Source of the DNA: Mytilus californianus
Taxonomy: Eukaryota
Direction of reading: 5' to 3'
DNA length: 64,000 nucleotides
NCBI RefSeq assembly: GCF_021869535.1
Contig: NW_026262712.1
Location: forward strand, 79,174,001-79,238,000
This document shows, one piece after another, positions 1 through 64,000 of the stretch. The position numbers and the translations under genes were made by a program. The first letter of the stretch is position 1, and each line of letters opens with the position of its first letter. The notes below the pieces were generated by a model, which was not told where the DNA came from, made no database searches, and saw only the letters and a list, made by a program, of their open reading frames with translations.

Positions 1-1553
1 TCCTTGAGCTCTTGCAAAATGGAGGTTTTGTCTGTTCTTTCTGAGGGACTTAAACATAGTCTTTCTTATAGCTGCTCTGGAAATACATGGATGTGATGTA
101 GAGTTGTTAGGGAATTATAGTTTAGTTAAAATTTATGAATATGAATAGTTTTTGTCAAATGCAATGTGATACAACTTTCTTTCCTTTTGCTACAGTTTAA
201 CACAAATTTCGTTATCTGTTTTTGCAGTAAAAAAAATATTTCAAGTCATTTACTCAGATTGGTAAATAGTTTGAACAGTTTATCACTATCTTTTTGTGGT
301 GTATTGGATAACGCCATTTGAAGTTTATAAGGTATTTGAACAACCTGCTCTTCTTACCAGAATAGTAGGTCCTTGCAGATACGGATAAAGTAATTTATTC
401 TAACATGTCTAACACTTCATAATTTCTTAATCGATTGTTTAAAAGCATTATATGTGTTACAGATGACCACGGATATGTTCCATTTGTTTGATTCACATTT
501 CCGCTCTGCTTTCAATGTTATATAAAAAATAACCATACATTGTCTCGAAATATAAATCTAATTTGTACAAGGCTTAAAAACAGGTATAAAGCGAGGCCTT
601 GCCGAGCATTTCTACCTGTTTTGAGCCGAGTACAAATAATATTTGTGACTGTATATCACAAATGAATATACGCTCAGTGCAAATTTGACTGCACAAGTAG
701 AACAGCTGCAGTATATAACATGATCGATTACAACTTATAGTTGTACATTCAATGACCAACACGCCGAGTGTAACTTGCGGCGCAGGTACTGGTCACCCTT
801 CCGGAAGCACCTGAATCTACTAATGCTTTTTGGTACGGTTGGTGCTGTTCAATTTTCAGTTTCTGCGAAATATGTTTTGGTAATTGTTGGTTGTCTGTTT
901 TTTTTGTTTTTTTGTTTTTACTGAATCCATGGAGTTTACCTTTTTTTCTTCGACAGAGATTATGATTCATCCTTATCATGAAAGTGAATGTGGTCTCACC
1001 GATAACTGTGAAACTCAAACGTGTGTTCAATATGTGTTGAAAATAAGTTAGAAAGAATACAAGTGTTGGGACCATATCCTAGAACACTACAACTCCATTT
1101 CCTTAAAAATACTTCTTTATTTAAATTTTGCCTACTTGAAAAAAAAACCTGAAATGTCGGCAACCTGATAGATTTTACTGCTCATTTAGTAAAAATCATT
1201 GCAGCAAATATCTAAACCATGTACCCCAACACTTACCCCACTCAAAACGTTGCTTATGAAAACAGAAAATTGGAATACGTTGCACATGGTAACAGGAAAT
1301 AAATATGCTTGATAATAATAAGTCTTAGATAATCGATCTAAATCTTGATGTCGTAAGATTTAAAAAAAAAAATATGGAAACATAGACAGATGTGACTAGT
1401 TTAACAGTTTGTAACACTGTGCCACCTGTATTTGATAATTTGATAAAGTTTGTCTGGGTAAGTGCTTCAGACGTTCACTACATAAATGGTATTTATCAAT
1501 TCACAACATTTGTTTTGGTGAAGTGTTTAATTTTTACAATGCGAAATGTACTT

Positions 1554-1800
1554 ACGTTGGATATCTGCCAGAAGTTCTTGCTTCAACCAATTCTTGTATG
1601 TGAATTTGTTTTGGTCGGGTGCAAACTCGGTTAGGACTAGGCGTTGAAGCAGAATTAGGAACAGGAGTAGGAGTAGGAGGAGGATTAGTAGTTGAATCTG
1701 CATAAATAGAGGTAGGGGCAGAAGTCGGAGGAGGGACACCAGGAGTAACTGATTGCACGTAGATAACAAAAATCACTAAACGTAATGTGATGTGCAGCCT
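1554..1800 (-). CDS. Candidate host exon: hydrophobic signal-like segment followed by a Pro/Thr/Ser-rich stretch
   Basis: Open frame RLHITLRLVIFVIYVQSVTPGVPPPTSAPTS...CTRPKQ, bounded on the minus strand by ttttag| (acceptor) and |gtaagt (donor). No recognisable domain. Confidence 0.3.
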
Positions 1801-3747
1801 CTAAAATAGAAACAAAATGGAGCTGTAAATAATCATTATTCATTTTTTTATAACGTCATATAATTTTTTTTCCTTCTTTTGGCGAAGGTAACACAGTAGC
1901 TCTTAATCTTTACAAAGACTACCTCGAAACGTCAGTTATTCAATCCAAACTAGCATAGAACTAACTTAAATAACGACAAGTTTCTAAAACAGACTGTTAC
2001 TTCACTGTTAATTTATACTTGACATGAGTTATGCATTTTGAAATTAATTTTCGATGAAATGGTTATAAGTAACATTATGTTGTCTCCACTGACGGGATGA
2101 GTTTAAATTAGAATGAAAAGATTTATGTGTGTTCACTTAACTTCTCTTTGGAATGAAATCGTATATCTTTGGAAAGCACATATTATCATATTGATGAAAA
2201 GCAAGGTCAAAATTAATGTCTACTATGGCTACAATTTCTTGCCGAAATAGTTAAATATCTTAGTATACCATTATGTGATATAGTATATGCATGATTGTTA
2301 ATGAGTTAAATATTAAGTTCTTTTTATTTTACACATTCTTTAGAAAAATAAAGAAAGTATGTCGAATAGGCAGACATTTTGCTTTGTAACATACAACCTA
2401 CGGCCTATCAAAGAGTTGTTGCACAGAATATATAGAAGTTGCAGAGATCATGACAGTCCCATCTCATTCGTTTCAGTTTAACTGCCGAACGCGAGAAAAC
2501 CTAGGTGATCATATTGCTAATTATCTGTGTTTAATGAGTGTGTATTTTCTTTTTAAATTCCTCATGACGTTCTGTTCAATTGTTAACGGAGCAATTTGAT
2601 AACCCATATGAGAGTTATTTTCCTGGGTTGAGTTGCTTTGGTGACTTCTTCTACAGTTTTCCCCTTTAAAAAGTTGAAATCCTCTTTAACAGTATATTGT
2701 ATCGACCTAAGTTCTAATATTTTGAGATCCACGACCTATGATCTTGAATTTGAGGTCAAGGTCAATGGTATATTTTATATTCTAGATTTTGACCTTTAAT
2801 AATTTCATACTGATATACGATAAAACCATGGAAAGTCACTTTTTCTAACCAGAAGTAGCTTTTTAAACTAGCTTCAGGTATAAGTACCTAGAAACCATAT
2901 ATTTTTGTTTCAGTGTAACGTAACCAATAATTTTTCCATCGGAAGTGATATTTTGTAAACCGGAAGCAGCAAATCAGCTTCCTTTTTCTCAAGTCAAGGT
3001 ATGTAGAATACTTATGCTGCTTTCCTTTGGCTCTTATACACACTTTCAGAGATCATTAAACTTCATGCAATATCTTTTCAATTGTTTAAGGTTTTGTGTC
3101 TTTGGGTTGTGTGTATTTCCTTACTCACAATCCCTCCAACCCGTGGAAAAATAAATTGTTAAGGATGTTTGATGCCTGGCTTTATTGAGAAGTTGGAACT
3201 GGCATGTGGACAAGAATTAAGTTTATTTTATATTTTATATCATAGGCACGAGATTGTGTTTGGTTTCATGTTTTTTTTTCATGTAAACCTGACCTACACC
3301 TATCGTGTTCTTACTTGATCCCCTCCTGTAATGGCCTGGGATTCACATGGTACATGTAGAGGGTGCAAATGCATTTTTATTAGTTCAGACTTTTTTCAAA
3401 TGTTTGTATATACAATTTATCTCGAACAGATGTCCATTTCTGAAAATGATACATATTTCATGTTTCTTTTTCATTTGGAGGGTCATGTTAAGGTCATGTA
3501 CAACATTGATTAGACTGAAAAATTAATTAACAACGTGCTCCTATGGATAAATAATCTGTTGAAAGTAATATTTTTGAAAAAAGCAAATGATTCATGTTTT
3601 AAGCAATATAAACCATTTAACCAAACCAAAGACCAGAGATGTTAATGTTTAAGTACAATTACACAGAAGACATTTTTAGTCAAACAGATGCTGCAGTTTT
3701 GTTATGACTTTCATGTTTGTTTATAAATTTTTTTAAGATTTTGTCTA

Positions 3748-3936
3748 AAAAGTAAAATCACAAAAATACTGAACTCCGAGGAAAAATTCAAAAAGGAAAG
3801 TCCCCAATCAAATAGCAAAATAAAGAAAAACCAAACACATCAAACGAATGGATAACAACTGTCATATTCCTGACTTGGTACAGGCATTTTCTTATGTAGA
3901 AAATGGTGGATTGAACCTGGTTTTATAACTAGCTAA
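3748..3936 (+). mobile_element. Short interspersed non-autonomous repeat (aaaagtaaaatcacaaaaatactgaactccgagg family)
   Basis: A second copy lies in reverse orientation at ~37370-37555. Resembles a common mussel repeat (recognised, not searched). Confidence 0.7.
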
Positions 3937-6573
3937 ATTAAATTAATTGGAAAATAAATCCCAAGATGTCCTAAATTGGGCGACAATTACTCCTAAAATG
4001 ATAACCACCTTTGTCATTATGTTTGAGACATACAATGATACAACTGGTCAAAAAAGATGTGCATAGGTCATTATAACGTTATATCCTTTTAATTCAAGGA
4101 GCTGCTACCTTCTTAATTAATATTTATCATATTTTAAATGTTAAATCTAAATTATTGTTGTCTGACAGACTAAGAATTCCAAGCTGAACATTCTATGGTC
4201 TTAAGAAAGAAGATGCACAGATTTCCGCGGCTTATTACAATGTTAAAAAAAATGATGTATTAATTTCTTTAAAGTGTGTGATACCATGAAATATAAAGCA
4301 ACATTGTAGATTAAAATACTTATGCTGCATTGTAGCTTTTTCCATATTGATATCAATAAACCTTTTTAAATACTACTGAGACAAGTATATCAGTAAATCT
4401 TTAAAAAATTGACTATAAAACTGATACCATTTTAAAAATTAAATACAACTTCAAAATTATGAGTAAAATGATTTTATGTGATTTAAATTTTCCTTTTGGC
4501 AATCGTTTCGCTGTGTTATGTAGAACAGAGCCCTAGTCAAATAGAAGTTTTTCAAAATCTATTAAAAATTGGTTGCGAATAATATTCTTCATCTCAGGCC
4601 CTAGCATTGATACACGTCTAATTTTTATTTTTCATAATGTCAATACATCAGCGCATAACTTCCTGTGGACTGTTTTGCCAATCTGGGTTTTTGCTGTATG
4701 TTCTACCGCCGTATTCGTCCAAGAAATGTTTAATAGGGTTAATATCTGGTTAAATGACCGTCAATTTTATTGATACTGTTTTCTTTAATAAAATCTTTTA
4801 TTAATAATCCACTTTGCACGACGAGGTCTTGCGTTATCATCATGCCCCTCATGTACGATGAGGTCTTGCGTTATCATCATGTAATGTTGGTTGTTAACCA
4901 TTAGACCTAGCTTTCTCACGAACAGAATTAAAACGTATGCAAATTCCTGGAATAGTGCTTAGGGCAAATGTAAACGTACCTTCAGCATGTTTTCTTGACA
5001 GTCCGGCCTGAAGCATGCCATACTGTTTGTTCATTATTGCTACATGTAAGTGAACTTCTTCCACCCATAGCAATAAAACACCACAAATATCATGTAAGGT
5101 GAAAAAAAATGAAATGATTAAACGCATCGCACAGGTTAATTAGGCATTGTGAAGATTACAAACCCTAAAGATAAATTTGTAATTGTTTTAAGTCGATTTT
5201 TGTGGGACTTTTTATCTAGACATTTACTATGGATTAGGACCAAAAATTACGTCACCTCCTGCCGACTCTCCTGAAATATTGAGGTTTGAAGAACTGTTGA
5301 CATCAATAGCAGAATAAGTATTTTTCATGAATCTAACCAAATGTTGTCCCCTTTTCATATGTAATTTTAGAAACTTGTAGCATGCTGTTGAATAGCAGGT
5401 GTTGCTAATCTCTTTTTAAGTAGTATAATTTATTAGTATATAGTTTGAAGTTTGCACATTATTAAAAGCATTTTGAAATCCTGTTATTATTTACAGCCTA
5501 GTCATTTGGTGTTTGAAGAATAGTTGTCTAATTTGCAATAATGACAATAATTTAGACAGCACTGTAGCTCAATTTTCATTTTGTAAAAAGACTTGGATGT
5601 TACTATGCACTTTGATATCCATGGGTATTTTTATAGCTTATCACTATAAAGTATAGGGTTTGCTCATTATGAAAGATATTATGGGGACTTGTAGTGTTTT
5701 ATAGCCTTTTCCTTTAGTTTTTGAATAAGGGTTGTCTCATTTGTAGTTATTAAAATTTTATAAAATCTAACTAGCAATAGTTACAGTACTAGTCGATGAG
5801 AAATGGTATGAGATTGTATATATGTACCTTGTAAACTATGGAAAAGTGAAATGAGAGCTTACTTTAAATGCCATTAGAAGAATAATATCCATATGTAGTA
5901 GTGTAAGTACATGAAGACTAAAACATTTAATCAGTACTCGTATAACAAACATTCAACATGAATAAAAACATTTAATAAGGAATAAGTGGCAAAATAATGC
6001 TGTAGAGAGCAATCTGCCATCTTGACAAAATGTATACATTATCATTATATTTTATTATGAAATAAAAATAATTTGCCTACCTTCTGAAAGTTCTTCATAT
6101 ATCGCCTGTGCAGATGCTGTTAAAACCACAATGACCATTTAAGACCTAAATAATTATACTAGTAAAGACAGGAGATGTATGAAAACTTTATAGATATGGC
6201 AATAGCACATATCGGGTATTGCTGTTGTGAAAAGTACAATATTCTAAACAGTAGCTTTTTCTTCTGTAAATATTACATTTCTTTGTTCGAAAAAAAAACC
6301 CATTGATGGGTAAGTTTTAGTTTAAAAAAAATTATTTTAAAGTACAAGTTGGAAAAGTAAAAGGGTTTAAAATATCGATAACAAATTGAATGTGCACCTC
6401 TTCAATTACACCTTTACAAATTTGTATATGTTCCTGTATCAAATTTCAAACAAAAAAATCAATGGGACAAAATTAGAATTTTTGCTATTTACGAATATGC
6501 TTCTTGATAGATTTAAATGTAAAACGTTCTGTTAATGTCATGGAATACATTTTGTTTACTTTTATCATTGTAC

Positions 6574-6915
6574 ATAAATTTGAGAATGGAAATGGGGAAT
6601 GTGTCAAAGAGACAACAACCCGACCAAAGAGCAGAAAACAGCCAAAAGCCACCAATGGGTATTCAACACTGCGAGAAAATCCCGCACTCGGAGGCGTGCT
6701 GCAGCTGGCCCCTAAACAAAAATGTGTACTAGTTCAGTTATAAGGGACGTCATACTAAACTCCAAAACATATAAATGATCTAAAATAGAAAATCATACAA
6801 GATTAACAAAAGCCAGAGGCTGCTGACTTGGGACAGGCGCAAAAATGCGGTTAAACATGTTCTGTGAGATCCCAACCCTCCCCCTGTACCTCTAGCCAAT
6901 GTTGAAAAAACAAAC
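6574..6915 (+). mobile_element. Interspersed repeat family A (aaattgagaatggaaatggggaatgtgtcaaagagacaacaacccgacc)
   Basis: Similar copies at ~32455-32606, ~37570-38495 and ~46955-47625. Confidence 0.8.
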
Positions 6916-8398
6916 ACACATGTATAGTTATAAGGTATTAACATATGTTATATGATGGCTTTGATTTGACATTTTTATTCATATTTTGTGAACAATAGTT
7001 TAGTCAATAATTTAGTTTTTTTTCTGGGTTCATCGAAACAAATTTCACTCTGTTTTCGAAATGTGTTTATTCGTAATTTGTGCAAGTCTTTATTTATCAA
7101 TAAATGTATTTCATTGCAAATTCAGCTTGCTTTGCTTAACTTAACTATTTGTGTTCATGCTTTTTAACGTCATCATACTAACTCCAGCTTTACATTCCAA
7201 TACAAAAACTTTTAACTGTCCTTTCATATAATAAAAAACTGTTTGGAATGACAGAACACACCGTTCCTTCATTGTCGCAGTAATGATACTCACCGATACA
7301 ATCAAATATTCACATCTTAATATCCAAAATAAAATGTGTGAATTGTTCCAGGTTTAATGAAAGAAAACTCTGCATTTACGCTAACAAATACACATTCCAT
7401 TGTAACCTTTTTAGTTTAATCTTCATCGGAGTTCGACATTATAAAACATTTTTGTCAATTTTTGAAAGAGAAAACTTTAATCTGCAATTATGATCTGTAA
7501 AACCAGATCTACATTTTTAACATTGCCAAAATTGTTTTCATTAGTTATTGCCCTTTATTGTCCATTTTTAATAGCAAAACTATGAGTAGAAATAACGAAC
7601 AACAAAATAAGGGTTATAAATGGATAAATATGTAGTGCAGACTTAATTTAACTCGACTGCAAACGTTACAACCACTAACAACATGAGTTTTTGACGTTTT
7701 GTTAGATGAATCTTGTTTTTTTTTGTTTCTGAAATATCGCTTTTGTTTCCCAATATATCGGTCAATTTAAACCGAATACTTTGCCATGTGGAATTTTCCT
7801 TGATGTTGCATCTCTCAGAAACTTAACAAATTTTGCACTATAATGCTCCTTACTAACTCAGGAGGATCTGTTCTCTGTTCAATTTAGAACGAAGTCGTCC
7901 GGTAACATGTAATATAGTTATTTCCCTTTTGTGTTCGACATAAATGGTATGTCAGTGTAAATTATAAACCCTTATTTATAGAGACCTAGAGTCTATTAAT
8001 ACGAGGTCCTTGGTCCATACAGAGGAAGTATATAGTTCAAGGTCAAAGATCAAGGACATGTTTCAAAATCTGTACTTTGCTTGATACCGCAACTCATTGG
8101 AAACCGAAAAAGTTTTCGGCATTAGGCTATTTCAATTACAAGTTAAAATTTGATGCATCACCAATGCATTGGGTCGAAGTGCTCTGAAGAATTTTGTTTT
8201 GTTGACATGAATTATCATTTTTATGTTCATTTGTCTATTAATTAACAATTCATAAAAGTTGAATTTTTGAAACAGTAATGTTTTTCTATTCCAGATTTAC
8301 ATTCCCAAAACCTTATTGTCATATGTTTTTGTAATTTTTGGAGTTTAATGCTATTAAAATTTATATTTAATTTTGCCTTTTAACTGTTTTCATTCGAG

Positions 8399-8440
8399 CG
8401 TCACTGATGACTCCGGTGTAGACAAAACGCGCGTCTGATG
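8399..8440 (+). ncRNA. Degenerate minimal type I hammerhead ribozyme in a retrozyme/Penelope-LTR-like repeat
   Basis: cgtca-CTGATGA-...gtagac-AAAA(for GAAA)-cgcgcGTC-tgatg. Stem I pairs, but the core GAAA and stem II are mutated. Confidence 0.45.
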
Positions 8441-10101
8441 TACAGAATAAAAATGCATGGTATTTCTCTTGGAGTTTTTTAACAGCTACTTCGGTCGATG
8501 CTACTACTAGTGAACGTTTCGTCCCCGAGGGTATCACAAGCCCAGCAGTCATTACTTTTTTTATTAACATGAAATATAATTGATATGTTCATTTGTTTCT
8601 AAATGTATTGTTTATAAAATGTAGAATTATTTGAAACACTAAGGTATCTGATCGTCTATTGTCAACTATTTTTGGATTTGCGATTCTAAATGCTTTTCAA
8701 TTTCGTATTTGATTTGGCCTTACAATTGCTTATATTCGAGCGGCACTGATGAGTCTTTAATCCTGGTATCTTGACTGATTTATTATAACGAACCTGATGA
8801 CTTTCATATGAGTCGTTTGATACTTAAATTTATAAACTATTGGTTATTTATAGATCCGTTTATGTTAAAGACAAGGGTATCATCAGCTTAGTAGTCAGTG
8901 CTTCGGTACTGACATGTTTGTTGACAAACTGAATTTAGGGATTAGTAAGAAACTAAGGTTCCATCAGGCAAAGTTGACCTTAGATGGCTTTGGCTATTAT
9001 TGTGTGTTCCTTTTTGATCATAAAACCCTTCAGCTCTTTCGGTAATAAAACTTTCTTGTCTTTCAATACGTTTACTTTAAATGTTTCTTGTGAAGGTAAA
9101 TCCAAAAAACAAAAACAAAAAAAAGCTTTGGACGATTAAACCTACAGTTTTTTTTTTATTTGTGATTGATCTTAAGAGATATATGATCTATGATCTTTAT
9201 AAAGGTCATTTGGAAGTGACGTAATCCGGCAGTAATCTGATGCAGAGAAAAAAACATAAACATAAGCAAATAAAATATACTGCAATTGAGAATATTGTAG
9301 GTTTCCCTACGGCAACAGACAACAAGGGGAGGTGCTAAGGATCTGTGTTATTTACACAGTCCTCCTCGTGACTGAAGCAGACAAGAAAGCCACATAATTA
9401 ACAATTTTTAGAAATAAATGTACCAGCAGCAGTGAGAATTGACTTATCTGCTGTGTTAATAAGCCATATCAGTTTATCTTTTGAGTTAAGAGTTAAAAAA
9501 TTGGAACAACTTTTAGTTATTGTTGAAATAGATGAATGCGGTCATCATTAAATTTAACACATTGGAATAGAAAATGATATATTCATCCTCCATATCTCCG
9601 GAGTTCCAACGAGTACAAATTCTGTCATTTAGGAGAGTACCCTAATATATAACTCTAGGAAAGTTGGACCAGATATTCCTTCTCACGAGTACACGTCGAT
9701 CTAAAGTACGTTTCACCTTGCTGAGTATCACATTATGGTAAAATCTGATAATATAAGGAGACTGAATATCATTTTGAAATTTTGATTTAAACATTCTTAC
9801 GCAACTTATTTTTGTGACATGTTTCCAACAACTATGGCTTGTTCTTTACTCATGTGGAAATTTTGGGACAAAGCTTAAGAGTTTGATAGGTACAAAATTA
9901 CTTTTTTTGCCAGCGATTTCATGTTAACTATTTTCTACACTATATCAATAGATATATAACTAGCCGAAATCGTTCTTCATTTTAAAAGTTAATAAAAAAG
10001 ACCTATAATAGGTTTAATATTTGAGGTTAGCAAAACGGACAGGCAATATATCAACATTCCGAGATAAAAAAAAAGGTTTGCATACCATCATCTTAATAAT
10101 T

Positions 10102-10735
10102 GGCGTATGACATTTGCGCCGATTAAAAAAAATATCTTTCAATTGCGCCGATTTTATTCTTTCATTAGCGCCTATTTTATTATTTGTTTTATCACCAGCA
10201 CGGATTCTACATTTGCTCCTATTTACATTTGCATTTTAACACGGGTGAGTTAATATATATGTACACGTACTATACCTAGACGTAATATTGGTAATATCTG
10301 GATATAAACGGTGTTCAGTCACTTTTTTAAAAGTTACTTTTGGTCCATATACTTCGTTGTGACACGATGGATATATTGCACACTGAAACGAGCCGAGGAG
10401 TCAATTCTTTGATCATCGATTGCCGTATATATCGGCAGGTCATAGTCCTGAAATATAATAGCATAGCTTACCGATGTACCATCAAGTCGTGTAAAGCCAG
10501 AGCCACCACGGATTCTGATGGTATGACGGTTATGAGCAACGAAAAAGTCTGTTACAGTAGATTAATCATTCCGTCTAATGTATTATGTTTTCTGATTTAT
10601 TATTTTTATGTTCTGTAAAAAGCTCTTGATAAATAGAAAATAACAGTTACCTGTAATTTACTTGTACACAGTTGGCGCAAATGAAAGACAAAGTCGGCGC
10701 AAGTGAAATGCAGATCGGCGCAAATGCAAAACGCC
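10102..10735 (+). mobile_element. Mutator-like (MULE) non-autonomous element with a FLYWCH-like fragment
   Basis: Inverted ends ggcgtatgacatttgcgccga / tcggcgcaaatgcaaaacgcc. Internal ORF 10340-10618 reads TSRGVNSLIIDCRIYRQ...YRCTIKSCKARATTD, a FLYWCH-type pattern. No clean TSD. Confidence 0.55.
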
Positions 10736-12735
10736 GCTAAATAATATTTATTATCGATCATATCATTTGCCTTCTGGGTATTTCGTGAGTCAATAAAACG
10801 GTTTATTTTGGCTATTCCTACATTTTGAATTTTATAGGTCAAATATTAAGAAATTCATGTAGGAGTTCCGAGAATTATTTTGTAAACAAAGAGATGAAGT
10901 TGGGTTACGTCGGATTATGTTGTAACAACACTTGATTAATTATTCAAGGTAAATACAGGTAAAAATTGTGGAAAAGAAAGAGAATGGATTTTTTTTTTAT
11001 ATTACAATATTTTATCAAATAATTAATTGTATATCACGTTTTGTAAAAAGTACGTAGTATTTGAACAGTATATATCAAATTGAACACATAGTAGGACAAA
11101 ATTTTTATTATGACACAGTATATATATTTCAGTAGCACTAAATTGATAAACATATAGAGAATTCACAAATTCTTAGTCAATGTGCAAGAGGTGAAAAGCA
11201 GCATTAGCTTATTGAATTTGCGTGAGGTGTTCATTTTGAAGTCTTGTTTTCAATGCTAGAAGGATGGGTTGTATGGTAATTGTTTCAACCCATTCATTTT
11301 TTTATTTATTATTTAACCATTAAAATTACATATATTTAAATCGATTTACCCTAAAAAATCAAATTGTAGTCAATATAATTCACCATGATTTTTATATAAA
11401 TTATTATTTATCCTTTACTTTCTACAGGTAAATTTACCTGTTATTTAATTAGACATCTATTGTTCTTTTCATATAGGAATTGGCAGAAAATGAAAATTCA
11501 AAATGTGGGAATAGCCAGAAGACACCCAATAAAACTTGAAATACTTAAAAAAATGAAAAGTATTTCAACAATCGCAAAAAAAAAAACGTGTCAGAGGATG
11601 CCATCAGTATGCGCATACTAGATAGGATTAGAATTTATATAGTTGTAAGCTTCAAAGTTGTCTTCGTGTGCGCTATTAATGGAACCTTGTGTCAATTTAT
11701 AAAAAAAGTTATTTACTCTTATGAATAGTGTTTTTTTTTACAAGTGATAAGTTTTGCCATCCTCAGAGGTTGACAAATATATAAATAAAAAAAAACCTGA
11801 AATCATTATTTTTTACTGTTTCAAAATACTTATGTTTTTTTTGTAAACTGATGAATGTCTTTGTTTGAAATTTGATTAATTGATTGATCTATTGTTTGTT
11901 GCTAAATGTTTAGTGAAAAATAGTACATGCATGTTTAGGACGAGAAAAAATGGGTCGGGTAAGTTTAAATTGCCATTGCAAAACGAGGGTATATTGGAAA
12001 AGAAATGTATCCTTGCAAATGGCCAACTATGTATACGGACCCCTCATAGAATTGTTGCAGCCGTTTTACAATCTCTCTACATGAGGCATTGCCAAACGAA
12101 CGCCCCACTTTGGAAAAGGTTTTACTGCGGATCGGAAGAAGACCTGTAATGACTATATTTCTATTATTTCTCAGTTACCCTTGGTGGAGTTAGGGGGGGG
12201 AGGGGGTTAAAACTTGAATACCCAATAAAAACATTGAACAAACATATGATCCGACAAAAGAAATTTAGTAATCTTATAATTTTATCAATTGTTTCAAATC
12301 ATCCAAATCCTGCATGCAGAAATATTTGTTTGAGCATTGCGAAAGTCGTCGGTGCACTCAAATAGTACTATGTGTGATGTACATTTCATCATGCTTTCAA
12401 CAATAACAATCATATTGTATCGTAGTAGATATGTTACACTTGCGGAGAGTTTAAAACGTCTTTCATATATTTTATGGAAACCTTTTTTATATTGGTATAT
12501 TTTATGCGTTTCTGTCTATTATCATGATTACATGCCATCCCAGTAATAACATCGTTAAGTTTAAAGTACGTTTTCTAAGCATACAATTACCGCTCCTATT
12601 ACGTTCGTTCGTCGAGATACATTCGTTCGTCAATATCCTGGTCATCTCTATTTAAATTTTATGGCTTACCTTTTATTTTGGTCTTTTGGTTAATTAGCTC
12701 CAATGTTTGTTTATATTCAATTGTTGGCTTCGAGG

Positions 12736-12775
12736 ATCACTGAAGAGACATGTTTTGTCGAAATGTGCATCCACA
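12736..12775 (+). ncRNA. Hammerhead ribozyme-like motif with a broken stem I
   Basis: atca-CTGAAGA-gaca/tgtc stem II-GAAA-t gtgc ATC. The 3' strand of stem I (cac) does not pair. Confidence 0.45.
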
Positions 12776-13035
12776 GTCATACAATTGGTACGGTTAATGG
12801 TATTACGTCCTAATAGAGGTTTCTCAACATCTTACGAACGAACGAAAATTGACCTAACTTGACGTAACTTGCCGTAACAAGAAAAGAGGGAGCATTCATT
12901 TATTCCATTATTTTGGACTATCGGCTGTGATCTTCTTCCCTTTGAAATGTCTTTTACATAAAAACAAATATATACATTCTGGATTTTGTAAGACCATTTT
13001 GAGTCGTAGACAAATTACATTGACTTGATATATAT

Positions 13036-13103
13036 ACAAAAGAGGGGCGAGAGATACCAGAGGGACAATCAAACTCATAGATTGAAAACAAACCGACAAC
13101 GCC
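13036..13103 (-). mobile_element. Left part of a Penelope-like 3'-end repeat interrupted by the Polinton-like element
   Basis: Matches the uninterrupted copy at ~51775-51840 (…ctcataaatcgaaaataaactgacaacgcc). Confidence 0.85.
13098..13103 (+). other. Target-site duplication AACGCC (left copy)
   Basis: Identical hexamer at 28334-28339. The uninterrupted paralogous site gacAACGCCatggct is at 51832-51846. Confidence 0.95.
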
Positions 13104-13419
13104 ACACAATATCACACACCTATACCCCCCTCCAAAAAAAAAAAATTTGACCCCCAAAAAATTACCCTCATTTCAAGTAAAAGAGCCCTAAATTTTCATA
13201 AAAAAAAAAGCAAAAAAAAACGCAAAAACACCAAAATTTTCTTACTCCCAAAAAAATTTTTTTTTTACTTTGGAAAAAAACGTTATTAAAAACACCCAAA
13301 AAACAACAAAAAAATTCCAAAAAAAAAAATAAATAAAAAAACCGGGAGAACAGGCGAAGAAAGAATTCTGTGGGATTTAAGAGAAAAAAAAAAAAAATCA
13401 ATTTTTACTTTAAAAAATG
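13104..13419 (+). repeat. Left terminal inverted repeat (316 bp)
   Basis: Starts ACACAATATCACACACCTATACCCCCC. Reverse complement of 28021-28333 apart from about five differences (substitutions and homopolymer lengths). Ends at the ATG at 13417. Confidence 0.97.
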
Positions 13420-13998
13420 AAACAACCTACAGCTCCTGATTTATATCCAGAATTACCTATAGAAGATGGACAAAATTATAGACTACAAAAAATAACAGAA
13501 ATAGAAAAAACATTAATAAATGAGAGAGATAAACGTAAATCACTATACAAAAAATATAAACGCGGAGTTAATGTTACTGATGGTGTTGATACAAGTTTAA
13601 TTTCGACATCTGTTGTTTTAGCTGGTATAGGAATAGCTTTTCCTATCTTACTTCCCATACAAATTGCAGCTGTTGTATGTGGAAGTTTAGGAAGTCTAGT
13701 TAAATTAATTAGAAGAAAGTTGACAACAAAATCAAAAAAACATTATGAAATTAAAACAATGGCAGAATGCAAGTTAAACAGCATAAAAGATTTAATATCA
13801 AAATCTTTAACTGACGGACAGATAAGTGTAGATGAATTTAAACTTATTTTAGATGAATTAGAAAAATTTAATGAGATGAAAAAAAATTAAAAAAAAGTAA
13901 TTTTAAAAAGTTTACCAGATGATGAAAGAAAAAAACTAATTGAGGAAACAGAAAATAGAGTAAAAAACGAATTAAAAAAAAAAATGGAAAATCTTTGA
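13417..13998 (+). CDS. Viral protein with two hydrophobic segments and a helical C-terminus; in-frame TAA at 13888-13890
   Basis: 157-aa ORF with hydrophobic stretch SLISTSVVLAGIGIAFPILLPIQIAAVVCGSLGSLV. The same frame continues past the TAA as KKVILKSLPDDERKKLIEETENRVKNELKKKMENL* to 13998. Confidence 0.8.
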
Positions 13999-14070
13999 TT
14001 TTCTTTAATAAAATAATTTTAGTTGATAACGGAAATCCACCAAACTATGAATCAATTTTTAATTAAATAA

Positions 14071-14205
14071 ATGGATGAAGAAACAAAAGAAAAATTAGTA
14101 AAAAATGTAAAAATAATGTTAAATAAAAAATTTAATTATTTTTATCTTAAGTTGTTTTTAACAGGTTCTTTTTATTGTTTATTATCTAATATTTTAGATG
14201 AATAA
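14071..14205 (+). CDS. 44-aa small viral ORF with one hydrophobic segment
   Basis: MDEETKEKLVKNVKIMLNKKFNYFYLKLFLTGSFYCLLSNILDE*, preceded by TAAATG. Fills the gap exactly up to the next start at 14207. Confidence 0.5.
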   Translation: MDEETKEKLVKNVKIMLNKKFNYFYLKLFLTGSFYCLLSNILDE

Positions 14206-14206
14206 A

Positions 14207-15532
14207 ATGGCTGAAGGAGGTTATGAGTTTGATAATCCTGAGTTTAAAAATAATGATTATGATGATGATTATGAAGAAGAAGAAACGTCTTTTCAAGATG
14301 ATGAAGAGTTTCAAAATAATATAAATAAGGAATTTGAAATATCAAGAGATTTATCAGAAAATGATGTTAAAATTCGTAAAAAAGAAACTACAAAAAAAAT
14401 GATTAAACAATTTTATAAAAAAAATGGTGAAACTATACGTAATGAAGAGGTTTTTTTTGTTGGGGAAAATCATAAGGGAAGACAAATCTTATATGTAAAA
14501 GATGAAAAAGGTAATGATATTGCATTAACATATTACCAAAAAGGAGTATTAAAGTTTTATAAATTTAGCACTCTTCAAAGAGAATACGGTGTTAATTTTG
14601 TCAGGGATGTTTTAGGTGTAGATGATTATAAAATATCTGATAATTTAAGAGAAGGTAGAGCAGGGTTTCAGAGAATGTTAAATGAACTCGATAATATAGA
14701 AATTCCATTACAAGAAATATCTACACAAGAAGAAGGACAAGAATTATTAGAAACAGCAAGTAATGCAGAAACATATGTGAAAGAAATAGAAACTTCATTT
14801 ATTGAACAAGGAACATCTTTAATAAATGAAGAAACACAAACAAAAATGACAAAAAGAGAGATGGATGGTATAATAAAAGCATTTACAACAGCGGAAGATG
14901 AGATTGCAAATAATTTAGCAAAACTGAATGAAACAAATAAAGACTTAGCAAAAGAAAATGCCAAATTAGAACAAGCTAAAGAAGACAATAATAAATTTCA
15001 AATAGATAGAATAAGTAGTCGAATAAGAGAGTTGGAATCTGAGAGAAGTGCAAGACTAGAAGTAATTAATATTAATAAAGAAAAACTACGTAGTCAAGTA
15101 AACAGATTTAAACAAACAATACATAAAATGTTAAACGAAGACAAAACATTAGGTGAAAGAATAAGAACATTATTCAGAGAACAAGGAATAACAATAGTTA
15201 GTGTTTTAACTGCTTTTGGAATGATTATTGGTGTTATTGTTGAAGCATTTACTGGTGGAACTACTTCTCCTTCTCCTTCTCCTTCTCCTCCATCAAAAGG
15301 TGGTGGTGTACAAGACTGGATAAAAAAACAATTAAAAAATCTTGGAAAATTATTATCTTTTCTTGCAGGAAAATTAGCAGCTGCATTACCAGGTATTATA
15401 GGTTCTATTGTTTCTTGGTTATTGTCTGCAACAAAAGACGTAGTAAATTGGTTTGCAAACAACTTATGGGCATTGCTTATTTTAGTTGTTAGTTTATTGT
15501 TTACTGCTGCTAGAGATTATTTGAAAAAATAA
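14207..15532 (+). CDS. Viral coiled-coil protein with an acidic N-terminus and a C-terminal hydrophobic/amphipathic region
   Basis: 441 aa from the TAAAATG start (MAEGGYEFDNPEF). Heptad-rich middle. Hydrophobic segments ITIVSVLTAFGMIIGVIVEAF, LAAALPGIIGSIVSWLL and LWALLILVVSLLF. Confidence 0.85.
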   Translation: MAEGGYEFDNPEFKNNDYDDDYEEEETSFQDDEEFQNNINKEFEISRDLSENDVKIRKKETTKKMIKQFYKKNGETIRNEEVFFVGENHKGRQILYVKDEKGNDIALTYYQKGVLKFYKFSTLQREYGVNFVRDVLGVDDYKISDNLREGRAGFQRMLNELDNIEIPLQEISTQEEGQELLETASNAETYVKEIETSFIEQGTSLINEETQTKMTKREMDGIIKAFTTAEDEIANNLAKLNETNKDLAKENAKLEQAKEDNNKFQIDRISSRIRELESERSARLEVININKEKLRSQVNRFKQTIHKMLNEDKTLGERIRTLFREQGITIVSVLTAFGMIIGVIVEAFTGGTTSPSPSPSPPSKGGGVQDWIKKQLKNLGKLLSFLAGKLAAALPGIIGSIVSWLLSATKDVVNWFANNLWALLILVVSLLFTAARDYLKK

Positions 15533-16749
15533 AGTGCTGTAAATCCTATTACAATACTTACAAATATTATTGCTTGTTTATTATCTTCATGATCTTCATG
15601 TTCAATTTTTTTTATTGGATCTATTTTTGGTTCTTTAGGCTTTTCAGGTTTTATAGGTTCTTGTGGTTTTACAGGTTCTTTTGGTTTAAAATCAACATGA
15701 TCAAAATTTTTATTATTTAAATCATCATTTAACCCAAGTGTTTGATTTTCTGTTGCAATTATAATTTTATTATTATAACCAACAATACTTCCAATTTGTA
15801 AAACCATATCACTGGGAGACATATATAAACCAAGTCCATAAGCATAATCAACTTTACTTCTTGCATATTTTAAAACATTTTCATAATTCGATATCTGGGT
15901 GGGTAAATCGATAGGACTATTTATTACATCTTGTACATTTGCTAAGAATTGTTTTTGTGCATCAAATCCTGTTCCTACTTTTAAAATTTTTGTTTTTGTT
16001 TGAGATTGTGCACCTAACAAAGCCCATACATAAATTTTAATACTTTCATTAATGCGTTCAATACCTGCTTGTGTAAACCCATTAGAGTTATCTAAAATAA
16101 ATGTTGTCCAAGCCATACTTATATCTTTTTCATGCTTAATAGTATCATGAGTACTAAAGAAAGGTCCTTTAATTTTATTTCTTTGTCTATATTCTCCACT
16201 TGGTTTATAATATTGCTCAAAACTTCCTAATCCTTGACATGATGATTCTAGTTTTTGTCTCCAATTTGTATTTGGAGAAATATTAAATTCATCACATAAT
16301 TTCTGATATGCAGCTTTGTCATATGGGTTCTTGTAATAACAGAAAGAAGAATCTGTTGGTAAAGGTGATTTAAGTTCTTTTAAAATTCTGGCAATACAAT
16401 AATATAAATGAAACATATAAAAAGACTTTGTAAGATTTGAAGTATTTTGTATATGATCATTATAAGAAACACCACATCCTGTACTTGCACACCAAACTGC
16501 AAAATTTAACTGACATTGCCACCAATCAAATGAAGAATGAATCCAGGCATTCCATGGTTCGTTAGTGTGTATTGATGGGTTTTGATAGTTTTGAAATAAA
16601 TCAGGAAAAGCTGTTTTAAAGTTCTCTTTTTGATTTACAAATATCGTTTGATTTACAAGATTTGTTTTTAATTGATGATCTTTTTCAGAATATTTAATAC
16701 CTGGATTATATGAAACATTAGGATTATATTTAAATTCTTTTGTTATCAT
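15517..16749 (-). CDS. 410-aa viral protein of unknown function with a C-terminal membrane anchor
   Basis: Globular-looking body (WWQCQLNFAVWCASTGCGVSY), Pro/Lys/Glu linker (KPKEPVKPQEPIKPEKPKEPK), then AIIFVSIVIGFTALYFF at the very end. Confidence 0.85.
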   Translation of the reverse strand: MITKEFKYNPNVSYNPGIKYSEKDHQLKTNLVNQTIFVNQKENFKTAFPDLFQNYQNPSIHTNEPWNAWIHSSFDWWQCQLNFAVWCASTGCGVSYNDHIQNTSNLTKSFYMFHLYYCIARILKELKSPLPTDSSFCYYKNPYDKAAYQKLCDEFNISPNTNWRQKLESSCQGLGSFEQYYKPSGEYRQRNKIKGPFFSTHDTIKHEKDISMAWTTFILDNSNGFTQAGIERINESIKIYVWALLGAQSQTKTKILKVGTGFDAQKQFLANVQDVINSPIDLPTQISNYENVLKYARSKVDYAYGLGLYMSPSDMVLQIGSIVGYNNKIIIATENQTLGLNDDLNNKNFDHVDFKPKEPVKPQEPIKPEKPKEPKIDPIKKIEHEDHEDNKQAIIFVSIVIGFTALYFFK

Positions 16750-16764
16750 TTTTTTATATTAAAA

Positions 16765-17406
16765 ATGTTTTATACTATTTCAAATATTGATAATACAATA
16801 AACTTAGAACAATACATAAATAACAGAAATGGAAATAAACGTATTGGTTTGAAATTTATAAGATACAGCATAGGTTGGTATAATGTTTATCATGGGTTTA
16901 TAACAAAAACCGGAGAGGAACAGCAAAGGATTATGAATGGTTATTATAGTTTTCAACAAATGGTGGATGAATTTCAAAAAGAAAATATTGTATTATCCGT
17001 AAATGAAGCAAATGGTATCGCTTCATTAAACACTACTACTGAGTTAAGGATAAGTAAGGGTTTGGGAAATATGTTAGGGTTTAATAATAAACGTAAATTC
17101 GAACCTAATGAATTACATTATGGAAACAAATTTGTGGATTTTGCTATCCATAAATCATTATATATCCATTTGGAACAAGTTAGCACTTCTCATAATTATC
17201 TTGATGGTAAGCCAAGTAAATTATTAGCTGTTATTCCAGTTGAAAATAAAGAGTTTGGTGAAGTTATAACAGCGAGATTTGAGCATCCGGAATATAAGTG
17301 TTTAGTAAATGATGTTATAACAGAATTGAAATTAGAAATAAGAGATGAAAATAATAACAAGATAATTAATCATTTACCAATTAATTGTGTTTTAGAAGTT
17401 ATATAA
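16765..17406 (+). CDS. Putative minor capsid protein (penton, single jelly-roll)
   Basis: 213 aa with Polinton penton-type motifs GWYNV, LGNMLGF, LLAVIPVENKEFGEVI, PEYKCL and LEIRDENN. Located upstream of the major capsid gene. Confidence 0.75.
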   Translation: MFYTISNIDNTINLEQYINNRNGNKRIGLKFIRYSIGWYNVYHGFITKTGEEQQRIMNGYYSFQQMVDEFQKENIVLSVNEANGIASLNTTTELRISKGLGNMLGFNNKRKFEPNELHYGNKFVDFAIHKSLYIHLEQVSTSHNYLDGKPSKLLAVIPVENKEFGEVITARFEHPEYKCLVNDVITELKLEIRDENNNKIINHLPINCVLEVI

Positions 17407-17419
17407 TTTATTTAATAAA

Positions 17420-17943
17420 ATGAGCATACTTGGTGTCAAAAAAAAAACGTAGAAAAAGAAATATTAAATATGAAGAGTGAGCTTCAAACAATGGATACTA
17501 AGGATAAAAATTTACATCGGAGTGTCGCTGCCCTAAGCATCAGAGTTTTAAATGTTGAAAATATAGTTGGTAATATTAAAAATAAACCAGACAGAAAAAT
17601 AATAAGTATATATGCTGGAATTGATGGTCCAATACATGGAAATAAAAAGTTTAATTTTGGTGTTGGTGGTGGTTATTATGTAATGAACTTTCCAGGACAA
17701 ATATTGGGTATTAGTTTAGTAAGTTTAAGAACAAACACAGATATTATAGCCATTAAGATGATTGTTAATGATAAGTCAACTAGTTACAAAATGAGTTTGG
17801 GTAATGGTGTCACACACGGTTTTAATAACTTTTATACACCTTTTGAAGTTAAGGCTGGAGATTTAATAAGTTTTATTAGTATGACTAATAATTATACATG
17901 TATCAATACTCTAGTATCAGTGATAATTGAATTATTTTTATAA
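17420..17943 (+). CDS. Putative fibre/spike-like protein (short coil plus beta-rich head); homopolymer frameshift near the 5' end
   Basis: 157-aa ORF from 17470. An upstream TAAAATG at 17420 (MSILGVKK..NVEKEILN) joins in frame if the A10 run at 17438-17447 were A11 or A8. The C-terminal part has alternating beta-type and Gly-rich motifs. Confidence 0.55.
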
Positions 17944-17961
17944 CAAATTTAATCCTTAAAA

Positions 17962-19227
17962 ATGTCGGCATACGGAAACAAATTAAATCCTTACAGAAAA
18001 ATAAGAGAACCCCGTGGTGTGAAAGGTATTCGTCAAAGTGTATCAATAACAAATAATCCTTCAACTATTGATCAAAATCAACAGCTATTAGTGAGATTCC
18101 CCAATCTAAGCAATAATGATGTTATTGTTCCTGGAACAACCAGATTGGCATTTGAAATAGAACTCACATCTACAGACGACAATGCAACTATATATCAAAA
18201 CATAGGAAGAACAATAGTTAAAAAAACAACAATTCGTATAAGTGGAAATGAAATTATGTCAATTGATGATAGTGATATTTATCATTTTTATGTTGATTTA
18301 TGGAAATCTACATCTGAACGTTTAAATATGGCATACCAAGGAATTGGTGAAACAAACATGTTAAAACACAGAGTTGGTGCAGATAATAAAGCATCAGACA
18401 TAGGTGATGAAGCAATTGCAACTGCATATGGTGCAAGATTTTGTATCCCACTTGATTTTGAACTATTAGAAACTCATATGCCTTTTTATCAAGCAGGTCT
18501 TGGTGATAGACTTGAATATGAACTTACATTTAATAATTATAGCAATGTTATTAAATCAACAGATACATCTGCAAGTTATACAATCAAAAACATTTGTTTA
18601 GAATTTGATATGGTTACTGATGCAGAATTAGCAAGACAGATAAGACAACAAGTTAATGGTAAGATGGTTATTTTGTACGATAGAATACTAAGACATAGAA
18701 AAATAACCAAAAACAAATCTGATACATTGTGGAATATAAATTTAAATGTTCCAGCTAGAAGTATGAAAGGAATTCTAATGTTGTTCGAAGATCCTGAAAG
18801 AACAAGTACCGAAACTTATTATAATCCTAACATAACAAAAGTAGAAATGACAATAGAAGGTGTTCCAAATCAACTATACAGTCAAGGAATGAAAGCATAT
18901 CAACAATGGGATGAAATAAATAAATTCTTTGCTTTAAATTCAAAAAGAAATAAAACAACAGAAGAAGTTTTAAAGGATTTAAATTTATCCTATACAACAT
19001 TAGAAAAATATCTTACAACTAATTATGCATTATGGTTAGATTTACGTTCAACAGATGACAACTCATTACACGGTTCAGGTAGAAGAATTGAAAATGCTTC
19101 TGAAGGTATTACTATCCAAATAACTAAAACAGCAGGAGCAAATAAATTAATAAATGTTTATCTGTTTGTTATACAAGATGCACAAATTAATTTTGAAGAT
19201 GGAAGATTTAAAGAAGTTAATTACTAG
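17962..19227 (+). CDS. Putative double jelly-roll major capsid protein
   Basis: 421 aa, beta-rich pattern (LLVRFPNL, RLAFEIEL, FCIPLDF, LEYELTF, ICLEFD) and a C-terminal VYLFVIQDAQINFEDG strand typical of this fold. Size and position next to the penton fit. Confidence 0.8.
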   Translation: MSAYGNKLNPYRKIREPRGVKGIRQSVSITNNPSTIDQNQQLLVRFPNLSNNDVIVPGTTRLAFEIELTSTDDNATIYQNIGRTIVKKTTIRISGNEIMSIDDSDIYHFYVDLWKSTSERLNMAYQGIGETNMLKHRVGADNKASDIGDEAIATAYGARFCIPLDFELLETHMPFYQAGLGDRLEYELTFNNYSNVIKSTDTSASYTIKNICLEFDMVTDAELARQIRQQVNGKMVILYDRILRHRKITKNKSDTLWNINLNVPARSMKGILMLFEDPERTSTETYYNPNITKVEMTIEGVPNQLYSQGMKAYQQWDEINKFFALNSKRNKTTEEVLKDLNLSYTTLEKYLTTNYALWLDLRSTDDNSLHGSGRRIENASEGITIQITKTAGANKLINVYLFVIQDAQINFEDGRFKEVNY

Positions 19228-19610
19228 TAATTGCTGTCTTGACGAACAAGTTCTGCAATCTTATTCCTTTCGGTAATCAATTCACTTATTTTTATTTCCA
19301 ATGTAGTTTTTTCTTCATTCTCGTATGTTCTTTTCGTTGTCAATTTTTTGAGTTTAGTCTTTGCACTAACTTTTTGTCTTGTTAATCTCAACCAAATCCG
19401 TCTTTTGTTTTTATCACCAAAATCTTCTTTAGCTTTGTTTATTCTATCGGTCAACAATTCAATTTCCTTTTTTGTACTGTTTATTTCTGTATCTTGTAAA
19501 TTTATCGTATTATTATGTTTTGCTAACAACGTTTCTAATTTTTCTAATTCATCCGACACTTTAACTAAATTACATCTTCTCAATTCAGATTCCATTTTGA
19601 ATATGAACAT
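19224..19610 (-). CDS. Basic coiled-coil viral protein, unknown function
   Basis: 128-aa ORF, heptad-rich; its stop overlaps the capsid gene stop. The true start may be the ATG at 19595. Confidence 0.65.
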   Translation of the reverse strand: MFIFKMESELRRCNLVKVSDELEKLETLLAKHNNTINLQDTEINSTKKEIELLTDRINKAKEDFGDKNKRRIWLRLTRQKVSAKTKLKKLTTKRTYENEEKTTLEIKISELITERNKIAELVRQDSNY

Positions 19611-19633
19611 GTCACAATTAGGTAGTTAAGATA

Positions 19634-19856
19634 GTGTTTACTGCAACTAAGTAAGTGTTTACTGCAACTAAGGAGTTGTTTATTGAAACTAAGTAAGTGT
19701 TTACTGCAACTAAGTAAATGTTTACTGCAACTAAGGAGTTGTTTACTGTATCTAAGTAAGTATTTATTGAAACTAAGTAAGTGTTTACTGCAACTAAGGA
19801 GTTGTTTACTTTTGTAAAAGTGTAACTAAGTAAGTGTTTACTGCAACTAAGGAGTT
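19634..19856. repeat. 21-bp minisatellite, ten units with core GTTTACTGCAACTAAG
   Basis: TRTTTAY heptamers start at 19635, 19656, 19677, 19698, 19719, 19740, 19761, 19782, 19803 and 19835. Confidence 0.95.
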
Positions 19857-20366
19857 AATCAATAATCCAATTACAGAACTGTTGATATTTTTACATTCCA
19901 TCTATCATTGTATCACTTACAATTTAAAAATTCAGTCATAGTATTGATTATTTGAGTAAAGATAATAAAATGGAGAGAATTATCAATTATCATTTAATTC
20001 AATACTAGTTCTCATCTTCTCTTATTAATGTGATAAAATGCTCAATGGGGTGTATTGTTATTCTTTGTGATAATAAGTTAGTAAATATTAAAGTATTGAT
20101 GTGAAGTGTTGTATTTTATTGAAATAATCATTGCTGTATCATTTGATCCTTGGGATCATTATTATTTAAAATGGATAACTCATTAAAATTGAAAGAAACT
20201 TGATATTTTATAGCCTTGATAACATATTAAGCAATTGAGGCATTTAAATTTCTTTTGTTATATAGGTTTTATAAAAGTGTTTCTAAAGTAAGTGTTTAAT
20301 TCAATAGGATATGACTTTTAAATAAACTAAATCGATCATTGTAAATATTTACAGGTACCTAGAGAT

Positions 20367-21185
20367 TTAAAACTTAGTCATCTGTAATTCTTGTTCATAA
20401 AATCCACCTTTAATATCTTCGCCTTTTAAATCAATTATTCTATAAGTAACAGGGTTTGTATTTAAAACTTTTTCAATTACAAATATTTCTTTGGTCCAAC
20501 GAGTAGTATAACCCTTTTCAAATTTACCTTTCTTTTTTGTTATTCTTACTCTAACACCTACTTTGAATTTAGGTTTTTTAATTTTCTCTTCCTTTTCTGG
20601 ATATAAATTTTTATACACTGTTAATTCATTTTTTAATTTACTTGCTTGAACAGGTGTCATTTTAATTGAAGAATGTACTGTATTATTATAATTTTTAACT
20701 AATTTATCTAATATATCATAATATTTTAAAGTTTCATTAGCAGTAAAGTATTTAAACATATGTTGTTTCATTGTACCTATCCAGCGTTCCACCACGCTGC
20801 TCTTTTCCTCATTCTCAGTTGAATATAACTTTATGTTATTATCTTTTAACAATTCTTTTACTTGTCGATTATAAAATTCAGATCCTTTATCCGACCAAAT
20901 ATACATTGGTTTTCTTTCTTTAAATAATGTTTTAAATGCTTCACTCACTGCTACTCCTGTTTTATTTTTCAATGGAATCAACCAACCATATTTACTAAAA
21001 ACATCTATAACTGCTAATAAATATTTATAGTGTTTATTTTGTTTTGAATATTGTTGTATATCTATCAAATCAACTGCCCATGTTTGATCTATTGAATTAA
21101 CATAAACACGTCTTTTAGGAAAAGATTTTATAACTCTATGATGTAATTCATCTGCTAATTTATTTGTTAGATTTGTTTTAGACAT
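20367..21185 (-). CDS. INT: Retroviral-type (rve, DDE) integrase of Polinton type
   Basis: WAVDL (D), IWSDKGSEF (D) and SSVVERW (E), plus the Polinton C-terminal region KFKVGVRVRI…FEKGY…WTKEIF…FYEQELQ. Confidence 0.95.
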   Translation of the reverse strand: MSKTNLTNKLADELHHRVIKSFPKRRVYVNSIDQTWAVDLIDIQQYSKQNKHYKYLLAVIDVFSKYGWLIPLKNKTGVAVSEAFKTLFKERKPMYIWSDKGSEFYNRQVKELLKDNNIKLYSTENEEKSSVVERWIGTMKQHMFKYFTANETLKYYDILDKLVKNYNNTVHSSIKMTPVQASKLKNELTVYKNLYPEKEEKIKKPKFKVGVRVRITKKKGKFEKGYTTRWTKEIFVIEKVLNTNPVTYRIIDLKGEDIKGGFYEQELQMTKF

Positions 21186-21215
21186 TTTTAAGTAACTAAA
21201 ATGTTTTCTTAAAAA

Positions 21216-24200
21216 ATGGAGGCAAAAAAGGATAAAATTTTATCCAAGCGAGAAGATTCATATAAACTTGTTTTGACAAAAGAATATAAACATAAAGCAA
21301 GTATTTATGTATTTAATTATAAAATTAGTCTAAAGGATGAAAAACAAGAAACATTTACAAATGCTTTTGACCACATGGTAGACTATTCCATAAAAGATTA
21401 CCCTAATGGAAGAATTAAAATAGTACCTATTCATGAAATCATAATTACTAAACATAAAAGCTGGCCTATAAGAACATATAATACAGTTAAAAAGTTATTC
21501 ATGGATCAAATGGAAAGATTATTAAATAGTGCTGAAGAATTAAATTTAGAAGAAGTTATTTTTGAAGTTACTATTATACCCAATAAAAGAGGAAAAGGTA
21601 AAGCTTTAAAAATATTAGATGTCATAAATAAAAGAAGTATTATCAAAATAAAAAATGATGATACAATATGTTTATCAAGGGCAATTGTAACTTCTTTAGC
21701 TTCAAATAAGTTATTAAAAGATTTTACAGATTCTCAATTAAAACACATTAAAGAGGGTAGACCATTACAAAAAAGAGTTGCTGAAAATTTACATGAACAA
21801 TCAGAAGTAGAAATAAAAGAAGAAGGAAATGATTTAGACGATTTAAAAGCTTTTGAAAATTATTTTAATATTAGGATAATTGTTTTTGCATCAAATAGTA
21901 CAGAATATATTGTATATGGTGGTAATGAAGAATATAATGAACAAATATATTTATATTATCATGATGAACACTTTGACACTATAACAAATATAACAGGATT
22001 TTTAGCTAAACGTAGGTTTTGTAAAGTATGTTTAATTGGTTATACTGAACAACATACATGCAAAGATAATACAGTAACAACTATCAGAAAACAACATATT
22101 TGTGATAAATGTAACAAAACATATACAGGTAAAAATCACAAATGTGGTGAAAAAATATGTTTAATATGTTATGAAAAATACACGGAAAGTAATGAAGAAC
22201 ACTTATGTTATATGAAACCATCAGTACCAAAACAAGTAAAAAATAATTAATATATATATTTTGATTTTGAAGCAAATCAAGAAACAGGAATACATATAAT
22301 GAATTTTTGTATAGCTTACGATTTAAAAAATATTTATTGTTTTAAAAATAACTATGTAAAAGTATTTAAATGTGATTTCAATATTGATAATTTAAACTTG
22401 TTAGAATTAGACATAGATGATTGTTTTAGTGATGTAGAAAAAATTAAATATGAAACAAATTCTGTAATAGACAACTTTTGTAAATATTTCATAAGAGATA
22501 AATTTAAAGACTACACTTTTATTTCACATTATGGAAAAGGTTATGATATGCAACCGATTTTAGGATACATTGTAAAAAATAAAATTGAACATAACATAAT
22601 TTCTTCTGGACTAAAATTAACAGCTATATTTATTAAAGGAATAAATTTAAGATTCATAGATTCTATAAATTTTACATTATGTGGATTAGCTGCTTTCCCA
22701 AAAACATTTGGATTTGTGGGTAACAAAGGTTATTTTCCACATTATTTTAATACAACAGAGAATCAAAAATATGAGGGAATTTATCCTAATAAAGAATATT
22801 TTGGTTATAATACTATGACAATTAAAAATAAAGAATTATTTGATGAATGGTATAATAAAGTTAAAGAAAAAGAATTTAAATTCTATAAAGAAATATTTTA
22901 TTATTGTCTATTGGATGTTTTAATTCTTGCCAAAGGTTGTACCTTATATAGAAAATTATTTTTAAATATAACCAATAATTGTATCGATCCATTTCAATAT
23001 ATTACAATTGCTCAATGTTGTACAAAAATATTTAAAACATTAATGTTGACAAATGAAACAATTGGAATTCACAAAAAGATGACAATTAAAGAAGTACATT
23101 CACAAAAATCAATACAATGGTTAGAGTATATTTCTTTAGAATATAATATAATGATTCAACATGCTAAAAGGGGAGGTGAAAAGAAATTATTCATTAATAA
23201 TAAATGTTATAAAGTCGATGGTTATTATTATGATAGAGAAAATAAAATGCGGAATGTTTATGAATTTTTTGGATGTTATTGGCATGGATGTACAAAATGT
23301 TATAGTCCTGAAGAAATATGTAAAAAAGATAGAAATAAAAAAACTATGAAAGAGTTATATAACCAAACTAAAGAAAGACTTAAAACTATTGAAGATTATC
23401 TAAAACCAAATGTAAAAATTCATACAATATGGGAATGTGAGTTTGATCAACAAAAATATCCTGAAGTTGATCCACATTTAAAACCTATTGATAAAAGAGA
23501 TGCATTTTATGGAGGAAGAACAGAAACTATTCAATTATACAATAATCTTTCTGATTTAAAAGGTAGATATGTAGATTTTTGTTCTCTGTATCCATCAGTA
23601 AATAAATATTGTAAATATCCTATAGGACATCCTATTACATCTACAGAAATATCTGTAGATGATTATATAAAAAATAATTATTTCGGAATAATGAAATGTA
23701 AAATATTACCACCTAAAGGATTGTATCACCCTGTTTTACCTTATAAACAATTAACTAGTGATAATACACATAAATTACTTTTTGGATTATGTAGAACATG
23801 TATGAATAAAATATCTTTTAAATGTAAACACATAGATGATCCTACTTTAAATAAACATGATAAAATACATGAAATAAAAAGATGTAAAGAATGTAAAAAT
23901 ATTAAAAATGAAAAATGTATACATTCTGATGAGGAAAGAGTTATAGTAGGTACATGGTCTACAATAGAAATAGATAAAGCAATAGAAAAAGGTTATGAAT
24001 TACAAAAAATATATGAACTAGAACATTTTGAAAAAACATCTACAGATATATTTAAACTTTATGTAGATACGTTTATGAAATATAAACAAGAAGCTTCAGG
24101 ATGTAAATGTGATCCTAAATATTGTAAAAATGATTGTAAAAACGATAAAGAATGTAAAACAAAAATACAATACATTATAGATAATACTGCTTATGATCTA

Positions 24201-24974
24201 GATATTGACAAAGTTAAGTACAATTCAGGATTAAGATTTATAGCTAAAATATGTTTAAATAATTTATGGGGACATTTTGGTATGAGAGATAATTTTACAC
24301 AAAAAGAATATTGTTTTACTTTAGAACATATAACTAAAATAGTATTTAATGAAAAATATAAAGATATAAGTACTATGATATTAGATGAAGATATTGTTTT
24401 AACAGAATATAAAAATAAAGAAGAATACTCTAAACCTAATCCAAGTGTAAATGTTTATATAGCTTTGTTTACAACAGCACATGCTAGATTAAAATTATAC
24501 GAACTATTGGATATTCTTCAAGAAAGAGTTTTATACATGGATACAGATTCTTGTATTTATAATGATGATGGTTCTGAAGCTTGTAAAAAAATAGAAAGTA
24601 TGATGGGAAATAAATTAGGAGATTTAACAGATGAAATTGTTTCAAAACATAACGCTAATCATATAAAACAATTTATATCTGCTGGTCCAAAAGATTATTC
24701 TATGAAACTAGATACAGAAAAACTAGTTAGCTGTTGTAAAGGTGTTAGATTAAATGCTGAAGTTGAAGAAAAGATTACATTAGATAAAAAAATAAAAATA
24801 GTTACTGATGAAAATGAAAAATATGAAACTGTTCAATATGACAACATAAAAATAGAAAAAGATCATCAACTTAAAACAGTTAAACAAGTTAAAGCTTATG
24901 ATTATATGTTTGATAAAAGAATGGTATGTTATGAAAATGAAAATCTAATTAGAAGTTTTCCTTATGGATATTAA
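21216..24974 (+). CDS. pPolB: Protein-primed family B DNA polymerase; one reading frame interrupted by TAA at 22248-22250
   Basis: Track ORFs 21216-22250 and 22299-24974 are in the same frame, and ExoI YIYFDFE directly follows the stop. ExoII SHYGKGYD, ExoIII YCLLDV, motif A DFCSLYP, motif B KICLNNLWGHFG, motif C YMDTDS. Confidence 0.95.
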
Positions 24975-25021
24975 AAAATATATAATTTAAATTTTTATTT
25001 TAAAAAATAAAAGACTAAAAA

Positions 25022-25270
25022 ATGATTGAAGCTTATACTGAGAAAGATGATCCTGACGCTAAAGTTATATTAGGAAGAATAATGTTATCAGATTATCAGA
25101 TATGTTGTTTAAGAGATGATGGAGAATGTCCTTTGACTCCAAAACAAATGGAAGTAATGGAAAAGTTTGATGGTAAAAAGTTATCTAAGTTTCCTCCTGG
25201 TTGGGATGCTTTTATTAGACCAGATAAAGTTTATGAATATGTTTTTGAAAAACCATGTCCTGAAATTTAA
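25022..25270 (+). CDS. 82-aa viral ORF, unknown function
   Basis: TAAAAAATG start just after PolB. Complex amino-acid composition, unlike a shadow ORF. Confidence 0.65.
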   Translation: MIEAYTEKDDPDAKVILGRIMLSDYQICCLRDDGECPLTPKQMEVMEKFDGKKLSKFPPGWDAFIRPDKVYEYVFEKPCPEI

Positions 25271-25452
25271 TTTTTTATTTTATTTTATTTCTCTATACCC
25301 CTAAAAACAGAAAAAGTACAGGAATAGTACATACTTTTTTCTGCAATTTTGCTGTTTTTACCAGGAAAAGTACAGAAATTAGGGACTCTAATTTTTATCA
25401 TTTTTTTCTTATTTTTCCAATTTTTCATACAAACGTAAATTGTATTTATTTT

Positions 25453-25873
25453 TTATTTTAATTTCCAAACAATAAAACCAGTTAATGTCATACCACCAAC
25501 AACAAATGCAATCTCTCTATTTTTCTGGTCTTCTGATGGAGTATAAAAATCACTTAATGTAGGTTTAGGTGATAATGAAGTTAATTTTTTTATTCGTGAC
25601 ACGATAGTATAGTTTCATTGCCTGGTCAACATCATCAAAAGTCTGAACCGCATGATGTTCCTTTTGTAATTGTTCATTTATAAAATCTAATCTTTGTATT
25701 CTTTTTTTATTCCATTCTGATTGTGCTTTTTCTAATTTTTCTATAGCTTTATCATGTCTTATTTTCTCTTCATTTGCATTACTACCCATATGTGAAAATA
25801 AATAATTACTCCCTGAAAATGCAAAAGCATTTGTTATTGCCCCACCAAGCATCATTGTTAAAGCACTTGCCAT
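25453..25873 (-). CDS. Viral protein with N- and C-terminal hydrophobic segments flanking a coiled coil; one-base homopolymer frameshift
   Basis: Track ORF ends at 25565. Removing one base from the 7-nt run at 25585-25591 extends it with KKLTSLSPKPTLSDFYTPSEDQKNREIAFVVGGMTLTGFIVWKLK*, giving 139 aa. Confidence 0.75.
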
Positions 25874-25889
25874 TTTATAAAAACAAAAA

Positions 25890-26126
25890 TTACTTCATAA
25901 TATCAGCAGGTATAATACCTTGCTTAATCAACATATCTTTTGTTGCTATCGCAAGTAATATATCAATGGATAACATTACAACATCATTCATATTAAAATC
26001 CACTTTTGGTGCTGGCCTCCTTAATACCTTTTTACCTATTTCTGCATATCCAACTGTTAACAATGTTTCCACTCCAGCATGATATAACATATTTGCTATT
26101 TGTTTTCCGTCTTTTTGAGTTGTCAT
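25890..26126 (-). CDS. 78-aa small hydrophobic viral protein
   Basis: TAAAATG start, tightly packed in the minus-strand block after the ATPase. Segment VVMLSIDILLAIAT. Confidence 0.7.
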   Translation of the reverse strand: MTTQKDGKQIANMLYHAGVETLLTVGYAEIGKKVLRRPAPKVDFNMNDVVMLSIDILLAIATKDMLIKQGIIPADIMK

Positions 26127-26141
26127 TTTAATGTACTAAAT

Positions 26142-26540
26142 TTAATTAAATTCAAAAGGATCAATTTCTTTCTTTTGTTTTTCTGGTTTTGTTATTTCTT
26201 TAATCATTCTTTCTGGTTTCTTACTTTGGTTGTAAAAAAACAATCCCAATCCAACAATACTTATAGGAAAAAGTACAAATTTGTAATCAACTAGGGAACT
26301 GGAGTGTTTTTTGACAGAAGGGATATGTTCGTTTGATTCATAATCTGTTTCTGTATCAGAATCTTTTGTTATTTGTTTGATTTTTGAATTTTCTTTTTTT
26401 AATTTTTCCACTTCTTTTTTTCTCAATTCTGCATTTCTTATTCTTACTTCTGCACCTTTCTTACCAGCAGCTACTCTTTTTGGGTCTTTTGGTTTGGGTT
26501 TTTTAAATACTTCTTTTTGTTCAGGATTTTCATTCATCAT
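26142..26540 (-). CDS. Basic viral protein with a single transmembrane segment
   Basis: KPKDPKRVAAGKKGAE basic motif, a coil, then FVLFPISIVGLGLFFY. Confidence 0.75.
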   Translation of the reverse strand: MMNENPEQKEVFKKPKPKDPKRVAAGKKGAEVRIRNAELRKKEVEKLKKENSKIKQITKDSDTETDYESNEHIPSVKKHSSSLVDYKFVLFPISIVGLGLFFYNQSKKPERMIKEITKPEKQKKEIDPFEFN

Positions 26541-27168
26541 TTTTTATGTCATTATTTTCATCTTTTTTTCGGAAATCGAGCGAAGCGAATGGTTCAATAT
26601 GTCTTGCTGTTGTTAATATTGCAGTAAAAGGAGCAAGATACATTCCATATCTATAGTACAGTTCACAACATGTATTAGTTAAAGCATTATTGATAAAAGG
26701 ATCTTCCTCTAAGTCTTGTATTAAAATTGGTGGATTAACAACTTTGAAAAACTTTGATACACCTATGACATATAAATTTATAAAAGAGTTTCCTAATGTC
26801 TTGGTCATACTAGCTCCCAATCTTGCTTCATATTTACAGTATAGTTTGTTTATTTGCTCTGTTGTCATTTTATCAATATCTGACAGTTGTAATTCTTTAC
26901 CCAGATATTGTTTACTACTCCCACCAGCAACAACGGATGATAATCTTTCGCGTTTTTTTTCTTGAAGGGAACCGTTCACTTCGCTCGCTTCATCATCAAT
27001 ATTTATGTTTTCCACAATTTGCTCGCTTAATAATTCTTCAGCATTCATTTTATACGTTTCAAAAAACGGATATAATTTATTTTTAACTTTAAAAAAATTA
27101 AATACAACATATCCAACCAATGATAAGACTGCAGTGTTTGTTGCAATTGTTAGTATTTCCAACAGCAT
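26530..27168 (-). CDS. 212-aa viral protein with an N-terminal membrane anchor
   Basis: ILTIATNTAVLSLVGYVVFNFF at the N-terminus, followed by a helical domain (LYCKYEARLGASMTKTLG…LYYRYGMYLAP). Confidence 0.75.
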   Translation of the reverse strand: MLLEILTIATNTAVLSLVGYVVFNFFKVKNKLYPFFETYKMNAEELLSEQIVENINIDDEASEVNGSLQEKKRERLSSVVAGGSSKQYLGKELQLSDIDKMTTEQINKLYCKYEARLGASMTKTLGNSFINLYVIGVSKFFKVVNPPILIQDLEEDPFINNALTNTCCELYYRYGMYLAPFTAILTTARHIEPFASLDFRKKDENNDIKNDE

Positions 27169-27180
27169 TGCTTTTTTTTA

Positions 27181-27356
27181 TTGCTTATTTTGGTTAAATT
27201 ACTTAAGAATTACTTATTTTGGTTAAATTACTTAAGAATTACTTAAGCATTACTTAAGCATTATTTTGCTTATTTTGGTTAAAAATTTTGGTTAAATTAC
27301 TTAAGAATTACTTAAGCATTACTTAAGCATTACTTAAGCATTACTTGAGAATTGCT
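27181..27356. repeat. 11-bp minisatellite (TTACTTAAGCA/TTACTTAAGAA) interspersed with TTTTGGTTAAA units
   Basis: TTACTT starts at 27199, 27210, 27228, 27239, 27250, 27297, 27308, 27319, 27330 and 27341. Confidence 0.9.
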
Positions 27357-27363
27357 AAAAAAA

Positions 27364-28023
27364 TTAATCAAGTAACCAATAATCAGTAGGTTGATCTGTC
27401 TTTAATATTAATTTACGATGTTTCTTTTTTTTAAGTTCTTCCTTTATTCTTTGTCTTTCTTCCAAAGTAGGAATAACATCATTTTCTCTTAGGCAATTAT
27501 CAAAACTATCTCTATCTTTTGTGTAGAACATGCATAACCATTTTGTTTGTTCTCTTAAATCTTTTAAAACAGAGTTGTATCTCTGTGAAATGACCCACAC
27601 TGATTGTTCCGCATGTCTTCCTGAAAATGCAAGCTCGGACAGCATATCTTTTTTCTTTGTTAGTTCTTTTGTTGCACTGCAGTCATCAATGATATATAAT
27701 GTTGGATGACCAGCATATTTTTTAAAGAACATTCTTAGTAGTTCTTGTAGCTTCTCTTCTTCTTTGACAATAGGATTAACAATTATTAGATTTTTTGTTT
27801 TTGGTTTTCTAACATCACCAATCCATTCACGATTTTTGTATGCTTTGTTCCATTGAATTGTTGGACAAAGTATGACTATATGTTTAAAAACCCCACTATA
27901 TTCTTTTTCTAATAAATCAAGAACAAACTCCGTTTTCCCACACCCAGTTTGTCCACATATAATAGCACAATGTGGATATTTTGGTAATTCGGAGTGTATC
28001 TCGCTCCGCTCGTTCGATTCCAT
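27364..28023 (-). CDS. A32-like genome-packaging ATPase (FtsK-HerA superfamily)
   Basis: Walker A GQTGCGKT, Walker B LYIIDD, and the A32 signature FSGRH…VWVISQ. Start taken as the TAAAAATG at 28023, since the upstream codons lie in the TIR. Confidence 0.93.
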   Translation of the reverse strand: MESNERSEIHSELPKYPHCAIICGQTGCGKTEFVLDLLEKEYSGVFKHIVILCPTIQWNKAYKNREWIGDVRKPKTKNLIIVNPIVKEEEKLQELLRMFFKKYAGHPTLYIIDDCSATKELTKKKDMLSELAFSGRHAEQSVWVISQRYNSVLKDLREQTKWLCMFYTKDRDSFDNCLRENDVIPTLEERQRIKEELKKKKHRKLILKTDQPTDYWLLD

Positions 28024-28333
28024 TTTTAAAATAAAAATTGATTTTTTTTTTTTTCTCTTAAATCCCACAGAATTCTTTCTTCGCCTGTCCTCCCGGTTTT
28101 TTTATTTATTTTTTTTTTGGAATTTTTTTGTTGTTTTTTGGGTGTTTTTAATAACGTTTTTTTCCAAAGTAAAAAAAAAAATTTTTTGGGAGTAAGAAAA
28201 TTTTGGTGTTTTTGCGTTTTTTTTTGCTTTTTTTTTTATGAAAATTTAGGGCTCTTTTACTTGAAATGAGGGTAATTTTTTGGGGGTCAAATTTTTTTTT
28301 TTTGGAGGGGGGTATAGGTGTGTGATATTGTGT
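28021..28333 (-). repeat. Right terminal inverted repeat (313 bp)
   Basis: Reverse complement of 13104-13419; ends …GTGTGATATTGTGT. Confidence 0.97.
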
Positions 28334-28677
28334 AACGCCATGGCTAAAAAATAAAGAGACACACAGACAAATAATAATACACAACACACAACATAGAAAA
28401 CTAAAGACTAAGCAACACGAACCCCACCAAAAACTGGGGGTGATCTCAGGTTCTCCGGAAGGGTAGGCAGATCCTGCTCCACATGTGGCACCCGTCGTGT
28501 TGCTTATGTTATTACAAATCCGGTAAATAGTCCAATTCGGTAGTAGGTCACATTCGTGAAAAGGGAAGGGTGTTGTAGTTACGACATAAGGAACATATCC
28601 GATATCATCTGTGAAACGGTTATTCCATAACGGTCAACCAACTCGTGATTGCGTCCGTAAAATTTACGAAAGGATGA
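28334..28677 (-). mobile_element. Right part of the interrupted Penelope-like 3'-end repeat (starts with TSD AACGCC)
   Basis: Continues collinearly with the copy at 51835-52170 (atggctaaaaa…gcaacacgaaccccacc…ggtcaaccaactcgtgat). Confidence 0.85.
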
Positions 28678-30344
28678 TATATGATATCATATATAATATA
28701 TGAAATACAATTTACGGTTTAATCAAAACAGTTGAAAATCTATTTGATCAATAAATTATGGCGAAGAATATAAAATATTTAGACCCAGGACAGCAATCGT
28801 ACAAGAGATTTTGATAAACATGACAACATCATTTCGAATTTTTTAGTACATAGCTGAAAAAGGGTAAATATAGAACTTTGGAATGGAAGGGGATAGAAAT
28901 CTTTTTAAATCTTATCAAGGATCAGATCAATGGAAGAAGGTCTTTCGCAAACATGAGATAATACTAATCTAGGCGTGAACGCCTCTAGTTTTTAATTTGA
29001 AAAAAAACATCCTCGGGGTAACTTCATTGCCCCAACTCTAAAATCCAAATGATCACTTCTTGAACTTAAATGATTATAACTGATTCATATTCTAACTAAA
29101 CTGATAAACTCAAGAAGATAACTAAAGGGAATCATTGAAATAAATATTTGAAGAAAAAAAAACAGTTAACACTTTAAAAAGATGTTCTGTAATGTATTTA
29201 GGTTTTTTTTTATTTGTTTTGTTTTCATGGCAGTTCTTATTCTCTTTGTGTTTGTTTTATAATCGTACACATTTTAGTATATATATAATTATTATTTTTT
29301 TTTTTCGTTGAGTTTTTATGGCATACATAAATAAGGCTGTTAGTTTTCTCGTTTGAATTGTTTTACATTGTCATGTCGGGGCCTTTTATAACTGACTATA
29401 CGTTATGGGCTTTGCTCATTGTTGAAGTCCGTACGGTGACCTATAGTTGTTAATTTCTGTGTTATTTGGTCTCTTGTGGAGAGTTGTCTCTTTGGCAATC
29501 ATACCACATCTTCTTTTTTATATGTATATGTTTTCTTCGGTTTTTATTTTTCTCATTTTTTCTTTTTACTTTGGGAATGGAATTTAAAGAAAATGTACCT
29601 TTTAAAAACTATGTAACTATCAGTTTGATGGTGCTGTAGCACTCATACTTTCAACAAGAATACACAAAACTCTATAACTTTACGATTGATCGAGAGCACC
29701 TCTATATTTCTGTAACTTATTCCCAACAATAATTTAACAGCAAATCGGATCAATTGGATCTAGCGCACATTGAGACTTTCCTGTTGGGTGCTTTATTCAA
29801 GGAGGCAGAATTTACCCAAACTGACCCTTCTTTATTCGTTCCATATTTATATAGGTGTGGATATAATAAATGAAAAATACTAAACTTGTGTCATCTCAAT
29901 CACTTTTCAATTCCTTTTACAAACGCTAATCTCGTCGTGAAAAGCATGGAATACTTGCCACAGAACGTTAAACATCCAACAATCAATCAAATCGAATGCA
30001 AACCAGACGCGCCGATTGTTTTTCACAACATTACAAACTGACAATGTTCTTTTTTAATGGATAAGGGAGATAAATCGAACGCATATATTCGACATGTTAA
30101 CAAACGAAACTCAACGTAAGAATACGTAACATTCAACAACAGAAAATAAATTGGAACACTGATGTTCAACCACAAAAATAAAATGCAAGGTTGCAAAAAG
30201 ACTATGCAATTGCTAACTGTTGTCTTTAAACACACTGCAATATCGGTAGACACCTATCGTGGATTTTATTATAACAAAATTACTGCTCCTTAACGATACG
30301 TTCGTAGAGTTTCGTCCGTTCGTAAGATGTTGAGAAACCTCTAA

Positions 30345-32740
30345 TAAAGATGACCAGGATATTGACGAACGAACCTATCCCAACGAACGAACGTAATAGG
30401 AGCGGTTATTTTATGTTTACAAGCATTAAAACTTTAAAGATGTTATCATGTTTACACTGTATTTGAATGCAATCATATAAAAGATAGAAATGCATAAAAT
30501 ATACCGATTTTAAAAAGGTTTTCATAATACAAATGGAAGACGTTTAAAAGTTTCCGAAAGTGTTACATATCTTACGATACAATGTGGTTGTTTATTATTG
30601 TTGAAAGCATGATGAAATGTACATCACACATAGGATTATTCGAGTGCACCGACTACTTATGCAATGCTCAAACATATATGAATTCAGGATTTTGATGATT
30701 TGAAACAATTTATAAGATTATTGTTGTCGAATCGTATGTTTGCTGTGTGTTTTTAATTGAGTATTCCAGTTTCAGACAAACAAATCTATTAGTTTATAAT
30801 AAAAAGAAAAAGAAAACCTTTGAAAAAAAAAAATGATTTATGTGATAAAGAAAGTTTTATCATACCTGTCAATCTCTGTAAATGGAAAAATATTTATAGT
30901 ATAAAATACTTGTCATAGGAGTATATAAAGTTTTTTGAAGGGGATTTAACTAGACACAAGGCATACTTGGTCCATTAATCACGCACCATAAGTCATTAAA
31001 GATAACTTTAAAGCCTTACAACTATTTAGAAGAAGATAAATATGTATATCAAAATGACCACAGGCGCTTCTAGGGTAGGACCCCCCCCCCCCTTTTTAAT
31101 TTTTTTTTGTGTTTAATTTTTATTAATCATTATTGCTGGAAATATTTCATTTTCTATGCTACTTATCTATCACTACTGCGTATGTCTCACCCAGTTTCGA
31201 GTAAATTTACCAACTCTGTTACAACCCCTTATTTTACTATTCATATTTGACTCTTTCCAATATAAACTTAGTCATTGCAACTCCTCCGACTCTTTCCAAT
31301 ATAAACTTAGTCATTGCAAATCCTCCTAAATAGTTTTCAGATGCACATGAAAGTTGGTAGGTTATTACATCTTCATGTTCATACGTGCATGTAGGAAGTA
31401 TGTTGCGGTTCATAATTTTTTCCAAAAATTCGGGATTATACACTTTATAAATTGTAACCCTATCCAGTATGCACTTAATCATTGAATCTCCTCTGGCATG
31501 GTTTGATTACTGTGGATTCATTATTATTCGTTGGATACCAATTTTCGTGGATTTCGTGGGTATCGGTGAACCACGAAATTAAAAGATCAACGAATGACAA
31601 ATTTTCTAAAGGCTTGTATGAAGACATCGTCAAAACCACGAAATTAAATATCCACGAACACGCAAGTTTTCCTTCATCCACGAAAATTGGTACCCACGAA
31701 AATAAATGAATCCACAGTAATACAAATGCAATTGTGTAGATTGTTAAGTACGTTTCACCGATCTGAGTATTTCAAGTTTCGTTGATTTCACAAAATACTC
31801 AGAAAGCAAATGATATAATTGATAAGAAATATTATTTAGATGAGTGTACGTCAACCTTCGTTTATTTCAGAACTTTGATAGATTGCCGTTCGGTATTTCT
31901 GTCTTTCCCAACATAAAACCTTTTTGCCCTATAATTCATTATTTTTACATTTTGAAATGTGGAAACTATTTCGTTTAGTTATATACTTATTGATATAGTG
32001 TACACAAATAGTAAACATGAAATCACTGGAAAATAAGTTATTTTGTACCTATCAAAATCTTACGATTTGTCCCAAAATTGTCAATTTCCACATGAGTACA
32101 GAACAAGCCATAGTAGTTGGAAACATGTCACAAAACTTGGGCAAGGGTTCCCTGTACTCAGCCTTATCCGGCTGGTCTGAGGACATAAGCTAACTATCAT
32201 TGCTGAAAAGAAAACAGATTAGAAATTGATTATCAATCATATCAATTTGGTAAACTTCAATATATATGCCATCTCCCTTGTTTACCCACAAAACTCATCA
32301 AAACCCCTTTAGGACCCTTAATTTTCAGAGCTGAGTCTTGTATATTGAGTGCATATTTTGCTATTGGAAAACATTGAATTATTAATGAGATAGGTAATAT
32401 CTTCTTTAAATTACATGCAGACGATGCGAATTACTTTACTTTGACATGTAAAATTAAAATTGAGAATGGAAATGGGGAATGTGTCAAAGAGACAACAACC
32501 CGACCATAGAACAGACAACAGCAGAAGGTCACCAACAGGTCTTCAATGCATCGAGAAATTCCCGCACCTGGAGGCGTCCTTCAGCTGGCCCCTAAACAAA
32601 TATATATTTAGATGAGGGTACGTCAACGTGTATTTATGTTAGATTTATAAATTTCTATGTATAAACAGTAGCTCCCGTTTCGTACGATTCGTCAAGTTAC
32701 GCTTTCGTAAGTTCGTTCGTTAATATCCTGGTCATCTCTA
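30345..32740. mobile_element. Putative non-autonomous TIR element with TAG…CTA-type ends (Academ-like ends)
   Basis: Left TAAAGATGACCAGGATATTGACGAACGAAC versus reverse complement of the right end TAGAGATGACCAGGATATTAACGAACGAAC. No TSD found. Confidence 0.45.
31510..31717. mobile_element. 208-bp MITE with TA TSD (Tc1/mariner-type)
   Basis: TA|ctgtggattcatt … aatgaatccacag|TA, with internal ccacgaa repeats. Confidence 0.85.
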
Positions 32741-35700
32741 ATTGGTAACTCTTTGATATATCACATAAGTATCGTAAACAAATCTCTGCGTTCTATCGAG
32801 TAAGGTGAATTATTTATCCGAACATTTTGATGTTCTTTCGAAGCCCGCATAGCGGCGGGTAACACAAAAATAAACACTATTGAGTAAAAAATCTTTGCTG
32901 AATTTCTGTCATCCAAATCCCTTTCTGGAACTTTACAACATGGAAGAGACCATGGATTGTATTTCCATTTGCATTGCAAGCTGACGGAAATTTAAATATT
33001 AAGAGAACTTTATATCTTTCATATACTTGACTGAGAGGTAAACATTTCTTTTGTCCTGAATGTGCATGAACTATTTGCAACAGGACGCTTAGCAATAATA
33101 ATCAATCAATCTGTAAAAATGAAATATAAAGATCTGGTTGTTTTATTTTGGTTGATGATCTTATTATTCGATTCTTACGTATTCCTTTCTTTATACACCT
33201 TTCTAGTAGACTTAATGCAAGTATCAAAAAGGTTACCAGAAATAACTATTGCAAACTAATAAAGCTTTAATTGTAGAATGACAAAATATGTTGAATCACC
33301 TTGAATTTTCTGTATTCCTTCGGCAATATAATAACGGATAATATTTTTTTATAACACCCAAATATTGTGATTCAGACATTTGCGAATGGAGTTTTTATTA
33401 ACTAGAAATAACATATATTAATTGATCAATTAATTTTGCTTAATTTCCATAGTCCATACTGCATGAACATTCAGAACGATAATAATCTAACAATCAATAT
33501 ATTATGCAGGTTCTGCAATTCATGCCAACCACAATGACTGACTGCCGCGTTAAAATGCAGTTTCGTTTGCAAAGGACAGAAATTGTTCATTGCAAAAAGA
33601 CACTTTTTCTACACGAGTTACTGATTTAACGTTCCAAAATCCGACCTCACGTGGGCACAAAAGTATCCAGCACATTTCGCATAGAAAAACGGAGGCGCAA
33701 TTGTAGCAAGGAATTTACTGTGAGGTGACCCACAGTTGTTAATTACCTCCACGTTCTTTAAATTCTGGTGCATATGTACATAGTGTGTCTCATTTAAAAT
33801 CATACATTGTATGCTTAGATGGCAAAAAAAAGTAAAAAATCGTCTTACCTTTTGCCCGCGTTTTTTTTTTCTTAATGTCAGATTATTTCACGACCACAGA
33901 CAGAATGTAAGCAAGTAACGACATTACCAACGGACTGTTCTGATCACAGGGTTTTGGGAAAATAAATGATACAGATTCCATACGGATATTCATGAGGAAC
34001 AAAGTACAGAGTGTTTATAGAAACAGGAGATACTTAGTACCCTTTCACCGAACCTTGTCTTGCTACTATTGGTGATCATGCGAATTTCTCAGTTTTTGTT
34101 TGTTATCTTGATTTGTATCTCTTAATAGATTGCATTCTGCCTCAAATTTGCAAACTCTTCAACAGAACACCCAAATGCGTTTTAGATCATGTTAGCGTAA
34201 AACGTTGAAAAATCGGTTTATGTATCAATCATATAGTTATCTTTGTCCGTTTCTGTTCGATTTGTGTTTTTTTTTTTATGTCCCCTTCGTTGCATCCGTC
34301 TATTTTTTCATAAATTACATGTTTTTAGAAATAATGAGTTAGACTAGCACAATTTTTTAACGCTATAAAGATGACATTTTCTCGCTAATAATTCAAAGTT
34401 TGATGATTACTTTATAATATAAATATTACATATTTTTGCGTTTCCTGTCATAATTTTCATGATATAGGGGGGATGATTAAAAGGACGCGTTTAGACCAAT
34501 GGTTTTAAATAGTAAATTAAATTCAATTCTTTTGAAGGTTTGGAGACGCCAGCAGGATGTGATTTCAGTTATTAAATAAATATGTCACAGATGACAACGG
34601 ATATGTTAATCTGTCCTCTTCATAATTACAACTTCACTAGTAAACCAATTTTGATATGACACGGTCATTTTTTTGTTTTTTTTGTAAATGATCATTTAAC
34701 TATATTGAATATTCGTAAGAGTGATAAGGGCGTCAGTAACAAGTTAACTGTTTCTATCTTTTACTGCATTATCTTCCTCTTAAACATGAGCCGCTACAGG
34801 TTGCAAAGCACACGGTATACAGCTTATATAGAAAAGAAAACTTTTGAAGAGATCATAACTTCTTAAACAATCAAAACAAAAAACGAGATGTGGTATGTTT
34901 GACGATGATACAACAATCCAATGTTTAACTCCGTGTTGACTCTGTGTGTGCTTGTCTTTAATCCTGTGGTTGTCGTTGATTCACGTCTGTTATACTTTTG
35001 TTTCATATAGTGTGTTATTATGAGTCATACTTTTAGTTTTTCTCGTTTGATTTGTGTCACATTTTTTATATCAGGACCTTGTATCGCTGACCATACGGTA
35101 TGGATCTGTAAAAGTGTTAAAGGGCGTATAACAATCTGTAATTGCTCATATCAATGTCATTTGAATGTTGGTTGATAGTTGTCTCATTGGCAAGCAAACC
35201 ACATCTACTTACTTTTATAAAGATGTGAGCAATTACTAGTCACCGTTTGCACTTCAAAAAAGGGCAAAAAATAACAATTCTGTATAGTAAGCTATAGAAG
35301 GTCACGACATGTAAGAATATGTCAAATAGAAAAAGATGGAACGTTTCGTGGACACCATCAAGATGTGTCCTCTTTTCTTCGTATTATTATTATTATTACT
35401 AGTACCAGTTTAATTTTCCATCAACAACACCACGGATGACACATTTAGATCTGGATCAGCTAAACCTTGCAGATTACCTGAGATCGTCAACTTATAATTT
35501 GTATTATCTCTTTGATGTCGTTTGCCTCCTTTTATATTACAACTACAAACGAATAAAAACAAAACAAAAAACATTGGATTAAAGGTTCCTATCTGGGTAT
35601 ATATAGGCACATATAAGTCAAAATATAAGTATCGACAGTATGTAGGACCATAAATGGTAAAACTTAGATAGAAAATATATGTTAGTTATGTGCTAAACTA

Positions 35701-38700
35701 TCAAACATAAAGTCAAATTTAGTACCATAACAATACATGTCATCCCCAAACATCTTAATAAATATAATAGCTATCACGCAAAAACGTCCGAATGGTTTCT
35801 TTCACGCAATAAACAAACATACAGACCATTACCATTATCGTTACTAGATACGACAAGGTACATGGACATGAAATTGTGTACTCTTGAGATCAATTTGTAT
35901 TTTCCGCAAAAGTTTATTGATAATAGCAACCACAGACAACAGATAAAAATTCAGTAAGCCAAGAATCATAACCTATTGAAAAGTATGTTTAAAGTCACAG
36001 AAGATACTTTTTATGGAATATGCCTTTCAATATTCAATATTCGAAGGTTGAATGCGATTGTGTAAGGCTAATGAAAAAATCAATATTCAAAACAATGTTT
36101 ACATTAAAGAGACTCTGGTCTGCTAGTGCCTTACATAAATGATATTAGAATATTTTATCTTAAATCACATGTTTTCACAACCAAAGATGTGTAACACTAC
36201 AAGCTGCACAGAATTAAATTGCAAGGACTCGGCATAATCTCAACAGTACTTTACTGTACTTAACTGTACTTGAATTTGGTCTCGACTTCACTTAATAAGT
36301 CTGATTGAGTACTTCATAATCTTGGTATAATATAAAATAAATTCTAGTCTGAATATGGTCTGCATATGGTCTCAACAAATGCTTGACTAGTCCCGACTAG
36401 TCTCGACCAGTCTTTACTCAGTCTCGACCATTCTAAACCGGTCCCAATCAATCTAAACATGTATCGACCAGTTTCGATCTGTCTCTGCTAGTCTCGACCT
36501 GTCTTGACTCAGTCTTCACCTTTAAATTTATTATCGACTGGTCCGTATCAGCCCATCTATCTCAACTATATATTGATCTTACAAAATTGCAGGTTATTTA
36601 GTAGTTTGGTTCATTGCTGTCAAATATAATGGTTTAGTAAATAGCTAAAAGAAATGGTAGAATTTTCATTTCGGACTAAATTCAGATAGTCATCTTTTAT
36701 AAATTTCTATAACTTTTAAATCAATTTGGATTTTCATAGAGTGTGTTTATATTTAGTAGTTTGGTTCATTGCTGTCAAATTTAAGGATTTAATACTTTAC
36801 TAAAAAAGACGACCTTTCATTTTGGACTAAATTCAGATAGCCATCTTTAAAAATTCTATAACTTTTTACAAATAAATTTGGATTTCCATAAACTATGGTC
36901 TTTTCAGACTCTGAGCAGTTTGTAGTGTATTTAAGAATGGAGATGTCGAACTTGCACGATATATTCCATTACAAATGAATACGTCAAACCTACATCAAAT
37001 TTAATATGATCAAAGTTAAAACCCTGCTTTCCTAAAATTCGCAGTTTTTATGAGAGTTATATCTCCATCCGGTCGATGCGTTGGACAGTCAATGTCAACT
37101 CACCTCATCAATAGTCATTGTGTTATTGTGCTATGATAATTTTTTGTATTCTTGTCTTTCGTTTTTGATAATGTGCTTTGTCTATATACCTTTTTGTCTT
37201 TCTTTGTTGACATTTTTGTTTGTTTTTATAGTGATTAAGTTTATAACACAATGTTGACTGCTGTACCCCTATTTTTGACATTTTTACCTATTTTGTCTGT
37301 GTCTGTTTGTTTTGTTCACACAACGTTGTCGACATAATGCAATTTTGTGCGACTGTCATACAAGTGAGAGGTTTAGCTAGCTATAAAACCAGGTTTATTC
37401 CACCATTTTCTCCATAAGAAAATGCTTGTACCAAGTCAGGAATATGACAGTTGTAATCCATTCGGTTGATGTGTTTGAGCTATTGATTTTGCCTTTTGCT
37501 AAGGAACTTTCCGTTTAGAATTTTACTCGGAGTTCTGTATTTTTGTTATTTTACTTTGTGTTATTCAAAATAGAGAAAGGAATTGGGGAATGTGTCAAAG
37601 AGACAACAACCCGACCAAAAAGTAAAAAACACAGCTGAAGGCCACCAATGGGTCGTCAACACAGCGAGAACATCCCGCACCCGGAGGCGGACTTCAATTG
37701 GTCCCTATACAAAAATGTGTACTAGTTCCGTGAAAATGGACGTCATACTAACCCTCCTAAACATATAAATGAACTAAAATTAAAAAAACAAACAAGAGTA
37801 ACAAAGGCCAGAGGCTCCTGACTTGGGACAGGCGCAAAAATGCGGTGGGGTTAAACATGTTTAGTGAGATATCAGCCCTCCCTTATACCTCTGGCCAATG
37901 TAGATTAAACAAATACGCAGCAATACGCACAGTAAAACTCAGTTTAAAAGAAGTCCGAGTCCGATGTCAGATGTCAGAATACGTAACAAAATAAACTAAG
38001 CAAAATGACAATGATACTTAAATTAACAAAGGACTACTAGCAGTTACTGACATGCCAGCTTCAGATCTCAATTAAACTGATTGAATGATTATGTCTTCAT
38101 CATATGAAAATCAAGCACATTCCATTCCGTTAGGGGTTAAGTGTCATATCATCATTACATATATGAGAAGAACATAACCTGTATCATGCCGACAACTGGT
38201 TTTAGAATAAATGTATTTATTTCCGATGCAAAGACCCTATGAGTGAATCAATATTAATACAAAAATGTGCCATCTTTAATGACCTGACAACAGTATCGTA
38301 ATTATATCCCTTCTTAATAAATCTGTTTAAAGGTTAGGTTAGCTTTTGAGGTGAATGCCGACATATTTGTGTTTTGTAAAGAATATTACCATAAAAGATT
38401 GGATGTGAAATACCCGAACGTATAAGATGTCTGCACGTTGATTTATATTTACGAATGTTATCCTTGTACCGATGATAAAATATAGTAAATGTTTAGACTA
38501 GTCAAAAACACTGTTGTAATAATTTTTCAGTAATACAGAGATCGCTTTCGTTAAAATCAAATACGTTGTTACATACACGAGCGAATCAAACAAGTAATTT
38601 TTTTTTTTGCATGGCAGTTTTGTATTTTTGATTGCTTTTATAGAATAAAGTATTGTCAAGTCTCTAACAATCATTATTATATGACATGAATATTAAACAA

Positions 38701-39099
38701 AATAGACCGTATTTTCTATCAATACTACTGATATTATCTCCTTGATCTATTGGTTTTCCTTGTATTTTTTCAGACTATGGATTATATAAACTTCACTTTA
38801 CAGAGAATTATATTTTAAAGCTTTCACTTTCACTTTCACTTTTAACGCTTTTACATTCCTAGTAGGGCCAGATAATTAATATCCGTCTACACTATACATA
38901 ATGCTGTAATATTAGGCATTGTGGTATGAATTCCAATGAGACAGCTATCAAACAGAAAAGACCAAATTAAAGGAATTTGATTTAAAAAAAATACAAGTTG
39001 GTTTGTTATTTGATTTATAAAAAGAATTAAAACAAAAAACTTTTAACCTCCCACTTGTGTCAATGAGCTCCCAACGTCAAATGTTTTCTGGTTTGACCT

Positions 39100-40092
39100 A
39101 CGCGTCGACCTTCGCGATTCTTAAAATTATTCATGCATCTTGTTCGAATGTTTAGTGTCTTTCCTTACAGTGCTGTCGGCTATTGTTATTTTGTTCTTTT
39201 TGATTTTGGTCAAATCATTTGTATGAATTTTGTTTGCTTGGTATGCTAGGCTTTGGACAGTTGTTATTACTACATAATGATTTGTATATATTTGCACGGT
39301 AAGTCACATTATCTGTTTTGTTTTAAATAGAATCCTGAATAGCCTTTGTTCTACTTTTGTTATCTGGAGGTCTTTGGTCACGAAAGTTTTGCATAATTTT
39401 GACTCAAACGGAGATGCACTGCATATCGTTGCCTCTTCAAATTTCGATTTTATTCTTGGAAGCTGAAATCCTTAATCGGGTAATTGTGATTTAAAGTTCT
39501 TCATAATAGCATCATCATTGACAACACTAGATTTATCATATGGCGATTTTAAAGATGTTCGGGTGTTCAGCCTCAGTAACTGGCCATGGACTGTTACAGT
39601 AAGGATCTTGAATAACCCTATCCTACTTGTATAAGCATGCGGTTCTCGTAACGAAGTGTTGCTTAATGATGACTCAAAAGAAGATTTTCTGCTTGTCGTT
39701 ATCACTTCTTTTAATTTTGGGTTTGCAGAACAATACATGATATATGATGATTTGTCTTTACTTTGACGTTCAGCTTCAGCAAATGTTTTGTTGGTCAAAC
39801 ACTATCAGTGACACAACTAAGCTCTGAATAATTGTTCTTTCCACGTAGTGATTTTAATATTCTTGGACGTTCAGCTTCAGTAAATGGTCTGTTACAGTAT
39901 GAGTCTTGAAAAACCCCTGTTTTACTTTCATAAACTTGATGTCCTTTGACACATAACGAAGTTTTTCTTAAGGTTAACCCATTAAAAGAATCATTGCACA
40001 TCGTTGCCTCTTCGTTGGATTTTGTTTTTACACTTGAAATGTCTATTTGTTGATTGGGTACTTGTGATTCCAAGTGGCTCGTAAAAGTATGA
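39100..40092 (-). pseudogene. Frameshifted continuation of the ~96-aa repeat region of the upstream gene
   Basis: Track ORFs 39795-40073 and 39472-39798 carry the same repeat (ESQVP, KTSL, NKTFAEAERQSKDKSSY). Frame breaks near 40100 and 39795. Confidence 0.7.
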
Positions 40093-42360
40093 CTACAGAA
40101 GAAAATTAGGTCTTGCAGAAAAAGACTTTCTGTATGATGATTTGTCTTTACTTTGGCGTTCAGCCTCAGTATTTATTTGGTTATAGGTAGAATCTTTAAT
40201 ATTCCCTGTATTACTTGTATAAACATGAGGTCTTTGAACAGCTAACGACGTTTTGCCTAAGTTTAACCCAAAAGAAGATGCACTGCGTGGCGTTGCTTCT
40301 CCTTTTGGTTTTCTTTCTATTCTTGAAAATTCAATCTCTTGATGGGGTTCTTGAGATTCCAAGTTGTTCGCAAGAGTATTATCACTGACGACATTAGGTC
40401 TTGCCGAAAGAAACTTTCTATATGGTGATTTGGTTTTACTTAGACGGTCATCCTCAGTAAATGTTTTGTTACGAGAAGAATCTGTAATAAACTCTGTCCT
40501 ACTTGCATTATTATGAGGTCGTTGGAAAAGTAACGACGTTTTGCTTAAGGTTGACTCTGAAAAAGGTTTATTGCATATCGTTGTCTCTTCTTCAAATTTT
40601 GATTTTGTTTTTGAAAACTGAAATCCTTCATCGGGTACTTGAGATTTTAAGTTGGTCGTAAAATCATTATTAGTGACAAAAGTATGACTTAAAGGATGGT
40701 TCTTTTCAGGTAACATACTTTGACATTCACCCTCAGTAACTGGTCTATCATAGTGAGAACCGTAAATAACCCCATTCCTACTTTTATAATCATGAGGTCT
40801 TTGAACACTTAACGAATATTTGCTTACGGTTATCTCATGGGAAGAATCATTGCATGCCGTTGCCTCTTCCTTTGATTTTGTTTTTATACTTGAACGTTTC
40901 ATTTCTTGATCGGGCACTTCAGATTCCAAGTTGCTCGTAAAAGCATTATCACAGATAAAATCAGGTCTTCCAAAAACAAACTTTCTATATGATGATTTGT
41001 CTTTACTTTGACGTTCATCCTCAGTAAATGTTTTGTTACAAGAAGAATCGTTAATAACCTCTGTTCTTCTTGTATCAGGATGAGGTCGGTGGACAGGTAA
41101 CAACGGTTTGCTTAAGGTTGACTCAAAAGAAGATTTATTGTGTATCGTTGACTCTTCTTTGGATTGTGATTTTATAGTTGAAAGCTGAATTCCTGTTTTG
41201 AGTACTTGAGATTCCAAATGTTTCTTAAAAGTTTTATCAGTGGCAAAAGAAGGTCTGGAAGAATGGTTCTTTACATGTGGTGATTTTAATATATTTGGTA
41301 GGTAAACATCAGAAACTGTTCTGTTACAGAAAGCATCTTGATTAATCTCTATCCTTTTTTTAAAAGCATGAGGTCCTTGGACAAGTAACGAGGTTTTGTT
41401 TAAGGCTGACTCAAAAGAAGATTCACTGCATGTCGTTGTCTCTTCTTCTGATATTGGCCCCATTCGTGAAAGTTCAATGTTTCGATTTGGTACATGAGAG
41501 TCAAATGGGTGGTTAGAAAAGATATTTTCAGAGCCATAACTTGGCCTTGAAGAATTGTAGTCTCTATATCGTGATTTGTACATACTTGAACTTTCGGACA
41601 GAGTACCAGTTTTGAAACGGAAAGTATCAGACATATCTTCTGTCTTCATGGTATTAGCATGCGGTTCTTGTACACGTAACGAAGTTTTGCTTAAGGTTGA
41701 CTCTAAAACAAAATTGCTACATAGTGTTGGCTCTTTATTAGATTTTGATGTACTTGATAAATGATTGTTATTGTCGTATACTGGGGATTCACAGGTTTTC
41801 AAAAAATCATTATCACAGCGAAAACTGGGCTTCGAAGAATAGTTATTACTATAGGATGATTTGTATTTACTTTGACGGTAAATATCAGCAACTGTTCTGT
41901 TAGATAATGAATCTTGAAAAATATTCGCATTATTTTCAAGAGCATTTAATGCAAATTCACTTACTGTATTTTCGTTCACTCCCTGAAACGTGTTTGGTTT
42001 CCATGATCTCCATGTTTTACCTCCGGGGTCTCTTCGAATCCTTATCGAAATGCCGTCATTTTTCGTTGTAAATTTTTTCCAATTGAAATCTGGCTGTGTA
42101 ATTTGATTAATTTCAATGCCATCTAAAAATCCCAATTCTTCTGCTTTTCGAAAGACCCACAGTCTCCGATTGTCACTTGTGTAAAACTTTCCATTTATTT
42201 TTACAGCGGTAATAATTGGAATGTCCTTCAGTGAAATAGATTCAGTTAACAATTCATCTAACGTTTCCCCTATCAATTTATCATTGAAAGGTGTGTGTTT
42301 ACCCCAATAATTTGCAATAGAATCCTGTGAAAAGAAAATTTCCGATGGTCTGAACTTCAT
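40093..42360 (-). CDS. Intronless host gene: N-terminal ParB/Srx-like domain plus ~96-aa Ser/Thr/Lys-rich tandem repeats
   Basis: ATG at 42360. Motifs RPSEIFFSQDSI, IPIITAV, FYTSDNRRLWVF and KFTTKNDGISIRIR. Repeat period ~288 bp (e.g. CNRTV to CNKTF is 96 aa). Confidence 0.7.
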   Translation of the reverse strand: MKFRPSEIFFSQDSIANYWGKHTPFNDKLIGETLDELLTESISLKDIPIITAVKINGKFYTSDNRRLWVFRKAEELGFLDGIEINQITQPDFNWKKFTTKNDGISIRIRRDPGGKTWRSWKPNTFQGVNENTVSEFALNALENNANIFQDSLSNRTVADIYRQSKYKSSYSNNYSSKPSFRCDNDFLKTCESPVYDNNNHLSSTSKSNKEPTLCSNFVLESTLSKTSLRVQEPHANTMKTEDMSDTFRFKTGTLSESSSMYKSRYRDYNSSRPSYGSENIFSNHPFDSHVPNRNIELSRMGPISEEETTTCSESSFESALNKTSLLVQGPHAFKKRIEINQDAFCNRTVSDVYLPNILKSPHVKNHSSRPSFATDKTFKKHLESQVLKTGIQLSTIKSQSKEESTIHNKSSFESTLSKPLLPVHRPHPDTRRTEVINDSSCNKTFTEDERQSKDKSSYRKFVFGRPDFICDNAFTSNLESEVPDQEMKRSSIKTKSKEEATACNDSSHEITVSKYSLSVQRPHDYKSRNGVIYGSHYDRPVTEGECQSMLPEKNHPLSHTFVTNNDFTTNLKSQVPDEGFQFSKTKSKFEEETTICNKPFSESTLSKTSLLFQRPHNNASRTEFITDSSRNKTFTEDDRLSKTKSPYRKFLSARPNVVSDNTLANNLESQEPHQEIEFSRIERKPKGEATPRSASSFGLNLGKTSLAVQRPHVYTSNTGNIKDSTYNQINTEAERQSKDKSSYRKSFSARPNFLL

Positions 42361-43237
42361 TATTCCCGAACACGTCGACCACACCACACATGCGTTATAC
42401 TTCCTTTCACTACTGCTAATTTTAGTTGCACATTTAGTATCGATATGTCTAGAACAGGGATTTTTTAAGTTATTTCAAAACGCTTCGGAGAAACCAATGA
42501 TATGAATATTCGAAAAATCGATTATTCAATGTCCCATACAATATATCAATTTTATCTTGACACACACAAAGTGGTCGTTCTAATTATATGTGGATGACAT
42601 ATTTCTATGGAATAACCATCATTAGGTTCTCGTTAGTATATTGCATGTCAAAATCAGATAGTGTTATTTTATCTACATACAACATCCACGTTCTCATAAC
42701 ATGTAATGCAGTTTTAGAGTTTGCATAATATCTTTTGGTGTTGAAATACATAGCAACAGGATTAAAGTATAACAGTTGAAAAACTGCTAAACGAACTTCA
42801 TAGCAAGATCTATATTTTAAAGTTTGATAAAAAGAACAGGTTTATGAAAAAGAATTATAGAAAATAATTAGAGATACGGGGTGAGTTAAATATCAACCTA
42901 ACGATACAAAATAATAAAAGACAAATAGATGTCAATATGCGGCATTCAATCAGAGATATGTTAATGCCAACCCCACCCTTCATTTCATCCAACAATATTG
43001 AGCAGACAAAAAGAAGTCTAAAAATATTACAAATAAATATTACACACTTAAAATGTATTGGGTAACAAGGACACCACAAAACTAAAACTTAAAACAGTAT
43101 ATATTGCGTTAATTTCGTAAAGACATTTGATTTCATTAAAATCGTTTTTTTAAATCTACACTTAAAGGAAAAATTCTTGATTTTTTACTTATCATCTTCA
43201 TATGTTCATTATCATAAATACCGTTTCGATTCCTAAT

Positions 43238-43277
43238 ATCACTGAAGAGACATTAATTGTCGAAATCCGGATATGGT
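43238..43277 (+). ncRNA. Minimal type I hammerhead ribozyme, apparently intact
   Basis: Stem I atca/tggt, CTGAAGA core, stem II gaca/tgtc, GAAA, short stem III with palindromic CCGG loop, cleavage triplet ATA (43271-43273). Confidence 0.7.
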
Positions 43278-43650
43278 GTACAAATTTTTGCACCCTATGT
43301 TTGCGGTATATCATCTTTTCCGCAAGTTTATTGTTTTCTATTTAGTATTAAATTTATAATTAAGATCCATTTATTACATCAGTGATCCTTTTATTTGGCA
43401 ATCGCCAATGGCAGTCAGCAGGGTTTAAGAACATTTGTTGTTCGACCTGTTAGTCAAATGCGTTTTGTTAAAATATACCTTTTCACTTTTTTGGTCTTTT
43501 GGAAAATGTTGTTTGTGCTGTATTTAGACCCCTCTAACAAAAAATTTGTTTTGCATGCACACGTATAAAAATTGCGGTTTTTATCCAACGCAATCATAGG
43601 TTTGAACGTTGTTTTCAATTTAGACTTGTTTATATATATATATATATATA

Positions 43651-44635
43651 TTTCGAAAAACGGAATCCATCCCCAGAAGCAGTCTGCTAACTTACAAAGA
43701 AAAACAGAAAAGTAAAAGAATCCCATGTGTGCTCACCTGCCATCCACGCCTGAGAAATAGTTTCAAGACCATTCGTGATCATTGGACAGCAATCGAGAAA
43801 CATTCTAAGTTATCCAAAATCTTTCCTGAGCCGCCCATGATTGCCTTCAAACAACCTAACAGCCTGAGAAATATAATTGTCCGTGCTGACCTTTCCAAAC
43901 CTAACCATACTGTAGGTAATTGCCAGCCTTGTGGGGATAAGCGCTGCAAATGTTGCAACCAATTGCAGCATTCATCAACATTTCACAGTAAGACCACAGA
44001 AAAGACATACAAGATCTTCTGCAATGTCAACTGCAAAAGCTCAAACGTGATTTACGTTCTTGAGTGTCCTATATGTGGTCTCCAATATGTTGGTGAATAT
44101 ATGCAGCCATTTCACAAACGCCTTAATGGCCACAGGAGTGACCTCACAAAAAAACCGTATATTCCTGTCAGCCAACACTTCAGGTTACCAGATCACAATC
44201 TGAAAGATTTTGATCACATGAAGATCCTTGTGATCAAACAGGATTGTACATGGCAAAATAGGCAAAGAGAGAATCGGGAGAAGTTTTGGATAAAAACACT
44301 GGGTGTCCTCCATCCAGATGGAATCAATAGAAAGAAATAATTAAATTTACAGTCTAATGTTTATATTATGATATTCAGGATTTTGGATTAAAATCAATCG
44401 ACCAAAACTTACCTGTATTATTATTGATCTATGTTTACACCTTATACATTATATATCAGTATTGTTAAAACTTTTAACACTGAGGAAGGCCATTTGTTGA
44501 GCCGAAATATTTGCAATTATTGTATAATTTATATCATCTGTTCAGTTTTTCCATCTTTGTGCGATGATATTCAACACTTTTTAGTGTTTTGTTTTCCATC
44601 TATTTATCGGTATTGTTACACAATCTTTTAGACTC
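43651..44635 (+). mobile_element. 5'-truncated Penelope-like element: GIY-YIG endonuclease region and 3' tail, inserted in (TA)n
   Basis: ORF 43729-44340 has CxxCxxxxCxCC, NVIYVLECPICGLQYVGE, RLNGHRS and EKFWIKTL…PDGIN. (TA)n tracts at 43631-43650 and 44636-44672. CTGAGGA…GGC/GCC-GAAA motif at ~44480-44507. Confidence 0.88.
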
Positions 44636-44668
<33 letters not shown>

Positions 44669-47600
44669 TATAAACAAATTAACAAAGTTTTAAAATTGTA
44701 TTCCCTTGATTAACAGAGCAAATCGAATATTTCTAACTTTTTTGTTTGACATACGTCATCGGGTTACGACGTTTTAGTCCGATTCCGATCCGGATAGGAA
44801 ATTGAAATCAGTTGAAGTCTTATTCTCCTCTCCAATTTTTCGGTAATTAAACGCGCGCAGATGACCGTTTGTCGAAGCTTATAACCACAAGATCAGAATG
44901 AAAGAAAACTAACACACGTGTTACGTTTTACATTGATTAAATAAAAAATCCTATAGTTTCGGTATATATTTTCGATCAAATTTTATTTATTAATCGTTTC
45001 GATGTTTTTACTGAAATATTCATTGAACACAAATTATTTACTGATATTGAACTGAACATATGTTCGTTTTTAATTTATAATAATTTTGACATTCATTTCA
45101 ACGCAAAGTCTGTGTGAATAGAATTTTCTATTCTTTCGGAAAGGCATTGTTTATTTCTCGAATAGATGAGCAAGTTGTAACATTCCTTTGAACTTTACCT
45201 GAGAGCAGTTTAGCATCAAGCGTATACTGTTACAGATGTGAATGTTGTAATTTTGAATGTATTTATTATATAAAATAAAGAGAATGGCGAGTTTTATGCA
45301 CCAAGATTAAATATCTGATGACACAGAAAAAAATGATTGTATTAATTCATTGAAAATAAAATTAAAATATTTGCGACAATGGTAGCCTTTTTTGGTCCTG
45401 TGTTTTCACTATCAAAGATCCATTGAAAAAAATGTCGAATTCTGAATTATCAACACCTTTGGGTGTAATTGAAACTGCAAAACACATATGGTGCCGCAGC
45501 TTTTTTGATAGAAAAATGCAATTTTTTAAGGGTACTCAACGGTTCCGGAATTTTCGAAATAGTATAAATGAAGAACACTCTTTGCTAAATTTGGCACAGA
45601 AAATGTTGCTCGTCACAGAGAGTTTCCTCTAAATTTCTCGCTATTTCTGCACCAATGGCCAACACTCATTTCTCACTATTTCAATTTTGATTTTTAATTA
45701 CCAGGGCAGCAGAAAATAAATTTACTTCTACCTATTATCTTGGATGTGAAATCTAGGTGGCGCCGGTCATCTTTATTTACTTCCTTTTAACCACATGTAT
45801 GCAATTAACGCAATTATTAAAATAGGAAAAAGAAAAGAAAAATACTTTTAATGCTATATTTTTCCAAAATTAATAGAGAAATACCATTGCATATGTGTAT
45901 AATTTAGTTTACCGGAGGTCTTTAGCTTGTATCTAAATCTGTGGATGTCAACGTACAAAAATCAAATAGCAATCACCTGGAAATAATTTCTCGGGAGCAT
46001 AATTTTTTTAAATAGAATGCCAATAATCAGTTTTGACATTATATGATTAACATTCATGAGAAATTAGAGCTCATTAATTTTTTTTTTCATTTGAGGATTT
46101 GTTTTCACAAGTTAATTCGAGATCAAAGGAGACTATTTTTCCTCACCAACTAAACTTTTATTCACATATTTGTTTTCTTATAAAAAGAGCGTGTTCGTGT
46201 TTATATGACTGAATGGTATACTTAGCCATTCGGTTTTATTCGGTTTGGTGGGTGTAAATTGAAATTGTTAATCGAAAAATGATACCTGTTTTATGCAAAC
46301 CGAAGGATTTTAGGGATTCTGTAGTATCAATGTTTCGTTGTCATATCTCTTGTCAAGATAGGTTAATGTCTGCATGTTATAATATGCCATGCGTTAATTA
46401 ATTGGGATAATCTGGTCTCTGTTGCATAGTTTGCAATTATAGCCCCATCTTTTTATTCAAGAAAAGTCGTAAATTTTGAATATTCTGTGATCAATTAATG
46501 CAGCTTGATCGAAACGTAGATTCACTCAGAAACCGATTGTTCTCTTTTCTTCTAATCCATAAATGAACTGCTGAAGTCAGGAATTTGAAATATGACAGTT
46601 ATGTGTTATGTTCAGTTTGCATTTATTCGAAGCATTATGGAACTATGTCAGCGTAATTGACTTTCATCTTTAGGATTCCTCTGGCTTTTATATAAAAGAA
46701 ATAACATAGGATTAACTTGGAGTGTATCTAATTCAATTCCCCTATATTAACTTGTTTCATAAACTATGTAAACATAAACCGTTTAAAAACTACAGACCAT
46801 AGTTAATTAAAAAAAAATAGATATCCAATCGGCAGACTTCTCCGACTCTTAAACCCATTTTAATCATTTTCTGTATCAAGTTATTCAAAGAAAGGTTTGC
46901 CGATTCAGTAGTACAACCATGTCTGGTATAATTTTTTTTAGGAGCCGTGAAACTATAAAATTGAGAATAGAAATGAGGAATGTGTTAAAGAGACTACAAC
47001 CCGACCAAAGGGCAGAAAACAGCCGAAGGCCACCAATGGGTCTTCAGCACAGTTAGAAAATCCCGCACCCGGAGGCAGGCTTCAGCTGGCCCTTAAACAA
47101 AATGTGTACTAGTCCAGTGAAAATGGACGTCACACTAAACTCCAAAACATATAAATGAACTACAATTTAAACAAAACACATACAAGAGGCTCCTGACTTG
47201 GGACAGGCGCAAAAATGCGGCGGGGTTAAACATGTTTTGTGAAATCTCAACCCTCCCCTTTACCTCTAGCAAATATAGAATAAACAAACACACAGCAATA
47301 CGCACAGTAAAACTCAGTTCAAAAGAAGTCCGAGTTCAATGACAGAATAGATAACAAAAGAAACTAAGCAAAATGACAATGATACATAAATCAACAAGGC
47401 ACTACTAGCAGTTACTGACATGCAAGCTCCAGAACTCAATTAAACTGATTAAAGATTATGTCTTCATCATATGAAAATCAAGCACAATCCCTCCTGTTAG
47501 GGGTTTAGTATCATACCATCACAACATATTTGAGAACAACATAACCGTATCATGCCAACAACTGGTTTTAGAAAAATAAATGTGTTTATTTCAGATGCAA

Positions 47601-50329
47601 AGACCCTATGAGTCAATCAATATTAATATGTATGCGTTTGTCATTATCTTGTCGGGTAAACAACTGTACGATTGACAACAGATTGTGACACTGAATAACG
47701 ATTACGTCTCTTCTTGTTTTGGTACTTTGGGGTTTATAGATATCATGTGGGATTTTTTACCCGGAAAGCCGTCAAGATGGCTGTATGTAGAGAGTTGATA
47801 TTTTCAATTGTAAATCGATTGTGATAACTTATCTAGGAAAAAAAATAATATTTATGAATTTATGCTGTTTTATAATTCATGAACATAATATCAATTTTCA
47901 TTTTTTTGCGGAGTATCCCTTAAAACAATGTTTCTGATATACTTCCGTTGTTAAGGTAAAAAGATAATTGATGTTTCATTTGATGTTTGTATTGATACTT
48001 GTTTATGAACATATTCCATATTTTCCAATAATCCATCAATTAATAACTCACTCAAACGTATTGTTAAAATGTGTTTAGAAGATTGATCCAAATATAATCT
48101 AGGTATGATAGAACAATGTCCTAGATTAATACTCGTCACCAAATATTTATGCCCTGGTTATCGTCTTGTGCAAATATGGAAATGTTTAGTAGGAAGTAAC
48201 TTTAGAAATAATCATAATACAAGGCAAAGCTAATATATCTTAGAAATTAGTACAAGAACTTGATTATATTCTGAAAATGTATTCCCTGCCACGTTGAACT
48301 TGTGGAATAAGATACCTTTATACATGAGACAATGGAGTTCACCTCTCCCTTTAATTAAACAAACACATATGTGTAAACAAAAGAAGAAGGATCCCATAAA
48401 TTAGTATGTTTGAAACCGTTTAGGACAAATTTTCCGTCCACGATAACGATTGAATTCCATTGATTTCAGTTTCCATTTATTTTCTTTACATCAATTAGTA
48501 GATTCAGTAAACTGTCTAAATTTGAAAAGTATTTTTGAACGGATCTCAAGTTACTGCACGGAAACAAAAATAAAGTGTATAATTCTAATCAATCAACTTC
48601 CATAATTTCTTAACAGCCAAAACAAAAACTCGTCAATATTCAACATTACATCACTTTTTTCATCAGAAACAACATACTGAGATGTAAAAGGCATTGTTTT
48701 AACGGTTTGTAAGTTTTTACACCGAACGACATCAAGTGCCATCAGTAAAGGACCATAACTGCGGAACGGAAAATTTAAAAATTGTCAATATTGAACTTTA
48801 CCTCCATTTTGTCAGCAATACAATTGAATGAAAATTTTAAAAGCATACATAAAGAAATTCATTAGTTATTGCATGACAAAAGCTGGAATCGCCGATCGTT
48901 TAATCCATAAAAAAATGAAACTAACAACTAATATACATCTTTTGGTCAACGGGCACTTTTCAACAAACGAAAAAGTGTCTACACAGAATGTCAAGCTCTA
49001 GTTCGCCCAACCTAATTGGTGAAAATTTCTTTTTTTCCTTTAACCTCTACTCTTAATTAGATAGGATACAAATTTCGTATAAATCGTCCAACTTTAGTAA
49101 ACATAATTCCCTAGGTTCATATCTAATTCAAATGAAAACACTTGGAACAATTATTTTCATTAGACGTATATCAATGTGTTTTGAAGGGTAAGATTCCGCG
49201 TTCTACCAGTCCGTAACTAAGGAAAGCCACCATTTTGAATTCTGATTTTTCTTTTTTTTTTTTTTTTGGTATTTAATTCTCAAAAAATTAACAAAAAAAG
49301 ACACATTTTGTGCCTCATTGTCTTCATTTCTGGCAATATTTATACCATCAAGAAGCCTACTGAAAGTATAAATAAATCTACTGTTAATGGTTGACTACAG
49401 AAGTTTACCTATGACGTCAAATTGTTTAGATGTCAAAGACGATTACAGTTTCGCGGACTTAAAATTATTTACTAAAATGGAATGTATTTCAGTATGTGGT
49501 ATTCGAATGGAGATAACTGTATTGTAGTTTAATATTGCTCTTCGTAAAACTTGATTTTAGTGTCGCAAATATCCGTTTACCTAGCTCTGCTACGCGTAGA
49601 ATTGAAGAAATTTCCGATAAGACATCACTTGACATCAGTATGTTAGATATTTCATATCGAATGAGTAAGCTAAAGATGTCGAGTCATGTTTGTTGCGTTT
49701 TTTCTATCTTTTTGTTGTTTTTTTCTTAATTTATTCATTGTGTCCCGCAAGCATATATCCAAATGCATTGTTCACCATATGATAACTTTTAGCTTCAAAT
49801 ATGTGATTGCGTAAAAATGTTTTACGAAAGTTTTGTAAAATATTTTGCTTGAACAGATAACATCAAGTGTTCTCTAAAGTAATTATTATTTAGAAGATTC
49901 CTCATTGACGGGATCGTTTAACAATTAAACAACAGATGTAACTATTGTTGCTGCAATGTAAGCTTTAATTAAATCATAATTGTCTCATATTGATAAATTT
50001 ATGCATACCAATTTGCATTTCAAGAGCCACACCTTTCACTGCTCGTTGGTTCGACCACAGATTCAAGAACCTTACTTTCACTAGAACTTCCAAAAGTAGC
50101 AATTTCAATTATAGTATGCCAGTTTCGTTTGACTGTTAAATGGGACTTCATAGAATCTTTTTTATTAGTTACTACTTTCGTGAATGAAGTAATCCTATTG
50201 CAACGGGCAATCGTTGGCCTATCGCGAGCTTTTATTCGTTCTTCGTATTACTTTGCAAATTCTTTGTTTGGAGTCAACAACAACCTTTAATGATCTCGTT
50301 TATCCTTTGCACTTTGAAAATTTAGTAAT

Positions 50330-50860
50330 GATGGATCAGTGTTATATTTGACCTCTACAAACTTTTGTCTCATATATTGTTAAAGTCATATATGAAAGTT
50401 GAGCTTCCCTTCCGCATACTCGCGACTCCATATTCCTCGAAAAGATATCGTCACACGCATACCCCAGCTTAAGAGAAAAGTAATTACTGTATGATGATTT
50501 GCATATACTTGAACGGCGAATACCAGTAGCTGATTTTTTATCTTCAATTATATCCGTCTTTCTCATTACAGAAAATCCTTGTACACGTAATGAAGTGTTG
50601 CCCAATTTTTTTTTCATTATCTTCTAGAAATCCGTTATGTTTCGATATTAATGTTCTCCAGTTAACACCTCCAGAGTCCCCTCTGATCGTTATTGAAATA
50701 CCACCATTAGCCGTTGTAAATTTTGTACCAGATTTAGTTCTGAAATTTTTATTATTACCTCGCTTTACATCGATTTCAAGTACAATTCTTGCTTCTTCGG
50801 CTTTTAAAATATCCACAATCTTATATTGTCGGCTGTGTAAAACTTTTCATATATCATAAT
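50330..50860 (-). pseudogene. Decayed paralog of the ParB-like/repeat gene
   Basis: KFYTADNIRLWIF-(frameshift)-KAEEA…KFTTANGGISITIRGDSGGVNWR, then one repeat unit (NTSLRVQ…KSSYS…CDDIFSRNMESRV). Confidence 0.75.
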
Positions 50861-51774
50861 AATAATAATAAAACATGATTGTTGGTTTTTTTTAAATCAT
50901 TAATGAAAGTGAAAAGTGATATGATAATTTCCTTTTAACAACCAGTTTGGTTCAGTTTTGTCAACTAAGGAAAGAAACATCGCTAATGAATTATTCACTT
51001 GCAAGTGAATAGGTCAAGTTTATTAAATCCGTATTCATGTAGAATTCATTTGAAGACATAAACGAGATGGGTTACGCATGAACTAGGCGTGTTCAGCTAT
51101 TAAAAAGAAAAGGAAATCAACATTGAAAGTGAAACAAGGACTAACCATTTGGTTGACTGATTTGATCTACAAAAATTCATTCTTATTAGAAAAATTATTA
51201 ACATATGTTTTGGATCTGGAAAAATCTAATTGCACGAGTTTGCTACATGTTTCTATTTATATCGATGTTTATGTTTTTATCAGGTCATATTACCGTCTGC
51301 AGGCTTTGGAGGTCACATCGATGGTCAATTAGATTGCGTCGAGACTAAAATTCACACGAATTCTCGATACATATGATCGAGGCCGTGCATCGTCAATTGT
51401 TTATTTTAGACTTGTTATAATTTGGATATACGTTGTAGTATGTTATATATCAAATATGAGAATTTGAATCAAATCGATGAACATGCTCCTTTAAAAGCTA
51501 AAAATTAGCAGTCAATGTAAATCATACATCCAATTGTGTGTATTTCTCCTTAAACAAGATCCATCTACAAATACTTTACAGGATTAATTAGAAGTTTTTT
51601 ATTCTTGTGTTATCTGCTTGCATATTTCAAATTTATTACCCAAAAGCAAGACTTTGAACATATTCACAATGCTTTTGTTAAAAAGAGTAGAATTTGCATT
51701 TTACCCACATTCTTTGTTATGAATTTTAAATCACTATTTGTTGAAAAATTTCCTTAAACAAGAAGAGAATCCAT

Positions 51775-52700
51775 AAAAGAGGAGCGAAATATACCAAAGG
51801 TACACTCAGACTCATAAATCGAAAATAAACTGACAACGCCATGGCTAAAAAAGAAAAAACAAACAGACAAATAATAGTACACAAAACACAGCTTAGAGAC
51901 TAAAGACTTAGCAACACGAACCCCACCAACAACTTGGGGTGATCTCAGGTGCTAAAGAAGGGTAAGCAGATCCTGTTCCACACGAGGCTCCCGTCATTTT
52001 GCTCATGTGAGTACAAACCGGTAACAAGTCTAATTCGGTAGATCACATTCGTGAAAAGGATACGGGATTGTAGTAACGACATTAGGAACATATCCGCTAT
52101 CATCTGTGAAACGTATGTTCCATAACGGTCAACCAACTCGTGATGGCGTCCGTGAAATTTACGAAGGGATAACTTCACCATTTGGAACTCTTGGTTGAAT
52201 AGCTTCCTTGTGAGTAGCAACCCTCTATCAAGGAAATCATGATAGGAAATACAAGCCCGAGAATATCGTATCAATTGGGAGTTATATAGTCCGTATGCAG
52301 GCGCTGCTGGAATGTTGCTAAATAGAAATGGAAAGTTCACAATTGGTAACTGAATATGTTGTATCCTTTATCTCAAATTCGATGGGATAGATGCGTTCAA
52401 CATAGTCACCAAATTTTGAATTATTTAGTGAGAGAACATCACCCGTATAGCGGAAAGTAAAGTTAAAGGATACTGCTTGCTTATTTTCTGTCTTCCTAAG
52501 AAGTTCCTGTATGAAGTTAGCTTCATAGGAATAAAGAACCAAGTCGGCAAGAAGAGGGCACAGTTGGTTCCCATGGGAATGAATGCTGATAGTTTGTTGA
52601 AAAACACGTCCTCCAAACGTAACAAATATGTTGTCAATCAAGAAATCAAGCATCTTGATAATGTCAGTTTCAGAGCATATTTTGTTTGAATAAGAGTGAC
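51775..52700 (-). mobile_element. Degenerate Penelope-like retroelement: RT C-terminal region and 3' end
   Basis: IPMGTNCALFL, LYSYEANFIQ, FRYTGDVLSLNN (decayed YIDD motif) and NFPFLFSNIPAAPAYG…QLIRYSRAC, spread over frameshifted ORFs 51945-52653. Confidence 0.85.
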
Positions 52701-53054
52701 TTTTTTACAAAGTAGGATTTTTCCCTCCCTAAGCCATAAAATTAGTTGCTCTTACCTTATTCCCCTATATCAACTTGTTTTATAAACCAAGTTAACAGAA
52801 ACAGTTGTTTAAAATCGACAGACCATAGTAATTAAATTAAGATATCCAATTGGCAGACTTTTCCGACTCTTAAACTCTTTCTAATCATGGTTCATTATCA
52901 AGTTACTAGTAATTAAAAACAAGTTTGCTGATAGGTAGTACAACCATGTCTGGTATATTAATTAGGTCTTTCCACTTTTCTGTGGAAAGACCTATTGTAT
53001 TTGTTTTGATTAATATTATTATTAGGTCTTTCCACTTTTCTGTGGAAAGACCTA

Positions 53055-56000
53055 CAGATGGGTGCGGTCCTAACCTGTACAAAAGTTAACTTTGAGCAGA
53101 CTTGTTGACTGCTTTTCAAGTTAACTTGGGAAATTTTAAGCAGATAAGCAAGTTAACTTTGTCGTTGGTAGACCATACCTACGGTCTGCTTTTTTAGGAC
53201 TGCTGCAGCCCTACTGACAGGTCTGATCCAGACTAAACCTGTGAACAAGTTTGCTTTTGACCAGTCCTGAGGACAGGTCTGCCCCAGACCAGACCTGTGG
53301 ACAGGTCTGCTCCTGACCAGACCTTTGGACAGGTCTGCTTATGACAGATTACCGTGTTTATGACTTTTGATATCAGACCTGAGCTTTTAATATGTAAACA
53401 ATAATCGCATTGTTCTTTTTTCCCAGTGTATAGCAAATTTCTTTTCTCGTTAGACTCTATCGATATTATACACATTAAAAACAAATCTTTTTTTTTCATT
53501 TCATATTCTTATATACATTAAACAATGGCTCTTAAATTACACACTTGTGAACACATACAGCTATCATTAAAGAAAGGAAAGTTTTTATTTAATTAGAAGG
53601 CGGATAGAAAGGTTATCCAACGCAGCAGAACAATATTTTTATGTCATGGGATATCAACATCATTGTCGGCGTTGCTTCGTTCCCCATTTTTTACAGTCTC
53701 TTCCTAAATTTAACTTTATGCATTACATGGATATTCCATCGTAATTCACCTTGTTTACCTTTGATTTACGATTCTGTTTTCGACAAAATATTCTAACGAA
53801 AATTGTACAGTGTCCGGATACATAAGGTGTTGAATAATTATGAACAATCTCGTCAATTTCGTCAGATTTGTCTTTACCGATTAAAAATGATGATATGGGA
53901 CTTCCAAAAAATATACTCGCTGTGCACATGAATGAAATAGTTGCCACTTGAGGTTTAGCTACAAACAAAATCAATCAACCGACATAATGTACTAACAGTA
54001 TACTATTCCCAGAAGAGAACTTCTTATACTTTTCATTATAAAGTAAAAATGAAATTAGACATGTAAGTGTTGGATGATGCTGTCAAATAGTTTTGTTATA
54101 CACACCATCCTGAACTACTAACTTTAGTGACGGTCTAATATTATGAATACAGAGATAAAATGCTGACAATCTAAATTGATGCGGAAAAGATATTGCATCC
54201 ATTGTTTTCCAATGTTGCTTTCATTTGTATTATAATACAATACATCCTGACATAAAAAAAAAACTTCTGATTAAATATAATGCAGTCATATAGATTTACA
54301 TACTAAAGTGCAAATATGGTCTGTTTTACTTGATACGGTCAAAAATATTTTGCTATACCAGTCAGCCTGAGGTATCAAAAGTACTGAAATTTTATTACAT
54401 ATCAATATATTGAACAACAGGAGGACATGATGGCACTCTAAATTTATGCATCGTGTTCCAATATTACTGTCATTTGTATTATACATTAAATCCTGACATA
54501 AAAATACTACTGAATTATTATGCGGCTATAAAGACTTACATAATAAAGTGCAAATATGGTCAGTTTTGGTTGATACGGTCTAATCATTTTGCTATACAAG
54601 CCAGCATGGGGTATCAAAACTACTGAAATTTAGTTACGTATCAATATATCATGTATATTGACAAAAAGGAAGACATGCTGGCACTCTAAATTTATGCGGA
54701 CAAAAATTTGTAGTTGTTGTGTTCCAATATTGCTGTCATTCGCATTATTCATTAAATCCTGACATAAAAATAGTTGCTGATTTACTATGCAGCTATATAG
54801 ATTTACAAAATAAAGTGCAAATATAGTTAGTTTAGGTTGATGCGGTCAAATATTTTTGCTATACGAATCAGCCTGGGGTATCAAAACTACTGAAATTTAG
54901 TTACGTATCAATATATCATGTATATTGAACAAAAGGAGGACTTGATGGCACTCTAAATTTATGCGGACAAAAATTTGTAGTTGTTGTGTTCCAATATTGC
55001 TGTCATTTGTATTATACATGAAATACTGACACAAAAATAGTTGCTGATTTACTATGCGGCTATATAGATTTACAAAATAATGTGCAAATATGGTCAGTTT
55101 TGGTTGATGCGGTCAAATAATTTTGTTATAAGAGTTTGCCTGAGGTATCAAAAATACTGAAATTTTGTTGCGAGACAATATTTTGATCGAAAAGAGGACA
55201 TACTGGCAATCTAGATTGATACTGACAAAATTTTGTATTCACATTATGTTTCAATATTGCTGTCATTTGTATTATACAGTACATCCTGACATAGAATATT
55301 ACTGAATTATTATGCGGCTATATAGATTTACATGATAAAGTGCAAATATGGTAAGTTTTGGTTGATACGGTCAAATAATTTTGCTATATAAATTAGCCTG
55401 GGGTATCAAAACTACTGAAATTTAGTTACGTATCAATATTTCATGTATATTGACCAAAAGGAGGACATGCTGGCACTCTAAATTTTTGCGGACAAAAACT
55501 GGAAGTTGTTGTGTTCCAATATTACTGTCATTTGTATTATACATTAAATCCTGACATAAAAATAGTTGCTGATTTACTATGCGGCTTTATAGATTTACAA
55601 AATAAAGTGCAAATATGGTCAGTTTAGGTTGATGTGGTCAAATATTTTTGCTATACGAGTCAACCTGAGGTATCAAAACTACTGAAATTTAGTTACGTAT
55701 CAATATATCATGTATATTGAACAAAAGGAGGACATGCTGACACTCTATATTTATGCAGACAAAAATTTGTAGTTGTTGTGTTCCAATATTGCTGTCACTT
55801 GTATTATACAATACATACTGACATAAAAATAGTTGCTGATTTACTATGCGGCTATATAGATTTACAAAACAATGTGCAAATATAGTCAGATTTGGTAGAT
55901 GCGGTCAACTAATTTTGTTATAGGAGTCAGCATGAGTTATCAAAACTACTGAAATTTTGTTACGTATTAATATATTGAACAAAAGGAGGACATGCTGGCA

Positions 56001-57358
56001 CTCTAAATTTTGCGGACAAAAATTTGTAGTTGTTGTGTTCCAATATTGCTGTCATTTGTATTATACATAAAATTCTGACATAAAAATAGTTGCTGATTTA
56101 GTTTGCGGCTATATAGATTTACAAAATAAAGTGCAAATATGGTCAGTTTTGGTTAATGCGGTCAAATAATTTTGTTATAGGAGTCAGCTTGAGGTATCAA
56201 AACTACTGAAATTTTGTTGTGAGACAATATTTTGATTAAAAAGAGGACATGCTGGCAATCTAGATTTATACGGACAAAAGTTTGTATTCACATTATGTTC
56301 CAATATTGCTGTCATTTGTATTATACAATACATGCTGACATGAAAAAATACTGAATTATTATGCGGCTATATAGATTTACATGATCAAGTGCAAATATGG
56401 TAAGTTTTGGTTGATACGGTCAAATAATTTTGCTATACGAGTCAGCCTGGGGTATCAAAACTACTGAAATTTTGTTACGTATCAATATATTGAACAAAAG
56501 GAAGACATGCTGGCACTCTTAATTTATGCGGGTAAAATTTTGTGGTGATTGTGTTCCAATATTGCTGTCATTTGTATTATACATTCTATCCCGACATAAA
56601 CATATTTCTGATTTACTTTGCGGCTATATAGATTTACATTATAAAGTGCAAATATGGTTAATACGATTAAAAGAATTTGTATTGGAATATATATTCAGCT
56701 CGTTAGCATTGTAACCATTATCGTTTTTTTAATATATAGAAAGGCAGATCACGGATAAATTTGTATATAAACAAGCAAAGTTTTATGCGTACTTTACTTA
56801 CAAATAGATATAAGAAGATGTGGTTTGAGTGCCAATGAGACAACTCTCCTTCCAAGTCAAAATTTATATAAGTAAACCATTATAGGTCAAAGTACGGTCT
56901 TCAACACGGAGCTACATGTATTTAATAATGTTTATATCACGGAAGTATTAAATTGACTTTATCTTTTTATGTGTATACCAAGAAACAAAGACATTAAAAA
57001 AATATTTAAAAAAATCGATGTAGAGCGGTCCTGCTTACAAGCTAACTAAGTGTCGAGCAGACCAGGCCAAAAGTTAACTTGAGATCAGGTCTGGTTCGAT
57101 CGGAGTTGTCAAAATCAAAGTTAGCTTGTGTTAACTTGTGACAGAACTGGTTTCGAAGTTAACTTATATCAATAGCGGACCTGTTTCCTAGTTAACTTTT
57201 TCGGCAGACATAAAAACAGTCCTAGGACCAAGTTAACTAGATTGTGGTCCTAGAAATGGTCAGAGCAGACCTAAATCCTGTCACAGGTTAACTTTGACCA
57301 GTCCAAATGACTGGTTATCAAGTTAACTTGCTGTACAGGTTAGGACTGCACCCATCTG
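53055..57358. mobile_element. 4,304-bp non-autonomous TIR transposon with TA TSD (Tc1/mariner-like ends)
   Basis: TA|CAGATGGGTGCGGTCCTAACCTGTACA … TGTACAGGTTAGGACTGCACCCATCTG|TA. An unoccupied equivalent site ggaaagaccTAttgtatttg is at 52983-53002. No transposase ORF. Confidence 0.88.
54150..56650. repeat. ~260-bp satellite array, about 10 units
   Basis: The motif gtcatttgtattatac recurs near 54221, 54467, 54731, 55001, 55259, 55523, 55791, 56049, 56308 and 56564. Confidence 0.92.
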
Positions 57359-58907
57359 TATTGTATTTGTTCTGATTATTATTATTATTTTTTTTTTTCT
57401 TCCGCCAAACCCTTTCTCTTGCGCAAGATGTCGCTTAGATATTTTGAATATTATATCGAACAGTTATTGCGCTTTTAAAAGTTATCTTGTTAAGGCGAAG
57501 ACTTTTTAATTGTGAGAGTTATCTCCCCAAACACTCTTTTTGTTGTGAGTGTATCTCCTCCATAACCAAAAAAAAGATAACTGCAACATTCTTTTTCATA
57601 TTTGTTTGTTACATCCTCAGAAATATTTGGCTGATTTGGATCGAAGCGATCCGGTGAAATTTTATAGGAGTTATCTGCCTTTATCAAATAAATTTGTCGT
57701 TATGTTTTTGTAACTCATAAACCGTAAGCCGTATAAAACTAGACCTAGTCATGTTCTGAATTTGGTTTTTTGCTTGTTTTTGCATGTTCTCTGATATTTT
57801 TAACGTTATATATAAAATAACTAGTGCAAAATGTTTGTTATATTGTGATGAAGATATGATACATTGGTATAAAATAATCCAGTGACATCTTATAGGAGTT
57901 ATTGCCCCTGAAATGGTTTATTATAATGTAAATTGATTATTACTTCAGATTGGTACATGATAAGGCTGTAAGGTCTTTTACAAAATGTTATGTGACATGT
58001 GACCTTGAAAAATATCAACCGGAAGTGACCTTGAATTAACCGGCAGTAGTCATGTTTGCTCTTATTTTATTGCAAATTAACTAAAAACCATATATTTTTC
58101 AAATGGGCATACATAAACCTATCATTTGAGACCGGAAATGACATTCCTAAAACCGGATCATAATTTCTACAACAATCACATGTAACATTATCAATACAAA
58201 GAGAGGAGCTGTGGTATATTGACATTGAGACAAATATCCAGTGTTTAACCCCTCATTGTATATGCGCCTGTCCCTAGTCAGTAGCCTGTAATTCATTGGT
58301 TGTCGATGATGAACGGCTGTTATACTTGTGTTTCGTACATTGTATTGTTATAGGTAAGACCGTCGGTTTCTCTCCTTTGATTGGTCTCACATTTGTCATG
58401 TCGGGACCTTTTAAAGCCGGCTATACGGTAAGCATTTGTATCATCGTTCAAGGCTGAATAGCGATCTTTTGTTGTTTATGTACACATCATTTTAACTCTG
58501 AATGATTGTTGTCCCATTGGCAAGCATACCACATCTCCTAATTTTTGATAAAGATGTGAACAATTACTAGTCACCGTATGCACTTCAACAATGAGCAAAA
58601 CCCATATAGTCAGCGTTAAAAAGGCTCCGATATGAAAAAAAAAACAAATTCATATAGAAATGGTTTAAATTTCATGGACACCATCATGACTTTCCCTCTT
58701 TTCCTTGATTGTGATATTAACAAAATTATTTGATCACTTATCACTAAATTGCACTTTCAATCAACAACACGATAAATGACAAATTTAGAGCGTGATCACC
58801 TTTCCCGTCTTGAAATCAACCCTGATTTTGTGGTGAAGTTTGTATTGTCCGTTGTTTGCCTTTTCGACGTATAAGGTTCTGTTTTATTTGTCAAAGTACT
58901 TATAAAA

Positions 58908-59180
58908 AAGAAGTTGTGGTGTGATTGCCAATAAGACAACTCTTCGTAAGAGATCAATTGACACAGAAATTAACAACTATAGGTCACCGTACGGCCTTCA
59001 ACAATGAGCAAAGCCCATACCGCATAGTCAACTATAAAAGACCCATAAATGATAAATGTAAAACAACTCAAACGAGAAAACTCACGGTCTAATTTATGTA
59101 CAAAAAAAAAATTGACGAAAAACAAATATGTAACACAGCAACAAACGACAACCATTGAATTACAGGCTCCTTACTTGGGA
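58908..59180 (+). mobile_element. Interspersed repeat family B (aagaagatgtggtatgattgccaatgagacaactc…)
   Basis: Other copies at ~29330-29520(-), ~35030-35215(-), ~58380-58550(-) and ~60290-60460(-). Confidence 0.75.
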
Positions 59181-60949
59181 CAGTACTGTCGTTTTTTTCA
59201 ACTTAAGATTTTTTATTGTCACTTTGATGTTGTTTGTGTATGTTTTACGCTACAACAATAAACAAATAAAAACAGAACAAAACACACTGGATGAAAGGTT
59301 CCTAGCTGGGAACATGCACCTAACAATATAAGTGGTTTAGTATGTTTGTTATTCCAGAAGCTGTGTCAAACTATAAGTATCGAAAGAATCAAGAACCATA
59401 AGTGGTAATACTTTGAAAGAAAATGCATGTTAGTTATAAACATAACTATCAATTATAAAATCAATTTTAGCACATATAAAGACAGTATTCAACTGTACAT
59501 ATCGTACCCAAACATCTTACTAAATGTAAGAGCTATCACATATCAACATCCGACGAGTTTTCGACACACAATAAACGAACAGACAGACCATTACCATTAT
59601 TACAACTAGAACGGCAAGGCACATGAACATTGTGTACTTTTGATATCAATTTGTTTTAACACAAAAGTTCATTGATTATAGACACCACAGATACCAGATA
59701 AAATTTCAGTAGGCCAAGTATCATAGTATCAAAAATTGTGTAAAAAAATACAAAAGATACGTTTTAAGAAATATGCCTTTCAATATTCAAAGGTTGATTG
59801 AAAAGTAAAATTACGCTTTCGTCAAGTCTTGTATAGTATCAGTGATATCTACAAATATAAGTACTTAGATTGGCAAATCAAAAACTTTGATATTTAAAAC
59901 ATTTTTTTTTCATTTTTTTTTTTTATCTTACATCACATTCTGTTCACTTATGAAGATTTATAATTAGTAATTTAGATGTCGAAACCACTTGAACAATGCA
60001 ATTACAAATTAATATTGGAAACACAGTGTTTTATCTCACTATTGTTTGAACATCACTTTCTATATCAAACGATAGTTTTTATAGTTTGTTCTCATGTCGA
60101 ACTGTGACACCAATGCCCCAGATTAGGGGATGGTTTGCGCATTTAAACTAGTTTAACCCAGCCACATTCTATATGTGCCTATCCAAAGTAAGGAGCTTGT
60201 AATTCAGTAGTTGTCGTCTGTTGCTGTATATCTTATTTGTTTTTTCGTTTTTTGTTTTGCACATAAATCGGGCCGTTAATTTAATTTTCTCGTTTGAATT
60301 GTTTTACATTTGTGGTTTCGGGGCCTTTTATAGCTGACTATGCGGTATGGGTTTTATTCATTGTTGAAGGCCGTACGGTGACCTATAATTGTTAATTTTT
60401 GTGTAATTTGATCTCTAGTAAAGAGGTGTCTCATTGGCAATTACACCACATCTTCTATGGATTATTCAAACTTCATTTCACTGTTGATTTTACATAGTTT
60501 TCAATTTCATTCCACTGTTGACGATACAAAATTTGAACTGTGGACAAATTCGTTAATTTGTGAATGAGTTAATTCATTAGAAATGGTAAGATTTCCAATG
60601 AGACAGTTATCAACCATAGAACAAAGGGGGATTTAATAACTACAAGTGTGTTTTTTTTTATATATAAAAATATATAAATTACAAAAATCCTTACCTCCAA
60701 TCCTATTATTGTGCACTTATCCTTCCCCTTTTGCAATATGTATAATGTAAAACACTGTAAAAGATATAATCCACAATTTCGTTAAGGGATAGAATTTAAC
60801 GATGGGATACCTCTGGATCTTTCTGTATGGTCTTAGATTTTTCTGATCGAATGAATATTTCCAGATGTGTTGAGTGTTGTTTTTTTTTTGTAAAGCAGCA
60901 ATCAATTAAAATGTCTAAGCAAATATATTTTGGACTTCCGCATTGACCT

Positions 60950-63900
60950 TTCAATTATTTACAATACTTGTAAATATCTAACAATTTCGTTAGAATGTTT
61001 GTTGTCTCACCTAACAATACTTAAGTCTATGTTCAATTTGGACAAACTCTTTGTCAGAATTGTTTTTCGCTTGGTTCATGAGTGTGGCTTGATAGTATAC
61101 TTAAAACATTAACGTTTTCTTTCTGACTTGAAATATCTAGTACTGCATGAATGGTATTATATTTTAATTCTTCCTCACGTTTTGAACTTATCGTACTTGT
61201 TAGCTGAATTTCTTTATCGGCTACTGCGAATTTTGAGTTGTTCGAAAAAATTGGCTTCGACAATTGTTATAACTAAATGATGATTTTAACATATTAGAAA
61301 ATAAGCCAATATGGCAGTTTTGTTATGAAGAGAATTTTAAGTAGCTTTTATACTTTATTTTCGGGAGGATTTAGACACGTATTTGATAAAGCATTTTCAC
61401 ACAGAACATCCGGCTTTACAGAAATGTAATCACTAAATGATGATTTGTATGTACTTGGATGTTGATTTGCGGTAACCGTTTTGTTACAGAAGGAATCTAT
61501 ATTAACTTTCGTTTTACTTTTATTAACAAGAGGTATAATGACACATTAGGAAGTTTTGTCTTACAATGGAGTCGAAAGAAGATTTACTTTCTAGTGTTGG
61601 TTGTTCTTCAGCTGTTGATCTTTTTATACCTTAACGGTGAATTTCTTTGTCGGATACTTCAGCTGGACATTCAATGTTGCTCGAAAAATCATTTTCACGA
61701 CGAGCACCAGGCTTTGCAGAATTCTTATTACTGTATAATAGTTAGTATGTACTTCGATGTTGAGAATCGGTAACTGTTTTGGTACAGAAGGAATTCTGAT
61801 TCGTAATACTTTGATTAACAAGAGGGCCTTATACACGTAACCAAGTTTTGGCTCTTCCTCAGCTGTTGATCTTTTTATACTTAATATTTACAAAAAATCT
61901 TAATCACAACGAAAATGAGGCTTTTCAGTAATGTTATCCTTATATGATTATTTGTATGTACTTGGATGTTGAGCCTCTGTAACTGTTTCGTAAAAGAAGG
62001 AATATTGACTAACATTCGTGCTTCTATGATTAACAACTGTTTCTTGTACTAGTTTTTCTTTGTCGGATACTGGATATTTACAGTTGCCCACAAAATCATT
62101 ATCACAACCAACATCAGGCTTTATAGAACTATGATCCTTATATGAGGATTTGTTTGTACTTATATGAGGATTTTTTGTACTGATACGTTTAGACTCGGTA
62201 ACTGTTTTGTTACAGAAGGAATCTTGATTTTCGTGTGTGCTTCTTTGAATAACAGCAGGTCTTTGGACTCGTAAAGAAGTTTTTCTACCGGTTGACCCGA
62301 GAGGAGATTTACTTTTATGTTTTGGCTCATTTTCTGCTGTTGATCTTTTTTATACTTGAATGCTGAATTTCTTTGTCTGATAATGGATATTCACAGTTGC
62401 CCAACAAATCATTATCACACCGAACATCCGGCTTTTCACAAATGTAATTAATATATGATGGTTGGCATGTGCTTGGATGTTGATCCTCGGTAAGTGTTTT
62501 GTTACTGACGGAATATTGATCAACATTTGTCGTATTTTGATTAACAAGAGTTCTTTTGACATGTAATGGAGTTGTTCTGAAGGTTGACTCGAGAGAACAT
62601 TTACTTCTTATCGTTGGCTTTTCTTCAGATGTTGATTTCTTTATATTTGAATGGTGAATTTCTCTGTCGGATACAGATGAGCCACTCTTGCTCGCAAAAT
62701 CATTATCACAGCGAACATCAGGCTTTGCAGAAATGTAATCACTTTAAGATGATTCATATGTACTTGAATGCTGAGGCTCGGTAATTGGTTTGTTCCTGAA
62801 GGAATATTGCTTAACATTCGTACTACTTTGATTTAAAAGAGGTCGTTGGACACGTAACGAAGTTTTTATTAAAAAGAAACTCGAGATAAGATTACTTCTT
62901 CGTGTTGGCTCTTGGTCTATTGGTCTTTTTTTATACTTGAACGGTGAATTTCTTTGTCTGATTCTGGGTATACATTAGGCTTTTCAGAAATGTTATCATT
63001 ATATGATGGTTTTAATGTACTTGGATATTGAGACTCGGTAACTATTTTTTTGCCGACGGAATATTGTTTTACGTGCGTCCTACTTTCATTAAAAGAAGGT
63101 CCTTGGAAACGTAACAAAGATTTTCTTTAAGTTTGACTCCAGAAGAGATTTACTTCTTCGTGTTGGATATTCTTCAGCTGTTGATCTTTTCAAACTTGAA
63201 CATAGAATTTCTGTTTCGGATATTGAAGATTTACTGTTGCTCGTAAAAGCTTTATCACTCCAATTCAAAATTGACCGAAATTCATTATCACACCGAACAT
63301 CGGGCTTGCTAGAAATGTATTTACTATACGATGATTTGTTTGTACGTCGATGTTGTTCTTCGGTAAATGTTTCGTTACAGAAGGAAACTTGATTTACATC
63401 CGTTCTACTTTGATGAAAAAGAGGTCCATGGACACTTAACGAAGTTTTTCTTAAGGTTGTCTCCAGAGGAGATTTATTTCTTAGTGTTGGTTCTTTTTCT
63501 GCTGTTGATCTGTTTATACTTGGACGCTGATTTCCTTTTTGCAGATACTGGAGAGTCACGGTTGCCGGAAAACTCATTATAACACCGAACATCAGGCCTT
63601 GCAGAAATTTATCACTATATGATTTGAATGTAGTTGGATGTTGAGTATGCTAACATGTTTGTTCAAGAAGGAATATTGATTAACAGGAGGTCCGTGGACA
63701 TGCAATACACTTTTCCTAAAGGTTGACTCAAGAGAAGGTTAATTACATTATGTTGCTTCTTCAGCTTTTGATCTTATACTTGAAAGCTGAATTTTTTTGT
63801 CAGATACTACAGAGTCACAGTTGCTAGAATGAGATTCATCACACCGATAACTATGCCTGGAATAATAGTTATTAATAAATGATTAATTGTTTGTACTTGG

Positions 63901-64000
63901 ATGCTGAGCCCCGGTAGCTGTTTTGTTACGGGAGGAATCTTGACTAACATTCGTCCTACTTTCATTAGCACAAACTTCACGGGCACGTAAAGCAGATTTG
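60950..64000 (-). pseudogene. Third, degenerate copy of the ~96-aa repeat gene, running past the window end
   Basis: ~292-bp periodic motif (cggtaactgttttgttacagaaggaat). Fragment SPLETTLRKTSLSVHGP…SFCNETFTEE…KSSYSKYISSKPDVRCDNEF matches the 40-42 kb repeat. Many stops and frameshifts. Confidence 0.75.

Follow-up and report, generated by a model that had tools for sequence, protein, structure and literature searches.

NCLDVs have internal membranes, and their small relatives, the Mriyaviruses and Zoraviruses, carry the envelope-protein homologue Mriya48. The available text of PMC13598248 attributes a lipid membrane to the virions of most varidnavirians, and in PRD1 the packaging ATPase is paired with the proteins P20 and P22, which are integral to the membrane (PMC4267777, in the part available). 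The Maverick-Polinton virion has never been observed, as stated in the accessible sections of bioRxiv 10.64898/2026.06.19.733378. Adintoviruses have PLA2X, GasderminX, and cupiennin genes, and Polinton-like viruses (PLVs) have SLATT genes (accessible text of PMC8502044 and PMC12220804). The preliminary description of the locus studied here, which credited the Polinton core set with no membrane module, therefore overdrew the contrast.

The window, which is the whole stretch of 64,000 nucleotides analysed, contains a Polinton-like provirus of 15.2 kb in Mytilus californianus. The element spans 13104-28333 and is bounded by inverted ends and a 6-bp target duplication. In the features given below, KD denotes the Kyte-Doolittle value of the best 19-mer (cut-off 1.6; p values from 1000 within-protein shuffles). 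All membrane assignments are hydropathy-based, and a stricter rule allowed at most one charge in a 17-mer.

13098..13103, no strand: left 6-bp target-site duplication, identical to the bases at 28334-28339, with empty-site joints in reads
13104..13345, no strand: left terminal inverted repeat, 242 nt, 97% complementary to 28092-28333
13417..13890, plus strand: gene A, 157 aa, predicted two-helix hydrophobic hairpin with coiled flanks (KD 2.28 and 1.69)
14071..14205, plus strand: ORF of 44 aa, doubtful gene (KD 1.34; no tblastn match in 20 loci)
14198..15532, plus strand: gene C, 444 aa, candidate entry or DNA-delivery protein (hydropathy, homologues, model)
15517..16749, minus strand: gene D, 410 aa, folded domain, Pro-rich linker, and C-terminal tail anchor (hydropathy, homologues, model)
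16765..17406, plus strand: gene E, 213 aa, whose size and position suggest a penton (minor capsid) protein
17470..17943, plus strand: gene F, 157 aa, candidate fibre or spike protein, matching the C-terminal part of a 281-aa ORF in L008
17962..19227, plus strand: major capsid protein, 421 aa, probably with a double-jelly-roll fold (weak Pfam Capsid_N match)
19224..19610, minus strand: charged ORF, 128 aa, absent from the relatives compared
19633..19810, no strand: 21-bp tandem array, 8.5 copies
20367..21185, minus strand: RVE (retroviral-type) integrase, 272 aa (PF00665, E 2e-11)
21216..24974, plus strand: protein-primed B-family DNA polymerase region (PF03175, E 1.2e-31)
25022..25270, plus strand: ORF, 82 aa, absent from the relatives compared
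25453..25873, minus strand: gene J, with hydrophobic ends and a helical middle, broken here and intact in relatives
25890..26126, minus strand: gene K, 78 aa, hydrophobic protein of two helices, conserved at 49-86% identity in 4 loci
26142..26540, minus strand: gene L, 132 aa, basic N motif, one transmembrane-like segment, and a short tail, with motif and tail conserved
26530..27168, minus strand: gene M, 212 aa, N-terminal anchor, basic residues, and a conserved domain of ~120 aa (homologues, hydropathy)
27180..27353, no strand: 11/22/29-bp tandem array between the ATPase and M
27364..28023, minus strand: A32-type DNA-packaging ATPase, 219 aa (PF04665, E 1.9e-14)
28092..28333, no strand: right terminal inverted repeat, pairing with the left repeat
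28334..28339, no strand: right 6-bp target-site duplication, a copy of 13098-13103

The element bears marks of canonical Polintons and adintoviruses, namely a protein-primed PolB, an RVE integrase, inverted repeats with a 6-bp duplication, and an A32/FtsK ATPase. The polymerase region reads as a 344-aa ORF and an 891-aa ORF with an in-frame stop between them. Pfam searches with the 17 window ORFs and the 13 ORFs of the relative L010 gave no peptidase match for a capsid maturation cysteine protease (adenain/Ulp1), and the element holds no unassigned stop-to-stop frame longer than 140 aa. Without a Polinton protease, the element is not a canonical Polinton; the lack of a maturation protease is a trait of Polinton-like viruses (Aquintoviricetes). 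The Pfam scans of window and L010 also returned no phospholipase, gasdermin, VLTF2/3, or HUH match.

The ORFs are present where the preliminary description placed them, its ORF at 14207 starting at the second ATG of the gene C frame. Four genes follow the ATPase as one minus-strand block (26530, 26142, 25890, and 25453-25873), as had been proposed. Gene M (KD 1.87, p 0.10) has an N-terminal hydrophobic stretch in 55 of 55 aligned sequences, followed by a net charge of +2.7, and its anchor is found in 76 of the 94 full-length homologues among 120 matches listed. Gene L (KD 1.75, p 0.001) retains its segment in 5/5 aligned copies. Gene K (KD 1.93, p 0.089), for which a weak membrane call had been made, is indeed hydrophobic, but its best segment contains two to three charged residues and forms no clean transmembrane helix; by its sequence the protein appears membrane-associated rather than clearly transmembrane. 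In the window copy a frameshift near 25570-25590 disrupts gene J. The piece at 25453, originally listed as hydrophobic, reaches a KD of just 1.45 (p 0.003), and the upstream piece at 25565-25873 a KD of 1.36 (p 0.05), but the gene is one open frame in L002 and L010 (140-141 aa) and also in L008 and L011, and each of these four intact relatives has two hydrophobic segments.

Relatives were compared by tblastn at 20 loci (L001-L020), five of them informative for the block. The order ATPase-M-L-K-J recurs in four of the five (L002, L008, L010, and L011), bearing out the block in the synteny check suggested earlier; L019, which is degraded, has no block behind its ATPase. The capsid proteins of these four loci are 66-86% identical, and their GC content spans 0.26-0.59. 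Wherever an ATPase match was obtained (14 of the 20 loci), the ATPase gene comes immediately after the capsid gene, and the block usually sits right behind the capsid gene in relatives. Replication genes are exchanged freely around this conserved core of capsid, ATPase, and membrane genes. L010 is a near-complete 13-kb relative with 133-nt inverted repeats at its ends, and neither integrase nor protease was found in it by Pfam scan or tblastn.

Searches beyond these loci covered several collections. Queries with capsid, polymerase, D, M, and A found no relative in IMG/VR, where the ATPase alignment gave weak matches alone, to seven other viruses. GTDB yielded no relative for the capsid protein and one short MAG contig for gene D, and tblastn of the ATPase against 50,697 phage records gave no match. 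The proteins A, C, D, J, K, L, and M have no curated-level match in Pfam, PHROGs, NCBIfam, or PADLOC and no similarity to PRD1 or PM2 membrane proteins (phmmer, best E 0.07 or worse). We found no description of this membrane module in the literature searched; reviews and supplements beyond that search may cover the lineage.

Gene A has two segments (best KD 2.28, p 0.008) and shares 40-49% identity with ORFs of L010 and L020; at its C end it is shorter than the relatives, which have 200-207 aa. Its two helices resemble SLATT in layout only; it has no Pfam match, no SLATT family at E up to 5 in Pfam, and none in PADLOC. The neighbouring ORF at 14071, also listed as a membrane protein, was rejected as such, since it fails both hydropathy rules (KD 1.34, p 0.066).

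Gene C is predicted to comprise a small N domain, a long helical hairpin (residues 214-313), and hydrophobic helices at about 330-348, 393-411, and 419-437. It has three segments (best KD 2.43, p<0.001), and a hydrophobic segment is present in 82 of the 82 full-length homologues among 120 matches listed. The membrane part is the best conserved, with block identities of 0.77-0.91 in the three hydrophobic stretches versus 0.44-0.60 in the first 220 residues. The predicted model has a pLDDT of 63.7, low across the membrane part, and the ESM Atlas gave no usable match. Fold searches do not establish kinship with translocators: they return generic helical bundles alone (best Z 12.8, a designed bundle), and the match to the IpaB N-terminus (Z 9.3, rmsd 1.6, 104 aligned) is tied by many others.

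The best 19-mer of gene D (KD 1.81, p 0.044) is formed by its final 19 residues, and the anchor is found in 84 of the 99 full-length homologues among 120 matches listed. The count used for C, D, and M gave, as a control, hydrophobic anchors in 0/52 capsid proteins. The D model is a confident fold (pLDDT 86.8) with a best Z of 3.4 and no Foldseek match at E<=0.001, a missing match that does not prove a new fold. A weak GT-D/glycosyltransferase resemblance (E 0.0005-0.0016, far below the cut-off) was dropped because the model has no such structural match.

The capsid family comprises 360 clusters at E<=1e-30. The NCLDV model Capsid_N finds 13 of 50 family members, below the curated cut-off and with an E of 1.7e-5 at best, and Phage_Capsid_P3 matches 0/50; aligned with PRD1 P3 by hhalign, the capsid profile scores a probability of 0.2%. 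Sequence searches among solved structures gave no match, the capsid protein included. Gene E, the candidate single-jelly-roll penton, has no family match in profile searches and is kept next to D and F in L001, L008, L010, L013, and L018-L020. The L010 gene in the position of F matches phage tail fibres (PF03906, E 1e-11).

Most of the ORFs first listed as hydrophobic were upheld, the exceptions being 14071, which fails, and 25890, with no clean helix. Six of the 17 window ORFs reach a KD of 1.6 and five pass the stricter rule; counting the broken gene J, 7 of about 16 genes are hydrophobic (44%), so that the estimate of about half holds approximately, a little under half being closer. Membrane proteins generally make up ~20-25% of proteins. 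The window lies within this generic share (binomial p 0.11-0.23) and exceeds phi29, which scores 2/27 (Fisher p 0.04), and L010, with 7/13, exceeds both baselines (p 0.007-0.024). The same rule gives 16/31 for PRD1, 6/21 for PM2, 8/23 for a tectivirus contig, 1/19 for a PLV-like contig, and 0/6 for a Polinton fragment, the last two being the only eukaryotic PLV/Polinton comparators, with lipid status not established. Among the 11 non-replication genes common to window and L010, seven are hydrophobic, in fixed order with capsid and ATPase across hosts.

In one stranded RNA run, read depth is 4.7-13.7 over the ATPase-side block and 2.1-12.2 over the capsid arm, well above the integrase and polymerase (at most 0.55). 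The hydrophobic genes are transcribed on their coding strands, except that the gene D region is read on the opposite strand only (3.5-5.4 versus at most 0.07). These antisense reads of D weigh against an internal membrane, as do the window share of 6/17, the unclean segment of K, the missing block in L019, the absence of resemblance to PRD1 or PM2 membrane proteins, and the small comparison set of two eukaryotic contigs.

The preliminary description had proposed a lipid-containing particle, internal-membrane or enveloped, with a membrane-linked packaging vertex. A lipid-containing particle is plausible because the block and the segments are conserved and the hydrophobic share is comparable to those of PRD1 and PM2; the missing N-terminal signals of the large proteins make an envelope the less favoured option. 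The vertex is suggested by gene order alone; no similarity to P20 or P22 was detected. Judged by gene content, a lipid-lined particle is likely, given seven conserved genes with predicted membrane or hydrophobic products beside capsid and ATPase and no capsid protease. As expected of an internal membrane, many conserved single-pass membrane proteins are predicted and their genes are linked to those of capsid and ATPase.

From the genes, their conserved segments, their linkage, and their transcription, we infer a particle architecture, to which we give an even chance: the seven predicted proteins of the conserved hydrophobic set would form a lipid vesicle beneath a capsid of double-jelly-roll proteins, with penton and fibre spikes outside. 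M, L, K, and J would sit in the vesicle membrane with their soluble parts toward the cytosol, organise assembly, and, by analogy with P20 and P22, provide a conduit for the ATPase. The tail-anchored D may link membrane and shell or serve entry. The coiled-coil C, through its C-terminal hydrophobic helices, may open or fuse with the host membrane so that DNA is released, and A may be a SLATT-like pore protein.

The main rival, which we regard as somewhat unlikely, is a naked, lipid-free capsid with membrane-active entry and exit proteins. C, A, and K would then enter the particle as membrane-lytic or pore-forming agents of endosome escape, comparable to adenovirus protein VI or to the adintovirus proteins GasderminX, PLA2X, and cupiennin, and M, L, J, and D would be non-structural, anchoring the assembly site or driving release. 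C resembles pore-forming translocators in layout, its coiled hairpin preceding amphipathic and hydrophobic helices; the element has candidates for fibre and penton; and with no phospholipase detected in either the window or L010, some other lytic agent would be needed. According to the accessible text of PMC8502044, adintoviruses encode three classes of membrane-active proteins, and that of PMC12220804 proposes PLV SLATT proteins for endosomal escape; membrane-active accessory genes in such related, non-enveloped-type viruses also speak against an internal membrane. However, seven hydrophobic genes among 11 exceed the needs of one entry function, their fixed order with capsid and ATPase genes is unlike that of patchy accessory genes, and the hydrophobic share matches PRD1 and PM2, not the PLV-like and Polinton contigs.

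It is improbable that the capsid acquires an outer envelope or vesicle coat by budding at the nuclear, ER, or plasma membrane, with D as surface protein and M, L, J, and K in matrix or egress. D would suit such a role with its large folded domain, invariant cysteines (92 and 152 fully, 87 nearly), invariant N-x-S/T sequon (53/53), Pro-rich stalk, and C-terminal anchor, and an integrating virus that replicates in the nucleus would presumably need an exit route. The sequon, if used, would suit a lumenal domain, a point against an internal membrane. But a signal-like N-terminal stretch occurs in 0/53 D and 0/40 C sequences, which fits membrane proteins facing the cytosol, D matches no fusion-protein fold beyond its anchor helix, and the tail-fibre-like spike points to an exposed capsid. 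The missing signal peptides, together with the fibre and penton candidates, thus favour an internal membrane over an envelope. That the hydrophobic ORFs are incidental or relics of an element moving as a transposon only is very improbable: in the window copy J and the polymerase region are broken and A is short, and six family queries found no relative in IMG/VR, but the segments are retained in hundreds of homologues, L010 keeps all its hydrophobic genes intact with no integrase found, and all the genes except D are transcribed on the coding strand.

Only tentatively do we put forward a fuller proposal, in which the mussel virus belongs to a widespread but uncharacterised lineage of animal viruses of 13-15 kb. 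Their virion would have an internal membrane like that of tectiviruses and no protease, its packaging vertex would be embedded in the membrane, and the entry protein would have a new fold. Lipid-lined particles are known from bacterial tectiviruses and giant viruses, and we found no report of them for the group of small animal DNA viruses considered here. An internal membrane here, if real, would mean that viral membrane assembly in a eukaryote can be encoded by a very small gene set (7 hydrophobic genes among the 11 core genes outside replication, in 13-15 kb). It would offer a minimal system in which an animal cell builds a viral membrane, as well as a living model of a membrane-containing ancestor of Polintons and giant viruses; it bears on the relation between tectivirus and giant-virus membranes. 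Since the virus is transcribed in mussel material, particles can be sought, and the 410-aa gene D protein is a target for structural genomics. PLV-type elements make up 40.8% of 107,631 bivalve viral regions in the accessible text of bioRxiv 10.1101/2025.04.19.649669, so the question touches a farmed animal group.

Compared with known systems, the element shares with Mriyaviruses, Zoraviruses, and Nucleocytoviricota a weak capsid match to Capsid_N, but differs in having no VLTF2/3 or HUH match. It resembles PRD1 and PM2 in genome size, absence of a protease, an ATPase beside small single-pass membrane proteins, and hydrophobic share, whereas its membrane proteins lack sequence similarity to theirs, its capsid profile fails on P3, and its host is eukaryotic; the marks of Tectiviridae, a P3-type capsid protein and P20/P22 homologues, were not found. 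With Polintons, Mavericks, and adintoviruses (Polintoviricetes) it has in common inverted ends, the 6-bp duplication, PolB, RVE integrase, ATPase, capsid genes, and a size of ~15 kb, but it has no cysteine protease, phospholipase, or gasdermin match and carries seven conserved hydrophobic genes; five motifs of the mussel virus family gave 0 matches in the available part of the PMC8502044 supplement. With the Polinton-like viruses of Yutin et al. 2015 (PMC4642659, available text) it shares a protease-free module of capsid, candidate penton, and ATPase, a phage-like fibre candidate, and a two-helix gene of SLATT-like layout, whereas the mussel lineage is animal-hosted and has an RVE integrase in most copies, and in the one PLV-like contig compared 1 of 19 ORFs is hydrophobic. 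The accessible text of Bellas and Sommaruga (bioRxiv 10.64898/2026.06.19.733378) gives one sentence to the ATPases of Aquintovirus-like PLVs and does not contain the word 'membrane'. By their description in that text, these animal PLVs of Bivalvia, Octocorallia, and Hydrozoa share with the mussel element a bivalve host and an A32-type ATPase, and they too stand outside the protease-bearing Maverick-Polinton pattern and have a variable replication module.

The element is gene-dense and AT-rich, with a GC content of 0.22-0.31 inside and about 0.30-0.36 outside. Inverted repeats of 242 nt, 97% complementary, lie at both ends, and a 6-bp duplication (13098-13103 and 28334-28339) flanks the insertion. 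The empty site is seen in 133 reads of one run that skip the whole element. The 444-residue ORF C matches a Mytilus californianus protein record at 100% identity, and Mytilus supplies many of the closest matches; on these sequence grounds, the host is most likely M. californianus. The main features are as follows.

13104-28333, Polinton-like provirus of 15.2 kb
13417-13890 (+), A, hydrophobic ORF
14198-15532 (+), C, hydrophobic ORF
15517-16749 (-), D, hydrophobic ORF
16765-17406 (+), E, penton candidate
17962-19227 (+), 421-aa ORF, likely capsid protein
20367-21185 (-), RVE integrase
21216-24974 (+), polymerase region
25453-25873 (-), J, right block
25890-26126 (-), K, right block
26142-26540 (-), L, right block
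26530-27168 (-), M, right block
27364-28023 (-), ATPase

Pfam matches in the window comprise the RVE integrase, a protein-primed B polymerase, and an A32 ATPase. Capsid_N is matched below the cut-off by 13 of 50 members of the capsid family, which contains 360 clusters at E<=1e-30. Pfam finds no peptidase among the 17 window ORFs, and protease absence is typical of Polinton-like viruses (PLVs) according to one study (PMC4642659). The element contains no unassigned frame longer than 140 aa. The window copy is slightly decayed: J is frameshifted, the polymerase region carries an in-frame stop, and A is short. Three of four read runs do not share the window's sequence at the J break, which may therefore be confined to this copy or stem from an assembly error.

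The element sits in a very high-copy, transcribed host repeat (13040-13104 and 28334-28700), and the summed contig depth is far above that of the element. The flanks mirror each other for several kb beyond it (inverted matches of 72-96% between 9810-12850 and 30310-32135), which suggests an older inverted duplication or paired repeat copies. In the host DNA, tandem arrays of ~260-290-bp units occupy 39240-41900, 54120-56600, and 61350-63980. Short GC-rich motifs recur within and between genes of the AT-rich elements, both in the window (26577-26590, 26966-26993, and 28001-28017) and in the metagenome locus L002 (123-156, 3604-3646, and 4073-4115), and are possibly a tiny mobile or regulatory repeat. 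The ATPase gene in other copies has extra short insertions.

With the cut-off set at a Kyte-Doolittle mean of 1.6 or more over 19 residues, six of the 17 window ORFs are hydrophobic: A (13417), C (14198), D (15517), K (25890), L (26142), and M (26530). The preliminary description had listed these, and also J and an ORF at 14071. The latter is rejected as a membrane protein with a score of 1.34. The J pieces score 1.45 and 1.36 in the window, but all four intact relatives possess two hydrophobic 17-mers each (1.45-2.23). In four of five copies, the best segment of K contains two to three charged residues; that of the remaining copy does not reach the threshold. A fair count by hydropathy is therefore seven of about 16 genes, with five to six convincing single- or multi-pass candidates, which trims the earlier estimate of about half. 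The generic share of membrane proteins is 20-25%, and the window's count by itself is not above this figure (p 0.11-0.23). L has a conserved basic motif at its N terminus, possibly DNA-binding, together with a membrane segment, and ends in a short conserved tail of the form Asp/Asn-Pro-aromatic.

The segments are conserved among full-length homologues, counted within the 120 matches listed per family after a length filter that dropped shorter and longer proteins. The segment is present in 82/82 homologues for C, in 84/99 at the extreme C end for D, and in 76/94 at the N end for M. By comparison, none of the 52 full-length capsid proteins found among 150 listed matches carries one. The families total 1687 (C), 623 (D), and 314 (M) homologues. 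Four Mytilus species and Mactra are among the named sources, as are symbiont bins of lucinid clams, whose matching sequences are probably host DNA. Homologues filed under bacterial MAGs of Saprospiraceae and Thiodiazotropha (L031; P0106, P0305-P0310) are probably animal-virus contigs binned with symbionts.

Gene order was compared in 20 metagenome loci retrieved via the capsid protein. The ATPase is matched in 14 of the 20 and directly follows the capsid gene in all 14, whereas replication genes separate the two in the window. Five loci extend far enough past the ATPase to judge the right block. M, K, and J appear in window order in four of them (L002, L008, L010, and L011), bearing out the proposed conserved block behind the ATPase; L is assigned there by position, and its alignment rests on the basic motif, the hydrophobic segment, and the tail. 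The block was not found behind the ATPase of the fifth, the degraded L019. In L005, M begins at the locus end. On the left, C and D are arranged tail to tail, with E next, in L001, L008, L010, L018, L019, and L020; in L031 the pair is followed by the capsid gene. The loci vary in GC content (0.26-0.59), and their polymerases and integrases are not those of the window, so the membrane genes go together with the capsid module rather than with the replication module. Behind J, L002 (4126-5901) encodes a strongly hydrophobic 52-aa ORF and a second A32-like ATPase (E 2e-7), which is 360 aa long and has a membrane anchor at its N terminus.

Transcription was assessed in one stranded raw-read RNA run, of which about 6% was read; 2071 reads were placed, many on flanking repeats and possibly from several copies. 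Depth is 4.7-13.7 over the right block and 2.1-12.2 over the left arm, each in the direction expected of its genes, and at most 0.55 over the integrase and polymerase. D is an exception, being covered by antisense reads only in this run; sense transcription of D may be confined to a narrow period or silenced. D lies on the strand opposite C and E in every relative spanning them. Six reads start at 14041, about 30 bases past a polyadenylation-type hexamer, which may mark the 3' end of the A transcript.

In the model of C (pLDDT 63.7), a small N domain is followed by a helical hairpin of 100 residues and by three hydrophobic or amphipathic helices of low confidence; fold searches returned generic bundles only. 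The model of D (pLDDT 86.8, pTM 0.81) shows a domain of 345 residues that a Pro-rich linker joins to a tail helix. Neither viral models nor the PDB gave a Foldseek match for D at E<=0.001, and the best Z score in a structural search of 48,161 chains was 3.4. An N-terminal signal-like stretch is absent from 40 C and 53 D sequences and present in 55/55 M sequences, where a net charge of +2.7 follows. These features and the positive-inside rule predict a cytosolic orientation for the soluble parts of C, D, and M.

The membrane-gene feature, a linked, transcribed set of hydrophobic genes, is real and conserved. The lipid-containing virion that the preliminary description derived from it is a reasonable yet unproven reading, and the location of the proteins in the virion and their binding to the ATPase are likewise inferred. 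An internal-membrane virion, a PRD1-like plan rebuilt from unrelated proteins, is the likeliest model, with about an even chance of being right. The capsid, penton, and fibre would form the outside around a lipid vesicle. Assembly and packaging would be the work of the vesicle proteins M, L, K, and J; D would link membrane and shell or act in entry, and C would deliver the DNA or open a membrane. The main rival, appreciably less probable, is a naked capsid accompanied by membrane-lytic and non-structural membrane proteins; two studies propose such proteins for adintoviruses (PMC8502044) and such a role for the SLATT genes of PLVs (PMC12220804). An outer envelope is improbable, as cytosol-facing C, D, and M suit a membrane under the capsid rather than a budding envelope, although one invariant sequon is a caveat on a cytosolic D.

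No description of such a membrane module was found in the literature within reach, which excluded subscription papers, one key review, and preprint supplements. The available portions of PMC11296320, PMC13598248, PMC6260650, and 10.1101/2024.03.18.585575 do not describe one, the word 'membrane' is absent from that of a coral survey (PMC11131425), and bivalve PLV regions are counted in bulk in the part seen of 10.1101/2025.04.19.649669. In one sentence, a 2026 preprint (10.64898/2026.06.19.733378) groups some bivalve, octocoral, and hydrozoan ATPases with Aquintoviruses; the mussel lineage may be this set.

The near-complete relative L010 (1-13235) ends in 133-nt inverted repeats, and a perfect 24-bp hairpin lies outside the matched repeat at 134-192. 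Its 13 ORFs are A, a fibre matching phage tail fibres, E, D, C, capsid, ATPase, M, L, K, J, a polymerase differing from that of the window, and one small ORF; neither integrase nor protease was found among them. L010 may be a non-integrating form.

None of the membrane proteins of the window or L010 resembles those of PRD1 or PM2. The PRD1 ATPase docks on the integral membrane proteins P20/P22, which form a conduit (PMC4267777); direct binding of the ATPase by the right block is a tentative, rather doubtful counterpart. Seven of the 13 L010 ORFs are above the cut-off. The same rule gives 2/27 for phi29, which the window count exceeds (p 0.04), 1/19 for a PLV-like contig, and 0/6 for a Polinton fragment. 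L010 differs from these three pooled with a p of 2e-4, in a small set in which the lipid status of the contig and the fragment is not known. By the same rule, hydrophobic ORFs number 6 of 21 in PM2, 8 of 23 in a tectivirus contig, and 16 of 31 in PRD1.

Follow-up and report, generated by a model that had tools for sequence, protein, structure and literature searches.

A 21-bp tandem array with forkhead-consensus heptamers ahead of an accessory gene in a mussel Maverick-Polinton: a candidate phased binding array

The 21-bp repeats of SV40 carry Sp1 boxes. Promoter variable tandem repeats, going by the accessible parts of PMC3899988 and PMC3188502, have a short, copy-variable unit upstream of a gene in which sites are locally duplicated, and the altering of site number by such promoter repeats is a known mechanism (PMC3899988, same part). 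In fission yeast, the FLEX motif of the wtf genes, which are selfish elements, places TGTTTAC shortly upstream of the gene start (PMC9762604 and PMC9562144, available portions), and the wtf4 driver depends on a motif that includes TGTTTAC, located about 110 bp ahead of its start (PMC9762604, as far as the available text goes). Adenoviruses, a related class of linear DNA virus, have packaging A-repeats that are AT-rich and redundant and function as pairs spaced by 21 bp, according to the accessible portion of PMC5033970.

The array treated here occupies positions 19634..19856 of the window, by which we mean the whole 64-kb stretch of DNA analysed. As in promoter tandem repeats, its units are in tandem, vary in copy number (judged from one spanning contig), are non-coding and adjoin a gene start; in contrast to them, it lies in an endogenous animal virus-like element, and both its binder and its effect are putative. 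With the wtf motif it shares TGTTTAC shortly upstream of a gene start in a selfish element, whereas FLEX is a single site conserved across its family, with ChIP and deletion evidence in the available portions of those sources, and the array has ten copies, with conservation seen among close copies only. Unlike the adenovirus A-repeats, it has no TTTG-N8-CG, is internal and is not in all copies.

Promoter repeats of Polintons were not found described in the literature, as far as the accessible text of the sources goes, and repeat-library entries or supplements could contain such a description. The word 'promoter' occurs 0 times in 10.1101/2023.08.22.554363 and 10.64898/2026.06.19.733378, and the available parts of PMC10294476 and 10.1101/2022.07.28.501842 mention no such arrays in Polintons. 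We conclude that the array is real, ordinary in kind and new in its Polinton setting. It bears on how animal Maverick-Polintons are transcribed and activated, and a short, copy-variable array with two candidate words is amenable to direct bench testing; if neutral, it is an ordinary minisatellite of little interest.

The host element and its gene order

The array belongs to an endogenous, virus-like Maverick-Polinton of 15.2 kb (13104-28333). Its left terminal inverted repeat (13104..13416, plus strand, 313 bp) matches the right one at 98.4% and pairs with it (28023..28333, minus strand), and a 6-bp target duplication, AACGCC, stands at 13098-13103 and 28334-28339. The genes recognised include a major capsid protein of 421 aa (17962..19227, plus), a retroviral-type integrase (rve) upstream of the array (20367..21185, minus; PF00665, E 2e-11), a protein-primed family B polymerase (21216..24974, plus; PF03175, E 1.2e-31), broken by an in-frame stop at 22248-22250, and an A32-type packaging ATPase (27364..28023, minus; PF04665, E 1.9e-14). 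The capsid protein matches PF16903 weakly (E 0.004, below cut-off); it is 100% identical to a Mytilus edulis protein cluster and has 4303 homologues. By eye, the polymerase (21216-24974) also contains a VSR-like nuclease segment, as in mollusc pPolB2 elements in the accessible descriptions of these.

Terminal inverted repeats, target duplication, polymerase, integrase, ATPase and capsid, the last by its weak profile match, are therefore all present, as in the definitions of Maverick-Polintons given in the available portions of 10.1101/2023.08.22.554363 and 10.64898/2026.06.19.733378. With Maverick-Polintons (Polintoviricetes) of the mollusc pPolB2 type the element shares the repeats, the 6-bp duplication, integrase, polymerase, ATPase, capsid and a size of about 15 kb; it departs from typical ones in having no detected protease and in a gene order that differs by rearrangement from that of 13 related loci. 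A Pfam scan of 16 element ORFs gave neither a cysteine protease (adenovirus-like, a group 1 trait) nor any DNA-binding family. Relatives of the capsid and the integrase were absent among viral contigs, and relatives of the capsid among prokaryote genomes. Virions of animal Maverick-Polintons go unreported in the available parts of 10.1101/2023.08.22.554363 and 10.64898/2026.06.19.733378.

Of the related loci in which both genes were detected, 13/13 have the ATPase gene after the capsid gene on the same strand, an order also present in most contigs of the runs examined and in gene model P0005. The window is rearranged at 19227-28023: the ATPase block is inverted and adjoins the right terminal repeat, whose end coincides with the ATPase start codon. 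Contigs that lead from the capsid gene into the 123-aa gene described below differ at 7 positions in the capsid tail, and the tail in the window matches the other contig type, so this copy looks like a recombinant of two subfamilies. The replication module has been exchanged relative to locus L006, whose capsid is 86% identical and whose polymerase has no tblastn match to that of the window.

The array and the gene beside it

TRF calls the array region a tandem repeat of period 21. It is a minisatellite (no strand assigned) of ten 21-bp units with two alternating tails, the TRTTTAY heptamer filling columns 1-7 and CTAAG columns 13-17. The heptamers start at 19635, 19656, 19677, 19698, 19719, 19740, 19761, 19782, 19803 and 19835, that is, in eight steps of 21 bp followed by one of 32 bp; eight read TGTTTAC, one TGTTTAT (19677) and one TATTTAT (19761). 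Ten heptamers at these spacings, eight of one type and two variants within the consensus, had been predicted, and so had a location just upstream of a minus-strand gene within a virus-like element; both descriptions hold, the gene being conserved and the array non-coding. Consensus RYAAAYA sites occur in 10/10 units and the exact core GTAAACA in 8/10; TTGTTTAC is present twice (units starting at 19740 and 19803) and AACTAAGTAA five times.

The 32-bp step is due to an insertion in unit 9 (19811..19823, no strand), where 13 letters replace 2 for a net gain of 11 bp; the inserted letters form a 5-bp inverted repeat with the heptamer of their own unit. Inverted repeats of 5 bp around a 4-nt loop (5-4-5) occur in all three unit types and in 3.2% of random units. 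Units 3 and 7 disrupt the AGTAA/TTACT inverted repeat, yet keep the forkhead consensus. As a whole the array folds no more stably than its shuffles (z -0.45 as DNA, +1.65 as RNA), and an Rfam search with it, run to E 1, returned nothing. Scans with the unit as a pattern returned 4, 7 and 14 single matches, never with a second copy, which were treated as chance; blastn showed no similarity between the first 4 and the window.

The densest other 223-bp stretch in the 64-kb window has 5 TRTTTAY sites, and dinucleotide shuffles of the array (n=2000) have 0.42 on average and 3 at most. A motif scan with shuffled controls had been proposed as a check, and the excess of ten sites over the shuffled maximum of 3 fails as proof of enrichment: the ten sites are units of one minisatellite, so the heptamer spacing is the repeat period, and given the period-21 repeat they amount to a single site copied, for which the shuffle null is the wrong one. 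A null at unit level was drawn instead from 4971 random 21-mers of the element, made cyclic. TRTTTAY occurs in 6.3% of these and exact GTAAACA in 0.7%, while 29% contain at least one of 30 strict factor motifs. An exact forkhead core in the unit is thus uncommon, though with many motifs in play it is unremarkable.

Along the minus strand, the integrase is followed by a 510-bp AT-rich gap, the array and a 123-aa accessory gene (19224..19595, minus), whose end abuts the stop of the capsid gene. The ORF is readable from 19610 (128 aa), 24 bp from the array end; the start Met at 19595, common to all 7 homologues aligned, leaves the array 39 bp upstream. With homologues at 35-85% identity, the gene is real and conserved. 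Structure prediction gives its protein as a two-helix hairpin (pLDDT 95), with no Pfam family above cut-off, Atlas hits under 0.9 and, in the PDB, generic helical hairpins but no matching fold at E up to 0.001. Gene models of Mytilus trossulus (three accessions) also have the integrase and then the 123-aa gene on one strand, so that this order is not unique to the window. By depth, the gene stands next to the capsid in a minority of contigs (220 vs 501 in X9). Neither it nor the array was found in any of 24 metagenome loci, and the gene with flanking DNA was obtained from close copies only.

The gap between the array and the integrase 3' end (19857..20366, no strand) is AT-rich and non-coding. 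In X12 and X15, 359 of its bases (19908-20266) give way to 37 letters, and these contain a CCAAT box as well as a perfect CRE palindrome (TGACGTCA), at a distance of 51 bp from the array; the element in the window has no CRE. The pair of motifs is compatible with a host polymerase II promoter region.

Constancy of the array words here and in related loci

Over the ten units, 2 of the 7 heptamer columns and 5 of the 14 spacer columns are variable (Fisher p=1.0; p=0.66 with the insertion column counted). The heptamer was expected to be the constrained part of the unit, an expectation that finds no support here: AACTAAG is the most constant of the 21 seven-column windows. CTAAG is invariant in 10/10 units, as is the T following the heptamer, and full TAAGTAA is found in only 6/10. 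The statement that the heptamer holds while its neighbours vary survives in part, in that both variants stay within the forkhead consensus, whereas the longer invariant run is in the spacer. Under uniform mutation two in-consensus variants have a probability of about 0.01; the two changes are transitions at the heptamer's only G and only C, and under G/C-biased mutation with assumed rates the same outcome is expected at 0.11-0.22.

Contigs of other samples were taken from 4 of the 20 runs containing the region; they give neither strand nor expression level, and X15 is an RNA library that may contain DNA. In all 4/4 runs contigs cover part of the array, and one contig (X15) spans it, with five units to the window's ten and without the 32-bp step; the keeping of that step thus finds no support in the only spanning contig, and the unit-9 insertion is partly covered by an X12 contig. 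The gene-proximal unit of X15 has lost its heptamer (1/5 units) and kept CTAAG at the same distance. The other runs list no substitution within the array, short contigs in a repeat being apt to hide variants, and contig-cover gaps over the array in X9 and X10 were not counted as evidence. Database protein P0122 contains 3 translated units, in one of which a start codon takes the position expected for the first codon of the heptamer (protein sequence only). Both heptamer losses could concern edge units. On this small sample the heptamer is not specially conserved within the array and mutates as freely as the spacer, an outcome that the original prediction had named beforehand as telling against itself.

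The element has a second array (27180..27353, no strand, period 11 bp), which immediately precedes a 212-aa gene (start at 27168) and has nine TAAGTAA on the minus strand. It has no forkhead site and holds the CTAAGYAA word (CTTAAGTAA). TAAGTAA occurs 9 times in this array, 6 times in the first and 8 times in the rest of the 64 kb. RTAAACA and CTnAGYAA were counted in 20 related loci, what remained of 24 fetched once L005 and L018 (near-identical to the window) and L014 and L026 (near-duplicates) were dropped. Family-wide use of FOX sites finds no echo there: non-coding DNA has no excess of RTAAACA (6 in 15,093 bases, against 33 in 93,594 coding bases, p=0.46). CTnAGYAA, a word chosen after inspecting the same gaps, has 19 matches in the 15,093 non-coding bases and 20 in the 93,594 coding ones, 13 of the 19 coming from L012 and L013, which are one lineage. 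It clusters in 3/20 loci (L009, L012 and L013), in gaps just before start codons, with 7, 5 and 5 pre-start copies in L012, L013 and L014, and in L009 (capsid 69% identical) two copies of AACTAAGCAA stand at a spacing of 22 bp, to compare with the five AACTAAGTAA of the window array. In that array the word is on the other strand from the gene, but L009 and L012 have it mostly in sense orientation; CTNAG is absent from the L006 and L008 gaps. We take this enrichment as a lead, not as proof.

A motif-blind scan of the Polinton loci returned strong non-coding arrays of period 21, 11, 21 and 22. Periods near helical-turn multiples make up 4/4 arrays at a strict threshold (p=0.004) and 4/6 at a loose one (p=0.04), a test that rests on few arrays, against 1/3 in the host flanks, where weak TRF matches also often have periods of 20-23. 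Helical phasing, which had been read from the spacing of the sites, thereby gains modest independent support as a family trait.

The gap between the ATPase and the 212-aa gene has a short-period, palindrome-rich repeat in the window (27180-27353) and in several relatives (L006 2110-2220, L008 1900-2010, L012 2490-2615, L013 1900-2030 and L014 2070-2200), with best lags, in the same order, of 11, 33/11, 21, 10, 10 and 10; the GC-rich L009, L010 and L011 have no such repeat in this gap. L006 also has a 17-bp repeat at 3549-3590 with three TTTAAACA, directly before a gene that matches a 102-aa ORF of the window. It does not fit the forkhead consensus, and its 17-bp period is non-helical, a counter-example.

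Other promoter words were looked for. TAAG is a late promoter of baculovirus type; sense TAAG precedes 26/97 ORF starts without consistent excess and is absent before the capsid gene of the window, and we rejected it, as we did the mimivirus early promoter AAAATTGA (21 matches vs 19.2 expected). Six relatives have a TATTRAA pair, about 28-41 bp apart, just before the divergent capsid gene and its neighbour (L010 4182-4211, L015 946-974, L016 294-323, L021 669-697, L022 779-820, L028 5178-5206), possibly a compact two-way core promoter. TTRAAC, picked from the same data, lies 15-65 bp before 22/74 curated starts vs 2.4 expected, the rows being related and many matches falling in neighbouring coding sequence; it is a side lead towards a candidate core word of the family. 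The array carries GTAAAC or ATAAAC, not TTRAAC.

Readings of the array

On sequence comparison we tentatively read the repeat as a family-type array for protein binding, phased and promoter-proximal, in which the forkhead core would be a possible lineage-specific extra. The points that speak for it are the position 39 bp before a shared start, the invariance of CTAAG, the related arrays before start codons, the near-helical periods and the CRE and CCAAT box of other copies; the altered X15 unit, in losing the heptamer and keeping the CTAAG spacing, favours CTAAG over the heptamer. The 17-bp repeat of L006, the gaps of L006 and L008 without CTNAG, the full TAAGTAA in only 6/10 units and the differing strand of the word between loci weigh against it. 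Slippage during replication would have made the array grow, and template switching, which we propose from the 5-bp stems and 4-nt loops of the inverted repeats in every unit type, probably gave the multi-base unit variants; inverted repeats of the 5-4-5 type are a signature of template switching in the accessible part of PMC8604942. The array would multiply a binding word, CTAAG(Y)AA, in helical phase, a candidate factor would bind it, and binding would tune transcription of the 123-aa gene by host RNA polymerase II, with the forkhead core perhaps contributing a further host input in this lineage. A host factor is a likelier binder than any protein of the element, on the weak evidence that no DNA-binding Pfam family scored among the 16 element ORFs. 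We take the GYAA half-site to resemble those of bZIP proteins (C/EBP, PAR).

The same repeat could have formed as a neutral or near-neutral minisatellite, by slippage and template switching in a non-coding gap, with the forkhead match and the 21-bp period both due to chance. The identity of heptamer spacing and repeat period fits this, as do the share of random cyclic 21-mers with TRTTTAY (6.3%) or with one of the 30 motifs (29%), the copy number of 10 vs 5, the exchange of the adjoining gap between copies, the 5-4-5 inverted repeats in all three unit types (PMC8604942, accessible part) and the placement of the 123-aa gene after the capsid in only a minority of contigs. We nevertheless regard it as rather doubtful, since relatives have arrays right before start codons, with a shared word and helical periods, and since array units recur in 4/4 runs and the integrase/123-aa-gene order also in Mytilus trossulus. 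The original prediction itself, a host forkhead-responsive enhancer selected for its FOX sites, we judge unlikely. It draws on the exact GTAAACA in 8/10 units (0.7% of random units), a sequence named as the forkhead core in the available portion of PMC9650603, on both variants keeping to the consensus (about 0.01 under uniform mutation), on the invariant T after the heptamer and on the precedent of the wtf4 driver, a selfish element with a forkhead site (PMC9762604, accessible part). However, the heptamer is no more constant than the spacer (p=1.0; 0.66 with the insertion), the variants are G/C transitions (0.11-0.22 under assumed biased mutation), the heptamer is missing from 1/5 X15 units and 1/3 P0122 units (maybe edge units), relatives show no FOX enrichment and the second array lacks a forkhead site. 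The stress or germline activation offered with it is conjectural. By their established specificity, FOX proteins would probably bind the heptamers in vitro under any reading, so that FOX binding by itself could not tell the readings apart. An array for another protein, which had been offered as the alternative, fits the comparative data at least as well as the FOX reading does.

Adenovirus A-repeats suggest a different use, as a signal for packaging or replication to which proteins of the element itself would bind. The 21-bp spacing is the same, the units are AT-rich and redundant (PMC5033970, accessible portion), the element has a packaging ATPase and a protein-primed polymerase, and the family-wide array adjoins the ATPase gene. 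The adenovirus domain, however, lies 220-400 bp from the genome end in the accessible portion of that source and the array 6.5 kb from the nearer end, the unit lacks the TTTG-N8-CG consensus, and the array module occurs in a minority of copies, where a packaging signal is expected in all; we hold this use to be highly improbable. A coding role, with 7 codons per unit as a heptad repeat extending the 123-aa coiled-coil protein, is largely refuted and keeps hardly any credence. Two minus-strand frames are open over nine units, and three units of P0122 are annotated in frame with the gene, but in the window the frame that matches P0122 ends ahead of the gene and the reading frame changes at the 32-bp step, all 7 aligned homologues start at a Met after the array, a search with the translated array had 0 hits among 1123 candidates, and most unit differences alter a residue.

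The preferred reading of a promoter-proximal binding array can be carried further, to a Polinton group that would control selected genes by phased CTnAGYAA arrays immediately ahead of start codons and a mussel subfamily that would have added a host forkhead site to make a joint switch. We consider this extension improbable as a whole. If it is true, the accessory gene would respond jointly to a family factor and a host FOX protein, and such arrays would be the first candidates for cis-regulatory elements in animal Polintons, as far as our literature searches reached.

Tandem repeats also occur in the host DNA of the window. A minus-strand host ORF of 755 aa (40093-42360), with no Pfam family, has about 5.6 copies of a 288-bp (96-aa) repeat within 39862-42360, and a 291-bp repeat similar to it lies at 62194-62962. 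A further tandem array at 54453-56658 has 8.4 copies of a 267-bp unit, 84% alike.
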